A stretch of 64,000 bases of DNA from an uncultured Verrucomicrobiae bacterium. GTDB lineage: Bacteria > Verrucomicrobiota > Verrucomicrobiia > Limisphaerales > UBA11358. The stretch lies in NCBI GenBank assembly GCA_963714695.1, contig CAVQPQ010000008.1, forward strand, positions 106,831-170,830, given 5' to 3'. The first letter of the stretch is position 1. Every line of letters begins with the position of its first letter. The position numbers and the translations under genes are program-made. Positions 1 through 64,000 of this stretch are shown here, one piece after another. The notes beneath the pieces are model-generated. The model worked only from the letters and a program-made list of their open reading frames with translations. It was not told the DNA's origin and searched no databases.

Positions 1-44
1 AGCAACCGATTCCTGCCGCACCTGCACCTGAAACTAAATCATGA
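1..44 (+). CDS. 3' end of an upstream gene, coupled to the next ORF
   Basis: Frame 3 reads QPIPAAPAPETKS* and its TGA overlaps the ATG at 41 (ATGA). Confidence 0.5.
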   Translation, partial: QPIPAAPAPETKS

Positions 45-1471
45 GCAGTCGGCTCAGAAGCCTCGATTCGAAGATCAGTTTCTTCGCGTTTGCTGACATC
101 ATTACCGCCGTCAGCGGGGTTCTAATTTTCGTTGCCTTGTTGCTCGCAACGGATCTGGGCACGCCAACCGACAGCCGTTCCAAATCGGAGAATCCTGAAA
201 TTGAACAGCAACTCCAGGAAACACTCGCGATGCTGGGCGATGTGGACACGCAAAATCAGCGTTTGCAGGAATTGCTCACGACTGCTGAAACCGCCCCAGA
301 TCCAGATAAACTACAGGCCGACATCAAAAAACTTCGTTTACAACTTGCCGATGAACAAAAAAAACAGGCTTCTCTCACCGACCAGATGGTTGAGAGCCAA
401 GACGCTATTGCGAAGCGTGATGCTGTTCTTGGGTTGACCGATTTGAAGGCCAAAGTTGCACGTGAGACACAGGAGGCAAAAACAATTGCCAGTCAGGATG
501 CCAAAGTTCGCGAGGAAATGGCGGCGCTTGATAAACACCTTGCCGGCGTCCAGTCGAAACTCCTGATTCTTCGCCAGCGCGAGGGCAAGCTTTGGCTCAT
601 CCCAGACAAGGGGTCCACGACGAAAGAGCCAATTCTTGCGACGGTCAGCGCCAGTGGTGTAAAACTGGAGCGATTTGACCGTCCGGATCAAACTAAAGAT
701 TTTAGTAAGTTGTCAGCTCGTTCCGGGTTCGATTCTTATCTGGATGGGGTGAAACCGGTTGATCAATACATCGTTTTTCTGGTGAGACCGTCGGGCGTCG
801 GCCTGTTTGAAGACCTCGTAAAATCGGCACGAGACAAAAACATCGAGGTCGGCTTCGACGCGCTGGAGGAAAACAAAGACATCTATTATTCCACGCCGCC
901 CGTAATTGACGAAACCGTGCCGGTGGTGTCCGGAACGGCATCATACTCTCCTGGCAGTGGAGGGTATTCCGATCCCAGAGGTGGCGTTGGTGATGTCACG
1001 GGTGCCAATGGTGGGCAGCGCGGTGGGACTGGAGGAACAACCAGTTCAGGAACTGGGTCAAATGATGGAGGAAATCAGTCTCAATCCACGCAAGGACAAA
1101 ACGGGAACGGCACGAGAAGCGGAAAGAATCCCCAAGGTGGAGCTGCAAATGCCAGTCAGTCTGGAAATGGTGGGCAAACAACAGGTTCAAAGCCGGGCAG
1201 TGGCTCCGGGAATGGCTATGGGGCGGGCGCTGGCAACGGCACAGGAACCGGCTCGGGCACTGGGGCTGGTAATGACAAAGGCAATGGAACCTCAACGAAC
1301 GCCGCCACGAATAATGCTGGTAATGGTGGGGGACCGGGTAGTTCAGCAGCTACGCCAGCCGAGGCTAAAAAGGCTCCACCCACAACTTCAAGTAAACACA
1401 CGACACCTCCGCCTCCGGTCGCCAAGAGCTGGTGGCAGCGGTTATTGGAATGGATAGGTTATAAGTCATGA
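41..1471 (+). CDS. Single-pass membrane protein with ExbD/MotB-like N-terminal helix, long coiled coil, alpha/beta domain and Gly/Ser/Asn-rich tail
   Basis: TM segment FFAFADIITAVSGVLIFVALLLA contains an Asp; heptad-rich region at about aa 50-180; about 170-aa low-complexity tail. Confidence 0.75.
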   Translation: MSSRLRSLDSKISFFAFADIITAVSGVLIFVALLLATDLGTPTDSRSKSENPEIEQQLQETLAMLGDVDTQNQRLQELLTTAETAPDPDKLQADIKKLRLQLADEQKKQASLTDQMVESQDAIAKRDAVLGLTDLKAKVARETQEAKTIASQDAKVREEMAALDKHLAGVQSKLLILRQREGKLWLIPDKGSTTKEPILATVSASGVKLERFDRPDQTKDFSKLSARSGFDSYLDGVKPVDQYIVFLVRPSGVGLFEDLVKSARDKNIEVGFDALEENKDIYYSTPPVIDETVPVVSGTASYSPGSGGYSDPRGGVGDVTGANGGQRGGTGGTTSSGTGSNDGGNQSQSTQGQNGNGTRSGKNPQGGAANASQSGNGGQTTGSKPGSGSGNGYGAGAGNGTGTGSGTGAGNDKGNGTSTNAATNNAGNGGGPGSSAATPAEAKKAPPTTSSKHTTPPPPVAKSWWQRLLEWIGYKS

Positions 1472-2397
1472 ACCTTCGTCGAAAAACGCCGCCGGATAGC
1501 CTGTATCTGTTACTCGATACATTGTGCAACGCATTTGGGGGTATCATTCTGTTGGCGGTGCTGGTGGTATTGCTCACCAGCAAGGAAAAGACTCAAAGCT
1601 CGAAAGCGGCTGATTCCCGGGAAATGATGCAACGCCGGCTTGCCATTGCCCAAACCGACCTTCAAAAATCGCAACAACTTGCCGCCTCACTTAGAGCAAA
1701 GGCCAACGATGAACGGGTTAAGCAGCAAGTAGCGCTCCTTTCCACCCGTAAAGACCTGCAAGATGCAATTCAACAAACCAGAGAAACTGTTGCTCAAAAC
1801 AGCAAGGATCTTGATACAGCCAGTGCCGTTGACCCGTCGGAACGCTTAAAATTTCTCAATGCGCAACTCGCAGCAGCCGAAGCCCATAAGCTTGAAGCCA
1901 AGAACAGTCTGGCGGCTGCGGATGAAAATACCAAACGTCTAAAACAACGACTGGCAGACCTGGAGCGACAGGTGACGGCAAAGCTCGACGAGTTGCAACG
2001 GCCACTTCGGCTGCCGAAAGAACACGAAACTGGAAAACGGGTCATTTATATCATCGCCAGATACGGCCATATTTATTTATGCCGGAACTTTGATCTCAGC
2101 CGCAACGAAACAGATATTGATTGGACTACCACGCTCACCGGCGAAACAGCGGAGCCGAGGCGGGGCCAAGGAATTGATCCAACGGGTAGCACCGCTGGAC
2201 TGATTAATTTTTTCAAGAACATGTCAGACGATTCCGTTTATGTTGCTTTTTGCGTTTATGAGGACTCGTTTCCTGCATTCATCCGCGCCAAACAACTGGC
2301 CGCCGATTGTGGATTGGCTTACGGATGGGAACCGTTTCAAATATCGGATGGCCCTGTGTCATTCGGTGCCGTTGGACACACGCCAAAACCACAATAA
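1468..2397 (+). CDS. Second single-pass coiled-coil protein with ExbD/MotB-like N-terminal helix
   Basis: LLLDTLCNAFGGIILLAVLVVLL TM, coiled coil, C-terminal YVAFCVYEDSF...YGWEP domain; ATGA overlap with the previous gene. Confidence 0.75.
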   Translation: MNLRRKTPPDSLYLLLDTLCNAFGGIILLAVLVVLLTSKEKTQSSKAADSREMMQRRLAIAQTDLQKSQQLAASLRAKANDERVKQQVALLSTRKDLQDAIQQTRETVAQNSKDLDTASAVDPSERLKFLNAQLAAAEAHKLEAKNSLAAADENTKRLKQRLADLERQVTAKLDELQRPLRLPKEHETGKRVIYIIARYGHIYLCRNFDLSRNETDIDWTTTLTGETAEPRRGQGIDPTGSTAGLINFFKNMSDDSVYVAFCVYEDSFPAFIRAKQLAADCGLAYGWEPFQISDGPVSFGAVGHTPKPQ

Positions 2398-2643
2398 CAA
2401 AAAAAGGGGAGAGATGTTTTGACCTGCTGCTTTTGATCTGGCGACCCGGACCGCTCCACGCCATTACTGCATTGGGGAGAAACAGGGAGCCGATAGCTAG
2501 AAAATGGCGGGCAGGATTGTTTTCATGGCGGAAGTCAGCTTTTACAGAAGGCTTGGAATGAGGCAGTTTACGCCGCGTGAGCAGCAGCCGTGTGCCTTGT
2601 CTAAATAGTTGGCGGCACAATTTTAACCCTCATCAAAGACGCG

Positions 2644-3453
2644 TTGAAAATTATGGCATGGACAAAAGCAAAAACAGTGATTGTGGCTGGCCTGGGAGTG
2701 TCGCTGGCAGCGGGAACCACGGTGAGCATCATAAAAATCAGAGCGTATGAAAAGGATCGTAACTCGTGGCGGTCAGCCAATCTCACTTGGGAAATGGTGG
2801 CCCAGGCTGCACCGCAAGTCAGAATTGTGCCCACGAAATTCAAGGCTCCGGTATTCGCACAGTGGGATGCCGGTTCTGGCAAATGGGGAGGGGTCAGAGT
2901 CTCGGTGGCTGGCATTGTGCGGGCGGCGTATCATGGCTGGTATCCTGGCCGGATTCTTTTCCCGGCGGGAAACCCAAATGAGTTATATGACTTCATTTCG
3001 ACATTGCCGCAAGGCACGGAAGAAGCTTTGCAGCGAGAACTGAAAAATAAACTCGGCCTCGTCGGACGGCGGGAAATCAGAGACATGGATGTGTTGGTGC
3101 TCAAAGTTCGAAGCTCAAGCGCTTCAGGACTAAAACCTCCCATCATTGGAAACACGGTCAACTTTATGTGGGTTAAAGGAGGAATCGGACACTACTATTG
3201 TGGCGATCAACCTCTCTCCACAGACCCTCCGGCGCCGGCTCACGGCCTGACCAAATATTTGGAAATGCGCCTCCACACGCCAGTCATTGATGAAACAGGT
3301 CATACAGAGCATTTCAATATTGACATCGCATGGAAGCAACAGGGTTGGCAAAACTACGATGCCTTAAAAAAGGCTGTGCTCGACCAACTCGGCCTGGAGC
3401 TTGTTCCCGACCATCGGCCTGTCGAAATGCTCGTGGTGGAAAAGGTGAAATAA
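2644..3453 (+). CDS. TIGR03435/DUF3738-like protein, probably the C-terminal half of an ECF sigma fusion
   Basis: PVIDETG...LDQLGLELVPDHRPVEMLVVEK C-terminus; N-terminal TLIKDALKIMAWTKAKTV linker followed by a TM segment. Confidence 0.75.
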   Translation: MKIMAWTKAKTVIVAGLGVSLAAGTTVSIIKIRAYEKDRNSWRSANLTWEMVAQAAPQVRIVPTKFKAPVFAQWDAGSGKWGGVRVSVAGIVRAAYHGWYPGRILFPAGNPNELYDFISTLPQGTEEALQRELKNKLGLVGRREIRDMDVLVLKVRSSSASGLKPPIIGNTVNFMWVKGGIGHYYCGDQPLSTDPPAPAHGLTKYLEMRLHTPVIDETGHTEHFNIDIAWKQQGWQNYDALKKAVLDQLGLELVPDHRPVEMLVVEKVK

Positions 3454-3690
3454 TAAAATTCTTTGCTCCCTTTTGGCTTTGGGCGTGCATCAATAGGATG
3501 AATAAGAGCCGACGACAGTGATTTTCAATCCTTTAAATTGCAATAGCGGGCGGAGCAGAAATGTGCCGACCGCAGCGTGTTTAATGCGCCCAGATAGGCT
3601 GCTTTTGGGCAGGATTGGCGGTTGACGGCTCTCCCGTTACACTATTCACCACGGTCGGAACAAGTTTTTACATGGTAAAAACGTTTCCAA

Positions 3691-4020
3691 TTATTTCTTC
3701 GCAGCCCGATATTTCGCCCACCTCGCCTTGGCCGCTGCACTGATCTTGGCTTTGGCGGCGGCACTCATCGTGAATTTCTTTTTAGCAGGTTTGGCTGCCT
3801 TGTTTGCATTGACCTTTGCCCATCTCGCTTTTTGGGCAGCACCGATCCTGGCCCTGGCTGCGGCACTCATTTTCCGTCTTTTCTTCGGAGTTTCGGCAGC
3901 AACAGGATTGGCAGTCGAACCTGCCAACTTGATCAGCTTGTTTTCCAAGGCTTCAATCTTTTCTCTGAGATTAATGACCTGGCGTAATTGTTTGACCGAT
4001 AGATCTGCGATTGAATTCAT
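3691..4020 (-). CDS. Small basic Ala/Lys/Arg-rich, probably nucleoid-associated protein
   Basis: N-terminal coiled coil, then two copies of MSAAA(R/K)A(R/K)I.AA.KARWAK; ATG at 4020. Confidence 0.75.
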   Translation of the reverse strand: MNSIADLSVKQLRQVINLREKIEALENKLIKLAGSTANPVAAETPKKRRKMSAAARARIGAAQKARWAKVNANKAAKPAKKKFTMSAAAKAKISAAAKARWAKYRAAKK

Positions 4021-4192
4021 GCCGATATTAAGGGTTTTGAGGGCGGAAAAGTCAAGCGTCTGAGAAAGCTGGAATAAGAAACTGTGCTGAGTTGAAAACC
4101 GCCGCATCCCCAGTATTGGTGACATGTAAGATTCGGCGCTTCTGGTATTCTGTCCTCGGTTTTAGTAGTTGTTCTCAAAAATGTGTAAGAAT

Positions 4193-4225
4193 TGGCCGGC
4201 GTAGTGTCCGGCCTTTTTCTTTTTA
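4193..4225 (+). terminator. Probable intrinsic terminator
   Basis: GGCCGG-N8-CCGGCC hairpin followed by TTTTTCTTTTT. Confidence 0.5.
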
Positions 4226-4544
4226 ACCGACGCACTTTGGAGATGCAAAATGGCGACGGTGGGAAGGCACGGGAGAAGGGCTTGCCCGGTTGGCGACGGC
4301 TTTGGGCGGTTCCTGCGTAATTTTGCAGGACGGCGGATTACAGCGGCACACAGGACCACTCGCCCCGGTGAATATCCCGGACCCATGCTGGTGTGGCTGT
4401 AGGTAACATCCGCAAAACAGCCATCGCCATTCTCGGAAAACCGGCCGTTCCGCTGCTGTAATGCCCTTTCTTGGTCTCCGCGCCAGGTTGCGCTCCGGGA
4501 AACTGGCTGAAATCCTGGGGAAACGAGGGGCTAAAAAAGGCGAC

Positions 4545-4576
4545 TTGCAAATCTGGAGATAACCTCCATAATTGCA
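4545..4576 (+). promoter_or_regulatory. Sigma70-like promoter overlapped by an inverted repeat; probably leaderless mRNA
   Basis: TTGCAA-N16-CATAAT, ATG 7 nt after the -10; inverted repeat TGCAA..TGGAG/CTCCA..TTGCA. Confidence 0.55.
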
Positions 4577-4579
4577 TAG

Positions 4580-5743
4580 ATGTTACGAAGACGCCTCAGC
4601 GCACGACTCAATCATTCGCTCGGACATTCCCCGGCGGTTGTCCTGCTGGGACCGCGACAGGTCGGCAAGACGACGCTGGCTTTGGAAATCAGTGAAAAAC
4701 GGCCTTCGGTTTATTTGGACCTTGAGGACGAGGCTGACCGGGTCAAGCTGTCCGATCCTGTCCGCTACTTTGCCGATCACGAAAGTGAGTTGGTCATTTT
4801 GGACGAGGTTCACCGGCTGCCGGAATTGTTTCAACGTCTGCGCGGGGTCATTGACCGGGGCCGACGGCACGGAAAACCGAACGGGCAATTTCTGCTTCTT
4901 GGGTCGGCGGCGATGGACCTGCTCAAGCAGTCCGGCGAAAGTCTGGCCGGTCGCATCTCCTATTTGGAGCTTGGGCCGTTCGACGCATTGGAGGTGGCAC
5001 CCGCCAAACTCGAAACCCTTTGGGTTCGCGGCGGCTTTCCGCGCAGCTTCCTCGCCGATAACGACGAACTCAGCATGGAATGGCGGCGGGACTTTATCCG
5101 CACCTATTTGGAACGGGATATTCCACAATTTGGCTCGCGGATACCCGCCGAAACCCTGCGGCGGTTCTGGACGATGCTGGCGCACAACCAATCGCAGATG
5201 CTCAACGCCGCCAGTCTGGCAGGTGGTTTGGGGGTTGATGGCAAGACGGTTGCCAGCTATCTCGACCTGCTGGTGGACCTTTTGCTCGTGCGCCGTCTGC
5301 CCGCATGGCATCGCAATGTGGGGAAACGGCTGGTCAAGTCGCCAAAGGTTTATGTGCGCGACAGCGGCATTGCCCATGCGTTGCTGGGCATTCGGGATAA
5401 AGAATCTCTGCTCGGTCATCCCGTCGTCGGACAGACGTGGGAAAGCTTCGTCATCGAAACGCTCATTGCAACCGCGCCTGACGGAACAGAGGCGCATTTT
5501 TATCGCACGGCCACCGGCAATGAGGTTGATCTCGTTCTCACCCTGCCGGGCGGCAAACTGTGGGCCATTGAAATCAAGCGTAGTTCCGCGCCGATTGTGG
5601 AACGCGGCTTTCACCTGGCCTGCGCCGATCTCAAGCCGGACAAACGCTTCGTCGTTTATTCGGGCAATGAACGTTTCCCCCTCAATGCCGACACGAATGC
5701 CATTGGACTATGTGAACTTGGCCGGGCATTAGCGGCAAAATAA
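4580..5743 (+). CDS. AAA_14 ATPase with DUF4143 and PD-(D/E)xK-like C-terminus
   Basis: Walker A GPRQVGKTT, Walker B ILDEVH, KSPKVYVRDSG, EVDLV...AIEIK. Confidence 0.92.
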   Translation: MLRRRLSARLNHSLGHSPAVVLLGPRQVGKTTLALEISEKRPSVYLDLEDEADRVKLSDPVRYFADHESELVILDEVHRLPELFQRLRGVIDRGRRHGKPNGQFLLLGSAAMDLLKQSGESLAGRISYLELGPFDALEVAPAKLETLWVRGGFPRSFLADNDELSMEWRRDFIRTYLERDIPQFGSRIPAETLRRFWTMLAHNQSQMLNAASLAGGLGVDGKTVASYLDLLVDLLLVRRLPAWHRNVGKRLVKSPKVYVRDSGIAHALLGIRDKESLLGHPVVGQTWESFVIETLIATAPDGTEAHFYRTATGNEVDLVLTLPGGKLWAIEIKRSSAPIVERGFHLACADLKPDKRFVVYSGNERFPLNADTNAIGLCELGRALAAK

Positions 5744-5953
5744 CGTCCTCGTCCATCAGCAGGCTGTTCCTCAAATCGTCAGGTCTTTCCTCAATCGGCC
5801 ACATGGACGCTGACCGTGATGGTCATAGCCGGTTCGTCCCAGGCCCTTGTCCAGAGTGCGGCGGCTCTGTCCAAGGCTTGGTGGAATGCTTTGACAGGCC
5901 AACAACCCACGCGGCCAAAGGCAATCCGGCAACTCAGCCATGACGTTTTGCCC

Positions 5954-5982
5954 TTGACATATATCATAATGATATATACCAT
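5954..5982 (+). promoter_or_regulatory. Sigma70 promoter with a perfect palindromic operator (putative PadR site)
   Basis: TTGACA-N17-TACCAT; ATATATCAT-A-ATGATATAT at 5959-5977. Confidence 0.7.
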
Positions 5983-6013
5983 GAGTACATATATTCGGAT
6001 AATCGGAGTGATT

Positions 6014-6571
6014 ATGGGCAAAGCCAACAAAACAAAATATGCGATCCTTGGCCTGCTAAGCTACAAACCGCAATCGGGCTACGACCTGAAAAAGATGACA
6101 GACAGGAGCATCGGTTTTTTCTGGAATGAAAGCTACGGGCATATCTACCCCATATTAAAACGATTGGAGCAACAGAAACTGCTTGCCCGGGAGGTCAAAA
6201 CAGGCAAGGGCCGCCCGGATCGGAACATCTACCGCATAACGGCAGCGGGGAAACGCGAATTACGGGAATGGCTGCCGGTTCAACCGATTGACCAGCCGAA
6301 ACGGAACGAACTGCTGTTGAAGTTGTTTTTTGGCAGCCAGGTAAACGCAAAAAATCTTATTCCGATGGTGGCCTCGAAAAAGGAGAAAAGCGAGGAACTG
6401 CTTAAACGTCTTGAGGAAATAGGCGACTCGATATCCAGGAGACCCGAAAAGGACGCGCCGTTCTGGGGCATGACCCTGAATTATGGGAAATATTTTGCGA
6501 AGGCGAACATAGACTGGTGCAGGAAAACTTTAAAGACACTGCAAAGAATTGGCGGAAAGGAGGCGTTATGA
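6014..6571 (+). CDS. PadR-family transcriptional regulator
   Basis: YAILGLL..PQSGYDLK..SYGHIYPILKRLE..IYRITAAGK; GGAG RBS at 6005. Confidence 0.92.
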   Translation: MGKANKTKYAILGLLSYKPQSGYDLKKMTDRSIGFFWNESYGHIYPILKRLEQQKLLAREVKTGKGRPDRNIYRITAAGKRELREWLPVQPIDQPKRNELLLKLFFGSQVNAKNLIPMVASKKEKSEELLKRLEEIGDSISRRPEKDAPFWGMTLNYGKYFAKANIDWCRKTLKTLQRIGGKEAL

Positions 6572-7947
6572 AACTGGCGGTTTTAAACGGCAGCCCCAAA
6601 GGCAAGTTCAGCTCCACCTTGCAATACGCGTTATATATCCAGAAGCATTATCCGCAACATGAATTCAAAATCATCAACGTAGCCACGGAAATTGACAGCC
6701 TGGCGGCCAAGGCGGCGGTGTTTGAGGGCGTCATGGACGAAATCCGCGCCTGTGACGGGGTGTTATGGGTGTTTCCGCTCTACCACCTGTTGGTGCCCGC
6801 CCAGCTAAAACGATTTATTGAGCTGGTCTTTGAAAGAAACCGGGAAGCGATTTTTGCGGGCAAATACTCCGCCACCATAACCACCTCAATTCATTATATG
6901 GATCACACGGCCCACAACTATGTGCAGGCTGTGGGCGAGGATCTGCAAATGAAACATCTGGACACATTTTCCGCCTACGAGGAACTGCTGACGGACGAAG
7001 GCCGGCGGAAGCTGCTTTTTTTTGCCGGGAGCGTTTTTGCAGCCATTGAAACCAAGGCGCCCGTGCAAACGGTTTTTATGCGCGCAACCAAAAGCAGCTT
7101 TGGATATGCGCCCCGCCCGGTTGAAAAAAAGACCTGCCTTGAGGGCAAAAAAATGACCATCATAACGGATGACGCGGGGGGCAATTCAAACATCGCCCGG
7201 ATGGCACAAAGGCTGGCGGCTGGGTTTTCGGCCGGGGTTGAAATCGTCGATTTATCTAAACTCAAGATCGGCTGGTGCCGGGAATGTTACCACTGCGGAT
7301 ATGACAACCAGTGCATCTATGCCGGCAACGCCCGGGACGATTTTATCAGGATGTTTGAAACCAGAATCAAACCCGCCGACATCATTGTGTTCGCCGGGGC
7401 GATCAAGGACAGGTATCTCTCCCATCACTTTAAAGTCTATTTTGACCGCAGTTTTTACATGACGCACCTGCCGTTTTACAAAGACAAACAGATGGCTTTT
7501 CTGGTTTCCGGGCCGCTGCGTCAAATCCCGAACCTGTGGCAAATTCTTTCCACGTATCCGGATGCCCACGGCGCGAACAACGCGGGTCTCGTCACTGACG
7601 AATCCGGGGATTCCGTGGCGATTGACGCGCTGCTAGCTGCGCTGGCGGAAAGGCTGGTTGCGGGCGCGCAAAACCACTATGTAAAGCCGCGGACATTTTT
7701 CGGGGTCGCCACGCATAAAATTATCCGGGATGAAGTATGGGGAAAGCTGAGGTTTCTGTTTCAGGCGGATCACAAGTATTACGCAAAACACGGGCTCTAT
7801 GATTTTCCATACCGGAGTCCCGGAAAACTGATGATCTCATTTATTGCTTATTATCTCCTCAAAATTCGTTTTATGCGGAACAAGTTCAGGCAGGTGATGC
7901 GAGCCGAGAGCGTAAAACCATTAAAGGCGGCGGTGGCAAAATATTAA
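6568..7947 (+). CDS. Two-domain flavodoxin-like NAD(P)H-dependent oxidoreductase (iron-sulfur flavoprotein type)
   Basis: LNGSPKG FMN loop; second domain with CRECYHC..C. Confidence 0.85.
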   Translation: MKLAVLNGSPKGKFSSTLQYALYIQKHYPQHEFKIINVATEIDSLAAKAAVFEGVMDEIRACDGVLWVFPLYHLLVPAQLKRFIELVFERNREAIFAGKYSATITTSIHYMDHTAHNYVQAVGEDLQMKHLDTFSAYEELLTDEGRRKLLFFAGSVFAAIETKAPVQTVFMRATKSSFGYAPRPVEKKTCLEGKKMTIITDDAGGNSNIARMAQRLAAGFSAGVEIVDLSKLKIGWCRECYHCGYDNQCIYAGNARDDFIRMFETRIKPADIIVFAGAIKDRYLSHHFKVYFDRSFYMTHLPFYKDKQMAFLVSGPLRQIPNLWQILSTYPDAHGANNAGLVTDESGDSVAIDALLAALAERLVAGAQNHYVKPRTFFGVATHKIIRDEVWGKLRFLFQADHKYYAKHGLYDFPYRSPGKLMISFIAYYLLKIRFMRNKFRQVMRAESVKPLKAAVAKY

Positions 7948-7987
7948 CCGGCTCAAGGCCAAATGTTTTTCAACCTGGTGGTCAAAC

Positions 7988-8674
7988 AGGTGTCAGTCCC
8001 AGCTATTGTAGAATAAAGTGTTGACTTTCAAGCCCCAAGGCGAGGGAAGGACCCGCCGGGGGAATGGAAAGCGGTGCGGCGGGCTGGTTTTTGGGCGGGG
8101 CGCAATTGCGGGAACAGGTATTGGCGATGATGGGCGGTGAGATGGGGGAGCATCGTGGTGGCGAGGAAAAGCAAGAGATGGACGAGCAGAAGGCGCAATG
8201 CGGCAAGTTAGTGGCCCGTCCTTCCCGTGAAGATCATCATACCAGCAATTATGCCGGCAATGAACAGTCCCACCAGCACGGACGCGAGCAGGATGTAAAT
8301 TTCACGCCGGCGTTGGTCGCGGGGCAAGCCTGGGAACAGGAATTTCCCAATATTCGTAATCATATAATTCAAGGGTTTGACCTGCGCCAGTGCCAGCCCC
8401 TTCGCAGCTGCCAGGTACAGGTTCGATCAGCCCCAACATCTTTGGTTGAGATGAAGTGACATGATTACCGTTACCTTCTTTAAGGTCGGGCTGCCACTAG
8501 GAAAATCCTTGGTATGGTCCGCCTTCAATGAAAGCACCCTTTGGTCCGTCCCAAAACCTTCAACGAAAAGGTGTCAGTCCCAGCTATTGTAGAATAAAGT
8601 GTTGACTTTCATGCCCCAAGGCGAGGGAAGGACCTCCGGGGGAATGGAAACGGTGGCGGGGCGCAATTGCGGGA
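7988..8674 (+). repeat. Two direct copies (about 7988-8113 and 8569-8674) of an element end; the first runs into a RAYT-like transposase fragment
   Basis: AGGTGTCAGTCCCAGCTATTGTAGAATAAAGTGTTGACTTTCA... occurs twice; the first copy continues into GWFLGGAQLREQVLAMMGGEMGEHRGGEEKQE. Confidence 0.7.
8208..8363 (-). CDS. 51-aa single-pass membrane microprotein (below the ORF-track cutoff)
   Basis: MITNIGKFLFPGLPRDQRRREIYILLASVLVGLFIAGIIAGMMIFTGRTGH*, translated by hand. Confidence 0.6.
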   Translation of the reverse strand: MITNIGKFLFPGLPRDQRRREIYILLASVLVGLFIAGIIAGMMIFTGRTGH

Positions 8675-8750
8675 AAGACCCACTTTTGAGTCACGACGGC
8701 TCCGGGCTTGAATCCAAATCCGGCAGCCGCAAATGCATTATTGCCGAAAT

Positions 8751-9035
8751 TCAGTCCAGGGTTGAAAAGTCACCGAGTGGTCTTGTGAAAGTCGCCTTCG
8801 CAGGCTGCACGACAAGTGTGTTTGCGGTTTCCTTCACGCTTCTGGATATCACGGCTATCGGCAAGGCGGCGATGAACACCACCGAGCCAACCACGGTGGC
8901 AACAAAACAACCCGGTCGAAGGATGACCACGTCACCCACGATTCCACCCGCTTCAATTTCGGACGCATTCCCGGCGTTGACGCTGCACAGGCCGATCACG
9001 GTTACACACACAACGGTCAATAATTTTATTTTCAT
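8751..9035 (-). CDS. Small secreted or membrane protein
   Basis: Signal peptide, DVVILRPGCFVATVVGSVVFIAALP hydrophobic stretch, ends PAKATFTRPLGDF. Confidence 0.75.
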   Translation of the reverse strand: MKIKLLTVVCVTVIGLCSVNAGNASEIEAGGIVGDVVILRPGCFVATVVGSVVFIAALPIAVISRSVKETANTLVVQPAKATFTRPLGDFSTLD

Positions 9036-9131
9036 AAAAACAACCTCTTGTTTATCCAATGCAATTTAATACTGCGCCTCATTGCTTTGCAAGTGTTCAG
9101 CAATTTTACTTTCTTATAATGCAAGGGATGA

Positions 9132-9461
9132 TTATTTGGAACCAGCCCGGACTCCATTCTTAAGTGTCTGTTCATACAATTCGGTGTATTTGTCCGGGTT
9201 GAAGATCGGAGCGGTGTGTCCCAGGTTGCCCATATCAAACACTTCCACAGCGTGACCAAATAGCCTTTCATAGCGGGGAAAATCTCTCTTGCTCTGGGTC
9301 GGATCGTTGTCAGCTTTGAGCACAATGATGCGGCCGGTCCAGTTTCGATAAGCGGCGGGAGTGATGAGGCCCCTCCGGATCAAATCGGCAACAACGGCAA
9401 AATGCGACACCATATCGGCACGGGATAGATCGTTTTGCATAACCTCATGCAAGGCTTCCAC
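9132..9461 (-). pseudogene. C-terminal fragment of an alpha/beta hydrolase
   Basis: IIVLKADNDP (acid loop) and MGNLGHTAPIFNP (His loop); no N-terminal nucleophile region. Confidence 0.55.
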
Positions 9462-9989
9462 CCATTCGGCGCGCCCGGCTTACTTTGAAACCCAACAAAA
9501 CAAAGGGTAGTGGGCTACTTTGCTTTTGGGCTTCTTTTTGACCGATTTCGCGTGTAAATTAGGGCATGATTAAGCGAAAAAGGCCAAGCGATGTAAACCG
9601 GTTGGCACACAGCGTAATGCAGGACATTATTGCCGTTGCCGACCCTAATCTGAAAAAAATCCTGCCGCCGTTGCACTTGGCAGGTTGGGCGGATTAAAGG
9701 GCGGAAAGTCAATCGAAATGGGGTCGTGGTGGTTGGCGGCAACATTTACGGCGTGAGACGAGAGGATACCTGGGTCGTGTATAAGAATGTCACGCTCAAA
9801 ACTCTCGAGCTTCTTTTGAAACGGCTCAAATGCAGCCTGACCGACGTATTCAACGATCCGAATCCTTAACGCAATAAGGGTTTGCATTGGCGGGTCGCCG
9901 GATGCGCAATTTCGCCGGTTTCAATTTTATGGGGTGTTCACCCCATTGTTCGCAGCGGCCAAAAGCAACAGTGTCTTCAGGGCAAGAAA

Positions 9990-10493
9990 ATGAATAGACC
10001 CGATCTTATTAAACACGTTCGTAAAAGCGCGCTTAAAGCGCCGAAACGCATCGGCATCGCCGCCGACCATGGCGGTTACGAGTTGAAGGAATATCTGGCC
10101 GGGAAATTGCGCGAAGCCGGACATGAAGTGGTTGACTTCGGTGACGGCCGTCCGAAAGAGGACGATGATTATCCGGATTTTATCGTGCCGCTGGCCCGCG
10201 CCGTTGCCAACGGAAAGGTGGAACGCGGCGTGGGCATCTGTGGCAGCGGGGTGGGAGCATCGGTCTGCGCGAACAAAGTGGCGGGGGTTCGGGCCTGCTT
10301 GATTCACGAAAACTTTTCGGCGCATCAGGGCGTCGAGGACGACGATTTAAACCTGATCTGTTTTGGCGGCCTCGTGGTCGGTCACGCCCTTTCCTGGGAA
10401 TTGTTGCAGACCTTTCTCGCCGCAAAATTCACCGGAGCGGAGCGTCATCGTCGCCGGTTGGCAAAGGTGGTCAATTTGGAAAACCAGCCATGA
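9990..10493 (+). CDS. rpiB: Ribose-5-phosphate isomerase B (RpiB/LacAB family)
   Basis: IGIAADHGG, DDYPD, CGSGVGASVCANKVAGVRA, ERHRRRLAK. Confidence 0.92.
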   Translation: MNRPDLIKHVRKSALKAPKRIGIAADHGGYELKEYLAGKLREAGHEVVDFGDGRPKEDDDYPDFIVPLARAVANGKVERGVGICGSGVGASVCANKVAGVRACLIHENFSAHQGVEDDDLNLICFGGLVVGHALSWELLQTFLAAKFTGAERHRRRLAKVVNLENQP

Positions 10494-10506
10494 GCAAATG
10501 AAATTT

Positions 10507-13056
10507 ATGACAAACAAACAATCACCGGACAGGAATCCGACCGATAATTGTCTGCCAAGGGAAATTGAAGGCTTCGATTCTCTGGCGGAGCTGGCGCTGG
10601 ACCTGCGCTGGTCGTGGAATCACGCCACCGACGAAGTGTGGCGGCAACTTGATCCCGCGCTGTGGGAACTAACGCAAAACCCCTGGGTGGTTTTGCAAAC
10701 TGTCTCCAAAGACAAACTCAAGAGCGTACTGGCCGATTCCACTTTCCGCAAAAACATTGATGACCTGCTGCAAGCCAAGCGGCAGGAGGCGGAGACGCCC
10801 GCGTGGTTTCAGAAAAACCATCCACAGTCGCCCTTGAAGTGTGTCGCGTATTTCAGCATGGAATACATGTTGAGCGAAGCGCTGCCGATTTACTCCGGCG
10901 GCCTCGGCAACGTGGCCGGTGATCAGCTCAAAGCCGCCAGCGATCTTGGTGTGCCGGTGGTTGGCGTTGGGTTGCTCTACCAGCAAGGCTATTTTCGCCA
11001 GGTGATTGACAAGGACGGAGCGCAACAAGCGCTTTACCCGTATAACGACCCCGGCCAGTTGCCAGTCACGCCGTTGCGACAGCCGAACGGCGAGTGGTTG
11101 CGATTGGAAATCACCTTGCCCGGCTATTCGGTCTGGCTGCGCGCCTGGCAGGTGCAAGTTGGCCGGGTGAAACTTTACCTGCTGGACAGCAATGACGCGG
11201 CGAACTTTCCGGCTCATCGTGGAATTACCAGCGAGTTGTATGGCGGCGGACCGGAGTTGCGCCTCAAGCAGGAATTGCTGCTTGGGATTGGCGGCTGGCG
11301 ATTGCTCGCGGCACTGGGCATCAAGCCGGATGTCTGTCACTTGAATGAAGGTCATGCGGCCTTTGCGGTGTTGGACCGCGCCCGCAGTTTCATGGAGGAA
11401 AATGCGCAGCCTTTTGAAGTGGCGGTGGCCGCCACACGCGCCGGAAATCTTTTTACAACCCACACGGCGGTGGCTGCGGGCTTTGATCGTTTCACTCCGG
11501 CGCTCATCGAGCAATATCTCGGCGGTTATGCGGAGAAGAAACTCGGAATTTCCCTCCACGACTTGATGGCCTTGGGCCGCCAAAATCCGAACGACGCGTC
11601 GGAGAGTTTCAACATGGCCTATCTGGCCATTCGCGGTAGCGGGTCGGTGAATGGCGTGAGCCGTTTGCATGGAAAAGTCAGCCGGCATCTTTTTGAGTCG
11701 CTTTTTCCGCACTGGCCGGCGGATGAAGTGCCCATCGGCCATGTGACCAACGGTGTTCACATGCCAACCTGGGATTCGGCGGCCGCTGATGAGCTTTGGA
11801 CCAAGGCCTGTGGCAAAGACCGCTGGCTCGGGATGGCGGAAAATTTGGAGCGGGACATTCGACGCGTCTCCGACGACACCCTTTGGCAATTTCGCCTCGC
11901 CACCAGCAAGTCGCTGGTGGAATACGCCCGCGCGCGCCTGGCCCGGCACTATGCCGCCGCCGGCGCATCGCCCAAGACGGTTGAAGAGGCGAAACATCTG
12001 TTTGACCCCAACGCGTTGACACTGGGTTTTGCGCGGCGTTTCGCGACCTACAAAAGGCCAAACCTGCTGCTGCACGACCCGGCGCGACTGCTGCGTCTGT
12101 TATCCAATCCGCAACGCCCCGTACAACTCATCATCGCGGGCAAGGCCCATCCGGCGGACCTGGCGGGACAAGCCCTGATCCAGAAATGGATACAGTTCAT
12201 TCGCCAACCTGCGGTTCGTCCGCATGCGATTTTCCTCAGCGACTACGACATGCACTTGACCGAGCGGCTGGTGCAAGGCGTGGATGTCTGGCTCAACACC
12301 CCCCGGCGACCATGGGAAGCGTGCGGCACCAGCGGCATGAAGGTGCTGGTCAACGGCGGCATCAATCTTTCGGAATTGGATGGCTGGTGGGCCGAAGCCT
12401 ATATACCCGACTTGGGCTGGGCGCTGGGCGACGGCCAGGAACACGGCGACGATCCGGCTTGGGACGCGGCGGAAGCCGAGGCGCTCTACGAATGTCTCGA
12501 ACGCGAGGTGATTCCGGAGTTCTACAATCGCAACGAAAAAGGTGTTCCCACGGCCTGGGTCGCGCGAATGCGGGAAAGCATGGCGCGCTTGACCCCGCGC
12601 TTCTCCGCCAACCGCGCCGTGTGCGAATACACCGAACAGCACTACCTCCCGGCGGCTGCCGCTTTCCATTCGCGCGTGGCGAACAAAGGCGCAGTGGGCA
12701 GGCAAATGGTTGACTGGCGGCACAGCTTGGAAGAGAAATGGGCCGCGCTGCATTTCGGCGCAGTGAAGGTGGAGACTCACGACGGGAAACACATCATTGT
12801 AATTCAAGTTAGTCTTCATGGCCTCGACCCCAAGGCGGTGCGGGTGGAGCTTTATGCCGATGGAATCAAAGGCGGTCCTCCTGTGCGGCAGGAGATGACC
12901 TGCCTCCATCCATTGGCTGACGAATCCGGTGGCTACGTTTACAGCGCGACCGTGTCTGCGGCACGGCCACCCACTGACTACACGGCGCGAGTGATGCCGC
13001 GTTGCGAAGGCGTTGCCATCCCGCTGGAAGACCCGCAAATCCTCTGGCAACGATGA
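10507..13056 (+). CDS. glgP: Alpha-glucan (glycogen) phosphorylase, GT35
   Basis: YSGGLGNVAGD, HLNEGHAAF, ARRFATYKR, PLP motif EACGTSGMK. Confidence 0.95.
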   Translation: MTNKQSPDRNPTDNCLPREIEGFDSLAELALDLRWSWNHATDEVWRQLDPALWELTQNPWVVLQTVSKDKLKSVLADSTFRKNIDDLLQAKRQEAETPAWFQKNHPQSPLKCVAYFSMEYMLSEALPIYSGGLGNVAGDQLKAASDLGVPVVGVGLLYQQGYFRQVIDKDGAQQALYPYNDPGQLPVTPLRQPNGEWLRLEITLPGYSVWLRAWQVQVGRVKLYLLDSNDAANFPAHRGITSELYGGGPELRLKQELLLGIGGWRLLAALGIKPDVCHLNEGHAAFAVLDRARSFMEENAQPFEVAVAATRAGNLFTTHTAVAAGFDRFTPALIEQYLGGYAEKKLGISLHDLMALGRQNPNDASESFNMAYLAIRGSGSVNGVSRLHGKVSRHLFESLFPHWPADEVPIGHVTNGVHMPTWDSAAADELWTKACGKDRWLGMAENLERDIRRVSDDTLWQFRLATSKSLVEYARARLARHYAAAGASPKTVEEAKHLFDPNALTLGFARRFATYKRPNLLLHDPARLLRLLSNPQRPVQLIIAGKAHPADLAGQALIQKWIQFIRQPAVRPHAIFLSDYDMHLTERLVQGVDVWLNTPRRPWEACGTSGMKVLVNGGINLSELDGWWAEAYIPDLGWALGDGQEHGDDPAWDAAEAEALYECLEREVIPEFYNRNEKGVPTAWVARMRESMARLTPRFSANRAVCEYTEQHYLPAAAAFHSRVANKGAVGRQMVDWRHSLEEKWAALHFGAVKVETHDGKHIIVIQVSLHGLDPKAVRVELYADGIKGGPPVRQEMTCLHPLADESGGYVYSATVSAARPPTDYTARVMPRCEGVAIPLEDPQILWQR

Positions 13057-13083
13057 TTTTATGACGAAAGGACTCCAGATAAA

Positions 13084-13284
13084 ATGAACCCTCCAATTGA
13101 ATACATCATCCTCGCGGTGCCTTTTCACGCCGATGCCGACACCCATGACGAACTGGCGCGAAAAGTGAACGAAAAATTAAGCGCCGGGTACGAACCCTAT
13201 GGCTCACCGTTCCTCAGCGAAGAAATGATGTACCAGGCCATGACGAAGCCGAATCTCCAGACTTCCCCGCTCCCGGCCCAATGA
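13084..13284 (+). CDS. DUF1737-like small protein
   Basis: KVNEKLSAGYEPYGSP...YQAM. Confidence 0.7.
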   Translation: MNPPIEYIILAVPFHADADTHDELARKVNEKLSAGYEPYGSPFLSEEMMYQAMTKPNLQTSPLPAQ

Positions 13285-13506
13285 AAAGAAGCGCACCCAT
13301 CACGGCATTGTTTCTGGATATTGGCGGCGTCCTGCTCACCGACGGGTGGGATCATCATGCCCGCAAACGGGCGGCGGCCCACTACAAGCTGGAGTTGACC
13401 GAGCTGGAGGATCGGCATCACCTGACCTTCGACACCTACGAGGAAGGAAAGCTCACACTGGAAGAATACCTGGACCGGGTGGTTTTCCACCAAAAGCGAC
13501 CGTTCT
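13281..13506 (+). pseudogene. HAD-family phosphatase, 5' part only
   Basis: LFLDIGGVLLTDGWD motif I; homology stops at QKRPF, where IS481 sequence begins. Confidence 0.8.
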
Positions 13507-14460
13507 GGGCTGGTAAAATTCGCAGGGTCGCTGTTGGTCGAGTGATTCGTGGGGCCGGTCGTAATTGTAAGTGTGCTGCCAGCGCTCGAAGCGGCGCTGC
13601 TGGGCGGCGTTGTTGGCTGAGGGCGGAGTGATCGCTTCGGCTTTCAGATCCCGATGCATGCGCTCGTGAGAACCGTTGTCCTGAGGGGAGGCCAACCGGG
13701 TAAATTCCACCGCAATGCCCTGCTCGATCCACCAAATGCTCAGGCTGGATAAGCGGCCCAGCCCGATGGAGGCAAAGGGCGTGCCGTGATCAGCCCGGAT
13801 CACTTCGGGCACGCCCGCCTGACGCATCAGGGCCTGGAAGGTCTGCAAGGTGCCCTTAAATTGCTGATGGGGCTGTGCCCGACAGGCCAGCAGATAGTGG
13901 CTGTAACGATCACACACCGTCAAGGGGTCGCAACGCTGGCCATTGCCCAACTGGAACCAGCCCTTGAAGTCCACAGTCCAAACGTGATTGGGTCGCGTGG
14001 GCACAGTCAGCCCGTCGTTGAGCGCAACGGACATCCCCGGTTTGCGCCGGCGCTGCACGCTCAAGCCGTGCCGGCGGAGAATCTCGCCGATGGTGCTGCG
14101 GGCCGGCGGTGACTCGATGCCGTGCTTCACCTCCAGGACTTTGTGCAACTTCTTGGGCCCCCAGGTCCGATGCAGTCGCCGCTCGGCCAGGATCAATGCT
14201 TCCACTGCCGTATCGGTCCGTTGCGGAAACTGATGCGGACGATGACTGCGGACAGCCAATCCCTTCAAGCCATCCGCCGCATAACGCTCCAAATGTTTAT
14301 AACCAGTCTTGCGACTGATGCCAAACTGCTCGCACAGGTCGGCGGCGTCTATCCGCTCCTCAAGCCGCTCAAAACTGCGGCCGATGGACACGGCGATGTC
14401 GTCTCCGTTCTTGTAGATGACACGCTCAATCAATTCCAGGTCTTTTTGTTCCAATGACAT
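13453..14460 (-). mobile_element. IS481-family transposase core without IS ends, fused in frame to an unrelated 40-aa N-terminus
   Basis: HTH CEQFGISRKTGYK; DDE motifs WTVDFKG, RADHGTPF and QDNGSHERMH; YNYDRPHESL. Confidence 0.85.
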
Positions 14461-14476
14461 TGTATTTCGTTAGTGG

Positions 14477-14690
14477 CTAATAATCTTGGGGCAGGAGCAC
14501 CGTCGTCGTGTTTCGGTCGGCCTCCGTGATAATCCAGAACTTCACGCCCTTGCGGTCGTGATATACTGAAAACAGCCGAAGCCCGTCCCAAAGCGCCGAT
14601 TCGTTGGCCTGCCTGTCCTCGGCGCAAAAACATCGCCCCAATCACCCTTTGCATGGCGCAACAAGGCGTTGGCGACGGTCGCAGCCATAA
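14477..14690 (-). pseudogene. Frameshifted small plasmid/ICE-associated protein
   Basis: RHAKGDWGDV in one frame, then EDRQANESALWDGLRLFSVYHDRKGVKFWIITEADRNTTTVLLPQDY* in another. Confidence 0.7.
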
Positions 14691-15107
14691 CCGAAAGCGG
14701 ATCCGGGTGTTGCGAGTGAAAAAACCTCCTACAACACCCTTGGTTAACCGGGACAGCGCCACGAGGCGGGCAAGGCGTTTGGCTGTTCAGTTTGATGTAG
14801 GTGAGCTTTCCTTCAAGTGAAGCGTTCGTAACCGAGAAGCCGTTCCAGCGTTTAATTTCCATTGGCATCACGCGTGCTATGGTTGGCGTGTGAGGTTCAA
14901 TTAAGACGCCATGAACTGGTTCGCTTCGTGTGGCTACAGTTTCATTTAATCTGCTCTAGAGGCGGCGCGCCAGATTGCTACCCTCGCCGCTACAAACAGC
15001 AGCGTGTTGTGGTTCACAAATATCATTAGCTTATTTACGAACCGTATGCCCAATTAGAGGATAGGCTGCAAACTTTCTTCGCCCATTTCGCGCGACATTT
15101 TTCATTT

Positions 15108-15174
15108 GTAGGAGTCGAGGTGACGAGACCCTAATTTCAAATTTTATTCAGCCTCTCCTTGCGTCGGCTCCTGC
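15108..15174. repeat. GTAG-type REP palindrome, family A (related copies at 56084-56148 and 63411-63465)
   Basis: GTAGGAGTCGAGGTGACGAG...CTCCTTGCGTCGGCTCCTGC imperfect inverted repeat. Confidence 0.75.
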
Positions 15175-15177
15175 CAA

Positions 15178-15906
15178 TCAAATTGGTTTCTCGCCGTAAT
15201 TGATGGCCATCGCGCCGCCGAGGAAATTGATGACGCGCACGTTCACCAGCTTCAGGTCGCGCATTTTGGCCGCGACGGCCGGCTGCGCCGGATATTGTTT
15301 CAGCGATTCGAGGATATAGGCGTAGGCGTCCGCGTTGCCGCAAAAAATCCAGCCCAGCAGCGGCACGGCGCATTTCAAATGGGCAAAATAAATCGCGCGC
15401 CACAAGGCGTTGGCGGGCTTGCCAAAATCGAGCACCACCAGCCGCGCGCCGGGTTTGGCAACACGGTGCATTTCCGCCAGGCCTTTTTCCCAACTGGTCA
15501 AATTCCGCAGACCGTAACCGACGGTGACAATGTCAAACGACGCGTCAGGAAATGGAATTTGCAGCGCGTCGCCCGGCACGAATTTCAAATTTGAGGTTTG
15601 AGATTTGTAATTTTCCCGGCGCCGCGTTTCCGCGATTTCAAGCATTGCCGGGCTGAAATCCACTCCGGCAACTTCCGCGCCGCACCGCGCGAGCGCCAGC
15701 GCGAGGTCGCCGGTGCCACAGCACAAATCGAGCGCGCGATTCCCGGGCTGAACGGCGGCGAGTTCGATGACGCGGCGTTTCCAGCGCCGGTGCAGGCCGA
15801 AGCTTTGCACGTCGTTGAGCAAATCGTAACGCCGCGCGATGGCGGCGAAAAGGTCGTTGACCTTCGCGGCGCGTTGTTCGCCCGGGGCGTGGAAAATGTT
15901 GCTCAT
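15178..15906 (-). CDS. ubiE: Ubiquinone/menaquinone C-methyltransferase (UbiE/MenG)
   Basis: FAAIARRYDLLND, LDLCCGTGDL, GYGLRN, YAYILESL. Confidence 0.92.
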   Translation of the reverse strand: MSNIFHAPGEQRAAKVNDLFAAIARRYDLLNDVQSFGLHRRWKRRVIELAAVQPGNRALDLCCGTGDLALALARCGAEVAGVDFSPAMLEIAETRRRENYKSQTSNLKFVPGDALQIPFPDASFDIVTVGYGLRNLTSWEKGLAEMHRVAKPGARLVVLDFGKPANALWRAIYFAHLKCAVPLLGWIFCGNADAYAYILESLKQYPAQPAVAAKMRDLKLVNVRVINFLGGAMAINYGEKPI

Positions 15907-16041
15907 GCGGCCAGTTTAGCACAGGAGCGGGCGCAAAAGTCAAAAATGCATTATATTGCTTTGCGTCAGCGGAGGGGTTTGGTAGCTTCGCATACCATTG
16001 GCCGCCGGAAGAATACGAATTGTTGCATAGCCGTAAAAATT

Positions 16042-16467
16042 ATGAACGCCGGAACCGCAGCCGCGCCGAAAAAGAAAATTTTGGTGGTGGATGACAATGA
16101 AGTCGTCCTTAAAACGGTTTCCTTGAAGCTGCAAGGCTGCGGTTATCAAATTCTCACCGCGCTGGATGGCACCCAAGCCGTGGCCGCCGCGCGCAAGGAA
16201 ACTCCCGATTTGATTCTGCTGGACATCAGCTTTCCGCCGGACGTGGAGGGTGTGCCGTGGGATGGTTTTCGCATCATGGACTGGTTTCGCCGCCTGGATC
16301 CGGCCAAGAGAATTCCCATCATTATCATCACCGGGCTTGAAGATGAGCAAAACAAGGAGCGGGCCACTGCCAGCGGCGCGGTGGCGTTTTTCCACAAGCC
16401 CATCAACCACGATGACCTGCTCAAGGTGGTCCGCGCGACGCTGGAAGGGCTGGGCCAGCCGGCTTGA
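16042..16467 (+). CDS. Single-domain response regulator
   Basis: ILVVDD, PDLILLDI, IIITG, FFHKP. Confidence 0.9.
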   Translation: MNAGTAAAPKKKILVVDDNEVVLKTVSLKLQGCGYQILTALDGTQAVAAARKETPDLILLDISFPPDVEGVPWDGFRIMDWFRRLDPAKRIPIIIITGLEDEQNKERATASGAVAFFHKPINHDDLLKVVRATLEGLGQPA

Positions 16468-16521
16468 AATCCGGCTTGCAAATCCGGCCGGTTGGTATAG
16501 CCTGCTTTTTGTCTTCTGGAA

Positions 16522-16598
16522 GCGAGCGTAGCTCAGCCTGGTAGAGCATCACGTTGCCAACGTGAGTGTCGAGGGTTCGAATCCCTTCGCTCGCTCCA
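16522..16598 (+). tRNA. tRNA-Gly (GCC)
   Basis: GCGAGCG/CGCTCGC acceptor stem, TCACG-TTGCCAA-CGTGA anticodon arm, GGTTCGAATCC T-loop, encoded CCA. Confidence 0.97.
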
Positions 16599-16900
16599 AT
16601 TCATTCACTGCGACCAGTGGCGCCAAACCGAGACAAACCCCGCCATTTACAAGCGTTTTATCACTTTTCTTCCCTTCACTCACTGCGACAGGTTGCGCCA
16701 CGTTTTGCCCCTCTGGGCCTAAAATCTGTGCGCGTATTTGTGTACACACCCCAAGCCGGGGCAGATTCTTGATCGAGTCGTAAATGGGCAGTTGCGTTTC
16801 GTCGGTATAAACTTTCGACGTAAAGCGGAGAGGATTGGCGTATTGGCTCGCCCGCTCATTCCACAGCCAATGTCTTGCGACGTTTTTGAGCCGAAAGGGG
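16599..16900 (-). pseudogene. Probable tyrosine integrase C-terminal remnant abutting tRNA-Gly
   Basis: LRFTSKVYTDETQLPIYDSIKNLPRL resembles a catalytic-Tyr tail; the frame reads toward the tRNA 3' end. Confidence 0.55.
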
Positions 16901-17700
16901 CTTGCCCCGGCAGGCGTAAAACTCGCAAGTCTTTGGCTCCTCCGCGAAGCGGAATTCGTCAAACCGGTTCAAACCAGTGCGGGCGGATCAAGCGAGCGGG
17001 GGCGGGTTTCTGAATACCTGGAAGAAAGCCCGCGCCGGCTCGCCCGCCCGCTTCCGCCAAAGTCTTGGGATGTTTAAAGACGGGCGGGCGTGTCCAGCCG
17101 AAAGGGGTTCGGGGAATGAGGCGGACATCCCCGACAGTCGCCGAAAGCTCTCAAGTCTTTGGCGGATACCAGTTCAAACCCGTAGGTGCGTTCAGCTCCC
17201 GCGCCAGCGGGTTCCATACTCGTTTTACCCGTCCCGGCTCTGGCCGGAACTCGTCAAACCCGTTTAACTCGTGTTAAACTGAAAAAGGACACCTGTCCTT
17301 TAACGGTATAAACCCGTCCGTGGGTGAACCCGTTTGTCGCGTGAGCGATGAGGGAGGTTTTGGGCGAGCACGGCCTCTTGGCCGCGCGCAGCCCGTCAGC
17401 CGCGTGAGCGGCAAAACCGACCGAAGTCGGGGATGGCACACGAAGGCAAAAAACGACAAAACCCTTGTGAGCAAAGGACGGATTCAAATCAGCACCCCTC
17501 CCCATGTGGGGAAGGGTGTGGGGATACCCTAAACCGAGGCTGCAAAGGGCTATTGTCCTTGAAAAAAGGTTCGAGCGGAGTCAAAGACATGCTCCAATTT
17601 CAAATTGGAGCAATGAATTCAATGTGTCTGCGCGTTTTTTTGCGGTTTCAAACTGACCGGTTATTTTCAGCGTTGAACTGACGGGTGACTCATTCTAGGG

Positions 17701-19866
17701 TTGAACTGTTTGAAGTGGCAAAAAAATCATTCATCTGAAGTTGCTGAGGTTCTCCGGGAATCATGGCATCGGGCCTGGCTTATGGGACTGCTGTTGGTGG
17801 GGGTTACGTTCCTGACCTATCTGCCGGTCTTCCAAGGACAATTCGTCTGGGACGACGACTCGTGGACCACAAAGATTGGCGAACTGTTGCGCAATGTTTC
17901 CGGTTTGCGCCTGATCTGGTGCCAAATCACCGCGCTGCAACAATATTATCCACTTACCGCCACGACCTTTTGGCTGGATTATCATTTGTGGGGTTTCTGG
18001 CCGCCGCCGTATCACGTGGAGAATGTCCTGTTGCACGCGCTGGCCGCGCTGCTGTTTTGGCGGTTGTTGGAGCGCCTCGGCGTGGCGGGGGCCTGGCTGG
18101 CGGCGGCGATCTTCGCGCTGCACCCGGTCATGGTTGAATCGGCGGGCTGGATTACCGAACGCAAGAATGTGCTTTCGCTGGTGTTCTACCTGGGGGCGCT
18201 GCTGGCGTACGGCCGGTTCAATGCGTTTTGGCGGGCAGACACTGCCGCCCCGGGAAAGTCGCCGCCGGGGCGTTGGGGCCATTACACGATGGCCTGGTTT
18301 TTGTTTCTGGGCGCCCTGTTGTCGAAGACCACCGCCTTTTCCCTGCCGGCGGTGGTGCTGCTGATTGGCTGGTGGAAAGGCGGACGGCTGCGGTGGCGGG
18401 AGGATGTGTTGCCAACCGTGCCGTTCTTTGCCTTGTCCTTCGGCATGTGTCTGGTAACCGCGTGGCTGGAAAAATACCATGTCATGGCACAGGGTCCGGA
18501 CTTTGCGCTGACTTTGCCGGAGCGTTGTCTGATTGCTGGCCGGGTGCCTTGGTTTTACCTCGGCCAACTGCTCTGGCCGGCGAGTCTTTGTTTTATTTAT
18601 CCGCGGTGGGCGCTCCACACCGGTTCGTGGCAACAATGGCTGTATCCGGTGACGGCCGTCGGCGCGCTTTTGGCGCTCTGGCTGGCCCGGAAGCGAATCG
18701 GGCGCGGCCCGGTTGCGGCGGTATTCTTTTTTGTCGGCACCTTGCTTCCCGTGCTGGGATTGATGAATACGTACAGCATGCGCTACTCGTTTGTTTGGGA
18801 CCACTGGGTTTATCTCTCCAGTCTCGGCCCCATCGCTCTGGGGTCGGCGCTGGTGGCGCGGGCGGCGAAACATTTTCGGATGCCGGTGGTGCTCTATGGG
18901 TTTGCCGCCATCTTGCTGCCAGTGCAGGCCATCCTGACGTGGCAACAATGCGGGATGTATGCCGATATGGAAACCCTCTGGCGGACGATCATCTCCAGAA
19001 ATCCCGATGCCTGGATGGCCCACGACAACCTTGGCAACCTCCTTTTCCAAAACGGGCGGGCGGACGAGGCGCTGGTCCATTTTCAAAAGACCCTGGCCCT
19101 CCAGCCCGATGACGTGCTGGCCCGCAATAATCTCGGCCTCATTCTTTGCCAAAAAGGGCAGGTGGACGAAGCGATCGCACAATTCCAGAAGGCTCTGGTC
19201 ACCCTGCCCGACGGGGCATTGATCCGCAACAACCTTGGCAAAGCTTTTCTCGCAAAGGGCCAGCGGCGCGAGGCGATGATTCAATTCCAAAAAGTTCTGG
19301 AAACTTATCCACGCGATCTCATGGCCCATTACAACCTCGGCACGGCTCTTTACCAAAATGGACAGGTGGATGAGGCGATTGTGCAATTCGGGCAAGCTCT
19401 GGAAACCCAACCTGACTTTGTGCGGGCCCACAATAAACTTGGGGTTGCTTTGCTTCAAAAGGGATTGGTGGACGAGGCGATTGCGCACTTCCAAAAGGCG
19501 TTGGAAATTCGCCCCGATTTTGCCGACGCCCGGGATAATCTGAACCACGCGGCGTGGCGGCTGGCCACCTCAACCGAGGCGTCCCTCCGCAACGGGCCCA
19601 GGGCGCTGGCGCTGGCCCGGCAACTGGTCCGGCTTTCCGGCGGGAATAATCCGGCCATGCTCGACACACTGGCCGCCGCCTGTGCCGAGACCGGACAATT
19701 TCCCGAGGCGGTTGACGCCGCCCAACAGGCCTTGGAGCTGGCCCGCGCCCAAAACAACACCGCCCTGGCGGAATCCTTGCGCCAGCAGATCAAGTTGTTC
19801 CAAGCAGGCTCCCCGTTCCGCAGCGCTCCCCTGACGAATGACGCTCCGGACTCAACTCCGCCTTGA
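17701..19866 (+). CDS. TMTC-like GT-C membrane protein with C-terminal TPRs
   Basis: FVWDD, HPVMVESAGWITERKNVLS, LLSKT, about 11 TMs, then TPRs; start could be ATG 17782. Confidence 0.88.
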   Translation: MNCLKWQKNHSSEVAEVLRESWHRAWLMGLLLVGVTFLTYLPVFQGQFVWDDDSWTTKIGELLRNVSGLRLIWCQITALQQYYPLTATTFWLDYHLWGFWPPPYHVENVLLHALAALLFWRLLERLGVAGAWLAAAIFALHPVMVESAGWITERKNVLSLVFYLGALLAYGRFNAFWRADTAAPGKSPPGRWGHYTMAWFLFLGALLSKTTAFSLPAVVLLIGWWKGGRLRWREDVLPTVPFFALSFGMCLVTAWLEKYHVMAQGPDFALTLPERCLIAGRVPWFYLGQLLWPASLCFIYPRWALHTGSWQQWLYPVTAVGALLALWLARKRIGRGPVAAVFFFVGTLLPVLGLMNTYSMRYSFVWDHWVYLSSLGPIALGSALVARAAKHFRMPVVLYGFAAILLPVQAILTWQQCGMYADMETLWRTIISRNPDAWMAHDNLGNLLFQNGRADEALVHFQKTLALQPDDVLARNNLGLILCQKGQVDEAIAQFQKALVTLPDGALIRNNLGKAFLAKGQRREAMIQFQKVLETYPRDLMAHYNLGTALYQNGQVDEAIVQFGQALETQPDFVRAHNKLGVALLQKGLVDEAIAHFQKALEIRPDFADARDNLNHAAWRLATSTEASLRNGPRALALARQLVRLSGGNNPAMLDTLAAACAETGQFPEAVDAAQQALELARAQNNTALAESLRQQIKLFQAGSPFRSAPLTNDAPDSTPP

Positions 19867-19995
19867 ACCGTTGTGCGCCCGGACGCAGCCCGACTTTGGC
19901 TTTGCGGCTTCGCACTTTCCGCTTTGGAGTTTGCGACGCGAACTTTAGACTGCACGCGATGTCGCAGATGCTCAAATCGTCCGGTTCCATGGCCG
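19456..19995 (+). repeat. 540-bp direct repeat, copy 1 (copy 2 at 21864-22403)
   Basis: Appears identical by eye at offset 2408; covers a TPR gene 3' end, a spacer and the first 12 codons of murJ. Confidence 0.92.
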
Positions 19996-22274
19996 AATTC
20001 CTCCGCTCTTTGCGAAATCAGGCCTGGCTTTTGAGTCTGCTGCTGGTGGCTGCCACGCTGCTGGCCTACCAGCCGGCCTGGTCCGGAAAACCGATTTGGG
20101 ATGATGATCAGCACATGACTCCGTCCCGGCTCCGTTCGATGACGGGTCTGTCGCGCATCTGGATGCAACCCGGCGCGACGCAGCAGTACTATCCATTGAC
20201 TTACAGTGCCTTTTGGATGGAGAACAAGCTGTGGGGCAATTCGACTCTGGGCTATCATCTGGTCAACATTTTGCTGCACGCTGCCTCGGCGTTGCTGGTG
20301 GTGAGAATTCTACAAAAGCTCGAAGTGCCCGGGGCCTGGCTGGCGGCGGGCATTTTCGCCTTGCATCCGGTGCAGGTGGAGTCGGTGGCGTGGATCTCAG
20401 AACTTAAGAATACGTTGTCGGGCGTTTTCTATCTGGGCTCGGCGCTGGCTTATCTAAAATTTGACCGGACCAGGAACCGGAAGTTGTTTGCCGCCGCTCT
20501 GGGATTGTTCATCCTGGGCTTGTTGTCCAAGACGGTCATCGCGACTTTGCCGGCAGCATGGCTGCTGATTTTCTGGTGGAAGCGGGGGCGGCTGTTCTGG
20601 AAACAGGATGTGCTGCCGCTGGCTCCGTTTTTTCTGACGGGGATTGGTACCGGACTGTTTACCGCCTGGTTCGAACAAAAGGTTCTTCATGCCGAAGGCC
20701 AAGCCTACGATTTCAGCTTCATTGAACGCATTCTCATAGCCGGACGCGCGCTGTGGTTTTATCTGGGCGGGCTCTGCTGGCCGGCAAAACTGGTCTTCAT
20801 CTACTCACGCTGGGATGTCAACCAAGGAGTGTGGTGGCAATACCTGTTCCCGGCCGCCCTGCTGCTGTTATTGGCTGCGTTGTGGTGGGTGCGGCAGTGG
20901 CGCGGACCGCTTGCAGGGCTGCTCTTTTTCGCCGGCACCCTGTTTCCGGCGCTGGGCTTTTTCAATTTATATCCGTTTCGCTATTCGTTCGTGGCTGATC
21001 ACTTTCAGTATTTGGCGAGCTTGGGGATTATTACGCTCGCGTCAGCCGGTGCCGCACTGCTGTTGGGCCGCTGGCGAGTTTGGGGACGAGCGGGTGGCAA
21101 CCTGATGTGCTTGACGCTTCTGGCGACGCTGGCGAGTTTGACCTGGCGGCAAAGCGGGATGTACGCTGATGCTGAAACACTCTGGCAGACGACCATCACC
21201 AGAAACCCTGATGCCTGGATGGCCCATGACAACCTCGGTATCGTTCTTTTACAACAAGGGCAGGTGGATAGAGCGATTTTACAGTTCCAAAAGGCCCTGG
21301 CCATCCAGCCCGATGATGTTGTGACTCGCAAAAACCTCGGCATTGCTCTGCTCCTAAAAGGACAGGCGCGCGAAGCGCTGGTTCAGTTCCAAAAGGTTCT
21401 GGCCATTCAGCCCGATGATGCCGTAGCCCGCAACAATCTCGGTTACATTTTTCTCCAAAAAGGACAGGCGCGCGAGGCGCTGGTTCAGTTCCAAAAGGTT
21501 CTGGAAAACGATCCCCGCGAACCAATGGCCAATTACAACCTCGGCAACTTTCTTCTCGCCAAAGGTCGGGTGGACGAGGCAATCGTTTATTTCCAAAAGT
21601 CCCTGGCTGTCCAGCCCGACTCCTTGCTGGCCCGCGACAACCTTGGCACAGCCCTGCTTCTAAAAGGACAGGAACTCGAGGCGCTGGTCCAATTCCAGAA
21701 GGCTTTGGAATACGACCCCGGCGATCCGACAGCCCACTACAACCTCGGCCTCGTGCTTTGCCAAAAGGGACGAATGGATGAAGGGATTGTGCAGTTCCAA
21801 AAGGCTCTGGAGACTCGGCCTGGCTTTGCCGAGGCTCATAATAATCTGGGCAATGCTCTTCTCCAAAAGGGATTGGTGGACGAGGCGATTGCGCACTTCC
21901 AAAAGGCGTTGGAAATTCGCCCCGATTTTGCCGACGCCCGGGATAATCTGAACCACGCGGCGTGGCGGCTGGCCACCTCAACCGAGGCGTCCCTCCGCAA
22001 CGGGCCCAGGGCGCTGGCGCTGGCCCGGCAACTGGTCCGGCTTTCCGGCGGGAATAATCCGGCCATGCTCGACACACTGGCCGCCGCCTGTGCCGAGACC
22101 GGACAATTTCCCGAGGCGGTTGACGCCGCCCAACAGGCCTTGGAGCTGGCCCGCGCCCAAAACAACACCGCCCTGGCGGAATCCTTGCGCCAGCAGATCA
22201 AGTTGTTCCAAGCAGGCTCCCCGTTCCGCAGCGCTCCCCTGACGAATGACGCTCCGGACTCAACTCCGCCTTGA
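19959..22274 (+). CDS. Second TMTC-like GT-C/TPR protein whose N-terminus is the murJ start
   Basis: PIWDDD, HPVQVESVAWISELKN, DHFQYLA, about 9 TPRs; starts MSQMLKSSGSMA like murJ. Confidence 0.88.
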   Translation: MSQMLKSSGSMAEFLRSLRNQAWLLSLLLVAATLLAYQPAWSGKPIWDDDQHMTPSRLRSMTGLSRIWMQPGATQQYYPLTYSAFWMENKLWGNSTLGYHLVNILLHAASALLVVRILQKLEVPGAWLAAGIFALHPVQVESVAWISELKNTLSGVFYLGSALAYLKFDRTRNRKLFAAALGLFILGLLSKTVIATLPAAWLLIFWWKRGRLFWKQDVLPLAPFFLTGIGTGLFTAWFEQKVLHAEGQAYDFSFIERILIAGRALWFYLGGLCWPAKLVFIYSRWDVNQGVWWQYLFPAALLLLLAALWWVRQWRGPLAGLLFFAGTLFPALGFFNLYPFRYSFVADHFQYLASLGIITLASAGAALLLGRWRVWGRAGGNLMCLTLLATLASLTWRQSGMYADAETLWQTTITRNPDAWMAHDNLGIVLLQQGQVDRAILQFQKALAIQPDDVVTRKNLGIALLLKGQAREALVQFQKVLAIQPDDAVARNNLGYIFLQKGQAREALVQFQKVLENDPREPMANYNLGNFLLAKGRVDEAIVYFQKSLAVQPDSLLARDNLGTALLLKGQELEALVQFQKALEYDPGDPTAHYNLGLVLCQKGRMDEGIVQFQKALETRPGFAEAHNNLGNALLQKGLVDEAIAHFQKALEIRPDFADARDNLNHAAWRLATSTEASLRNGPRALALARQLVRLSGGNNPAMLDTLAAACAETGQFPEAVDAAQQALELARAQNNTALAESLRQQIKLFQAGSPFRSAPLTNDAPDSTPP

Positions 22275-22366
22275 ACCGTTGTGCGCCCGGACGCAGCCCG
22301 ACTTTGGCTTTGCGGCTTCGCACTTTCCGCTTTGGAGTTTGCGACGCGAACTTTAGACTGCACGCG

Positions 22367-24064
22367 ATGTCGCAGATGCTCAAATCGTCCGGTTCCATGG
22401 CCGCTGCCACGCTGACCAGCCGTGTGCTCGGCATGGTGCGCGAGATGGTTTATTACAGTTTCATGGGCACGGGCTGGGTCAATGACGCATTCCAATACGC
22501 GTTTACGGTTCCAAACCTGTTCCGGCGGCTGCTGGGCGAAGGCGCTTTGACGGCGGCATTCATCCCGGTTTTCAAGGAAAAGGAAAAAATCCACGGCGAA
22601 GACGAAATGTGGCGCGCGGCAAACGCCGTCATCTCCGGCCTGGTCGTCGCCGCGTGTGTCATTGTCGCGCTCGTCTTGCTTGGGGTTTCCCTCGCGCTGG
22701 CATTTGGAACCCCGCATCAATTGGCGCAACTGCCGGCTGACAGCGGTCTGCACCAAACCTCTTTGTCCGCACAAACCAATGCGATGGTTCCTGCTGCCGG
22801 ACAAATTCACTTTTGGACACCCGGCCATTTTTCGCAAAAAACAATTTTGATGCTGCAACTGCTCCGCGTGATGTTTCCCTACATGATCCTCGTCTGCCTG
22901 ACGGCGGTGATGATGGGGATGCTCAATGCGCGCGGCCATTTTTTCATCCCGGCGATGGGCGCGACGATGCTCAACGTCGTAATGATCGCCTCGGTCTGGT
23001 GGCTTGCGCCAAAATTTGGCCTGGAATTGCCCAAAGAACAAAGATTACCCGTGCAAATTTTCGCGCTCGCTTATGGCGTGCTGGCGGCGGGCGTCGCGCA
23101 GGCGGCGTTTCAACTGCCCACGCTCTGCCGCGACGGCTTCCGTTACGGCTGGGTTTCGCCGTGGCGCGATGCCACCGTGCAGCGCGTCGTTCGCCAGATG
23201 ATTCCCGGCACCATCGGCGTAGCGGCCTTTCAAATCAATGTTGCGCTCGTGCAAGGCGTGGCGTTTTTCGTCGGCACCGGCATTGTCTCCTCGTTCAACG
23301 GCGCCGTGCGGCTCATGGAACTTCCGCAGGGCATGTTCGGCATCTCGCTGGCGACCTATTTGCTGCCGACGCTGTCCGGCCTGGCGACGGACAAAAATTA
23401 TCCTGAGTTCCGCGCCGCGTTGCGGCACGGACTTTCCACGGTGATTTTTCTGAACCTCATCGCCAGCGTGCTGCTCGTTACGCTGGCGGAACCCATCGTG
23501 CGGTTGCTGTTTGAACGCGGCGCCTTCACCGGCGGCTCCACCGTTCGCGTCGCCTACGCGCTCACCTGCCTCGCCCCGGGACTTGTTCTGTTCTCGACCG
23601 TAAACATTCTGGCGCGCGCCTTTTACGCGCTCGGCGACACCAAGACTCCAATGAAAATCAGCGTGGTCTGCCTCGTCATCAATTTTGCCGCCACCTGCGC
23701 GTTGCTCAAGCCGTTGCGCGAAGGCGGCCCCGGCATCGTCAACACACTCACCTCGTGCCTCAACCTGGCACTGCTCCTGTTCGCGCTGCGGAAGAAACTC
23801 GGCAAACTCGAACTGGAATTGTTGCGCAAAAATCTTCCGCCGCTGGCGCTGATGACCATTTTAGCCGGACTGGTCGCGTGGGCAAGCTGGCGGTTGTGGG
23901 AAAATTCAATTGGTCACGGGACCCTTGCGTTGAAAATCGGCGCGGTATTTGTGCCGGCAGGAGTCGCTGGATTGGCTTACTGGCTGGCGGCCCTCGCGTT
24001 CAATATCCCGGCGGCAAAGGAAATGGCGGAATTCGCGCTGGCGCGATTCAAAACGCGGAACTGA
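22367..24064 (+). CDS. murJ: Lipid II flippase MurJ (MviN)
   Basis: SRVLGMVRE, PNLFRRLLGEGALTAAFIP, RLMELPQGMFG, RAFYALGDTKTP. Confidence 0.95.
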   Translation: MSQMLKSSGSMAAATLTSRVLGMVREMVYYSFMGTGWVNDAFQYAFTVPNLFRRLLGEGALTAAFIPVFKEKEKIHGEDEMWRAANAVISGLVVAACVIVALVLLGVSLALAFGTPHQLAQLPADSGLHQTSLSAQTNAMVPAAGQIHFWTPGHFSQKTILMLQLLRVMFPYMILVCLTAVMMGMLNARGHFFIPAMGATMLNVVMIASVWWLAPKFGLELPKEQRLPVQIFALAYGVLAAGVAQAAFQLPTLCRDGFRYGWVSPWRDATVQRVVRQMIPGTIGVAAFQINVALVQGVAFFVGTGIVSSFNGAVRLMELPQGMFGISLATYLLPTLSGLATDKNYPEFRAALRHGLSTVIFLNLIASVLLVTLAEPIVRLLFERGAFTGGSTVRVAYALTCLAPGLVLFSTVNILARAFYALGDTKTPMKISVVCLVINFAATCALLKPLREGGPGIVNTLTSCLNLALLLFALRKKLGKLELELLRKNLPPLALMTILAGLVAWASWRLWENSIGHGTLALKIGAVFVPAGVAGLAYWLAALAFNIPAAKEMAEFALARFKTRN

Positions 24065-24244
24065 ACCGAAGCAAACGAAGACAAAGAATTTTGATGTTGC
24101 AGCGGCTGACCTTTTGTAAACTTCGCTGCCTTTTGTTCAACGTTTCATCCCGGCCATGATCTGGTCGGTGATCATCTGCACCATCGTTTCGGCTTCCGCG
24201 TCAAAGCCGGTGGCCGGCGCCGCATCCGGCTTCCGCGTCGCCGG

Positions 24245-25048
24245 TTACGGGTCTTTGTCGTCCAGCTCGCCCACCTTCAACCCGTGGCGTGGGTCGGGGA
24301 TGCCGAGGTTTTGCTTGATCTTAAGCAGGTCCAGAAGCTGCGTGGACGTCAGCTTCTGCAACGGCCGGCCCAGTTGCTTCGCGGCCAGCAGGGTGCGGCA
24401 ATAATTCTCCAAGATTTCCATTTTGAAGTAAGCGTCTTCAACGTTGTTATGGCTCCAGGCGACGACGCCGTGGTTGGCCATCAGGATGACGTTGTGCTTG
24501 TCCACTAGGTCGGCAACCAGTTTGCCCATTTCCAGAGTGCCCGGCGTGCGATAAGGCGCAATGGCCACCGACACGAAAACTTCATATTCGGGAATCAGGC
24601 GCGTCGGCGGCGTGACACCCGCCACCGCGAAGCCCGTCGCATGGGGCGGATGGCAATGCACGCTGGCTACGGCCCGCCGCTGGCGTTTCATCATCTGGAG
24701 ATGCATCAGGATTTCGCTGGTGCGGTTTTTTTCGCCGCAAAGCTCGTTGCCCTCGAAATCCACGAGGCACATGTCCTCCGGCTTCATGAAACCCTTGCTC
24801 ACCAGTGTCGGCGTGCACAGCGCGATGTCATCGCCGATGCGAATGGCGATGTTGCCGCCGTTGCCATCCACGTAGGCGCGCTGCCAGAGCCGGCGGCCGA
24901 CATCGCAAATCTGGCGCTTCAGGTCCTGGCAATAAGGCGATTGGAAAAAACTTTCCAATTCAGCTTTGGGATCGTTGGACCGGGGCAGTCTGGCCGGAGG
25001 ATGCGGTTTTACACCGATGGGAACCGTCTGATTGGGGTCCTGGCTCAT
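24245..25048 (-). CDS. Class II aldolase (fuculose/rhamnulose-1-phosphate type)
   Basis: GNGGNI, TSEILMH, HCHPPHA and NHGVV Zn-binding motifs. Confidence 0.9.
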   Translation of the reverse strand: MSQDPNQTVPIGVKPHPPARLPRSNDPKAELESFFQSPYCQDLKRQICDVGRRLWQRAYVDGNGGNIAIRIGDDIALCTPTLVSKGFMKPEDMCLVDFEGNELCGEKNRTSEILMHLQMMKRQRRAVASVHCHPPHATGFAVAGVTPPTRLIPEYEVFVSVAIAPYRTPGTLEMGKLVADLVDKHNVILMANHGVVAWSHNNVEDAYFKMEILENYCRTLLAAKQLGRPLQKLTSTQLLDLLKIKQNLGIPDPRHGLKVGELDDKDP

Positions 25049-25318
25049 GTTCTAAAAAAGGTCCGGGTTGCGTTGATTTCAAAAGCCGCCATGTCGGGGT
25101 TAATCTACCGACAAAATCCGTCAATATCCATTATAATAAATGCCCGTTTGACCTCAGAGGGTGTGACCTGACCCCGCCGCCGGAGCGCCGAACACCGATT
25201 CGGCCTGATGGTGACTTTTGCCGGTTCGAGCCGATATGGTGATCGGCGCTCCATTGAGAAACAGCTTGCTTTCCAACGGCGTTCCGATGATAAACGACAA
25301 ATCTCATCCATAAAAATC

Positions 25319-26824
25319 ATGAAGAAACTGACTGACATCTTCCGCACCGCCGACGGCAAAAATTACCTTGTCACCTTTGTGCTGGTCACCTCGCTGTTTC
25401 TGCTCTGGGGCTTTTGCAACGGGATGATTGACATCCTGAACAAGCAGTTTCAGGTTTCGCTGCACATCAACAAGCAGCAGTCCGGCCTCGTGCAGTTCGC
25501 CAATTATCTCGCTTACTTCCTGATGGCCATTCCCGCCGGCTTGATCGCGCGGAAAATCGGCTACAAGGGAGGCATTCTGGTCGGCCTTGTGCTGATTGCC
25601 AGCGGCGCGTTTTGGCTTATTCACGCGGTAAGCATCGGCACCTACTCGTCGTTCCTGCTGGGCTTGTTTGTCATTGCGGCGGGCATGACCTGCCTCGAAA
25701 CCATTGCCAACCCTTACACCACGGTGCTTGGTCCGCCGGAGAGCGGCGCGACGCGCATTAATATCGCCCAAACATTCAACGGTGTGGGTTGGATTCTTGG
25801 TCCAATCGTGGGCGGATACTTCGTTTTCGGAGGAAGTGGTGGTGGATCGAGCGACGCCGCTGGCACTGCCGCTTCAGCCATCAATGCCAATGCCGGCCTG
25901 TCCACTCCCTACCTGGGTATCGGCATTTTAGCGGCGCTGTTGCTGGTCGTATTCATTTTCGGGCCGGTGCCGGATTTGCATACCGAGGATGAAAGCAAAA
26001 AATCCGCCGATCAAAAAACCAGCCTCAAGCCTTCCGGCGGCCCGTTGGCGGGCATCGGCATCGCGCTGGTGATTGTGTGGGGTCTGTTGTATTTCTTCAT
26101 CGCGCCGATTATGGGATTGGTCTGGACGCTGCTCAACTTGCCCACGAATGTGCTCGACCCGACCAAATTCGGTTTGATCACCGTCGCTTACATCGGATCC
26201 TTCATTGTGGTGTCAAAGAATTGGGATATGTTCCGGCGCAAACATTTTACGCTCGGCGTCGTCGCACAGTTTCTTTACGTCGCAGCGCAGACGGGCATCT
26301 TCAGCTTCTGCGTCAATTACATCATTGAGAACGACGCCGACGTGACGCCGGCGAAAGCCGCCACTATGCTGGGCGCAATCGGTTTTGTGCTGTTCACGGT
26401 TGGTCGCATTTGCGGCAGCGCCGTTATCAGCCAGTGCAAGCCGCACCTCGTGCTCGCGGCTTATGCGGTCATCAATGTGGTGCTGACGGCGGTGTGCATG
26501 GGCGGCGGAAAAATGGGCTTGTTCGCGTTGTTCGGCACGTTCTTTTTCATGTCCGTGATGTTCCCGACCATTTTCGCCTTGGGCATTCGCGGGTTGGGTG
26601 ACCACACCAAGCTCGGTGCATCGCTCATCGTCATGTCCATCGTGGGCGGGGCGATTGCGCCGCCGTTCATGGGCCACATCGCCAACGTCCACTCGATGCG
26701 CCTTGGCATGGTGGTCCCGCTGGTGTGCTTTGCCCTCATCGCCCTCTACGGCGCCGTCTGGCAGAAGCTGGAAGCCAAGGACGCCGGCAGCAACGCGGCT
26801 TGTAGTGTGGTGGTGAACCATTGA
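25319..26824 (+). CDS. fucP: FucP-like MFS sugar:H+ symporter
   Basis: LFLLWGFCNG, LETIANPY, FLYVAAQ, SVMFPTIFAL. Confidence 0.85.
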   Translation: MKKLTDIFRTADGKNYLVTFVLVTSLFLLWGFCNGMIDILNKQFQVSLHINKQQSGLVQFANYLAYFLMAIPAGLIARKIGYKGGILVGLVLIASGAFWLIHAVSIGTYSSFLLGLFVIAAGMTCLETIANPYTTVLGPPESGATRINIAQTFNGVGWILGPIVGGYFVFGGSGGGSSDAAGTAASAINANAGLSTPYLGIGILAALLLVVFIFGPVPDLHTEDESKKSADQKTSLKPSGGPLAGIGIALVIVWGLLYFFIAPIMGLVWTLLNLPTNVLDPTKFGLITVAYIGSFIVVSKNWDMFRRKHFTLGVVAQFLYVAAQTGIFSFCVNYIIENDADVTPAKAATMLGAIGFVLFTVGRICGSAVISQCKPHLVLAAYAVINVVLTAVCMGGGKMGLFALFGTFFFMSVMFPTIFALGIRGLGDHTKLGASLIVMSIVGGAIAPPFMGHIANVHSMRLGMVVPLVCFALIALYGAVWQKLEAKDAGSNAACSVVVNH

Positions 26825-26825
26825 T

Positions 26826-26873
26826 GTAGCGTCGAGCCTGCGGCTCGAACGCATCGGCGCAGCGCGACACTAC
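26826..26873. repeat. GTAG-type REP, family D (inverted related copy at 57554-57604)
   Basis: GTAGCGTCGAGCCTGCGGCTCGAACGCATCGGCGC closely matches the reverse complement of 57554-57604. Confidence 0.7.
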
Positions 26874-26920
26874 CACTGAATTTTTGACGGCCCGGATGAC
26901 ACCGGACTAGATTGGACATT

Positions 26921-27310
26921 ATGCTGAAAACCGGAATTTTGAATCCTCGCATCAACGACCTGCTCAGCCGGGTGCGCCACACCAACACGCTCGTCATCGC
27001 CGACCGCGGCTTTCCGTTCTGGCCGCAGATTGAAACGGTGGACATTTCGCTCGTGGACAATGTTCCGACCGTGCTGCAGGTGCTCAAAGCCATGCGCCCG
27101 AACTTCATCATCGGTCGCGCCTGGATGGCGAAGGAATTTCTGAAGCATAACGATGCGAAAACCCGCGCCGCGTTCGCCGAGGCCCTGCGCGGCATCACTG
27201 TGGTCCACGAACCCCATATTGATTTCAAAAAACGTGTTCCGTCAGCAATCGGTCTGATTCGCACCGGCAACACCGTCCAGTACGCGAACATGATTCTGGA
27301 ATCGGCCTGA
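26921..27310 (+). CDS. RbsD/FucU-family sugar mutarotase
   Basis: [33 protein letters not shown]. Confidence 0.9.
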
Positions 27311-27354
27311 GCCGGACCATTGAGCCAGGAGCAACGATCATTGCCTTCGTGCCC

Positions 27355-28598
27355 ATGATCAAAACCAAGAACATCGAACGTTCCTACCAGCTCGCCAAGG
27401 ACCGCTATACCGAATTGGGTGTCGCCACCGATAGCGCACTCAACGAGCTCAAAAGCATTCCCATCTCCCTTCATTGCTGGCAGGGCGATGATGTCGGCGT
27501 GACGCTGGGCGGCGGACTCGTCGCCACCGGCAATTATCCAGGCAAGGCGCGGACGCCTCAGGAATTGCGCACCGATTTGGAGAAGGCCTTTTCGCTCATT
27601 CCGGGCAAGCATCGCTTGAATCTCCATGCTTTTTATGGCGAGTTCGGCGGCAAAAAAGTGGACCGCGACGAGATCGAACCGGAACATTTCGCAAACTGGG
27701 TTGTCTGGGCGCATGAACAGGGACTGGGACTGGACTTCAACCCGACGTGCTTTTCACACCCGAAAGCTGCCGACGGCTTTACTTTGAGTCATCCTGACAA
27801 ACGCATCCGAAAATTCTGGATCGAACATTGCATCGCCTGCCGATACATCGGTTCGGCGATGGGCAACGCACTCATAAATCCATGTGTAACCAATGTTTGG
27901 ATTCCCGATGGCATGAAGGACACGCCCGCCGACCGTAACGCGCCCCGTGAACGCCTGGCCGAATCGCTGGACGAGATTTTCAAAAAGCCCCTCAAATTCA
28001 ATCTCGACGCCGTCGAGCCAAAACTGTTCGGCATCGGCAGCGAAAGTTATGTCGTCGGCTCGCACGAATTTTATCTCGGCTACGCCGTCAGCCGGAAGAA
28101 ACTGCTAACGCTCGATGCCGGCCATTATCATCCCACCGAGGGCATCGCCGACAAGATTTCCAGCGTGCTGCAATATCTGCCGGAGATTCTGCTTCACGTC
28201 AGCCGCGGCGTGCGCTGGGACAGTGATCACGTGGTCATTTTGAACGATGATCTGCTGGCCATCGCCCGGGAAATTGTTACGAATGGTTTCGCCAACCGCG
28301 TCCACATCGGGCTTGATTATTTCGATGCGAGCATCAACCGGATCGCCGCGTGGACCATCGGCGCGCGCAACATGCTGCGCGCCTGCTCCTGGCGCTGCTG
28401 GAACCAACGGCGAAACTCCGCGCTGCCGAAAGCGCCGGCGATTACACGACCCGGCTGGCGTTGCAGGAGGAAATCAAATCGCTGCCGTTCGGCGCGGTGT
28501 GGGATTATTATTATGAATCAAAAGGTGTTCCCGTGGGCGAAGCGTGGCTCGCGGAAGTGAAGCGCTACGAAAAGAATGTGTTGAGCAAGCGCCAATAA
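27355..28598 (+). pseudogene. rhaA: L-rhamnose isomerase with a frameshift near 28383 and a short internal deletion
   Basis: [28 protein letters not shown]; C-terminus LLLALLEP...PFGAVWD is in another frame. Confidence 0.88.
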
Positions 28599-28627
28599 TC
28601 CGTCAAACCCCCAATTCCACATCATTT

Positions 28628-29595
28628 ATGGCTCCCAATCCATTAGGCGGCAGCACGCTCTGGTGGACCTATTTCTTCGGCGCCATGTGGGGTTTTGGCG
28701 GATTGACCTTCGGTTTGACAATGCGTTATCTCGGCATGTCGCTCGGAATGGGTGTAGCGCTGGGTTATTGTGCCGCGTTTGGCACGTTGATGCCGCCGAT
28801 CTTCAAACAGTTCATGCCAACCATTCCAGTGGACTCCACCATCATTGAAATTGCCAGAACCACTGCCGGCCAGGTCACGCTGGCCGGCGTGGCGATCTGT
28901 TTGCTGGGCATCGGCATCGCGGCCCTGGCGGGTTTCACCAAGGAAAGGGAAATGCCGGAGGAGCAAAAAAAGAAGGTCATCAAGGAATTCAACTTCAAGA
29001 AGGGCATTTTGGTGCGACATTTTCCGGCATCATGAGCGCCTGCTTTGCCTTTGCCCTCACCGCGGGCAACCCGATCGGCGATGCCTCCCTCGCGGCGGGC
29101 ACCAACAAAATCTGGACCGGCCTCCCCAAACTCATCGTGGTGTTGCTCGGCGGCTTCACGACGAACTTCATCTGGTGCGCGCTGCTCAACTTGAAAAACC
29201 GCAGCGGCTACCAGTACTTTTCATCTCATATCCACCCGGAACACGCGCCGGCGCCGGGTGCGGACGAGGTGGGGCAACCCGATCTCAAGGTACCGGTGCC
29301 GGCCAACTACCTTTTTTCCGCGCTGGCCGGCACCTGCTGGTATTTCCAGTTTTTCTTCTACACGATGGGCGAGACGCAGATGGGCAAATTCCGCTTTGCC
29401 AGTTGGACGCTGCACATGGCGAGCATCATCATCTTCAGCACCATGTGGGGTTGGATCTTCCACGAATGGAAAGGTTCCAGCCGGAAGGCGCATCTGCTCA
29501 TTGCGGGCGGCATCGCAACCTTGGTTCTCTCCACGTGTGTGATTGGCGCCGGAGCGGGTTGGACAGATTTAATGGCATACTTGAAGTCACTATGA
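28628..29595 (+). pseudogene. rhaT: L-rhamnose/H+ symporter with N-terminal internal deletion and frameshift near 29014
   Basis: GAMWGFGGLTFGLTMRYLGMSLG; GGFTTNFIWC; WYFQFFFY; SWTLHMA. Confidence 0.85.
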
Positions 29596-29806
29596 TTCCA
29601 TTGCCCATCATCCGCAGCTGGCCTGTAGCTGCGACGCCCCCGTCGCAGAAGGTAACGGCGACGCCTCGTCGCCGGTTTGGACTCTGTCCGCTGCTGACGA
29701 TTAGGAAAGATGCGCCGAGGGCGGCTCCACCCTTCGGTGACGTGGCGTCACCGCTCCGACCAACTTCGGTTTTCAGTTTCAAAAGGCGTTGAACAGCATT
29801 AAAATT

Positions 29807-31294
29807 ATGAAACAAATCTATCTTGGAATTGATCTCGGCGCTGAAAGCGGGCGCGTCATCGCCGGGCTGTGGAATGGCAAATCCCTCCGGCTCGAAGAAC
29901 TCTATCGTTTCCCCAACGGCCCGGTGCCGCTGGCCGGCACACTACGCTGGAATGTGCTGCGGCTGCTGGCCGAGAGCCAAAACGGCCTAGCGCTGGCGGG
30001 CAAAAAATACGGACGGAACATCGTGTCGGTGGGCGCCGACACCTGGGGCGTGGACTTTGTCCTGCTATCAAAGAACGGCGAACTGCTTGGCCAGCCCTAT
30101 CATTACCGCGACGCCCGGACGAACGGCATGATGGAAAAGGCCTTCAAGATAGTGCCGCGGTCGGGAATTTTCGCCCAAACCGGCCTGCAGTTCATGCAAC
30201 TCAACACGCTTTACCAGTTGCTGGCGCTGGAGGCGAGCCATCCCGATGTGCTCGAATCGGCAGATTGCCTGCTGATGATGCCCGACTTCGTTCATTGGGC
30301 GCTGTGCGGCTCGCGCGCGGTGGAATTCACCATCGGCTCCACCTCGCAATGCCTGAATCCGGTCACGCGCAACTGGGCATCCGGGCTGCTCAAAAAATTC
30401 GGCCTGCCCGTGCGCATTTTCCCGAAGGTGGTGAGGCCCGGCACGAAACTTGGCGCGCTCCGGCCTTCCGTCGCCGGCCCGGCCGGCCTCGGCAAAGTGC
30501 AGGTCATCGCCCCGCCGTCACACGACACGGCCTCCGCCGTCGCCGGCGTGCCCACGTCCCGCACCGGCGCGGCAAACTGGGCTTACATCAGTTCCGGCAC
30601 CTGGTCGGTGATGGGAGTGGAAGCGCAAAACGCTTCGCTGTCCGCCCGCACACTGGAACTGGGTCTGACCAATGAAGGTGGCATTGACGGCACCTACCGG
30701 CTCTCGAAAAACATCGTTGGTCTGTGGCTCGTGCAACAGTGCAAGCGCGCATTCGAAGCGCGCGGCAAAAAGCACACCTACGCCGAACTGGCGCGCCTGG
30801 CCGCCAAGGCCCCGGCGTTGCGCTCGCTGGTGGATCCCGATGATCCGCGCTTTTTCAACCCGCCGGACATGCCCAAGGCGATCCAGGATTTTTGTCGCGA
30901 GACGAAACAACCCGTGCCGAAGACTGCCGGCGAACTGGTCCGCTGCACCTACGAAAGCCTCGCACTCAAGTATCGCGAGGTGCTGGGCGGCTTGGAGGAA
31001 GTCGCGGACAATCGCATTGAAGTCATCCACATCGTGGGCGGCGGTTCCCAAAGCAAAATCCTGAATCAATTCACCGCCAACGCGTGCGAACGTCCGGTCA
31101 TTGCCGGGCCGGTGGAAGCGACGGCCATGGGCAACCTGCTGGTGCAGGTGCGCGCCTGCGGCGAGCTGGGCTCGCTGGCCGAAATGCGCGAAGTCGTCCG
31201 CCGTTCCACCCAACCGGCCCATTTCAAGCCCGCGGACGTTTCACCATGGCGCGCCGCCGCCCAACGGCTGGCGTTATTGCGAAAATGCGGTTAA
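29807..31294 (+). CDS. rhaB: Rhamnulokinase (FGGY family)
   Basis: IDLGAESGR, DTWGVDF, HDTASAV, SSGTWS, TNEGG, GPVEATAMGN. Confidence 0.92.
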   Translation: MKQIYLGIDLGAESGRVIAGLWNGKSLRLEELYRFPNGPVPLAGTLRWNVLRLLAESQNGLALAGKKYGRNIVSVGADTWGVDFVLLSKNGELLGQPYHYRDARTNGMMEKAFKIVPRSGIFAQTGLQFMQLNTLYQLLALEASHPDVLESADCLLMMPDFVHWALCGSRAVEFTIGSTSQCLNPVTRNWASGLLKKFGLPVRIFPKVVRPGTKLGALRPSVAGPAGLGKVQVIAPPSHDTASAVAGVPTSRTGAANWAYISSGTWSVMGVEAQNASLSARTLELGLTNEGGIDGTYRLSKNIVGLWLVQQCKRAFEARGKKHTYAELARLAAKAPALRSLVDPDDPRFFNPPDMPKAIQDFCRETKQPVPKTAGELVRCTYESLALKYREVLGGLEEVADNRIEVIHIVGGGSQSKILNQFTANACERPVIAGPVEATAMGNLLVQVRACGELGSLAEMREVVRRSTQPAHFKPADVSPWRAAAQRLALLRKCG

Positions 31295-31339
31295 TATCAG
31301 AGGTTCATGGAACTCGTCCCTCCGAAATTGGTGGCGCAG

Positions 31340-31500
31340 CAGGAGGTGGAACCCCGTAATCGCCAGCGCGATGCGATACCAGCCGAACAGTTTGAACGTG
31401 TGCGGTTGCACGTAATGCAACAGCCATTTCACGGCGTTGAAGGAAACCACCGCCGCAATGCCGGCGGCCAGCAAAACCATGCCCCAGTTTTCGTGCGGCG
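31340..31500 (-). pseudogene. 3' remnant of a second undecaprenyl-diphosphatase gene
   Basis: AAVVSFNAVKWLLHYVQPHTFKLFGWYRIAL resembles the UppP C-terminus. Confidence 0.65.
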
Positions 31501-31505
31501 CTGAT

Positions 31506-32366
31506 TTAACGGGGCAGCCCGAAGTGAAGGGCCAGCACAACCGCCGCCGCTACCAGACAATAGTAGCCAAAGAATTTCCAGCGCCCGCCTTCGAGCCAGC
31601 GGGAGAGCCATTTCAGGGCCAGCAGTCCGGCGATAAAACTGAAACCCATGCCGACGAGACCCGGCACGAAAAGATGCAGGGCCGAACCGGGGCTGCTCAA
31701 GTCGTGTTGTCTGAGCAGACGAAGCGCTTCTTTGGCGATCACGGGCGGCGTCAGGACCACGGCCAGCGCAAAACTGAATTCTTCCAGTTTCTGCTTGGGC
31801 AGGCCGAGCAGCAGTCCGGTGGAAATGGTCGAGCCGGAACGTGAAAACCCGCGAAACGGCAGGCAGATGCCCTGCACAATGCCAATCCAGCACGAATGCG
31901 CCGGCTGAATCTCTGAATGGCGCGGCGTTTTTTCCTCCCGCCACCCGGCGTAAACAATCAACAATCCCACCGCCATCAGCGCTCCGGCAATCAACGGCAG
32001 GTTCGCGAACAAATTCTCGACCTCCGCATGCGGCATGCCGCGCATGAAGATTTTCTCGATGATCACCTTCAAGCCATAACCCACGATGCCGGTGCAAAAG
32101 GTCGCCACTACAATCTGGATCGCAAACCACCGGAATTTCCCGGGTGCGGTGAAATAATCGCGCCGCCAGTCGTTCCAGAAATAGGCGATGACCGCGAACA
32201 TGGTTCCCGTGTGCAGCATGACCAGCAGCATGGTCATTTCGGGACTTGACGGATCCAGCTTCATGATTTTTTCCGCCGCGATGACGTGCGCCGAACTCGA
32301 AACCGGCAACAGCTCGCACGCGCCTTGAATCAGCGCCAGAATCAGGATTTGAAAATAATTCAGCAT
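31506..32366 (-). CDS. uppP: Undecaprenyl-diphosphate phosphatase
   Basis: QGACELLPVSSSAH, GFSRSGSTI, EFSFAL. Confidence 0.93.
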   Translation of the reverse strand: MLNYFQILILALIQGACELLPVSSSAHVIAAEKIMKLDPSSPEMTMLLVMLHTGTMFAVIAYFWNDWRRDYFTAPGKFRWFAIQIVVATFCTGIVGYGLKVIIEKIFMRGMPHAEVENLFANLPLIAGALMAVGLLIVYAGWREEKTPRHSEIQPAHSCWIGIVQGICLPFRGFSRSGSTISTGLLLGLPKQKLEEFSFALAVVLTPPVIAKEALRLLRQHDLSSPGSALHLFVPGLVGMGFSFIAGLLALKWLSRWLEGGRWKFFGYYCLVAAAVVLALHFGLPR

Positions 32367-32473
32367 GTTTATGAAAAACCTTATTGGTCCCGGAAATGAT
32401 CACGGCCATCCGGTCAGGCATGAATCATTTGGATGCGAAACCGGCACAGCTGGCAAGGAAGAAATGCAAGATG

Positions 32474-32881
32474 TTAACGCGCTAGGTCCGATTTTTTTGA
32501 TCCCCAGAAGGGTTTGACTTCCTCGGCGTGCTGTTTGACTTTGAGCTGGCCCAGGATGGAGTGCCAGGAGATGTAAATTTTATGCCATTGGCTTTCCAGG
32601 CTGCGGAGCGCGCCTTCGCCCATTTCGCTGAGGTAGCGCAACGACGGGGCGTTGCCGATGAGCGTGTGGATTTCTTCGCGCGTGGGCGAGGCAACTTCGA
32701 TGGAGGCGTAAATCAGTTCAATCTCCTGCACGATGATGCTTTTGATTTCGAGAAAATGACTTTCCTCCGCCTGGCCGAATTTTTTTCCGCGCGCGACGTT
32801 GATAAAATAATTGAACTGTTTCCAGCACTCAATGTGGGTTTCAATTTGAGTGACCAGTTGGTTGAGTTCTTTGGCGGTCAT
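32474..32881 (-). CDS. Helical hypothetical protein in the operon with the REC-DUF4388 gene
   Basis: Clean ORF with a 4-nt overlap with the upstream gene; amphipathic helices. Confidence 0.8.
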   Translation of the reverse strand: MTAKELNQLVTQIETHIECWKQFNYFINVARGKKFGQAEESHFLEIKSIIVQEIELIYASIEVASPTREEIHTLIGNAPSLRYLSEMGEGALRSLESQWHKIYISWHSILGQLKVKQHAEEVKPFWGSKKSDLAR

Positions 32882-33207
32882 AGGCGTGGTGGAGTTGGCG
32901 GCGGCGAAAAGGCGGTTTGCGGGAGCAGGAAAATAACGGCGCCGCCGCGCAATTCGCGGGCGGTGATATCGAGGCTGGCGAAATGGATACTGATTTCAGC
33001 CAGCGGCATTTGCGCCATGCGCGCCTCGCGGAAAAGGGACAGCACCTCCAGCCCGATCTCGCGCAGCATCGCCTTCGGATAGGCGGAGGAGACGGTGTAG
33101 GTCACGACGCGGCCATTGCGATCCACGGTGACACTGCCGGTCGGCAGTTGCTGAACGGTCGGGCGGGAATGGAAAAATCGCCTTATGAATTGTTTTAAGA
33201 TTCCCAT
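32878..33207 (-). CDS. Hypothetical protein, possibly roadblock/longin-like
   Basis: GSVTVDRNGRVV hairpin, helix, then three predicted strands. Confidence 0.7.
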   Translation of the reverse strand: MGILKQFIRRFFHSRPTVQQLPTGSVTVDRNGRVVTYTVSSAYPKAMLREIGLEVLSLFREARMAQMPLAEISIHFASLDITARELRGGAVIFLLPQTAFSPPPTPPRL

Positions 33208-34265
33208 GATGAAACCAGTTTTTTGCTTTTGTCCAACAACGGTCCGGCTGCAACCTCGGGCGGCCAGCCAACGAGAAAACACTTGTCTTCCTGTTTCAAA
33301 ACCAGCATCTGACGTTCTAAATTATGGGCGGCGACGTGCGAAAGCGGTCCGGCTTCGATCCGTTCGCCGAGGCGCCGGGTGGCTTCGGCGGCGCGCCGCG
33401 CCCATTTGGCGAGCGGCTCGGAAGGTTGCATGCCCATGGTTTCGGTTTCGCCCTGGCCTTCGGGCGGCACGGCGACAACAAAGTCCGCGCCTTCGCGCGT
33501 TAGCAGCGCAAGTTTCCAAATGGTTTTTCGGTGGGCGTTTTGCTCGACGGAACCGGGATCGGCGGAATCAGCGATTTCATCCATGGCCTGCGCGGATTCG
33601 AGCAGCAGGGCGTTGACGGGTTTGGTAATGGCGCGGTCACGCCCGGGTTCGGCGGGCAAATTTTCAAACGTGCCGGACTTCCACGCCAGAATCCTGCGGA
33701 AGGCCGCTTCGCCACACGTGCCTTCGGTTTCAGCGTCAATCAATTCACCATTTTGAATCCAAAGTTTGGCCACGAGTGATCCGCGAGTGATGCGCAACAC
33801 CGTGGAACTGCGCGAGAGGCATTCCATTTGGATGATGTCCATCAGGCTCTTGCTCTGGATGCCCCGGAAGCCGCCTTCCAGGTCGCGTCCCAAAAGCGAT
33901 TCGATGCAGTCCAGAAACATCTGCGAATTGGCCTGCATGTCGGTTTTGAGCCAGAACAAGTCCACGCCCAAGGCATAGGCGCGCGAGCGAAATTCCTCGT
34001 CTTCCAACCCGCTCAAAACGATCGTGCGCAATTCAGGAAACCGGCGGCGGACGATGGACAACACCTGCAGGCCGTCCATGCGCGGCATCTTCAAATCACA
34101 GACCAACAGCCGGAACGGCTCGGTTTCCATGAGCGCCAAGGCGCGCGCGCCTGAAGCGACAGTACGGATTTCGGGCTTGCTGGGAAGCAGCGCAAACATT
34201 TCGTTGCACAAGTTCAGCCAGTCCGCATCGTCATCCAAAACCAGAATTTTATGGCGCGTCTCCAT
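33195..34265 (-). CDS. Response regulator with REC, DUF4388 (PATAN-like) and possible roadblock-like C-terminal domain
   Basis: ILVLDDD, CDLKMPRMDG; GFRGIQSKSLMDIIQMECL...LWIQNGELIDA...ILAWKSGTF. Confidence 0.88.
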   Translation of the reverse strand: METRHKILVLDDDADWLNLCNEMFALLPSKPEIRTVASGARALALMETEPFRLLVCDLKMPRMDGLQVLSIVRRRFPELRTIVLSGLEDEEFRSRAYALGVDLFWLKTDMQANSQMFLDCIESLLGRDLEGGFRGIQSKSLMDIIQMECLSRSSTVLRITRGSLVAKLWIQNGELIDAETEGTCGEAAFRRILAWKSGTFENLPAEPGRDRAITKPVNALLLESAQAMDEIADSADPGSVEQNAHRKTIWKLALLTREGADFVVAVPPEGQGETETMGMQPSEPLAKWARRAAEATRRLGERIEAGPLSHVAAHNLERQMLVLKQEDKCFLVGWPPEVAAGPLLDKSKKLVSSWES

Positions 34266-34589
34266 GCCGATGTGATAATCGCTAACGCCACCGCCGTGCA
34301 ATTACAAGCTCGAAAAGTGCCAGCAGCGCAAATTATTTCAATGCGAGCAATCGGCGTTCCCAACGGAAACAAGGGGAAACAAGGCGGCAAAAGTCGTCTC
34401 ACGCCGGAACGTGAACCAACAAGGGACAAACCAGTCCAACGCTGAGACAAATTTTCAGCCCCTCCCACATTCGATTCGACATTCACACGGCGGAGTCGAA
34501 TGAAAGTCAAGGATGGCGCGCTTTCTGCTAAAAGACAGGGACCAAGCGCCGCCTGTCAATTGACAGGCAGCCAGTGATGTTTGCGTATC

Positions 34590-36313
34590 ATGTCAAAAAG
34601 CGTAAAAATAACGATTTCCGGGTTGCTCCGGGGTCTGCAGCGCCTCTTGGATAACAACGAAGCGACCGGGCCTGAAACACCGCGATATTCCACCTCCAAT
34701 GGCGCGCCGGTGACGGATGTGCCGGTTGTCGCTGCGCCACAGCCAATGGCGGCCCCAGCACCCCCCCCCCCACTGAGAACGCCAATGAACTGCAGTTGCC
34801 CCTGCAACCCATTATCGCCTCGATGTCGATGGAATTGCGCGCGAAAGTCATGCAAACGCCGCCTGCGGGGATGGTCATTGCCATACCGCTGGAAAAAGTC
34901 CTCACCCAACTCGCGCGCGGCGCTGTGAAAATCACTTTTGGGGAATTGCGACAGGCCGCTCCGGGTGTGTTTGTCAATTCCGGCGGCGAGCACGACCACA
35001 AGCCAGTAATGCTGCCGCTCAATGAAATTCTCACCCGCCTGAATCCCGCGTTGCTCGCCCGCCGGGTCACGCAAAAGCAGGTCGAATTGACCGACGAGAT
35101 TGGCAGCCCATTTGGCGCCCTCGGGCAAGGAATTACAATATCCACCACGCCGATGAAACCACCGGCGGCCCCACCCACACCGCCATTGCGAATGCCCACA
35201 CCGCCATTGCAAATGCCCGCACCGCCATCTCGAATGGTTACGCCAGTTGCTTCATCCGCCTGCATTCGACCAACCACGCCCACGATCAGGGTTGCCGCGC
35301 CGCAAAATAATGGTAATAATGGTAATGGTGCGCCGAAACCTGTCGTACCGGTTTCTCCGATTGCTCCGCCCATGCCGATGAACCAGGCGGAAATTTCCGC
35401 ACCGCTGGCCGGGCTTTCAGAAGATTGGCCGGAGGGATTACGACTTGAAATCGCGAAGTTAAATTTGTCAGACGCCCAGGTCTTGTTGCCGGCGAATTTG
35501 ATTGAGCCGGCCCTGAAGCGCGGACGTATGACAATCACGTGGGAAAACTTGCGGCCTTTGATCAAACCCACGCCGCCGCCGGCATCCATTCACGACGGCA
35601 CCAAACTGGAATTGCCGTTGAAAGTCATCGCGCCGTTATTCTTGACGCGGCAAACAGCGGCGCCCCGGCCACAACCAGCGGCTTTGCCGCCGGCTGACAT
35701 TCCCAATTTGTTTTTTAGCTTCCCCCAACCGCAGCCGGAAGCGCCAGTGAAAGCACCGGTGCCGGAAACGCCGGTAAAGGCACTGGAGCCGGACACATCG
35801 GTAAAAACGCAGTCGCCGGAGGTAAACCGTCCCGCCCTTAAACCGGTGGACGCCAAGCTGGCGGACTCCAACTACTATATTTGGGGCGAAACCAACGACG
35901 CGCCCCGGGTGGACGAAACCGAGTACAAGCGCCAGCAAAAGCCCGCGACAGATTTTACCAGCCGTCACGCGACACCGCAGGAAATTGTAACCCGTGCCAT
36001 GGCGTTGCCCGGCGTGGCCGGCGCCCTCGTGGCACTGCCGGATGGCTTGAAAGTGGCCAGCCAGATTCCGCCCGAGTTCAACGCAGACACGCTCGCAGCG
36101 TTTTTGCCTCAAATTTTTGACCGGGTAAGCCAGAGCACCAGGGAATTGAGAATGGGTGCGCTGAATAATTTCAATTTCACCGTTGGGAACGTGCCGTGGA
36201 AAATTTTTCGCGTGAACGCGGTTTTTTTCGCCGCGTTCGGTCGCGCGGGCGAACTGTTGCCGACGGTGCAACTGGCCGCGCTGGCCGCCGAACTCGACCG
36301 TAAAAAACAATAA
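34590..36313 (+). CDS. Pro-rich scaffold with a duplicated internal domain and C-terminal roadblock/LC7 domain, split at a C11 tract (34761-34771)
   Basis: LPGVAGALVALPDGLKVAS roadblock signature; the 34590 and 34796 ORFs join if the C run is 9 or 12. Confidence 0.75.
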
Positions 36314-36317
36314 ACGT

Positions 36318-36932
36318 ATGGCCCTCATCAACCAAGCTACCAAGGAATTGCAGGTTAAAATCGTCTATTACGGCCCAGCGATGGGCGGCAAAACGACCAA
36401 CCTCGTGCAAGTCCACGACCACGTACAAACCACTGCGGGCAACAAAGGCAAACTCGTGTCGCTGGCGACGAGTTCGGATCGCACGCTATTCTTCGACTTC
36501 CTGCCGATTGAGGCGATGACGATCAAGGGTTTCAAGACGAAGTTCCAGCTTTACACCGTGCCCGGACAGGTGATTTACAACACAACGCGGCAATTGGTTT
36601 TGCGCGGTGTGGACGGCATCGTGTTCGTCGCCGATTCGCAATACGAAAAGATGCCGGAAAACGTTGAGAGCTTTCAAAATCTCACGGACAACTTGAATTC
36701 ACTCAAGCTCAGCCTCGCGGATATTCCTTACGTGCTCCAATACAACAAGCGCGATTTGCCGGGCGTCGCGCCGGTGGAATACATGGAATATCTGCTGAAC
36801 AATCGCGAAGTGCAGGTGCCGTCGTTCAGTGCGACCGCACACCGGTGCGAGGGCGTGTTCGAAACGTTGAACATGATCACGCGCCTGCTGTTGCACAAAT
36901 TCATCAACCAAAGCGTCCCGCAATACGCATGA
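36318..36932 (+). CDS. mglA: MglA-family small Ras-like GTPase
   Basis: KIVYYGPAMGGKTTN (G1), DRTLFFDFLP (G2), LYTVPGQ (G3), NKRD (G4). Confidence 0.95.
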   Translation: MALINQATKELQVKIVYYGPAMGGKTTNLVQVHDHVQTTAGNKGKLVSLATSSDRTLFFDFLPIEAMTIKGFKTKFQLYTVPGQVIYNTTRQLVLRGVDGIVFVADSQYEKMPENVESFQNLTDNLNSLKLSLADIPYVLQYNKRDLPGVAPVEYMEYLLNNREVQVPSFSATAHRCEGVFETLNMITRLLLHKFINQSVPQYA

Positions 36933-36933
36933 C

Positions 36934-37416
36934 ATGGCCACCCTGCCTCAACTCATCGAGGACGATATTCGGCGGTGCGATGAAATTTTACACGCATTCA
37001 TCGCGAGCACGGATGCGACGGCCGCGCTGATCATTGACAAGGGCGGTTTCCTCATCACGCGCCAAGGCGACGCGCATGATTTCGATCTGACCACCATCGG
37101 CGCGCTGGCATCCGGCGCGTTTATGGCCAACCAGACCATCGCCAGTCTCGTTAATGAATCGAGTTTCGACAGCATTTACCAGCAGGGTGTAAATTTCAGC
37201 ATGTTTGTCATTAATATTGATGAACACTCACTGCTGGTAGTGATTTTCAAGTCCCACTCCGGTGTCGGGGTGGTGAAATATTATGCGGCGGGCGCGGTCA
37301 AGCGCATTGCACGCCAGCTTAAAATCGCCAAGGAGAGGGCGCCGGAAGCGGGGCTTGATCTTTCCGTCCTCAACGTCGCCGAAACCGGACCATTCTTTCG
37401 GAAAAAGCAACCGTGA
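36934..37416 (+). CDS. mglB: MglB-like roadblock/LC7 protein
   Basis: ALIIDKGG, IGALASGAFMANQTIASLVNE, FDSIYQQG; directly after mglA. Confidence 0.88.
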   Translation: MATLPQLIEDDIRRCDEILHAFIASTDATAALIIDKGGFLITRQGDAHDFDLTTIGALASGAFMANQTIASLVNESSFDSIYQQGVNFSMFVINIDEHSLLVVIFKSHSGVGVVKYYAAGAVKRIARQLKIAKERAPEAGLDLSVLNVAETGPFFRKKQP

Positions 37417-37504
37417 GACAGTCCCTTGGCGTTGTGCTAATGGAGATTTCTCGGCGTGCTTTACGCCCTTCGCGATCCACCGGGATTGGGGAGCCGATTA
37501 AAAC

Positions 37505-37741
37505 TCAAGGTAACCGCCCGTGGCTCCCGTCGCAAAACGCGCCATTTTTCGAATGCTTGCAGCCACACCAAGCGAGGGTTCTGGCCTCGGCAATTTCAAC
37601 TTTCAGCGGCCCGAAGCCGGTGCCCTTGTGCGAGCCGTCGCAAAACGGCTGGCCTTTTGATTTTCCGCACGCGCACCACCAATACGTGCCGGGTTCAACC
37701 TTTGTAACGAACGGCGAATGTTGAGCAATCGTTGGTTCCAT
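37505..37741 (-). CDS. CDGSH iron-sulfur domain protein (two motifs)
   Basis: WCACGKSKGQPFCDGSH and WCGCKHSKNGAFCDGSH. Confidence 0.92.
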   Translation of the reverse strand: MEPTIAQHSPFVTKVEPGTYWWCACGKSKGQPFCDGSHKGTGFGPLKVEIAEARTLAWCGCKHSKNGAFCDGSHGRLP

Positions 37742-37751
37742 ATACATTTAT

Positions 37752-37880
37752 TAAATGACTGATGACTAAGCCCTAATGACTAAAGAATGGCATAAATCCT
37801 AATGAAATCAAATCGCCGGCCGTTTTTTTATTCGGATTTGGGATTTATTTAGTCACTCGTCATTAGGGCTTGGTCATTTT
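37752..37880. repeat. Inverted degenerate heptamer (AATGACT) array
   Basis: ATGACTAAGCCCTAATGAC ... GTCATTAGGGCTTGGTCAT. Confidence 0.7.
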
Positions 37881-37937
37881 CGACGACCTGTTCCCATTGG
37901 CAATGCACTTTGCCTGGGTTAATTTCTCCGTGCAACC

Positions 37938-39110
37938 ATGCCCGGCCAACCCATCCCTTGCCGCCAGTGGGGCGCGGATTTGGACGCCAACGCGCTCCAA
38001 CAGATGGAGAACGCCTGCAAGCTGCCCATCTCTGTCGCTGCCGCGCTAATGCCCGACGCCCACGTCGGTTACGGCCTGCCCATCGGCGGCGTGCTCGCCA
38101 CCGATAACGCCGTCATCCCCTACGCCGTGGGCGTGGACATCGCCTGCCGCGTCAAGCTCACCGTGCTTGACCTGCCGCTCGACCAGTTGCGCCGCCATGA
38201 AACCGATCTCATCCGCAGCATCGAAGCCGAAACGCGCTTCGGCATCGGTTCCGAATTCAAGCATCGTCGTACGCATCCGGTGATGGATGAAGACTGGTCG
38301 GTCAGCCCCATCACGCAGCGCTTTCGCGACAAGGCCGCAGCACAGCTCGGCACCAGCGGCAGCGGAAATCATTTCGTCGAGTTCGGTGAATTCACTGCCG
38401 AAAACAAGGAGCTGGGCCTCGAACCCGGCACGTATCTCGCCTTGTTAAGTCACAGCGGCAGCCGCGGCACCGGCGGACAGGTTTGCGACCATTACAGCCG
38501 GGTCGCGCGGGTGAAGCACAAGGATTTGCCGAAGGAACTCAGCTACCTCGCCTGGCTTGATCTCGATTCCGCCGACGGCCAGGAATACTGGGCGGCAATG
38601 GAATTAATGGGCCTATACGCCTCCGCCAACCATCATCTCATCCACAAACACATCGCGCGGCATCTCGGCGCGGGCGTGTTGCTCGATTTGGAGAACCACC
38701 ACAACTTCGCGTGGAAGGAACGCCATGGCGGACGCGACCTCATCGTTCATCGCAAAGGCGCGACGCCGGCGGGCGCGGGCGTGCTGGGTGTGATTCCCGG
38801 TTCGATGGTCAGCCCGACATTTGTCGCGCGCGGCAAAGGCAACGCCGCGTCGCTCAATTCCGCCTCCCACGGCGCGGGCCGCCTGATGAGCCGCCACCAG
38901 GCGAAGGAAACTTTCAACTGGAAAATGGTTCAGCCCTACCTGGATGAACGCGGCGTGAAATTAATTTCCGCCGGTCTGGATGAAGTGCCGATGGTGTATA
39001 AAGACATCGAGGAAGTCATGGCCGCGCAAACCGATCTTGTCGAACCGCTCGCCCGGTTTTTCCCGCGCCTCGTCAAAATGGCGCCAGCGGGCGAACGGGC
39101 GGAGGATTGA
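37938..39110 (+). CDS. rtcB: RNA ligase RtcB
   Basis: MPDAHVGYGLPIGG, GVDIAC, GSGNHFVE, HNFAW, HRKGAT, SHGAGR, DEVPMVYK. Confidence 0.95.
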   Translation: MPGQPIPCRQWGADLDANALQQMENACKLPISVAAALMPDAHVGYGLPIGGVLATDNAVIPYAVGVDIACRVKLTVLDLPLDQLRRHETDLIRSIEAETRFGIGSEFKHRRTHPVMDEDWSVSPITQRFRDKAAAQLGTSGSGNHFVEFGEFTAENKELGLEPGTYLALLSHSGSRGTGGQVCDHYSRVARVKHKDLPKELSYLAWLDLDSADGQEYWAAMELMGLYASANHHLIHKHIARHLGAGVLLDLENHHNFAWKERHGGRDLIVHRKGATPAGAGVLGVIPGSMVSPTFVARGKGNAASLNSASHGAGRLMSRHQAKETFNWKMVQPYLDERGVKLISAGLDEVPMVYKDIEEVMAAQTDLVEPLARFFPRLVKMAPAGERAED

Positions 39111-39161
39111 ACTGGTCGCCGACCTGTTTTCTGAAATCGTCACCCCTGTGTCCAAGATCGG

Positions 39162-39635
39162 TCACTTGCGCGGCAATGCGATCTTGCCGGTGCGCGTGAT
39201 TTCCTGCACGCCGAACGAATCCATCAGGCTGATAAACTTCTCCACCTTGCTTTCGGCGCCGGTGATTTCGATGACGAGCCCCTTGGGCTGCACGTCCACG
39301 ATTTTGGCGCGGAAAATATCGGTGATTTGCATTACCTCGGCGCGCGTTTTGGAGTCCACCGTCACCTTGACCAACACCAGCTCGCGGTCCACGTATTCGC
39401 CCTCGCGAAAATCCTGCACCTTGATTACGTCGGGCAGCTTGTTGAGCTGCTTGACGATCTGCTCCAGCGTGGCCTCGTCGCCGTGCGTGACGACGGTCAT
39501 GCGCAACGTCTTGGGGTCCTGGGTCGGGCCGACGTTGAGCGTGTCAATGTTGTAGCCGCGGCCGCTGAACAGGCCGGCCACGCGCGTGAGCACGCCAAAC
39601 TTGTTCTCGACCAAAACTGAAATGGTATGTCGCAT
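39162..39635 (-). CDS. ilvN: Acetolactate synthase small regulatory subunit
   Basis: MRHTISVLVENKFGVLTRVAGLFSGRGYNI, KQLNKLPDV. Confidence 0.95.
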   Translation of the reverse strand: MRHTISVLVENKFGVLTRVAGLFSGRGYNIDTLNVGPTQDPKTLRMTVVTHGDEATLEQIVKQLNKLPDVIKVQDFREGEYVDRELVLVKVTVDSKTRAEVMQITDIFRAKIVDVQPKGLVIEITGAESKVEKFISLMDSFGVQEITRTGKIALPRK

Positions 39636-39825
39636 AAATTCCGTTGGAACGGAAGGAAAGTCTAGCAACCCAAACAAATGGGGTCAATTTGCAATTTTAA
39701 TTGGAACAACGACCGTGAAACACGCTCCACCGATCGTCTGATAAGAAACTTTTCCGTGACCTGACCCCGAAAAACTGGACGTGACAAAAGGAGAGTTCTG
39801 CTGCGAAAAGAAAGGCAGCAGAACT

Positions 39826-40092
39826 ATGAGAAAAAGCCAATACAGCGAAGAACAGATCATCGGGATACTCCGGGAAGCCGAAGGCGACACGCCGGTCAAG
39901 GCGGTTTGCGCCAAGCACAACATCAGCGACGCGACGTTTTACAAGTGGCGCGCCAAGTATGGCGGCATGGACGTGAACGAGGCGCGGCGCTTGCGAGCGT
40001 TGGCGGATGAGAACGGGCGGTTGAAGCGAGCGGTGGCGGACCTGACCGTGCAGGTGCAGATATTGAAAGAGGTGAACTCAAAAAAGTGGTAA
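39826..40092 (+). CDS. IS3 transposase OrfA
   Basis: YSEEQIIGILRE, ISDATFYKWRAKYGG, ENGRLKR. Confidence 0.93.
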   Translation: MRKSQYSEEQIIGILREAEGDTPVKAVCAKHNISDATFYKWRAKYGGMDVNEARRLRALADENGRLKRAVADLTVQVQILKEVNSKKW

Positions 40093-41000
40093 GCCCGTCG
40101 GCCAAGCGCCGGGCGGTGAAGCTGGTAATCGAAACTGGGATTGGCACGACGGCAGAAGCCTGTCGAGCCCTTGGGTTGGCCCGGTCGAGTTATTACTGCA
40201 ACAGCACTGCGAGTCTGGAAAGTCGTCAGATGCACGGACACATTGTTCAATTGAGCCAGGATCATCCGCGCTATGGTTACCGACGGGTGACAGCCCTGTT
40301 GCGCCGGGAAGGCCAGGAGATCAATGCCAAGCGCGTGCAACGGGTGCGGAGAAAAGAAGGGCTGCAAGTGAGCCGGAAGCAGCGAAAGTTGCGGCGGTTG
40401 GGCCTTTCGACGGCCGAGCGGCAACGGGCGACACAGGCCAACCACGTCTGGAGCTGGGACTTTGTGGAAGACCAGACTGAAAATGGAACGCGTTTCCGCG
40501 TGCTGACCTTGATCGACGAGCATACTCGGGAATGCCTGACAGTGCATGTGGACTGGTCCCTCCGGGCGGTGGATGTCATCACCGTGGTCGAGGCGGCGAT
40601 GGCGCGTTACGGTGTACCGAAGCATCTGCGCAGTGACAACGGGCCGGAGTTCATCGCCTATGCGATCCAGGACTGGCTCAAAAGCAAGAACGTGAAGACG
40701 ATTTACATTACCCCCGGTTCGCCGTGGGAGAACGCTTACATTGAGAGTTTCCATGACAAACTACGGGACGAATGTTTGAACCGGGAAATCTTTGGCAGCC
40801 TGTGGGAGGCGCGGGTTGTCATTGAGCAGTGGCGCCTCTATTATAACGCGGAGCGGCCGCACAGTTCGTTGGGGTATCAAACCCCGGCGGAGTTTGCTGG
40901 CCGCGCCATCAGCCGTTCGGTGCTCCGGTCGGGCTACGCCCTCCCTCCGTCCCGAACGGCTGAAACAAAAATCAAACCGATGGCAGAACTCTACTTATGA
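40086..41000 (+). CDS. IS3 transposase OrfB (DDE)
   Basis: YGYRR, WSWDF, RSDNGPEF, PWENAYIESF, RPHSSLGY. Confidence 0.95.
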   Translation: MVSPSAKRRAVKLVIETGIGTTAEACRALGLARSSYYCNSTASLESRQMHGHIVQLSQDHPRYGYRRVTALLRREGQEINAKRVQRVRRKEGLQVSRKQRKLRRLGLSTAERQRATQANHVWSWDFVEDQTENGTRFRVLTLIDEHTRECLTVHVDWSLRAVDVITVVEAAMARYGVPKHLRSDNGPEFIAYAIQDWLKSKNVKTIYITPGSPWENAYIESFHDKLRDECLNREIFGSLWEARVVIEQWRLYYNAERPHSSLGYQTPAEFAGRAISRSVLRSGYALPPSRTAETKIKPMAELYL

Positions 41001-41165
41001 TCTGTCCAGTCTTTGGGGTCAGGTCATCCGCCAAGACGTTCGACTGCCTCGCGAACGAAATGCAAACCCAGCCCGCGACCAGTTCCTTTTGTTGAAAAAC
41101 CTTGGTTGAATATAGACGATATATTTTCTGGCAAGACACCTCGACCATTATCCTGAACTGAGAGT

Positions 41166-41318
41166 TTAAGTTGTTGCATACTGGTAAGCATCTTCCAATA
41201 TTTTTTGGATCCGTCGGATTTCAAACGTGGAACGACTGGAGTGCTTAACGAGATCAATTACGAGCACTGCTGCCGGGCGGGCACCAGTAAGATCAATAAT
41301 TGTGTGATGCTCATTCAT
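41166..41318 (-). pseudogene. Possible N-terminal fragment of a class III nucleotide cyclase
   Basis: MNEHHTIIDLTGARPAAVLVIDLVKHSSRS resembles the hhhhDhxxxS first motif; 50 aa only. Confidence 0.35.
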
Positions 41319-41561
41319 TCTAAATCCTCTGCATAAAAGTTTTCACGGGGACACTCTACGTAATTTATTTTAGATGGGTTTGTTGAAATAAACCATCAAA
41401 TTTCGCCACGCCCTATTTCGGCTGGCAAAAGTTTTTCGTGTCGAGACAGATCACAAACCCGCAATCAAAAGAACGGTTTGTGCTCTTTTTCCTCCGCCAC
41501 GGCCGTCAACGGGCGCGGCCGGGACAAATCAAGGTTTCCGCTGGCAGAGCGCATTCTTTTA

Positions 41562-42378
41562 CGGAATTATCCCCTTGACATAAGTATGCCATTGGGTGTA
41601 TATTTAGGGCATGAAAACGAAGAAAGAAAAGGCCAGTATAACGATTCAGCAGTTTCTTGACCTGTATCCGACTGACGAAGCGTGTTTGGAACACCTGTTC
41701 GCCGTGCGCTTTGGTCAAGGCCATGTTTGCCCAAAGTGCGGCAAGAAATCCAAGTGGTTTCGTTTCCAAGCCGAGCGCGCTTACGCCTGCCAATGGTGCG
41801 GGCACCATCTGCATCCGACAGCCGGAACCTTGTTTGAAGACAGCCGGACGCCGCTGCGTCTTTGGTTCTACGCTTTTTATCTGTTCACCACTTCCCGGCA
41901 TGGTGTCCCCGCGAAAGAGTTGGAACGGCAACTTGGCGTAACCTACAAGACGGCATGGCGCATGGCCGATCTTATCCGCAAACACATGGCCACTGTGGAC
42001 GATGAATGGCCGCTGTTTGGTGACGTTGAAGTTGACGAGACGTACGTTGGAGGTCGCACTCACGGGACACGCGGGCGCGGAGCGGCGAACAAGACAATCG
42101 TTTTCGGCATGATGCAGCGCAAGGGACAGGTAATGACGAAAGTTGTCCCGAATGTCGCCAAGAAAACTTTGCAGCCGATTATTGAAGAAAATGTTTTGGA
42201 CGGGGCGACGGTTCACACGGATGAACTGAAATCCTACAAGGGACTGAAAAAGAGCGGCTACGATCACCAGACAGTAAACCACGCCGCTGGCGAGTATGTA
42301 AATGGCAAGTCGCACGTCAACGGAATGGAGAACTTTTGGAAGCACCTTAAAGGCAGCATCCGCTCGACTCACATTTAG
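41562..42378 (+). mobile_element. IS1595-family transposase (CDS 41611-42378), 3'-truncated, right end missing
   Basis: Zn ribbon CPKC..CQWC, VEVDETYVGG, VHTDE, HVNGMENFW; ends abruptly at RSTHI*; TTGACA-N18-TATATT upstream. Confidence 0.88.
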
Positions 42379-44204
42379 TTGCTGCATAAGGAAGCGTCGT
42401 GCCCGGGACAGCCGCTGTTTTCAACAGAGCCACCATTCGGGCAGGCTCAAAGGGGTCATATCCTCTGATATCATTTAAACCCTGCATCATGGCCAGCGAT
42501 GCGGGCAGACAATTGACACCAATCGCGCGACCGGGAACAGATTGGGCAAATCCATCCAGGGCCGGAATTTTCGGATAATAAAGGCCCGGATCACATTGTG
42601 GGTTGCGGCCATAATCAAACCAGAGCAAGTCTCCCATCAGAAAAATCATTGGTACGGGCAACCAACGAAATCGTTCGGTCTTTTGAACCCATAAAAATAA
42701 CCATCCCAAAAACCCCAGGCCACTAAGCACCGCCATGATGATGTAATGGCGGGTAAACCATGCTTGAACCTGTTCCACATCCGTGGTGATTTGAATGACA
42801 AACGGCCTGTCTTGGTAAAAGGCATCGAATTTGGCCTGAGTCGTGATCGGTTCTGGCAGCACGATGGAACGAAAGACGCACCAACCGCAAAGTGCGACCA
42901 GCAAGACCGCCGGCAACCAGAACCACCATCGTCGTTGGATCGGACCGTGTAAAAGAGTTTCCAGTCCGGTGGCGGTCAGGGCGAGAATCGCGAAGGAGGT
43001 CAGAAACACGAGGCGATTATGAGACATCATGTTCAATCCAGGCAGCCGCAACACATCAACAATAACCGGGACATCCAGAGACCAGCCCAGACCAAAGAAC
43101 GCGAGAAAGAACCAAAATGCATTGATGGCACGATGACACCGGCTGCACCAAGCCAGTGGGGCGACCAGCAAGGTGGCGAAAACACCGGCGTAGGCGGCGG
43201 TGGTGCTTTCGAGGAGATTCCTTTCATCCCAGGAATGAAGAAAGGTGCTGCCTTTTTCAGTCGTTCCGTAGATGTCAGGCAATACCACTTGCGGCAACGC
43301 AGCCAATCCAACCGGGGGGACGTTCCTCTGCGCCTTCACTGCGATGCATCATCCGGGAACCTGATTGTGCATATTCCAGCAATGGCAACAGGTGCGGAGC
43401 GGCCAGCAAAAACCCAAGCCCCCAGCCAAGAATCAGCGTCATGCCTGCCACCCAGAATTTCCGGACAAACCTTCCGCCGGAATGTGCATCCCACAAACAC
43501 CAGATGGCGTAAAGTCCAGCGCCCAAAAGCACTTGTCCGGCCACATCAAGATGCCCGCTGGTCAGCACCAAAAACGTCACGACACTTAAACTGATGGTTG
43601 CCCATGAACCTGCGCCACGTATCGTTTTGTCCACCAGCAAGAACATCCATGGCAGCCAATAGACCGCCAAGCTCGTGGGAAACCCCTGCCAAAGAACAAA
43701 GAAGGCCGTCAACGGATAACACCAGGCGCAAACCGCCGCCGGCCAAAAAGTAACCCGCAGTGATTTCCGGCAAAAGAAATACATTCCAGTGCCTGTGACC
43801 AGCGCGGCGAAGAGTTGCGTCCACGCAAGGATCCCCGGTGACCGGGTGCAACATTCCAGAAGCAAAAACAACGAATATTTCGGCCATACGAAAGGCACGC
43901 CTCCATATTGATAAGGAGCCCATAAAGGAACCCGGCCTTCATGAATTTCTGAAATCGCGAATCGCCGCGCCGGTTCAAATTGGGTGACCGGGTCGCCTAA
44001 TATTTTATCGTGCGGCACAATTTTCTCTGTTTCCGGAGATGGCGGAATATAAAAACCCGGCTGGGTAAGAATATCCAAGGGCAGCAGGACTTTTTCTCCA
44101 ATCAATGAAGGGCCATATAAAATTGCCTGCCCCAAAACAATGCCAGCCCCGACCACGAGCAACCTCAAAAATTGTCTTCTCACGATTTGCATGTGTTCGC
44201 TCAA
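42379..44204 (-). pseudogene. YfhO-like GT-C membrane protein, frameshift near 43315 and 3'-truncated at IS1595
   Basis: DPVTQFEP, PLWAPYQYGGVP, SGHLDVA, LAAPHLLP, DIRGYDP. Confidence 0.75.
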
Positions 44205-44240
44205 GCCGGATGTTTATTTATGTTAGGACGAGCGGAAACG

Positions 44241-46835
44241 CTAGGGTACGGCGGAAACAGGCTTTCCGACCGTCTCATGATACGGTTGGTGGGCGCGATA
44301 CAAAGCCAGCAGCTTCCGGTTCTGCTCAAGCAAAGCCGGTTCGCCCGCCGCCGTGGCCAGCGCGCAAGCTTGCTGCGCCGCCACTATCGCATCGTCATAT
44401 CGTCCCGCCTCGGCATAGGCGGCCGCCAACGTGCCGATGAAAGGCGTCACGCCATAGTGTGTCAGTTTACAGGCCTGTTCGGCATATTTGACGGCTTGAA
44501 CCCCGTCCCGAAGGGGTGCGTCCGAACACGTCGCCAGCAGCCAGGCCAGATTGTTCAGGACCCCCGGGGCGTCGGGCTTGATTTGCAGCGCCTGTTGAAA
44601 CTGGGCAATCGCTGCGTCCACGCGGCCCTTTTGAAGCAGGGCATTCCCCAAGTTGTAGTGGGCTTTGGCGTTACCGGATTTGATTTGCAGCGCCTGTTGG
44701 TACTGGGTGATCGCTTCGTCCACATCACCCTTTTTGAGCAGCGCGTTGCCAAGATTATAGTGGGCTTCCGCGTAGTCGGGTTTGATTTGCAGCACCTTTT
44801 GGTATTGGGTGATCGCTTCGTCCATTCTGCCATTTTGGAGCAGCACGTAGCCGAGGTTATAGCAGGCTCCCGCGTAGTCGGGTTTGATTTGCAGCGCCTG
44901 TTGGTATTGGATGATCGCTTCGTCCACCCGGCCATTTTGGACCAATGCGCCGCCCAAGTTGTTGTGGGCTTCCGCGTAGTCGGGTTTGATTTGCAGCGCC
45001 TGTTGGTATTGGATGATCGCTTCGTCCACCCGGCCCTTTTTGAGCAGCGCGTTGCCGAGATTGTACCAAGCTTCCGCATAGTCGGGCTTGATTTGCAGCG
45101 CCTGTTGGTACTGGGTAATCGCTTCGTCCACCCTGCCCTTTTTGAGCAGCGCGTTGCCGAGGTTGTTGTAGGCCGCAGCATAATCCGGTTTGATTTGCAG
45201 CGCCTGTTGGCCATGAGTGATCGCTTCATCCACCTTGCCCTGTTGAAGCAGTGCGTCGCACAGGTTGTTGTGGGCCGCCGCGTAGTCAGGTTTGATTTGC
45301 AGCGCCATTTGGTACTGGGCGACCGCTTCATCCAATCTTTCCTTTTGGGGAAAAGCGTTGCCGAGTTCATCATGGGCGATATAATTGTCTGAGGTACAGG
45401 CGAGCGTGTGAGTCCAGAGTGTTTCACTGTTCCGCCAATAGGGCGTCTGCGCCCGCGCGCAAAACATCAAGGCCGCCAGTATGCCTGTGGCCAGGCCGCC
45501 CAGCACCACGCGGCGGTAACGCCTGCCGGCGCACCCCTCCGCCGCCGCCCAGGTCAGCCACACATACAACCCAATCTGCGGCAAATACGTGTAGCGATCC
45601 GCACGCGCCTGAGCCCCCACCTGAACAATCCCAATCACCGGCACCAGCATAATGAGATACCACAGCCACCCGGTCAAAAAATACGGGCGGCGACGACACA
45701 GGATAAAAACACCCGCGGAAATGCCGGCCAACAGTACCAGTGACAGCACCACTGCCAAAAACCCAATGTTCCTGGCCGTAAACGGGTATAATACCGCCAG
45801 ACCCGTCGGCCAGAACATCTGGCCCAAATAGGCCACATAGGAAATCACGGCATTACCCAGACGCACGGGCAGGGAAAACCTCTCGAATGACTGGAGTGCT
45901 TCGTGTTGGGCAACAATCGTGACCACACACGATACGACGGCCAGTCCGAACAAGGGCAGCTTTTCATAGAGTAAATTGTTGAGAGTTGAGAGTTGAGGAA
46001 CAGGAATTCGGAATCTTGTCACCTGCCACTCGCCACTCGTCATTCGTCCCAATGGCCAATAGTCCAGCAATAGCAGCACGAACGGCACCGTCACCAGCAT
46101 CGGCTTGCACAGCAAACCCAACGCAAAAAACACCAAAACCAGATAGTAGCTGAGGGTCGAGGGTCGAGGGTCGAGAGCCAAACTGCTGGTTCCGGCACTC
46201 GACCCTCGACGCTCGACGCTCGACCGTCCTTGCCCGTAGCGCGTGTACGCCCACAGCGTCAGCATGAAAAACAGCCCGCTGAGCACATCCTTGCGTTCCG
46301 CCACCCACGCTACCGATTCCACCCGCAACGGATGTATCGCAAACACCCCCGCCACAAACGCACTGCGCCACAAAAACCCCGTCATCCGCCGCAGCACCAG
46401 AAACAGGAGGATCACCGAGGCGGTGTGCAACAGGACGTTCGTCAAGTGATGCCCGCCGGCATTCAACCCATACAACTGGCAGTCCAGCATGTGGGTCAGC
46501 ATCGTCAGCGGATGCCAGTTGGCACACACGCGATGAGTAAAGGCCCACTCGACTCCTTTCAGATTCAGCCCGCGGGTCACCGCGGGATTATCGTACACAT
46601 ACAGGTTGTCGTCAAAATTGACAAACTCATGACGCAGCGTCTGCCCGAAAACGGCAAACGTGATCGCCGCCAGAACTAGACAGACCCCGGGAACCCGCCA
46701 GCGGTCATTCAAACCCGCCGCAGGTCTTTCGGGCTTCAGACCGTGGGAGTCTGCCGCTGCCGGCCTTTCCCCGGCAGGCGATGGAAACGGGCTCGATGCC
46801 GCTACTGCGGCTGGTTGCTTGGATTCTCCGCTCAT
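44241..46835 (-). CDS. Third TMTC-like GT-C/TPR protein
   Basis: FVNFDDNLYV, NWHPLT, HPLRVESVAWVAERKDVLS, ADRYTYLPQIG, 8 TPRs. Confidence 0.9.
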   Translation of the reverse strand: MSGESKQPAAVAASSPFPSPAGERPAAADSHGLKPERPAAGLNDRWRVPGVCLVLAAITFAVFGQTLRHEFVNFDDNLYVYDNPAVTRGLNLKGVEWAFTHRVCANWHPLTMLTHMLDCQLYGLNAGGHHLTNVLLHTASVILLFLVLRRMTGFLWRSAFVAGVFAIHPLRVESVAWVAERKDVLSGLFFMLTLWAYTRYGQGRSSVERRGSSAGTSSLALDPRPSTLSYYLVLVFFALGLLCKPMLVTVPFVLLLLDYWPLGRMTSGEWQVTRFRIPVPQLSTLNNLLYEKLPLFGLAVVSCVVTIVAQHEALQSFERFSLPVRLGNAVISYVAYLGQMFWPTGLAVLYPFTARNIGFLAVVLSLVLLAGISAGVFILCRRRPYFLTGWLWYLIMLVPVIGIVQVGAQARADRYTYLPQIGLYVWLTWAAAEGCAGRRYRRVVLGGLATGILAALMFCARAQTPYWRNSETLWTHTLACTSDNYIAHDELGNAFPQKERLDEAVAQYQMALQIKPDYAAAHNNLCDALLQQGKVDEAITHGQQALQIKPDYAAAYNNLGNALLKKGRVDEAITQYQQALQIKPDYAEAWYNLGNALLKKGRVDEAIIQYQQALQIKPDYAEAHNNLGGALVQNGRVDEAIIQYQQALQIKPDYAGACYNLGYVLLQNGRMDEAITQYQKVLQIKPDYAEAHYNLGNALLKKGDVDEAITQYQQALQIKSGNAKAHYNLGNALLQKGRVDAAIAQFQQALQIKPDAPGVLNNLAWLLATCSDAPLRDGVQAVKYAEQACKLTHYGVTPFIGTLAAAYAEAGRYDDAIVAAQQACALATAAGEPALLEQNRKLLALYRAHQPYHETVGKPVSAVP
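44560..45330 (-). repeat. Near-identical 102-bp tandem TPR-coding repeats
   Basis: Unit NLGNALLKKGRVDEAITQYQQALQIKPDYAEA repeated about 8 times with high DNA identity. Confidence 0.9.
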
Positions 46836-47208
46836 GAAAAGAACCAAGGAAGTCCCGCACCCTGGCCGTTCTTTCCAGCGGATATGAAATCATGTAAACA
46901 ATTGGTCATCAGGACCACGGCTGTGCTTTCAACCTGGTGCCGGCCATTTTATCGCCACCAAACTGCTTGCAAAGCCAAAATGTTCAATGGTTAATCTAAC
47001 GCTTTATCTTTCGGAACTGCGTTGCTTGGTATTAATCTTGCAAATGGATTACGGATTACTTTGGCCAACTATAAAGCAATTCGCAAATTGCAAAGCCAAG
47101 CAACATGCTGAAGAATTTGTGAAAACGAATCAATTCGTTTTGCCGCCAAACAGCATAGCCAAGGATTTGTAATTTGACATTTGGCAATCGAAATTAGAAA
47201 CTTTGATT

Positions 47209-47313
47209 ATGCCTGCCTACGAATACGAGTTAGGTGATGGCGAGCGCAAGGTCCATGGCGGGAAGTTCACCCTGCGCCGTTCGTCGGGCGTTTTATCATC
47301 GGTGCCGTCATGA
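47209..47313 (+). pseudogene. Degenerate 5' copy of the FmdB-like gene, coupled to the next ORF
   Basis: MPAYEYELGDGERKVHGGKFTLRRS vs MPLYEYELCEGNCKVCGGKFTLRRP at 48427; its TGA overlaps ATG 47310. Confidence 0.8.
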
Positions 47314-48329
47314 TTACCCATCTTGCCGTATTGGCGTTCATCGGTCTAACCTTCTGGTGGTTGAGCGGGTATGACGCAAAAGTGACGGGCGGGAATAAAA
47401 GGCAGGGCCTCATCCGCCGAGCCCTGCGCTGCGGCATGACCTTGCTTCTAGTGGGAATGTTATTGGGGTTGCCCGGGGCGCTACAGGTCATGCCAATATT
47501 GCTCTTGATTGGTGGAGGGCTGGTCTTGATATGGTGCAGTTGTGTGGCTGAATTGTTCGCGCGTTGGTTTCATCATCTGGTTGATCCTGCGGATGAGCAG
47601 GAGATTGATCCCAAACAAGGGTTGCGCGATCTGGACATGATTGCCAGCCTGATTAAAAACGGCCGGCGGGAGGAGGCTGTTCAATTGAGCCAGAGGCTCA
47701 GAGAATCCGGAGAAATCAGCGTGCTGGTCCTGGAAACCAGGTTGGAACATCTTGGCCTCAAACAAGAAAGCGTTCAAAAGCCCAAGCCGCTGACCGAAGC
47801 TTATCATCGGCGCATGGAGGGGCGGTTCCAGGAAGCCGAATCCATCCTAAAATCGTTGCTGGCCAAAGACCCGCGCAATGTGGATGCGGCCATGATGCTG
47901 ATGCGGATTTACACACAGGATTTGCGCCACCCGCACAAAGCCCGGGAAATCCTTCGGGCGCTTGAAAAACAAACGCACATTTCACCTGCCCACGTGGAAT
48001 TTGCCCGCCGTTCCATTGCGGAATGGAGCCAGGGGAAACCCAAGCCGGAAAAGGTTGTCGCTCCGCCGGAATCCATTGATGAACTTCTGACCCAGGGCTA
48101 TTTCGGCACCGCCATTGAAGTTCTGGAACAAAAAATCGAGGAACAGCCCCGGGATTTGGATTTAAGGCTCAAACTGGCCGAGGTTTACGGCCGGCATTGT
48201 GGTGATGTTGACCGGGCCGGGAAAATTGTGCGGCAGATTGAAACCAGTCCCGGCTTTACCCCGGAACAGATACAAAACGCCCGAACCAAACTCGAAGAAT
48301 GGCGGAAAACCGGACCCCATGGTCAGTAA
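47310..48329 (+). CDS. Membrane-anchored TPR protein
   Basis: Three N-terminal TMs followed by TPR-like helical repeats. Confidence 0.8.
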   Translation: MITHLAVLAFIGLTFWWLSGYDAKVTGGNKRQGLIRRALRCGMTLLLVGMLLGLPGALQVMPILLLIGGGLVLIWCSCVAELFARWFHHLVDPADEQEIDPKQGLRDLDMIASLIKNGRREEAVQLSQRLRESGEISVLVLETRLEHLGLKQESVQKPKPLTEAYHRRMEGRFQEAESILKSLLAKDPRNVDAAMMLMRIYTQDLRHPHKAREILRALEKQTHISPAHVEFARRSIAEWSQGKPKPEKVVAPPESIDELLTQGYFGTAIEVLEQKIEEQPRDLDLRLKLAEVYGRHCGDVDRAGKIVRQIETSPGFTPEQIQNARTKLEEWRKTGPHGQ

Positions 48330-48426
48330 AGCTGGGCCCGGATTGGATAATTTGTTTGATAATTTGTTTGATTGACGAAGCGGGTTTTCGATTCGACATT
48401 TTGCATTTGGAATTCGACATTTAACC

Positions 48427-48672
48427 ATGCCCCTTTACGAATACGAGCTGTGCGAAGGCAACTGCAAGGTTTGCGGTGGGAAATTCACCCTGCGCCGTCC
48501 GCTGTCGGCCAAGCCGCTGACACATTGTCCGGCGTGCAAAAAGCCGGTGCGCAAAATCATTTCATCCTTCAATTCGCCGCACAAGCTCAAGCCGCTCTCC
48601 ATCTCAGACGCCAAGAAGGCCGGGTTCACCGTGCTCAAAAAAGTCAGCAAGGGCGAATACGAGAGGCAGTAA
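48427..48672 (+). CDS. FmdB-family zinc-ribbon protein
   Basis: MPLYEY..CKVC...CPAC..VRKIIS. Confidence 0.88.
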   Translation: MPLYEYELCEGNCKVCGGKFTLRRPLSAKPLTHCPACKKPVRKIISSFNSPHKLKPLSISDAKKAGFTVLKKVSKGEYERQ

Positions 48673-48808
48673 ATTGGTTGAGGGTTGAGGGTTTGAATCA
48701 CTGTCGGGCGGTTTTGCAGGCGGAATGGCCATTCAATTCAAAAAGATTCGTTGATTTTGAATTCATTTTTGACGCAGGGTGTCAAATGGAATAGCCTGAA
48801 AATTCGCG

Positions 48809-49840
48809 ATGGATTCCCGCTCTGCACAATATAAACGCCCGCCGGTCTTGGCCGCCGTGGTGTTCGGGGCGGTGTTTTCCGCCCAAGTGCAATACGCCCC
48901 GCTCCAAGCGGGACAAGCCATTTGGTTTTCCACACCAAGAAGCGACACTGTTAGTTCCAACGTGCCGACGCTTTCGCCCAAACCGCTGGCATCACTGGAT
49001 TTCAAAAATGGTTCGCAAATTCCGTTACCGTTCGATTTGAACGGCCCGCCCGTTGTTGCGCCGCCGCCGCCGGTCGGACCGATAATTTCGCCCGCCGAAC
49101 AGGTGCAATTGCAGGACTTGTCGGATCGGCGCAATAATTGGGTATTGCTGACGCCGGCAGAAATCCTCGGCGTAACCACGCCGGAAAAGATTCTGGGAAT
49201 CCATGAATACAACTCGTCCGGCCAGCCGAAAAATCTATCGGCGCTGGAGCGCTACACCGAAAGACAGAATCAGATGCAGTTGGCCAATACCAATGCCTTT
49301 CAGAGTGCTGATTCGTCTTCGCCCTGGGATTTTTCCCGGAACCGCCGCAACCAATCCGATGTATTCAATTCCATCAATGATGGATTGGCAAACCCGGCGC
49401 CCAAGACGAACCCGCTGCTCGATTCCGGGCCGGACGACCAAACCCTGGCCGGGCAAAGCCAAAACGGTGGCTGGTCAAAATTGTTCGATTCACCAACGCC
49501 GTTGCCGGCCCCAAACAAGGCTCAGCAGACGAGCCTGGAGAGGTTCAGACAATTGCTCGGGTCAAGCCCGTCAACTGCTCCGGCAGCCACCCCCTCATCA
49601 AATGATAAAATATTTTCTCTCCTGGGGATGTCGCCGGATGTCAAACCGGGCCAGCCTTCGCAAAATCCGATGGGCGCGTCGTTCTCTTCGTTGAACAGCG
49701 GCATTGGCAGACCCGCCGATCTGCCGACGCTGCCGGGCACCTCGGGACTTAGTTACACATCATCCCGACCAGCCACAGCCTGGGGGCCGCCGATTTCGAC
49801 GGACCCGCAGTCATTCAGTGTTCCGCAACGGAAATTCTGA
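48809..49840 (+). CDS. Secreted Pro/Ser-rich hypothetical protein
   Basis: Signal-like N-terminus, NNWVLLTPAEILGV motif, mostly low complexity. Confidence 0.7.
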   Translation: MDSRSAQYKRPPVLAAVVFGAVFSAQVQYAPLQAGQAIWFSTPRSDTVSSNVPTLSPKPLASLDFKNGSQIPLPFDLNGPPVVAPPPPVGPIISPAEQVQLQDLSDRRNNWVLLTPAEILGVTTPEKILGIHEYNSSGQPKNLSALERYTERQNQMQLANTNAFQSADSSSPWDFSRNRRNQSDVFNSINDGLANPAPKTNPLLDSGPDDQTLAGQSQNGGWSKLFDSPTPLPAPNKAQQTSLERFRQLLGSSPSTAPAATPSSNDKIFSLLGMSPDVKPGQPSQNPMGASFSSLNSGIGRPADLPTLPGTSGLSYTSSRPATAWGPPISTDPQSFSVPQRKF

Positions 49841-49862
49841 CCCCGACACCCCGGTGCCGGGG

Positions 49863-51605
49863 TCAGTGCGCCGAGGTAATCAGGAGCACCTGCTCCAACG
49901 TCGAAATGCCTTCGCGCGCGCGGTCAAGACCCACCATGCGGAGCGTGTGCATTCCCTGGCTGACGGCCACCTTGCCCAGTTCGCGCGTGTTGGCGCGGGC
50001 GATGACGAGTTTGCGGATTTGGTCGGTGATGGTCATGGCCTCAATGATGGCCATGCGGCCGGCGTAGCCGGAATTTTTACATCGGTCGCAGCCACGTCCG
50101 CGGTAAAGTTGCACCCCGCTGAAAGTGGCGGGATCAATGCCAAGGTCTTCAAACATTTTTGGCGGATAGGATATCGGCTCCTTGCAGTGCGAGCAGATGC
50201 GGCGCATGAGACGTTGCGCACACGAAAGAATCACTGAGGACGAGATTAAAAATGGCGCAATGCCCATGTCATCGAGGCGCGCAATGGCGCCGGGCGCGTC
50301 GTTGCAATGCATGGTACTCAAGACCTGATGGCCGGTGAGCGCGGCTTCAATGGCAATTTCAGCCGTCTCGGTGTCGCGAATTTCGCCAATCATGATGATG
50401 TCCGGATCCTGACGCAGGATGGAACGCAGCGCGTTGGCAAACGTGAGTCCGATGTCTTTTTTGGTCGGCACCTGGTTGATGCCGGGAATTTGAAATTCCA
50501 CCGGGTCTTCGACCGTAACAATGTTGTAAATCGGATTGTTCAGTTCGTTGAGCGCGGAGTACAGGGTCGTGGTTTTCCCCGAACCCGTTGGGCCGGTGAC
50601 CAGGATTAATCCGTGCGGCGCATCAATGGCGAATTTGAATTGCTTGAGGGTTTCGGCGTCCAATCCGAGCTTGTCTATGCTCGCGGACAAGTTGGTTTTG
50701 TCGAGCACGCGCAGAACGATTTTCTCCCCGTGAACGGTGGGCAGCACGGACACGCGCAAGTCGAAATCCTTGCCGCTAACCTTGACGCGCATGCGGCCGT
50801 CCTGGGGCAGGCGGCGTTCGGCGATGTCCAGGCTGCTCATGATTTTGAAGCGCGAGGCCAGTGCCAGTTGCATTTGCTTGGGCGGCGGCGTGGCATCCAG
50901 GAGCACGCCGTCAACCCGGTAGCGCAAGCGCATGCCTTTTTCGAAAGGCTCCAGGTGAATGTCACTGGCTCGGTCCTTGATGGCCTGGACAATGATGAGA
51001 TTGGCAAGTTTGATGACCGGCGCTTCTCCGCTGGAGGCAGCAAGTTGATCAATGTTGACCTCTTCGACCCCCTCGTTGACGGATTCGACGGAGTCGGCTT
51101 CAGCTTCGGCTTCGCTTTGCTTTTTTGCGTCCTGAATGATGTCTTCCATTGAGCCGCCGCTTTTGGCGGCATCAAAGGCGTTCAACTTGTCAACGATGGC
51201 TTTCTCGGACGCAATGAGCGGGGTCACTTCGAGTTTGGTGATGCGCTTGACATCATCGAGGGCGAGAACGTTCAGCGGGTCGGCCATCGCGAGGAACAAC
51301 CGGTTTTCCAGCCGGGAAACTGGAATGACCTTGTAATTGTTCGTCGTGTCGCGCGGCAGCAATTCGATCACTTCCGGCAGAATGCTCACGCGCGTCAGGT
51401 TGATGGGCGAGACATTCAGCACGCGTCCCATGGAAACCGCCAGGTCCTGTTCGCTGACGTAGGACTTGTCAATAATGAGCTTGATCAAACGCGCCCCCTC
51501 CTTTTTTTGCTGTTCCAGCAGCTCCACAATCTGCCCCTCCGTCAGCAGGCCGTCCTCAACGAGTGCGTCCGCGATGCGTTCTCCAAATGATTTGACTTTG
51601 GCCAT
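49863..51605 (-). CDS. pilB: PilB/GspE-type assembly ATPase with N-terminal MshEN domain
   Basis: ASDIHLEP, LDIAERRLPQDG, GPTGSGKTT, LRQDPDIIMIGEIRD, CSHC..CDRC. Confidence 0.9.
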   Translation of the reverse strand: MAKVKSFGERIADALVEDGLLTEGQIVELLEQQKKEGARLIKLIIDKSYVSEQDLAVSMGRVLNVSPINLTRVSILPEVIELLPRDTTNNYKVIPVSRLENRLFLAMADPLNVLALDDVKRITKLEVTPLIASEKAIVDKLNAFDAAKSGGSMEDIIQDAKKQSEAEAEADSVESVNEGVEEVNIDQLAASSGEAPVIKLANLIIVQAIKDRASDIHLEPFEKGMRLRYRVDGVLLDATPPPKQMQLALASRFKIMSSLDIAERRLPQDGRMRVKVSGKDFDLRVSVLPTVHGEKIVLRVLDKTNLSASIDKLGLDAETLKQFKFAIDAPHGLILVTGPTGSGKTTTLYSALNELNNPIYNIVTVEDPVEFQIPGINQVPTKKDIGLTFANALRSILRQDPDIIMIGEIRDTETAEIAIEAALTGHQVLSTMHCNDAPGAIARLDDMGIAPFLISSSVILSCAQRLMRRICSHCKEPISYPPKMFEDLGIDPATFSGVQLYRGRGCDRCKNSGYAGRMAIIEAMTITDQIRKLVIARANTRELGKVAVSQGMHTLRMVGLDRAREGISTLEQVLLITSAH

Positions 51606-51609
51606 GGTT

Positions 51610-52458
51610 TTATCGGAATGCTTTGCGGAGGTTATAGATCAAGTCGGCCGGCGGCGCCAGATACCACAGCAGCCGGTGCGTTGTGGCTTCCGACAGATCC
51701 TTCATCGCCTGTTGGTTGAACGGATTGGCCGTGCCCACCAAAATGGATTTGCTCATGCGGTCGAAGGGCACGACACACCAGCGACGGCAAACCTCCGCCG
51801 GAAAACCGCGCAGCAAATCAATGTCCACGTCGTATTTGTCCAGCGGCAAATACGCCGTGCGTGATTTGTCGGCCAGCAACTTGAGCGATTTTTCCACGTG
51901 CAAAATGCTTCTCTCCGCCAGGTTGTAAACGAACGGTTCGACCACGTCGGACACCGCGCTGGTCAAATCCACGGCACGCCAGCACGAGTCAAAATCACCC
52001 GCGCTGATGATTTTGCTCTCGACAAAGATTTTGCGCATGGTCTTGTGGCCGTCGTCAACTTCCATTGCCGCCACCCGCGTCTTTTTCTGGAACTGCGACG
52101 TGTCGGGTTGAGACACCGATGCCGCCGACTCCACGCCTGCGTCCTGCACTGCCACATTGTTGGCCCTGTCTTCGATTTGCCTGAGTGCCGCCTGCACGTC
52201 GGCATCATCGGGGCGGCGTTGCAACACCGTTTCGTATTCCAGAATCGCGGATGAAAGCTGCCCCATCTGCATATACGCTTGGGCGATGCGTTTGGACGTA
52301 TTGATCACTTCCTGTTCGCGCCCGAGCTTGGTGTAGGCTTCCTTGAGAATTTCGAGCGACTGACAGTCATTGGGCTGCGATTGGGCAATAACCTCGAACA
52401 TCTCAATCGTCTGCTGCAATTGAGCTTCTTCGCTGGAGTTTAATACCGTTAAGTCCAT
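51610..52458 (-). CDS. TPR plus MshEN/T2SSE_N-like protein upstream of pilB
   Basis: N-terminal TPRs; C-terminal CVVPFDRMSKSILVGTANPFN resembles the PilB N-domain VIPVSRLENRLFLAMADPLN. Confidence 0.78.
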   Translation of the reverse strand: MDLTVLNSSEEAQLQQTIEMFEVIAQSQPNDCQSLEILKEAYTKLGREQEVINTSKRIAQAYMQMGQLSSAILEYETVLQRRPDDADVQAALRQIEDRANNVAVQDAGVESAASVSQPDTSQFQKKTRVAAMEVDDGHKTMRKIFVESKIISAGDFDSCWRAVDLTSAVSDVVEPFVYNLAERSILHVEKSLKLLADKSRTAYLPLDKYDVDIDLLRGFPAEVCRRWCVVPFDRMSKSILVGTANPFNQQAMKDLSEATTHRLLWYLAPPADLIYNLRKAFR

Positions 52459-52623
52459 ATTTTTAATGGTTCGCCTTCCGTAAAACAGCAATCGGCGCGC
52501 CATTTTAAGCATCGATAGGCGATAACGCAACCCCGCTGAACACTCCGGGATTACTTGCGGTATTGCTTTCCGAGACCGTCTGCGGAATCGTAACGCCATC
52601 CGGCCAACCGCTGGAACAAAAAA

Positions 52624-55600
52624 ATGACGCCGCCTGTTCCAATTATGGACCCCGCGCCCGGCGAACGCCTTCTGCGTTTTGTCGGCGACCGCGTCCGTTT
52701 TGCGTTGCGCGACGGCGGCGGGCAGCCGGGCTGGCGCGCGTTGCTGCGCACCAACCTCGGTCGCGCGGCCACACTGCGCCGGGAAATCATCACCGCCCAC
52801 GCCGGTGGCGCCGTTCCTGCCGGAGCCTCGTGGCGCGATTTGCCGATGCGGAAAACCGGCGACGGCTGGCAGATTGAACTGCCGCTGGCCGAAGCCGGCT
52901 ACTTCAAGGCCAAGGCGTATCTGCTCGATCCCAAAGGCTGGCAACATTGGCCCGACGGCCCGGACATCGGCATCAGTGTGCATCCCGATTTTGTCCGCAC
53001 TGCAAACACGGTTTACTGCGCCTTCACACGGCTGTTTGGCGCGACCAAAAGTCTGTCTTCCGCCCGCGACGAAAAACTCGAAGCCCAGTTCCGTCAACTC
53101 GACGAGCGCGGCTGCGCTGTCATTCCACCCTCCGGCAAGCTGCGCGACCTAGCGCGTCAGCTGCCCCACATCGTCCACACCCTCGGCTGCCGCATTCTGC
53201 AATTGCTGCCGGTGCAACCCACCCCGACGACTTATGCGCGCTTCGGCCGTTTCGGCAGTCCGTATGCCAGCCTGGATTTGACCGCCATTGATCCGGCGCT
53301 GGTTGAATTCGACCAACGCACCACCGGCGTGGATCAGTTTTGCGAACTCACCCGGGCCGCGCACTGGTTCGGCGCGCGCGTGTTCATTGACATCGTCATC
53401 AATCACACCGGCTGGGGCTCGACCCTCCAGGAAAACCATCCCGAATTTTTCCTGCGTCATCCCGATGGTTCATTCGCCAGCCCTGGCGCATGGGGAACAA
53501 CTTGGGAAGACCTGGTCGAATTGAAACAGGACTACGTCGCGCTCTGGGACCAAATCGCGGACGCGCTTTTGATCTGGTGCCGGCGCGGCGTGGACGGGTT
53601 TCGCTGCGATGCCGGCTACAAAATTCCCGTGCCGGCGTGGCAATACATCATCGCCCGCGTGCAGGATGAATTTCCTGAAACCATTTTTCTGCTGGAAGGT
53701 CTCGGCGGCTCCTGGGAAGCCACCGAAGCCCTGCTCACCGACGGCGGCATGCAATGGGCCTACTCCGAGCTGTTCCAGAATTATTCCGGCCGCGATGTCG
53801 CCAACTATCTTGATTACGCGAACCGTCAAAGCTCGCGTGTCGGCACCTATGTTCACTACAGCGAAACGCACGACAACGACCGCCTCGCTGCGCGCGGACG
53901 CGCCTGGTCGCTGTTGCGCAACCGCCTCTGCGCGCTGACCAGCGCCAGCGGCGGTTACGGCTTCACCTGCGGTGTTGAATGGCTGGCGGCGGAAAGAATC
54001 CGCGTCCACGGCTGCACGGGATTGAATTGGGACAGCAGCAGCAACATCGTTTCCGAACTCGCGCAGCTCAACCGGCTCATTGCCGACCATCCGTGCTTTT
54101 TCGACGGTGCAAAACTCACTCGCCTCAGCGCGCCCGATTCGCCGGTTTATGCGATGCTCCGCGAATCTGCCGAAGGAAAAGATTCCGTGCTGGTGCTGGT
54201 CAACCCCGACGTTGAAAAACCGAATTCGCTGGCCCTGGCGCCTGCCGATTTGAAATTTCCAATCTCAGAATTCAAAGTCGAACTGCTGGGCCAGCCGGCG
54301 CCAAAATTGTCCGCCAAGAAGGAACAGATTGTTTTCACGCTCGCCCCTGGCGCGTGTCAGTGCCTTGCTCCAACGTCCCAACCGGTCGGTGTGAGCGGCG
54401 AAGCTTACCGTCGCGCACGCGCCCAGACTGCGTGGGCGCTGCAAGCGCTCAGCCGGTTGGTCCCCGCTGAAATCATTGACGGCCTCGACTGGCGCTGGCT
54501 CGCCGACCAGGCCGGGCGTTCGCCGGCGAATTTTCTCGCCGCCGCCAGCCGGTTCAGTTGCGACCCGAAATCGTCGTTGCCAGACTTGTTGCGCGATGGC
54601 GAGCAACGAAAGGTTTTCCCGCGCTTGGTGGTCTGGACTTTGCTCGACCACCGGCGCGTGACCCCCGTTCCGCCCGGCCATTGGCTGCTCATTCAAGACA
54701 GCGCGCCATTCCGGGCCACACTGCAAATGCGGAATGCGGAATGCGGAATGCGGAATGAAACCGGGCGCGCGATTCACGTCCAATCCATCGCTGTGGCTGA
54801 CGGACACATCGCCTGTTTTGCGCCGTGCGAAACTGCGGCCGACGCTAAACTGATCCTGGAACGTTATGCCGCCGCATCGCAGCATATTGCCGTCGCGATT
54901 CGTTTCCTGCCGCCTTCTCCATCGTCCTCGTTCTCGTCCTCGGATCTCGTGCTATTGACCAACGGCATCGGCGGCATGGCGCGTATGTGCGTGGATTTGG
55001 GCCGCGTGAATTCCAAATACGACTGCGTCCTCGGCGCGAACCTGGATGCGAGCGTCCCGGTGGATCGCCATGTTTTTGTCAAACGCATCCGCGTCTGGGT
55101 CAACGCCGATGGATTTCTTTCGCCGCTCAACGCGGAAAATCTCGCTTCGTTTGACGCCGGCCCGCCGGCCACCTGGCAGTTTGTCGCCAATGCCGGGGAC
55201 GGGCGCACGGTCGAAATCGAATTGTGCGCCGAAATGATTGAAGGCAAAAACACGACGGTTTTTTATTTCCGCCGGCCGGCTGAAAAACATGCCCAAGGCA
55301 AACAACTGCCCGCCGATGCCGATGTGCGGCTGACCGTCCGTTTTGACATCGAAGACCGGAATTTTCACTGGGAAACCAAACGCAACGGCGGCGCGGATTT
55401 TCATTTTTCGACCAATACACACACTTTATCCGAACTCCGAACTCCGAACTCCGAACTCCCAAAAGCCGGCTTTGCCTTCACGCCCGCACCGGATCGCCAG
55501 TTGCGCGTGTTTGCGGACGCTGGCGAGTATCATCCGCAGCCGGAGTGGTGCGAAAACATTCCCCACCCGGTCGAGCAAAGCCGCGGACAAACCGGCAGCG

Positions 55601-57153
55601 GCGATGCCTACAGTCCCGGCTGGTTTGAACTGGCGTTGCCGAAAGGCGCGAGTGTCACGCTGGTTGCCACGGCGGAGACGGACGGATCTTCAGTTGGAGT
55701 TCAAGCTTCAGCTTGCGCCGGCAACACGCTGAAGCTTGAACTCCAATACGCCGGGTCGGAACACAACGCTCCATTTGAAAAACAGCTTCTCCACGCCGCG
55801 AAACAGTTTGTCGTCCGGCGGGACCAGGGTAAAACGGTCATCGCCGGTTATCCCTGGTTCCTGGATTGGGGCCGGGATTCGCTGATTTGCGCCCGCGGAC
55901 TGCTGGCAGCCGGCATGGTGGATGACGTGAAACAATTACTGCTCATGTTCGCAAAATTTGAGAAAGACGGCACGCTGCCGAACACGATCCATGGCAACGA
56001 TGTGTCGAACCGTGACACCTCCGACGCGCCATTATGGTTCGCCCTCGCGTGCGAGGAACTGGCCATTCAAAATTCAAAATTTTGTAGGAGCCGAGGTAAC
56101 GAGGCTCAAAATAAAAACGCGTCAGAGACTCCTCACGTCGTCTCCTACGAGTTTTACTCCACGCCGGTTGACCCTGCTCGCACCATCCGCGACGTGCTGA
56201 CGAGCATCGCGGAAAATTACGCGCGCGGCACGCCAAACGGCATCCGCATGGACGCCGACTCGGCGCTGATCTGGAGTCCAAGCCATTTCACGTGGATGGA
56301 CACGAATCATCCCGCCTGCACGCCGCGCGAAGGGTATCCGGTGGAAATTCAAGTTCTATGGATCCGCCTCTTGCGCCAGCTTGAAAAAATCAGTGCGACT
56401 GGAAGTGCCGCCGGGCAACGGGGTGGAAAATCGCTTGGAGCTCCGCCTTCAGGCGGCAAGGATGCGAATGAACACCAAGGCCGCGTAAACGCGGAACTCC
56501 AAACGATGTCAGTTGAACAAAAAAAATGGCGGGGGCTGGCCGAACGCGCGACGGATTCCCTGGAAAAGTTTTTCTGGATCGAAGACAAGGGGTGGCTGGC
56601 CGACGTGCTGCTGGCCAAACCCGATGTCGCCGCCCGCGAAGCCACCCCCGACGACACGTTGCGCAGCAATTATCTGTTCGCCGTCAGCCTCGGCCTCGTG
56701 ACCGGCGAACGCGCGAAACGCTGCGTCGAAGCCGCGCAAAAATATCTGGTGGTGCCCGGCGCGTTGCGGTCGCTGGCGCCATTGCCGGTTTCAATCCCGC
56801 TGCCGATTTATCGTGACGGCCAGCTTCTAAACAACCCCATCGAGCCATACTGTCCACGTTACGAAGGCGACGAGGACACGCGCCGCAAACCCGCGTATCA
56901 CAACGGCACGGCATGGACGTGGACGTTCCCGACGTTTTGCGAAGCGCTGGCCCGGGCTTGGGATTTTTCACCGGAAGCCGTGGCGGCGGCAAAAGCGTAT
57001 CTGGGCAGCATGGAACAATTGATGAACGAAGGCTGCCTCGGCCAAATTCCCGAAATCCTCGATGGCGACGCCCCGCACACGCAACGCGGCTGCGACGCTC
57101 AAGCCTGGGGCGTGACCGAAACCTTGCGCGTGTGGAAATTGTTGGGGAAATGA
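52624..57153 (+). CDS. Glycogen debranching enzyme (GH13 domain plus amylo-alpha-1,6-glucosidase)
   Basis: DIVINH, VDGFRCDAG, ETHDNDR; IAGYPWFLDWGRD, FTWMD, YHNGTAW, GCDAQAWG. Confidence 0.92.
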   Translation: MTPPVPIMDPAPGERLLRFVGDRVRFALRDGGGQPGWRALLRTNLGRAATLRREIITAHAGGAVPAGASWRDLPMRKTGDGWQIELPLAEAGYFKAKAYLLDPKGWQHWPDGPDIGISVHPDFVRTANTVYCAFTRLFGATKSLSSARDEKLEAQFRQLDERGCAVIPPSGKLRDLARQLPHIVHTLGCRILQLLPVQPTPTTYARFGRFGSPYASLDLTAIDPALVEFDQRTTGVDQFCELTRAAHWFGARVFIDIVINHTGWGSTLQENHPEFFLRHPDGSFASPGAWGTTWEDLVELKQDYVALWDQIADALLIWCRRGVDGFRCDAGYKIPVPAWQYIIARVQDEFPETIFLLEGLGGSWEATEALLTDGGMQWAYSELFQNYSGRDVANYLDYANRQSSRVGTYVHYSETHDNDRLAARGRAWSLLRNRLCALTSASGGYGFTCGVEWLAAERIRVHGCTGLNWDSSSNIVSELAQLNRLIADHPCFFDGAKLTRLSAPDSPVYAMLRESAEGKDSVLVLVNPDVEKPNSLALAPADLKFPISEFKVELLGQPAPKLSAKKEQIVFTLAPGACQCLAPTSQPVGVSGEAYRRARAQTAWALQALSRLVPAEIIDGLDWRWLADQAGRSPANFLAAASRFSCDPKSSLPDLLRDGEQRKVFPRLVVWTLLDHRRVTPVPPGHWLLIQDSAPFRATLQMRNAECGMRNETGRAIHVQSIAVADGHIACFAPCETAADAKLILERYAAASQHIAVAIRFLPPSPSSSFSSSDLVLLTNGIGGMARMCVDLGRVNSKYDCVLGANLDASVPVDRHVFVKRIRVWVNADGFLSPLNAENLASFDAGPPATWQFVANAGDGRTVEIELCAEMIEGKNTTVFYFRRPAEKHAQGKQLPADADVRLTVRFDIEDRNFHWETKRNGGADFHFSTNTHTLSELRTPNSELPKAGFAFTPAPDRQLRVFADAGEYHPQPEWCENIPHPVEQSRGQTGSGDAYSPGWFELALPKGASVTLVATAETDGSSVGVQASACAGNTLKLELQYAGSEHNAPFEKQLLHAAKQFVVRRDQGKTVIAGYPWFLDWGRDSLICARGLLAAGMVDDVKQLLLMFAKFEKDGTLPNTIHGNDVSNRDTSDAPLWFALACEELAIQNSKFCRSRGNEAQNKNASETPHVVSYEFYSTPVDPARTIRDVLTSIAENYARGTPNGIRMDADSALIWSPSHFTWMDTNHPACTPREGYPVEIQVLWIRLLRQLEKISATGSAAGQRGGKSLGAPPSGGKDANEHQGRVNAELQTMSVEQKKWRGLAERATDSLEKFFWIEDKGWLADVLLAKPDVAAREATPDDTLRSNYLFAVSLGLVTGERAKRCVEAAQKYLVVPGALRSLAPLPVSIPLPIYRDGQLLNNPIEPYCPRYEGDEDTRRKPAYHNGTAWTWTFPTFCEALARAWDFSPEAVAAAKAYLGSMEQLMNEGCLGQIPEILDGDAPHTQRGCDAQAWGVTETLRVWKLLGK

Positions 57154-57166
57154 GATTTGTGTTTTA

Positions 57167-57327
57167 CGCCCGCCCTCAACCTGACCTTCTCCCCCAGGAG
57201 AAGGAACAGCAATTGCAGGTTTTCTGTTTGCGAATGACCGTCCGGTAAATCCAGTCGCGCGAATTTTCAAGGAGACGGCGAACGATTCACCTTCTCCCGG
57301 GGGAGAAGGTCAGGTTGAGGGCGGGCG
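57167..57327. repeat. MITE/REP-like element with long terminal inverted repeats
   Basis: CGCCCGCCCTCAACCTGACCTTCTCCCCC ... GGGGGAGAAGGTCAGGTTGAGGGCGGGCG. Confidence 0.85.
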
Positions 57328-57351
57328 TTTGCCCTAAAAACCAAAATCGAA

Positions 57352-57552
57352 ATGAGCCCGGCAATTCCAACCGGACAAAGCTCCGGCGGAACGACATATG
57401 AATACGCGGTGAAGAGCAGTTTTCTGTTGAGCTTCCTCGAATCCGTGCCGGACGTGGCAAACAAGCTGAAAGCGCCGGTCACGGCGGAGCGGAAATTTGA
57501 GGATGTGGTCAAATCCGCCCAAGACGCCGCCGTCCTCGTGCTCGTTTATTGA
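57352..57552 (+). pseudogene. Probable C-terminal remnant of a larger gene
   Basis: YAVKSSFLLSFLESVP...FEDVVKSAQDAAVLVLVY resembles the tail of trypsin-like/Sel1 proteins (from recollection). Confidence 0.4.
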
Positions 57553-57888
57553 TGTGGCGTCGGCGCCGCGCGCCGATTCGTTCGAGCCACAGGCTCGACA
57601 CTACAACTTCTGCGGCGATGCTGTTCTCGTTTATTGAATGACGACCGGGTTTAACGCAAAGACGCCAAGGCGCAAAGATTAGGCAGTGTTTACCTTGCGC
57701 CTTGGCGTTAAAACTCGCCGCAGACAACCAAAAGGAATTGACAGGTCATGGCCGGGGCGCATCATGCCCGCAAAGTCAGGCGGGCGGGAAGGGACAAGGC
57801 ATTCGGACTTTGGCTTTTCCCGGCAAAAAACATCAAATGACAAAGTGAGTTTGTCCGGAAAATACTGTTAGCTGAAAGGAGCGAATCG

Positions 57889-58482
57889 ATGCAAAAGAAA
57901 ACGGCAAAGAACCACATCGCAAAGCTGCTGGTGCTTGCGTTGCTGACGGGTGACACCTGCGTAGCTTTCGTTCACGCCGATCAAGACCCTTTAGGCCAGC
58001 TCTATAACGCGATCACCTACGAGGATGTTCCAAAAGCCAAAGCTGCCCTTGCGGCAGGTATTGACTGGGCGAATGACGGCAAGACGGACCATCAATTTTC
58101 AACGCTCCATTTCGCAGTTGGGCATACGTCCTCGAATGGCGTTGAGATTCTAAAATTGCTCTTGGCAAGCAAGGCGGACGTGAATGCGAGAGCTGAATAT
58201 CGTCAGACGCCATTGCATTTCGCGGCCCAAAGCGGCAACGCGGTTGCGTTGAAGCTCCTTATTGAGCATGGGGCGGATGTCAATGCTCAACAAAGAGACC
58301 GCAAGACACCGCTGCATCTTGCCGCATCAAACGGTTACATTGAGATCGTCAAAATACTCATAGAAAATCGCGCCGATGTAAGAGCGAAAGATCTTTACAA
58401 GAACACACCTTTGATGTGCGCAGTCGTAGCGAAGCATAAGGAAGTCGAAAAATTCTTACGACAGCACGGCGCGAAGGAGTGA
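57889..58482 (+). CDS. Secreted ankyrin-repeat protein
   Basis: TPLHFAA, TPLHLAA and TPLMCA repeats with GADVNA; signal-like N-terminus. Confidence 0.9.
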   Translation: MQKKTAKNHIAKLLVLALLTGDTCVAFVHADQDPLGQLYNAITYEDVPKAKAALAAGIDWANDGKTDHQFSTLHFAVGHTSSNGVEILKLLLASKADVNARAEYRQTPLHFAAQSGNAVALKLLIEHGADVNAQQRDRKTPLHLAASNGYIEIVKILIENRADVRAKDLYKNTPLMCAVVAKHKEVEKFLRQHGAKE

Positions 58483-58534
58483 AGATGACAACAAAATCGA
58501 AACGCGACGGCTATGGCTGATCTAGAATCTGCAG

Positions 58535-59572
58535 TTACCTCTTCGCCGCCAGCAACTCGTTCACTTTTCCCATCACGGCGAAGGCGTCGGCCACGTAAAG
58601 CACGTCGGCTTTGCCGCGCGCCCAGCCGCAGTTCGGGTCCAGGCTGATGGCGCGGCGTTCATTGATGAAACGCCAGCCGACGGTGTGCGGTTCCTCGCCG
58701 TGACAGCAGGTGCTCAATCCCTTCGGATGCCGCGGCGTCGAGCCGGTCTGGCCAATCTGGTTCAGGTGCGACAGAAACGACAGCACGGCCTGGCCTTCGC
58801 CGCCCAGGTCCACCAGCGATTTGCTGCTGCCCAGCGACGCGCGGCCAAGTTGTAGGAAATCGCGGATCAATTTTTCCGCCTCCGGCACGTGCGTCTGGCC
58901 GTCGGCCTGTTTCTTCGTCCAGCCCGCGCCGGTCACGAAGAGCAGTTCCGCGTCGGGCCGGATGGTCTGGGCGTCGGCCTTCGGCTCGCGAATGCCAACC
59001 ACCGTGGTGCGTTTGCCGGAGTCCGGCAGATTCACGGTCACCGTTTCAACCTTGGCCGTGCCGGCGCCGCATTCGCAGGCGGTCTGGCTGCCGGGGTCAA
59101 CGAGAATGAACCAGGGCCGCTGTGTGCGGGTGAGCGTGGCTTCCATGCGCTGGCGGTAATACCAGCGATTGATGGCCGGCTTGCCGCCGGCGTCAGAAAC
59201 GCCGGTCACGTGAGTGTCGGCGCGTCCGCCGAGCCGTTGCGCGACGCCGGGCAGCACGCGCGCCCAGCGCGACGTCGCCGGAGCGACAACAATTGTGGCT
59301 TGGGCCGATTTGCAGATGGCTTCCGCCGCCGCCGCATCGGACGCGTAACGCGACGGGGCAAAGTCCTTGCCGGCCACGCCGAAATATTTCGTGGCGGGGC
59401 AGGCGGCGATGGAATCCGCCGCCGCCTGGACGCTTTCGCCGACGAGGCCCACGACGAGGCTGGAGCCGGCGAGGGCTTTGTTCAGGGTGCGGGCCGCGTG
59501 CAACGCCTCGCGGGCGGATTTGGCGAGCGAGCCATCGGCTTCGGTGTGGGCGAGAAGTAAAATTGTTTCCAT
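58535..59572 (-). CDS. etfA: Electron transfer flavoprotein alpha subunit (divergent)
   Basis: LGSSKSLVD, QIGQTGSTP, KADVLYVADAF. Confidence 0.82.
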   Translation of the reverse strand: METILLLAHTEADGSLAKSAREALHAARTLNKALAGSSLVVGLVGESVQAAADSIAACPATKYFGVAGKDFAPSRYASDAAAAEAICKSAQATIVVAPATSRWARVLPGVAQRLGGRADTHVTGVSDAGGKPAINRWYYRQRMEATLTRTQRPWFILVDPGSQTACECGAGTAKVETVTVNLPDSGKRTTVVGIREPKADAQTIRPDAELLFVTGAGWTKKQADGQTHVPEAEKLIRDFLQLGRASLGSSKSLVDLGGEGQAVLSFLSHLNQIGQTGSTPRHPKGLSTCCHGEEPHTVGWRFINERRAISLDPNCGWARGKADVLYVADAFAVMGKVNELLAAKR

Positions 59573-59819
59573 AAATTTTTAGCCGCAAAAAGGCGCAAAA
59601 TCAAATTGCGTCGGACAACACGAATTTTCTGACCGAGAGCTTGCTGGACGCAACTTGATAATTCCATCAACTCCCTCGCCCCGCCAGAGCGGGGCGAGGG
59701 GATTTGAATTTAAACGCGCCACCTCACCCCGGCCCTCTCCCCCAACTCCGTTGGCGGAGAGGGAGAATATTTTCCAGGTCTTCATGTGTTTTTTTTGTGT
59801 TTCGTGTATTCCGTGGTTT

Positions 59820-60629
59820 CTACTTTTTTATCCACTCGACAATTTCCTTTGCGATATCTTCCGCCGATTTGTCCTTCACGATTTTGGTTTCGCGCAATTG
59901 TTTCGGGAGCGAGACCCTCGCAAAGCTCAAACTTTCGCCGGCGAGTTTCACCGGTTTGGCCTTTTGCAGCGCGGGCATCACGGTGCGCATGTTCACCATG
60001 CCCACCTGCGGATTGTTTTTGGGTTCCGGCAGATTGCCGGTAGCCCAGCCGAGCAGGGTGGGCGGGCCGGCGCACTTCGAAATCTGGTGTTTGCCGCCCT
60101 CGATGCGCTCCAGAATTTCCAGCGAACCGTCGGCGGCGATTTTCAATTCATCCACGCCCTGGAACTGGTCGGTGATGCCGAGGCGTTCGCCAACCATCTG
60201 CATCGTCGCGCCCGCGCCGCGCGACGCGGATTCCCAGCCGCCGAACACGAGCAGCTTGGATTTGTCGAGACCGGGGATGGCCGAGATGGCATCGGCGAGC
60301 GCCGCGGCGACTTCGGCGGCTTCGGTGAATCCGCTGGCCGGGCCGTCGAGCGCGACGAGTTCGAAGGGCACCTTTTGAGCGACGGTCATCATCACCTGCT
60401 GGAGCTTGGCCTTGGGGCCGAGGCTGACGAGCCAGACTTTGGACCCGGGCGCATTCTTCGCCAGGTTGGCCGCTTCATAAAGCGCGTGGCTGGCCCACGG
60501 GTCGAGGATGGCGGGCAGCATCATTTCATTTTTCAACGCCGGCCCAGTGGGCGACGCGATGGGTTCAAGCGTTTGTAGCGGATCGGGAACGATGCTGCCG
60601 CAGACAATAATCTGGTATGCAATGCTCAT
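59820..60629 (-). CDS. etfB: Electron transfer flavoprotein beta subunit (divergent)
   Basis: IIVCGSIVPD, LDPWASHALYEA, VSLGP, GGWESASRG, ERIEGG. Confidence 0.82.
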   Translation of the reverse strand: MSIAYQIIVCGSIVPDPLQTLEPIASPTGPALKNEMMLPAILDPWASHALYEAANLAKNAPGSKVWLVSLGPKAKLQQVMMTVAQKVPFELVALDGPASGFTEAAEVAAALADAISAIPGLDKSKLLVFGGWESASRGAGATMQMVGERLGITDQFQGVDELKIAADGSLEILERIEGGKHQISKCAGPPTLLGWATGNLPEPKNNPQVGMVNMRTVMPALQKAKPVKLAGESLSFARVSLPKQLRETKIVKDKSAEDIAKEIVEWIKK

Positions 60630-60633
60630 AAAA

Positions 60634-60969
60634 TTAGGTTGCCGCTTCCGCCACAAGATTGATTTTTAATTTAACACCCAATGCCTCAGCGACTTTCTCC
60701 AGCGTACCCAGCGTAAGGTTCGTGTCAAACCGCTCGAGGCGGCTGACGTTGGCCTGTCGGGTGCCGATGGCTTTGGCCAGGTCCGCCTGCGTCATGCCGC
60801 GCCGCTCACGCAGCTTGATGATTTTGAGCGCCAGCTCGATGCGCTTATCCTCGGCGTTGTAGGCGGCGCGGAACTCCGGGTTTTGCAGCTTGCGCTTGAG
60901 GCCGGCGTCAATATCCGCGTGCGCCCGGTTATTCGAAGCCGGCGTGCGGCGGCGGTTCACAGTTTTCAT
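60634..60969 (-). CDS. XRE/HigA-like HTH antitoxin
   Basis: GMTQADLAKAIGTRQANVSRLE...TLGTLEKVAEAL. Confidence 0.88.
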   Translation of the reverse strand: MKTVNRRRTPASNNRAHADIDAGLKRKLQNPEFRAAYNAEDKRIELALKIIKLRERRGMTQADLAKAIGTRQANVSRLERFDTNLTLGTLEKVAEALGVKLKINLVAEAAT

Positions 60970-61297
60970 AGTAATCTCGCATTCGTTTCGCCCGATTGAT
61001 TTCAACGGGCGACGTTTTGTCGGTCTTTTTCAAATAGCCATGCGTGAAGATCAGGCGATCACCCCGGCAATAGAAAAAGAACGAACGATGCTCTCCCGCC
61101 CGCAGGGAAAGCCGCAGTTCAAAAATGCCGTCGTCCAGATGTTTTGCATAAGGCGGTCGCCGCAATTCTTCGTGCGCGGCCAGCCGTTTGGCCCAGGCCA
61201 GCACCTTCGCCTGATCCGCCGGCGCCAACTCTTCCAAGCCATCCAGGAACGGGCATCGTCCGTTTTCCAGCCGGACACAGCCAGGCGACAGGTTCAT
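60929..61297 (-). CDS. RelE/HigB (Gp49-like) toxin
   Basis: PYAKHLDDGIFELR, FTHGYLKKTDKT..EINRA; toxin-first order. Confidence 0.85.
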   Translation of the reverse strand: MNLSPGCVRLENGRCPFLDGLEELAPADQAKVLAWAKRLAAHEELRRPPYAKHLDDGIFELRLSLRAGEHRSFFFYCRGDRLIFTHGYLKKTDKTSPVEINRAKRMRDYYENCEPPPHAGFE

Positions 61298-61324
61298 AAT
61301 ATATCGTTTATGATATGCTGTCAA
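61295..61324 (-). promoter_or_regulatory. Toxin-antitoxin promoter with operator palindrome
   Basis: Minus strand TTGACA-N17-TATTAT containing ATATC-N6-GATAT. Confidence 0.55.
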
Positions 61325-61421
61325 ACGCCGGCATTGTGACGCCAAAGCGAGCCGGCTCCAAGGTCTGGAGCGGGTCCGGGACGATGCTGGAGCAGACGAC
61401 AACCTGGTATGCAATACTCAT
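61308..61421 (-). pseudogene. 5' stub duplicate of etfB
   Basis: MSIAYQVVVCSSIVPDPLQTLEP vs MSIAYQIIVCGSIVPDPLQTLEP at 60629. Confidence 0.85.
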
Positions 61422-61489
61422 GCGAGGCGGCATTAAAGCGGAGAAAACGTGAACAGCCAACAGGATTTTAAGCGGCCAAGCAGGGCTGC

Positions 61490-61690
61490 AATAGCTGCGG
61501 AGCAGCGATAGAGAGTAGCCCACGGCGTCAGCCGTGGGTTTGAGGGTGGAAAATTCCGAGCCGCGTAGCGGCGAAAGAAATCCGGTTGAAAAAGCGGGAT
61601 TCTGTCGCCCCTTCCGGGGCTTATGGCTTTTGGGCCAAGTTCCCACGGCTTTCGCCGTAGGCTATTATCTTCCGCCACTCCGTGGCTGGA
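61490..61690. repeat. Composite REP/BIME-like palindromic element
   Basis: AGCCCACGGCGTCAGCCGTGGG and CCCACGGCTTTCGCCGTAGGCT hairpins in inverted arrangement. Confidence 0.75.
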
Positions 61691-61889
61691 TTTCAGGGTT
61701 CATTTCCAAAAGTTGATTTACCGTCGCTACGATTTTTCGCTCGACCGTGCCGGTTGCCCGGATACACTGGTGTCATGCGAACGGGCAGAATCAATTCCCA
61801 CTTGGCCGCGTAACTTCAAAACGCAAAGCCTTCGCCATTCCCCAAACCCCGGCGTCAACGAATCAACCCCAAAAACCAGCGAGGAACCG

Positions 61890-63311
61890 ATGAGCAACGA
61901 AAACCAGAAATGTCCGGTATTGGAAAGAGCCGTTTATGGGTTTGGCGATCTGGCCTCCTGCCTGTTCTGGCAGACCATCACGCTGTATTTACTTTTCTTT
62001 TACACTGACGTGTTCGGTTTGAGCGCCGCCGCCGCCGGAATCATGATCGGGGTTTCCCGGTTGCTGGACGCTTTTTTCAACGTGGTCATCGGCATGACCG
62101 CAGACCGGACCAAAACCCGGTGGGGAAAGTTCCGGCCTTATTTGTTATGGATGGCGGTTCCGCTGGCGGTTTCGGCGGTGCTGGCATTTACCACGCCGGC
62201 TTTTGGCGGCACTGCAAAAATCGTTTACGCCTATGTCACGTTTGTCTTTTTCATGTTCATGTATTCGGCCATCAACATTCCCTACACGGCCATGCTGGGG
62301 GTCATCAGCGGAGATCCGGTCGAACGAACAAGCGCCTCGTCCTTCAAATTCATCGGCGCGTATGTGGGCGGTTTCATCGTGTCTGCCACGGCCCTGCCGC
62401 TGGCCCGGTATTTCGGGCACGACGGCGCCGACCCCCAGAAGGGCTGGCATATGACGCTGGTGATTTATGGCGTGGCGGCGGTCATCCTCTTCTTGATCAC
62501 TTTCGTTTCGACCCACGAACGCATTACCCCGATCGCCAAGGAAAAAACTTCCATCGCCCAGGACTTGGCGGACTTGATCCTAAACGTGCCTTGGCTGTTG
62601 TTGTTTGCGGCAACGATTCTTTTCATCCTGTTTGTCTGCATCCGCCTGAGCGTGACCACGCACTATTTCAAGTATTACATTGGCGAACAGGAGGTCACCC
62701 TCTTTGGCACGACTCACAAATACGGTTTTGAAGTGCTGGCGTCCGCCTTCAACACCATCGGTCAGGCCATGGCCATATTGGGAGTCATCCTGGTCCCGTG
62801 GTTCGCGAAAGTTTGCGGGCGAAAGAATGCGCTGATCGTTCTATTCGTCACCGCCCTGATTTGCACGGGCGCATTTTATTTCTTTAAACCGCAAAACCTG
62901 CTGCTGATTTTTGCCTTTCAAACCATCGGTTCGCTGACAGGTGGCCCCATTTCCGCGCTGTTGTGGGTTCTGTACGCCGACACCGCCGACTATTCCGAAT
63001 GGAAAACCGGACGCCGGGCCACTGGCCTCGTGTTTTCGGCTTCCATCATGTCGAACAAGATTGGCTGGACCGTTGGCAGCGTGATTGCGGGCGTGATTCT
63101 TTCGCAAACCGGATTCGTGGCCAATGTGGAGCAGAACCTGAATGTCCAGAATGGTTTGAAGGCGATGATGAGTGTCATCCCCTTCGCGATCGGATTGGTT
63201 TCCCTGATCGTTCTCCTGTTCTACAAATTGGATGAACCGACCATGAAAAAGATCAAGGCGGATTTGGACGAAAGACGCAAGGCGAGCGAAACCGGCGCTG
63301 CCGCTGCGTAA
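61890..63311 (+). CDS. GPH-family glycoside:cation symporter (MFS_2)
   Basis: YGFGDLAS, DRTKTRWGKFRPYLLW, NIPYTAM, ADTADYSEWKTGRR. Confidence 0.92.
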   Translation: MSNENQKCPVLERAVYGFGDLASCLFWQTITLYLLFFYTDVFGLSAAAAGIMIGVSRLLDAFFNVVIGMTADRTKTRWGKFRPYLLWMAVPLAVSAVLAFTTPAFGGTAKIVYAYVTFVFFMFMYSAINIPYTAMLGVISGDPVERTSASSFKFIGAYVGGFIVSATALPLARYFGHDGADPQKGWHMTLVIYGVAAVILFLITFVSTHERITPIAKEKTSIAQDLADLILNVPWLLLFAATILFILFVCIRLSVTTHYFKYYIGEQEVTLFGTTHKYGFEVLASAFNTIGQAMAILGVILVPWFAKVCGRKNALIVLFVTALICTGAFYFFKPQNLLLIFAFQTIGSLTGGPISALLWVLYADTADYSEWKTGRRATGLVFSASIMSNKIGWTVGSVIAGVILSQTGFVANVEQNLNVQNGLKAMMSVIPFAIGLVSLIVLLFYKLDEPTMKKIKADLDERRKASETGAAAA

Positions 63312-63654
63312 CCAATGCAATTTAAAGCCAAGACCGAAACGATCACTGCGCGTCCAAACCGCCTCCAAACCGCCTCCAAAGGAGCATGATATTTGGTTGC
63401 GTTCTAATTTGCAGGCGACGAGGTGACGAGTCGTTTGGGCCAGCACTCCTTACGTCGTGCCCTACAACCGAATCAGGACACTACCCGGCATTTATGCCGC
63501 TTCACTTTGGCAATCTTGGAGTTTTCTCCCTCTTCTCCCCGCTCAGGCGGGGCGAGGGAGTCGGATCGGAGTGTAATTATGTTCTCCTCGACGTTCCGGG
63601 CGTGCTCCCATAAAATAATTCCGTTTTCCATTTAACAACTGAAAAGACGAAGCG

Positions 63655-64000
63655 ATGAAAAAGACCATTATCGGCGAATCACTGCCCAACATCCCGTGGG
63701 AAGACAAACCCGCAGATTGCGGCGATGTGCTGTGGCGATACAGCGGCAATCCCATCCTGAGTTGGAACCCGATTCCCAAGGCGGCGCGCATTTACAACAG
63801 CGCGGTCCTGCCGCATAAAAATGAATTTGTCGGCGTCTTCCGGGCCGACCAGAAGAACGGGCGGGCGACGCTGTTTTTCGGCAAAAGCAAGGACGCCCTC
63901 CAATGGAAAATCGGACCCGACCCGATCGAATGGGTTGACGAAAAGGGGAAACCCAATCCGATCAGCTACGGTTACGACCCGAGATTCGTCCGGATGGACG
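63655..64000 (+). CDS. GH130 beta-mannoside phosphorylase (runs off the window)
   Basis: Translated by hand: LPNIPWEDKP..LWRYSGNPI..IYNSAV..GVFRAD..YGYDPR. Confidence 0.88.
   Translation, partial: MKKTIIGESLPNIPWEDKPADCGDVLWRYSGNPILSWNPIPKAARIYNSAVLPHKNEFVGVFRADQKNGRATLFFGKSKDALQWKIGPDPIEWVDEKGKPNPISYGYDPRFVRMD

Follow-up and report, generated by a model that had tools for sequence, protein, structure and literature searches.

The MglA/MglB small-GTPase switch aims pili in other bacteria. Roadblock domains form pairs in the MglB dimer and also in Ragulator of eukaryotes, whose LAMTOR1 subunit is an extended wrap, and the receiver protein RomR is laid out as a receiver (REC) domain, a Pro-rich region and a C-terminal region. 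In M. xanthus, MglB is described as having a roadblock paralogue, MglC, to which it binds (PMC7949163, PMC4719450), and the role of RomR-RomX is under revision (PMC13408092). MglA-family GTPases are reported to serve several processes (PMC4316618). The presence of PATAN genes near mglAB has already been published, in PMC4316618, which cites Makarova et al. 2006, and in the discussion of preprint 10.1101/2021.06.11.447907; according to the preprint, the PATAN domain of Synechocystis binds PilB1 and PilC and suffices alone for output. The passages covered of the preprint and of the main text of PMC4316618 make no mention of a roadblock fusion or of partners such as p109 and h135 described below. 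In the literature covered, the PATAN domain and roadblock proteins were found together in a single work, on SopA of M. xanthus, in its published and its preprint form. The sequence-only reading that preceded this analysis knew of no characterisation of such a locus in this lineage; this stands for the lineage and the architecture and fails for the theme, since the PATAN-mglAB neighbourhood is in print.

The locus studied here belongs to an uncultured Verrucomicrobiae bacterium and lies in a window of 64,000 nt, by which we mean the whole stretch of DNA that was analysed. Its six genes form two divergent, densely packed three-gene operons, as had been read from the sequence, and all six ORFs were found at the coordinates given here together with their domains and neighbours:

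32474-32881, minus strand: h135, ORF of 135 aa
32878-33207, minus strand: p109, ORF of 109 aa
33195-34265, minus strand: REC-DUF4388 (REC-PATAN) regulator, ORF of 356 aa
33201-33548 (approximate), minus strand: predicted C-terminal roadblock domain of the regulator, aa ~240-355, by AF2 and Foldseek
33576-33851, minus strand: PATAN/DUF4388 domain of the regulator, aa 139-230, by Pfam
33942-34247, minus strand: REC domain of the regulator, aa 7-108, by Pfam
34266-34589, no strand: divergent intergenic region, from the regulator ATG to the scaffold ATG, by coordinates
34590-36313, plus strand: scaffold gene, ~574 aa as one frame, present in the assembly as ORF 34796-36313
36318-36932, plus strand: mglA, ORF of 204 aa
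36934-37416, plus strand: mglB, ORF of 160 aa
37505-37747, minus strand: CDGSH iron-sulfur gene, 80 aa, convergent with mglB (zf-CDGSH, 2.8e-18)

In the left arm, the regulator stop and the p109 start overlap by 13 nt and the p109 stop and the h135 start by 4 nt; in the right arm, 4 nt separate the scaffold gene from mglA and 1 nt separates mglA from mglB. Both promoters presumably lie in the intergenic region. Promoter and terminator scans gave counts no higher than those of shuffles, and no consensus promoter rose above chance, positions 34266-34589 included. Across the window's own genome, MglA, DUF4388 and Robl_LC7 are each matched once, in every case within the locus. Metatranscriptome contigs of one study span parts of both arms with zero differences from the window, which marks presence in the library and not transcription.

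We looked at the GTPase and its partner. In phmmer comparisons with the PDB, MglA matched the M. xanthus protein (6hjh_A, 1.8e-61 over residues 1-193) and that of Thermus (3t12_A, 1.7e-59). The G1 to G4 motifs had been called intact, and all GTPase motifs are indeed present: GPAMGGKT, R55/T56 in DRTLFFDF, TVPGQ84 and NKRD143-146. At the key positions of G1, R55/T56, TVPGQ and NKRD, 30 sequences from relatives show no variation. We take R55/T56 to be the equivalents of M. xanthus R53/T54, the intrinsic switch I arginine and threonine. Judged from its sequence, the mglA product is a Ras-like GTPase of the MglA family. MglB scored 32.4 bits against Pfam Robl_LC7 (cut-off 23) and matched solved MglB structures in the PDB (1j3w_A, 1.6e-12; 6h5b_B, 2.1e-11). 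It reached 60.8 bits (1.6e-16), under the cut-off of 200, with NCBIfam NF052242 (GTPaseActivMglBThm), a model that by its name looks Thermus-specific. Its C-terminal tail, (L/F)F(R/K)KK, is conserved. The mglB product is, on these matches, a roadblock-fold MglA partner, for which a GAP role is predicted.

The scaffold gene had been read as a Pro-rich protein ending in a roadblock domain. The roadblock end stands, and the start had to be moved to 34590, the gene being frameshifted here. In relatives, the protein starts about 70 residues farther upstream, with a conserved N-terminus, M-S/A-N-S-V-K...GLLRGLL. In the window, this N-terminal piece lies in a separate frame (ATG at 34590, open to 34928), and therefore the assembly contains a 1-nt frameshift, near 34760, that splits the gene into ORFs 34590-34928 and 34796-36313. 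A metagenome contig of independent origin has an additional C behind 34760, which gives a single ORF 34590-36313, and a public protein of 574 aa (P0287) is an intact copy of the joined reading. The full product combines Pro-rich linkers and two conserved regions that match no known family with the conserved peptide at the N-terminus and a roadblock domain at the C-terminus (nt ~35981-36310). The C-terminus scored 17.1 bits against Pfam Robl_LC7, under the 23-bit cut-off, and a profile of 21 sequences matched solved Robl_LC7 proteins at 3.5e-9 (an Asgard roadblock), 4.3e-7 and 6.8e-6; source annotations name scaffold homologues as Roadblock/LC7/MglB family. Profile-profile comparison of the C-terminus with MglB was not significant (E 0.41). 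An internal repeat was also considered: BLASTP of the two conserved regions gave E 0.11, and the repeat was not established.

In the regulator, Pfam detected Response_reg (8.2e-17, 61.8 bits, cut-off 30.2) and DUF4388 (5e-15, 56.1 bits, cut-off 25). Receiver residues D11, D12, D57 and K107 are invariant in 17 sequences, and position 85 is S or T in 16 of them, so that with its phospho-acceptor residues kept the receiver is probably phosphorylatable. The locus encodes no kinase, and the CheA dimerisation domain was not found in the window's own genome, which is 93.5% complete. The C-terminal part has no Pfam match and had been noted as a small alpha/beta domain. In the AF2 model of the last 160 aa (pLDDT 77.3), it folds as alpha-beta-beta-alpha-beta-beta-beta-alpha. 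Foldseek returned 63 PDB matches at E<=1e-3, and among the matches listed all are roadblock-family chains, with LAMTOR2 (1.7e-5) and M. xanthus MglB (6hjm_D, 4.4e-5, TM 0.73) at the top. A full roadblock domain is thereby confirmed at the level of the predicted fold.

The second left-arm protein, p109, suspected earlier of being roadblock- or longin-like, matched no Pfam family at E<=0.1, and the best PDB match of its profile was a roadblock (7yh1_D) at E 0.084 only. Its fold was taken from the AF2 model of P0157, a homologue that is a natural fusion and shares 43% identity with the window protein in its p109 part. The model shows a beta-beta-alpha-beta-beta-beta core without flanking helices, with pLDDT 92-98 over the core. 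Foldseek matched it to a dynein roadblock (3l7h_B, 6.6e-4, probability 1.00) and also to LAMTOR, Asgard roadblock and MglB chains; in VIA, dynein roadblock chains scored Z 11.3 (rmsd 3.3 over 81 aligned residues) and 9.7, and an Asgard roadblock scored 9.4. LAMTOR4 (0.89) and LAMTOR5 (0.88) are the language-model neighbours outside its own family and serve as leads only. The modelling confirmed p109 as a predicted minimal roadblock protein. Profile-profile comparisons were not significant for p109 with MglB (hhalign, E 0.062, probability 0.9%), for p109 with the regulator (E 0.25) or for the regulator with MglB (E 0.13), and therefore the assignment of p109 and of the regulator roadblock rests on predicted folds. 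With MglB, the scaffold C-terminus, the regulator C-domain and p109, the several roadblock domains expected at the locus come to four.

The third left-arm protein, h135, is helical as anticipated. Neither Pfam nor NCBIfam assigns it to a family at E<=0.1. In the AF2 model of the natural fusion homologue, its helices have pLDDT ~80-87, and it matches helical bundles in VIA. The motifs ECWKQF, PSLR and W..H are invariant in an alignment of 15 sequences (A1), and its C-terminal tail starts hydrophobic and turns basic (FWGSKK). We looked for relatives among solved structures: by sequence only weak AAR2 matches appeared (E 0.042), and by fold only generic helical bundles (VIA Z<=8.9, below the meaningful level for bundles). 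The model suggests a generic four-helix bundle without a known family.

In other bacteria, natural fusions join these proteins. A public protein of 486 aa (P0223) is REC-PATAN-roadblock-p109 in a single chain, and a fragment 63% identical to it (P0262) has the same join; in four others of 235-241 aa (P0157, P0178, P0238, P0260), p109 is fused to h135, the P0238 cluster having 16 members from several sources. Because the regulator is found fused to p109 and p109 to h135, and counting also the overlapping start and stop codons, these sequences indicate that the three proteins form one complex. The p109-h135 fusion model has pTM 0.49, the mutual placement of the two parts not being confidently predicted. 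A complex prediction of the regulator roadblock domain, p109 and h135 with MglA, run with no controls, scored 0.00 against a mark of 0.32 and speaks neither for nor against binding.

To define the linkage of the two arms, we compared related genomes. The left operon was expected to co-occur with mglAB, and it does: both arms are present in 33 of 40 relatives, neither in 5, and only 2 are discordant. The same six-gene layout was seen at 8/9 loci of the genus and 7/11 of the order, and all six genes are present at 62/62 further related loci whose flank is 5.6 kb or longer. Outside the order, h135 was found in 1 of 200 sampled phylum genomes, and that genome is among the 11 with MglA. In other Verrucomicrobiota, mglA has a PAS-PATAN or a REC-PATAN gene as its neighbour. 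Metagenomes from soil and peat commonly contain the clade, and the module is probably a clade-specific MglA/MglB elaboration in Limisphaerales-type (soil, peat) Verrucomicrobiota. One relative (G222, 93% complete) keeps the left arm and lacks scaffold-mglA-mglB at the site, MglA not being found genome-wide, and linkage of the arms is lost in two others (G237, G214); therefore, the left arm may be able to function without MglA.

The neighbours of mglB were also considered. At 15 of 64 related loci, the next gene after mglB, on the same strand, encodes a PilT/PilU-family ATPase (TIGR01420, 336.8 bits, cut-off 319.1), and at four distant phylum loci (L064-L067) PilT-like ATPase matches fall within a few kb of mglA. 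In the window, no pilT adjoins mglB. Its own genome yielded 5 PilT-family matches above the cut-off, a PilM and, at window positions 49863-51605, a PilB-like gene; the genome's closest counterpart of the mglB-adjacent PilT paralogue reaches only 49% identity. Every one of 41 relatives, among them the 5 that lack the module, carries PilT-family genes, and therefore their presence or absence offers no contrast for a pilus link. A CDGSH gene lies within 600 bp of mglB at 21 of 64 related loci, and in two relatives (L044, L051) MglB is fused in frame to a CDGSH domain. The CDGSH protein is a candidate accessory part, and an iron-sulfur input is possible. No literature linking CDGSH with MglB was found.

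We propose, with a probability of roughly 55%, that a left-arm roadblock platform tunes MglA under the control of D57 phosphorylation, the pilus motor being the most likely output. The regulator roadblock domain would pair with p109, by analogy with MglB dimers and Ragulator, and h135 would bind the pair. This platform would dock on MglA, MglB or the scaffold roadblock and shift the site or the duration of the MglA GTP-bound state, its activity being set by D57 phosphorylation by a kinase encoded elsewhere. The output would most likely be the type IV pilus motor, which could be reached via MglA-GTP and via the PATAN domain, in cyanobacteria a binder of PilB and PilC. A somewhat unlikely alternative is that the left-arm complex makes no contact with MglA and serves as an adaptor of the MglC/RomR kind, which would attach to MglB or the scaffold by roadblock-roadblock contacts and sequester or position the GAP until phosphorylation releases it. 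The M. xanthus MglC precedent (PMC7949163, PMC4719450) and the several pairings that four roadblock domains permit would favour such an adaptor, whereas the profile comparisons of p109 and the regulator with MglB are not significant.

The two arms could also be separate neighbours, the PATAN regulator module acting on pilus ATPases and mglAB with the scaffold being independent. G222, the unlinked G237 and G214, and the sufficiency of PATAN alone for output in Synechocystis (preprint 10.1101/2021.06.11.447907) are in line with this. We nevertheless hold it improbable in view of the low discordance among relatives, the 62/62 loci with all six genes, the PATAN genes beside mglA in other Verrucomicrobiota and the recurrence of the PATAN-mglAB neighbourhood across phyla described in PMC4316618. 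Steering of a non-pilus polar or membrane process (e.g., secretion, division or development), with incidental pilT neighbours, appears very improbable. It would fit a window without an adjacent pilus gene, the 49 of 64 related loci that lack a pilT-like neighbour and the several processes served by MglA-family GTPases (PMC4316618); the same-strand PilT/PilU-family gene after mglB at the remaining 15, the PilT-like matches near mglA at L064-L067 and the tie of PATAN to the pilus motor (preprint 10.1101/2021.06.11.447907) argue against it.

The locus offers a compact candidate set of MglA regulators tied together by natural fusions, which bears on MglA switching and positioning outside Myxococcus, with a plausible output in the pilT-like ATPase beside mglB in some relatives. 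The components, all small and soluble, lend themselves readily to assays of binding and GTPase activity. We regard as unlikely a bolder version, in which a Ragulator-like platform (a full roadblock with receiver and PATAN, a minimal roadblock and a helical subunit) docks on MglA or MglB at the pilus base under phospho-control and MglB receives a second, redox or iron-sulfur input via a CDGSH protein. If the Ragulator-like reading were true, hetero-oligomeric roadblock assemblies that regulate a small GTPase would also occur outside eukaryotes and Asgard archaea.

Compared with described systems, the locus is like the M. xanthus and Thermus thermophilus modules in having an MglA with the intrinsic arginine and glutamine and a roadblock MglB directly downstream. 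Unlike RomR, the receiver protein here is REC-PATAN-roadblock. In further contrast to the M. xanthus module, one predicted partner is a minimal roadblock and the other a four-helix bundle without a known family; ahead of mglA lies the gene for a Pro-rich scaffold that has a roadblock itself; and a Frz-like CheA was not found in the 93.5% complete genome. As with M. xanthus MglC and RomR, extra roadblock proteins and a receiver-domain protein stand beside the switch (PMC7949163, PMC4719450, PMC13408092). PATAN and receiver domains beside mglAB also resemble what has been described for PATAN proteins in the vicinity of mglA and mglB (Makarova et al. 2006; Wuichet and Sogaard-Andersen 2015). PatA-type cyanobacterial regulators are PATAN-REC (preprint 10.1101/2021.06.11.447907), whereas the order here is reversed, REC-PATAN, then roadblock. 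Unlike the Rag GTPases, MglA is without a roadblock C-terminal domain. The h135 model is a compact four-helix bundle, in contrast to the extended wrap of LAMTOR1. Like Ragulator (LAMTOR1-5), the locus would combine full and truncated roadblock subunits with a helical subunit and a small GTPase nearby, a likeness of fold and parts list only, with no detectable sequence relationship; in the predicted structures, the regulator C-domain is nearest to LAMTOR2 chains and p109 matches LAMTOR4/5-type chains.

We looked at the two divergent, tightly coupled operons around mglA, whose six ORFs were all found where the sequence-only reading had placed them. In the leftward operon (left arm), which encodes a regulator, a 109-aa protein (p109) and a 135-aa protein (h135), neighbouring genes overlap at their stop and start codons, by 13 nt (regulator/p109) and 4 nt (p109/h135). 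The rightward operon (right arm) encodes a Pro-rich scaffold, MglA and MglB, with spacers of 4 nt (scaffold-mglA) and 1 nt (mglA-mglB).

Genes of the locus and the adjoining gene (window coordinates)
32474-32881, leftward: h135, without a Pfam or NCBIfam family
32878-33207, leftward: p109, likewise without a Pfam or NCBIfam family
33195-34265, leftward: regulator, Response_reg (8.2e-17) and DUF4388, that is PATAN (5e-15), in Pfam
34796-36313, rightward: scaffold ORF as first read, Robl_LC7 at 17.1 bits, below the Pfam cut-off
34590-36313, + strand: scaffold gene proper in the joined frame, split in the assembly into 34590-34928 and 34796-36313
36318-36932, rightward: mglA, matching solved MglA
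36934-37416, rightward: mglB, Robl_LC7 at 32.4 bits against a Pfam cut-off of 23
37505-37747, - strand: CDGSH iron-sulfur protein gene, adjoining mglB

MglA matched the solved structures of M. xanthus MglA (1.8e-61) and Thermus MglA (1.7e-59), and MglB matched solved MglB (1.6e-12). As had been claimed, the GTPase motifs of MglA are intact: in 30 relatives, no variation was seen at the key positions of the P-loop (window: GPAMGGKT), of R55/T56, of TVPGQ84 and of NKRD. MglA, DUF4388 and Robl_LC7 each gave a single match in the genome to which the window belongs, all three inside this locus.

The scaffold ORF at 34796-36313 is present, but its start had to be moved to 34590. In relatives, the ORF starts some 70 codons earlier, and a conserved peptide forms the N-terminus; the window encodes this peptide from ATG 34590 in a different frame, which closes at 34928. 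An independent soil metagenome contig (34751-36368, one mismatch) carries one extra C behind 34760 that joins both frames, and P0287, a 574-aa protein from a public collection, is exactly the joined reading. The 1-nt frameshift near 34760 therefore reflects either strain variation or misassembly of a C-rich stretch. Contigs from two other runs end at 34729, 34760 or 34761, the same C-rich spot. On the other arm, RNA-library contigs of a related strain (X13 and X14, two runs of one study) stop with adapter sequence at 34313, 48 nt upstream of the regulator ATG on its strand; this hints weakly at a 5' end, which contigs cannot prove.

By sequence profile, none of p109, the regulator and the scaffold C-terminus resembled MglB significantly, so the assignment of p109 and the regulator rests on predicted structure. 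For the regulator, the last 160 residues of the window's protein were modelled from an 18-row alignment (pLDDT 77.3), giving the order alpha-beta-beta-alpha-beta-beta-beta-alpha. Foldseek returned 63 PDB matches at E<=1e-3; every one of those listed is a roadblock protein, with LAMTOR2 chains at 1.7e-5 (TM 0.73) ahead of an Asgard roadblock (2.5e-5) and M. xanthus MglB (4.4e-5, TM 0.73), and a Streptomyces roadblock domain also present. In the case of p109 and h135, a natural fusion of the two, P0157 (239 aa, 83 rows), was folded in place of the window's own proteins, which are 43% (p109) and 51% (h135) identical to its halves. In Foldseek, the p109 half (beta-beta-alpha-beta-beta-beta, pLDDT 92-98) matched chains of MglB, LAMTOR, dynein roadblock and Asgard roadblock with E from 6.6e-4 upwards, and VIA gave Z of 11.3, 9.7 and 9.4 to roadblock chains. 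The h135 half was modelled as a helical bundle, in line with the helical protein expected; against solved structures its best Z was <=8.9, below the meaningful level for bundles. The scaffold C-terminus fell short in Pfam, but a 21-sequence profile matched solved Robl_LC7 proteins at 3.5e-9. These predicted folds support a roadblock domain in p109, which had been read as possibly roadblock/longin-like, and in the regulator, where a small C-terminal alpha/beta domain had been noted; the profile match supports the one that had been placed at the end of the scaffold. The locus therefore encodes four roadblock domains: MglB, the scaffold C-terminus, the regulator C-domain and p109, the last two as predicted from models.

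Natural fusions, together with the overlapping genes, are good indirect evidence that the regulator, p109 and h135 assemble together. A p109 profile found 211 relatives at E<=0.001 among 1.84 billion representatives searched, and architectures were read from nine fetched proteins among them. P0223 joins REC-PATAN-roadblock (REC, receiver domain) and p109 in one chain, and P0262, a fragment 63% identical to it, has the same join. Fusions of p109 to h135 were seen in P0157, P0178, P0238 and P0260; P0238 belongs to a cluster of 16 members drawn from several sources, including one NCBI record of a Verrucomicrobiota MAG. The P0157 model (pTM 0.49) left the arrangement of the two halves undefined.

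The left operon is tied to mglAB in related genomes. When loci around mglA were compared by tblastn with the six proteins, the divergent layout was kept in 8/9 genus loci and 7/11 order loci, with one further mglA locus broken off by a contig end. At three mglA loci no left arm adjoins, one of them from the genus (G214) and two from the order (G237 and G239). G214 and G237 have both arms, at separate sites. Genome-wide, MglA was found in 33 and h135 in 34 of 40 relatives. Since mglA of G235 is cut by a contig end, the tally is both arms in 33, neither in 5, MglA only in G233, whose distant MglA has no mglB at the locus, and the left arm alone in G222. The latter is a genus member, 93% complete (L172, G222:C3:354000-372000): a CDGSH gene directly abuts the regulator, scaffold-mglA-mglB is missing from the 925-kb contig, and no MglA was found anywhere in the genome.

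More widely, an h135 profile found 515 relatives in 185,579 species genomes scanned. Of the best 80, nearly all are soil, bog, peat or lake MAGs labelled Verrucomicrobiota, Verrucomicrobiia, subdivision 3 or Limisphaerales; a few are labelled otherwise. All 62 loci from these 80 with >=5.6 kb of flank hold all six genes; the 80 are closely related, at 75-96% identity, and do not count as independent. Of 200 phylum genomes sampled outside the order, 11 have MglA; h135 is in one of these 11 (G004) and none of the other 189. The left arm is therefore a clade-specific addition to the more widely scattered mglAB. Elsewhere in Verrucomicrobiota, a PAS-PATAN gene lies directly upstream of mglA (L067), and a REC-PATAN gene without roadblock about 6 kb from mglA (L064). 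Two relatives carry damaged left-arm genes, h135 split into two frames in G217 (L059, 4110-4503) and p109 with an internal stop in G221 (L057, 11692-12015), reflecting either assembly errors or single-genome decay.

The regulator receiver keeps D11, D12, D57 and K107, with S/T at position 85 in 16/17 sequences. The locus itself encodes no kinase, and a search of the window's genome (93.5% complete) found no CheA dimerisation domain. In 21/64 related loci, a gene for a CDGSH iron-sulfur protein is no more than 600 bp from mglB, and two genomes of different families encode in-frame MglB-CDGSH fusions (Robl_LC7 + zf-CDGSH, Pfam), at L044:4118-4828 (-) and L051:8620-9414 (+). Both arrangements hint that MglB receives a redox or iron-sulfur input; a literature search found no paper with both 'CDGSH' and 'MglB'.

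We then considered pilus genes. Directly 3' of mglB on the same strand, a PilT/PilU-family gene (TIGR01420, 336.8 bits against a cut-off of 319.1) was present in 15 of the 64 genome-collection loci holding mglB (among L092-L171: L115, L131, L133, L134, L138, L145-L148, L151, L153, L158, L160, L165, L168). Besides these 15, the arrangement is recorded, by genome, in G205, G208 and G220 and, by locus, at L061:9133-10329 (+), L028 and L025; G208 and G220 appear in both locus sets, so the two counts overlap. The best match to this paralogue in the window's genome is 49% identical, and thus no orthologue was found there. In that genome, five matches to the PilT family exceed the cut-off, PilM is matched twice, and a PilB-like gene lies 12.4 kb downstream of mglB. 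PilT-family genes occur in 41/41 relatives and therefore offer no contrast by presence.

Larger genes around the module
49863-51605, - strand: PilB-like ATPase with MshEN domain, TIGR02538 at 652 bits, just below the cut-off
44241-46847, - strand: large TPR protein
47310-48329, + strand: large TPR protein
17701-22274, + strand: large TPR protein

The PilB-like ATPase and the several large TPR proteins are at distances of 7-15 kb from the six-gene module; an IS3-type transposase (39781-41000) stands in between.

Four of the locus proteins, in the window and in relatives, carry short terminal peptides that run from hydrophobic to basic. At the N-terminus, p109 has MG(F/L)L..F and the scaffold MF.FLK..L or ..GLLRGLL; at the C-terminus, h135 has FWG.KK or SLFGRKK and MglB (L/F)FRKK. 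Such peptides might anchor the proteins in the membrane or act as a docking motif common to all four.

Of the phosphorylation-controlled switch on a multi-roadblock platform proposed from the sequence, the multi-roadblock part is supported by predicted fold. As for function, we infer that the regulator roadblock would pair with p109 and carry h135, and that this platform, its activity set by phosphorylation of D57, would dock on MglA, MglB or the scaffold roadblock, tuning the GTPase cycle or its location, with the pilus motor as the most likely output. Three main rivals stand beside this. The two arms could be independent of each other, a reading to be set against their joint presence in most relatives and alongside the one-armed genomes. 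The target could be other than the pilus, where PilT/PilU adjacency at some loci meets the uniform presence of the family. Finally, the left-arm complex could be an adaptor that sequesters MglB, for which the Myxococcus polarity proteins offer a comparison.

A search for 'PATAN domain' with 'roadblock' returned only the SopA study. According to PMC4316618, PATAN proteins are encoded close to some MglA genes and had been seen by Makarova et al. 2006 in the vicinity of homologues of MglB, and 'Group 5' MglA is present in Verrucomicrobia. What distinguishes the present locus is its architecture. The abstract of PMC13408092 reports that RomRX acts as an effector and not as a GEF, with RomR sequestering MglB.
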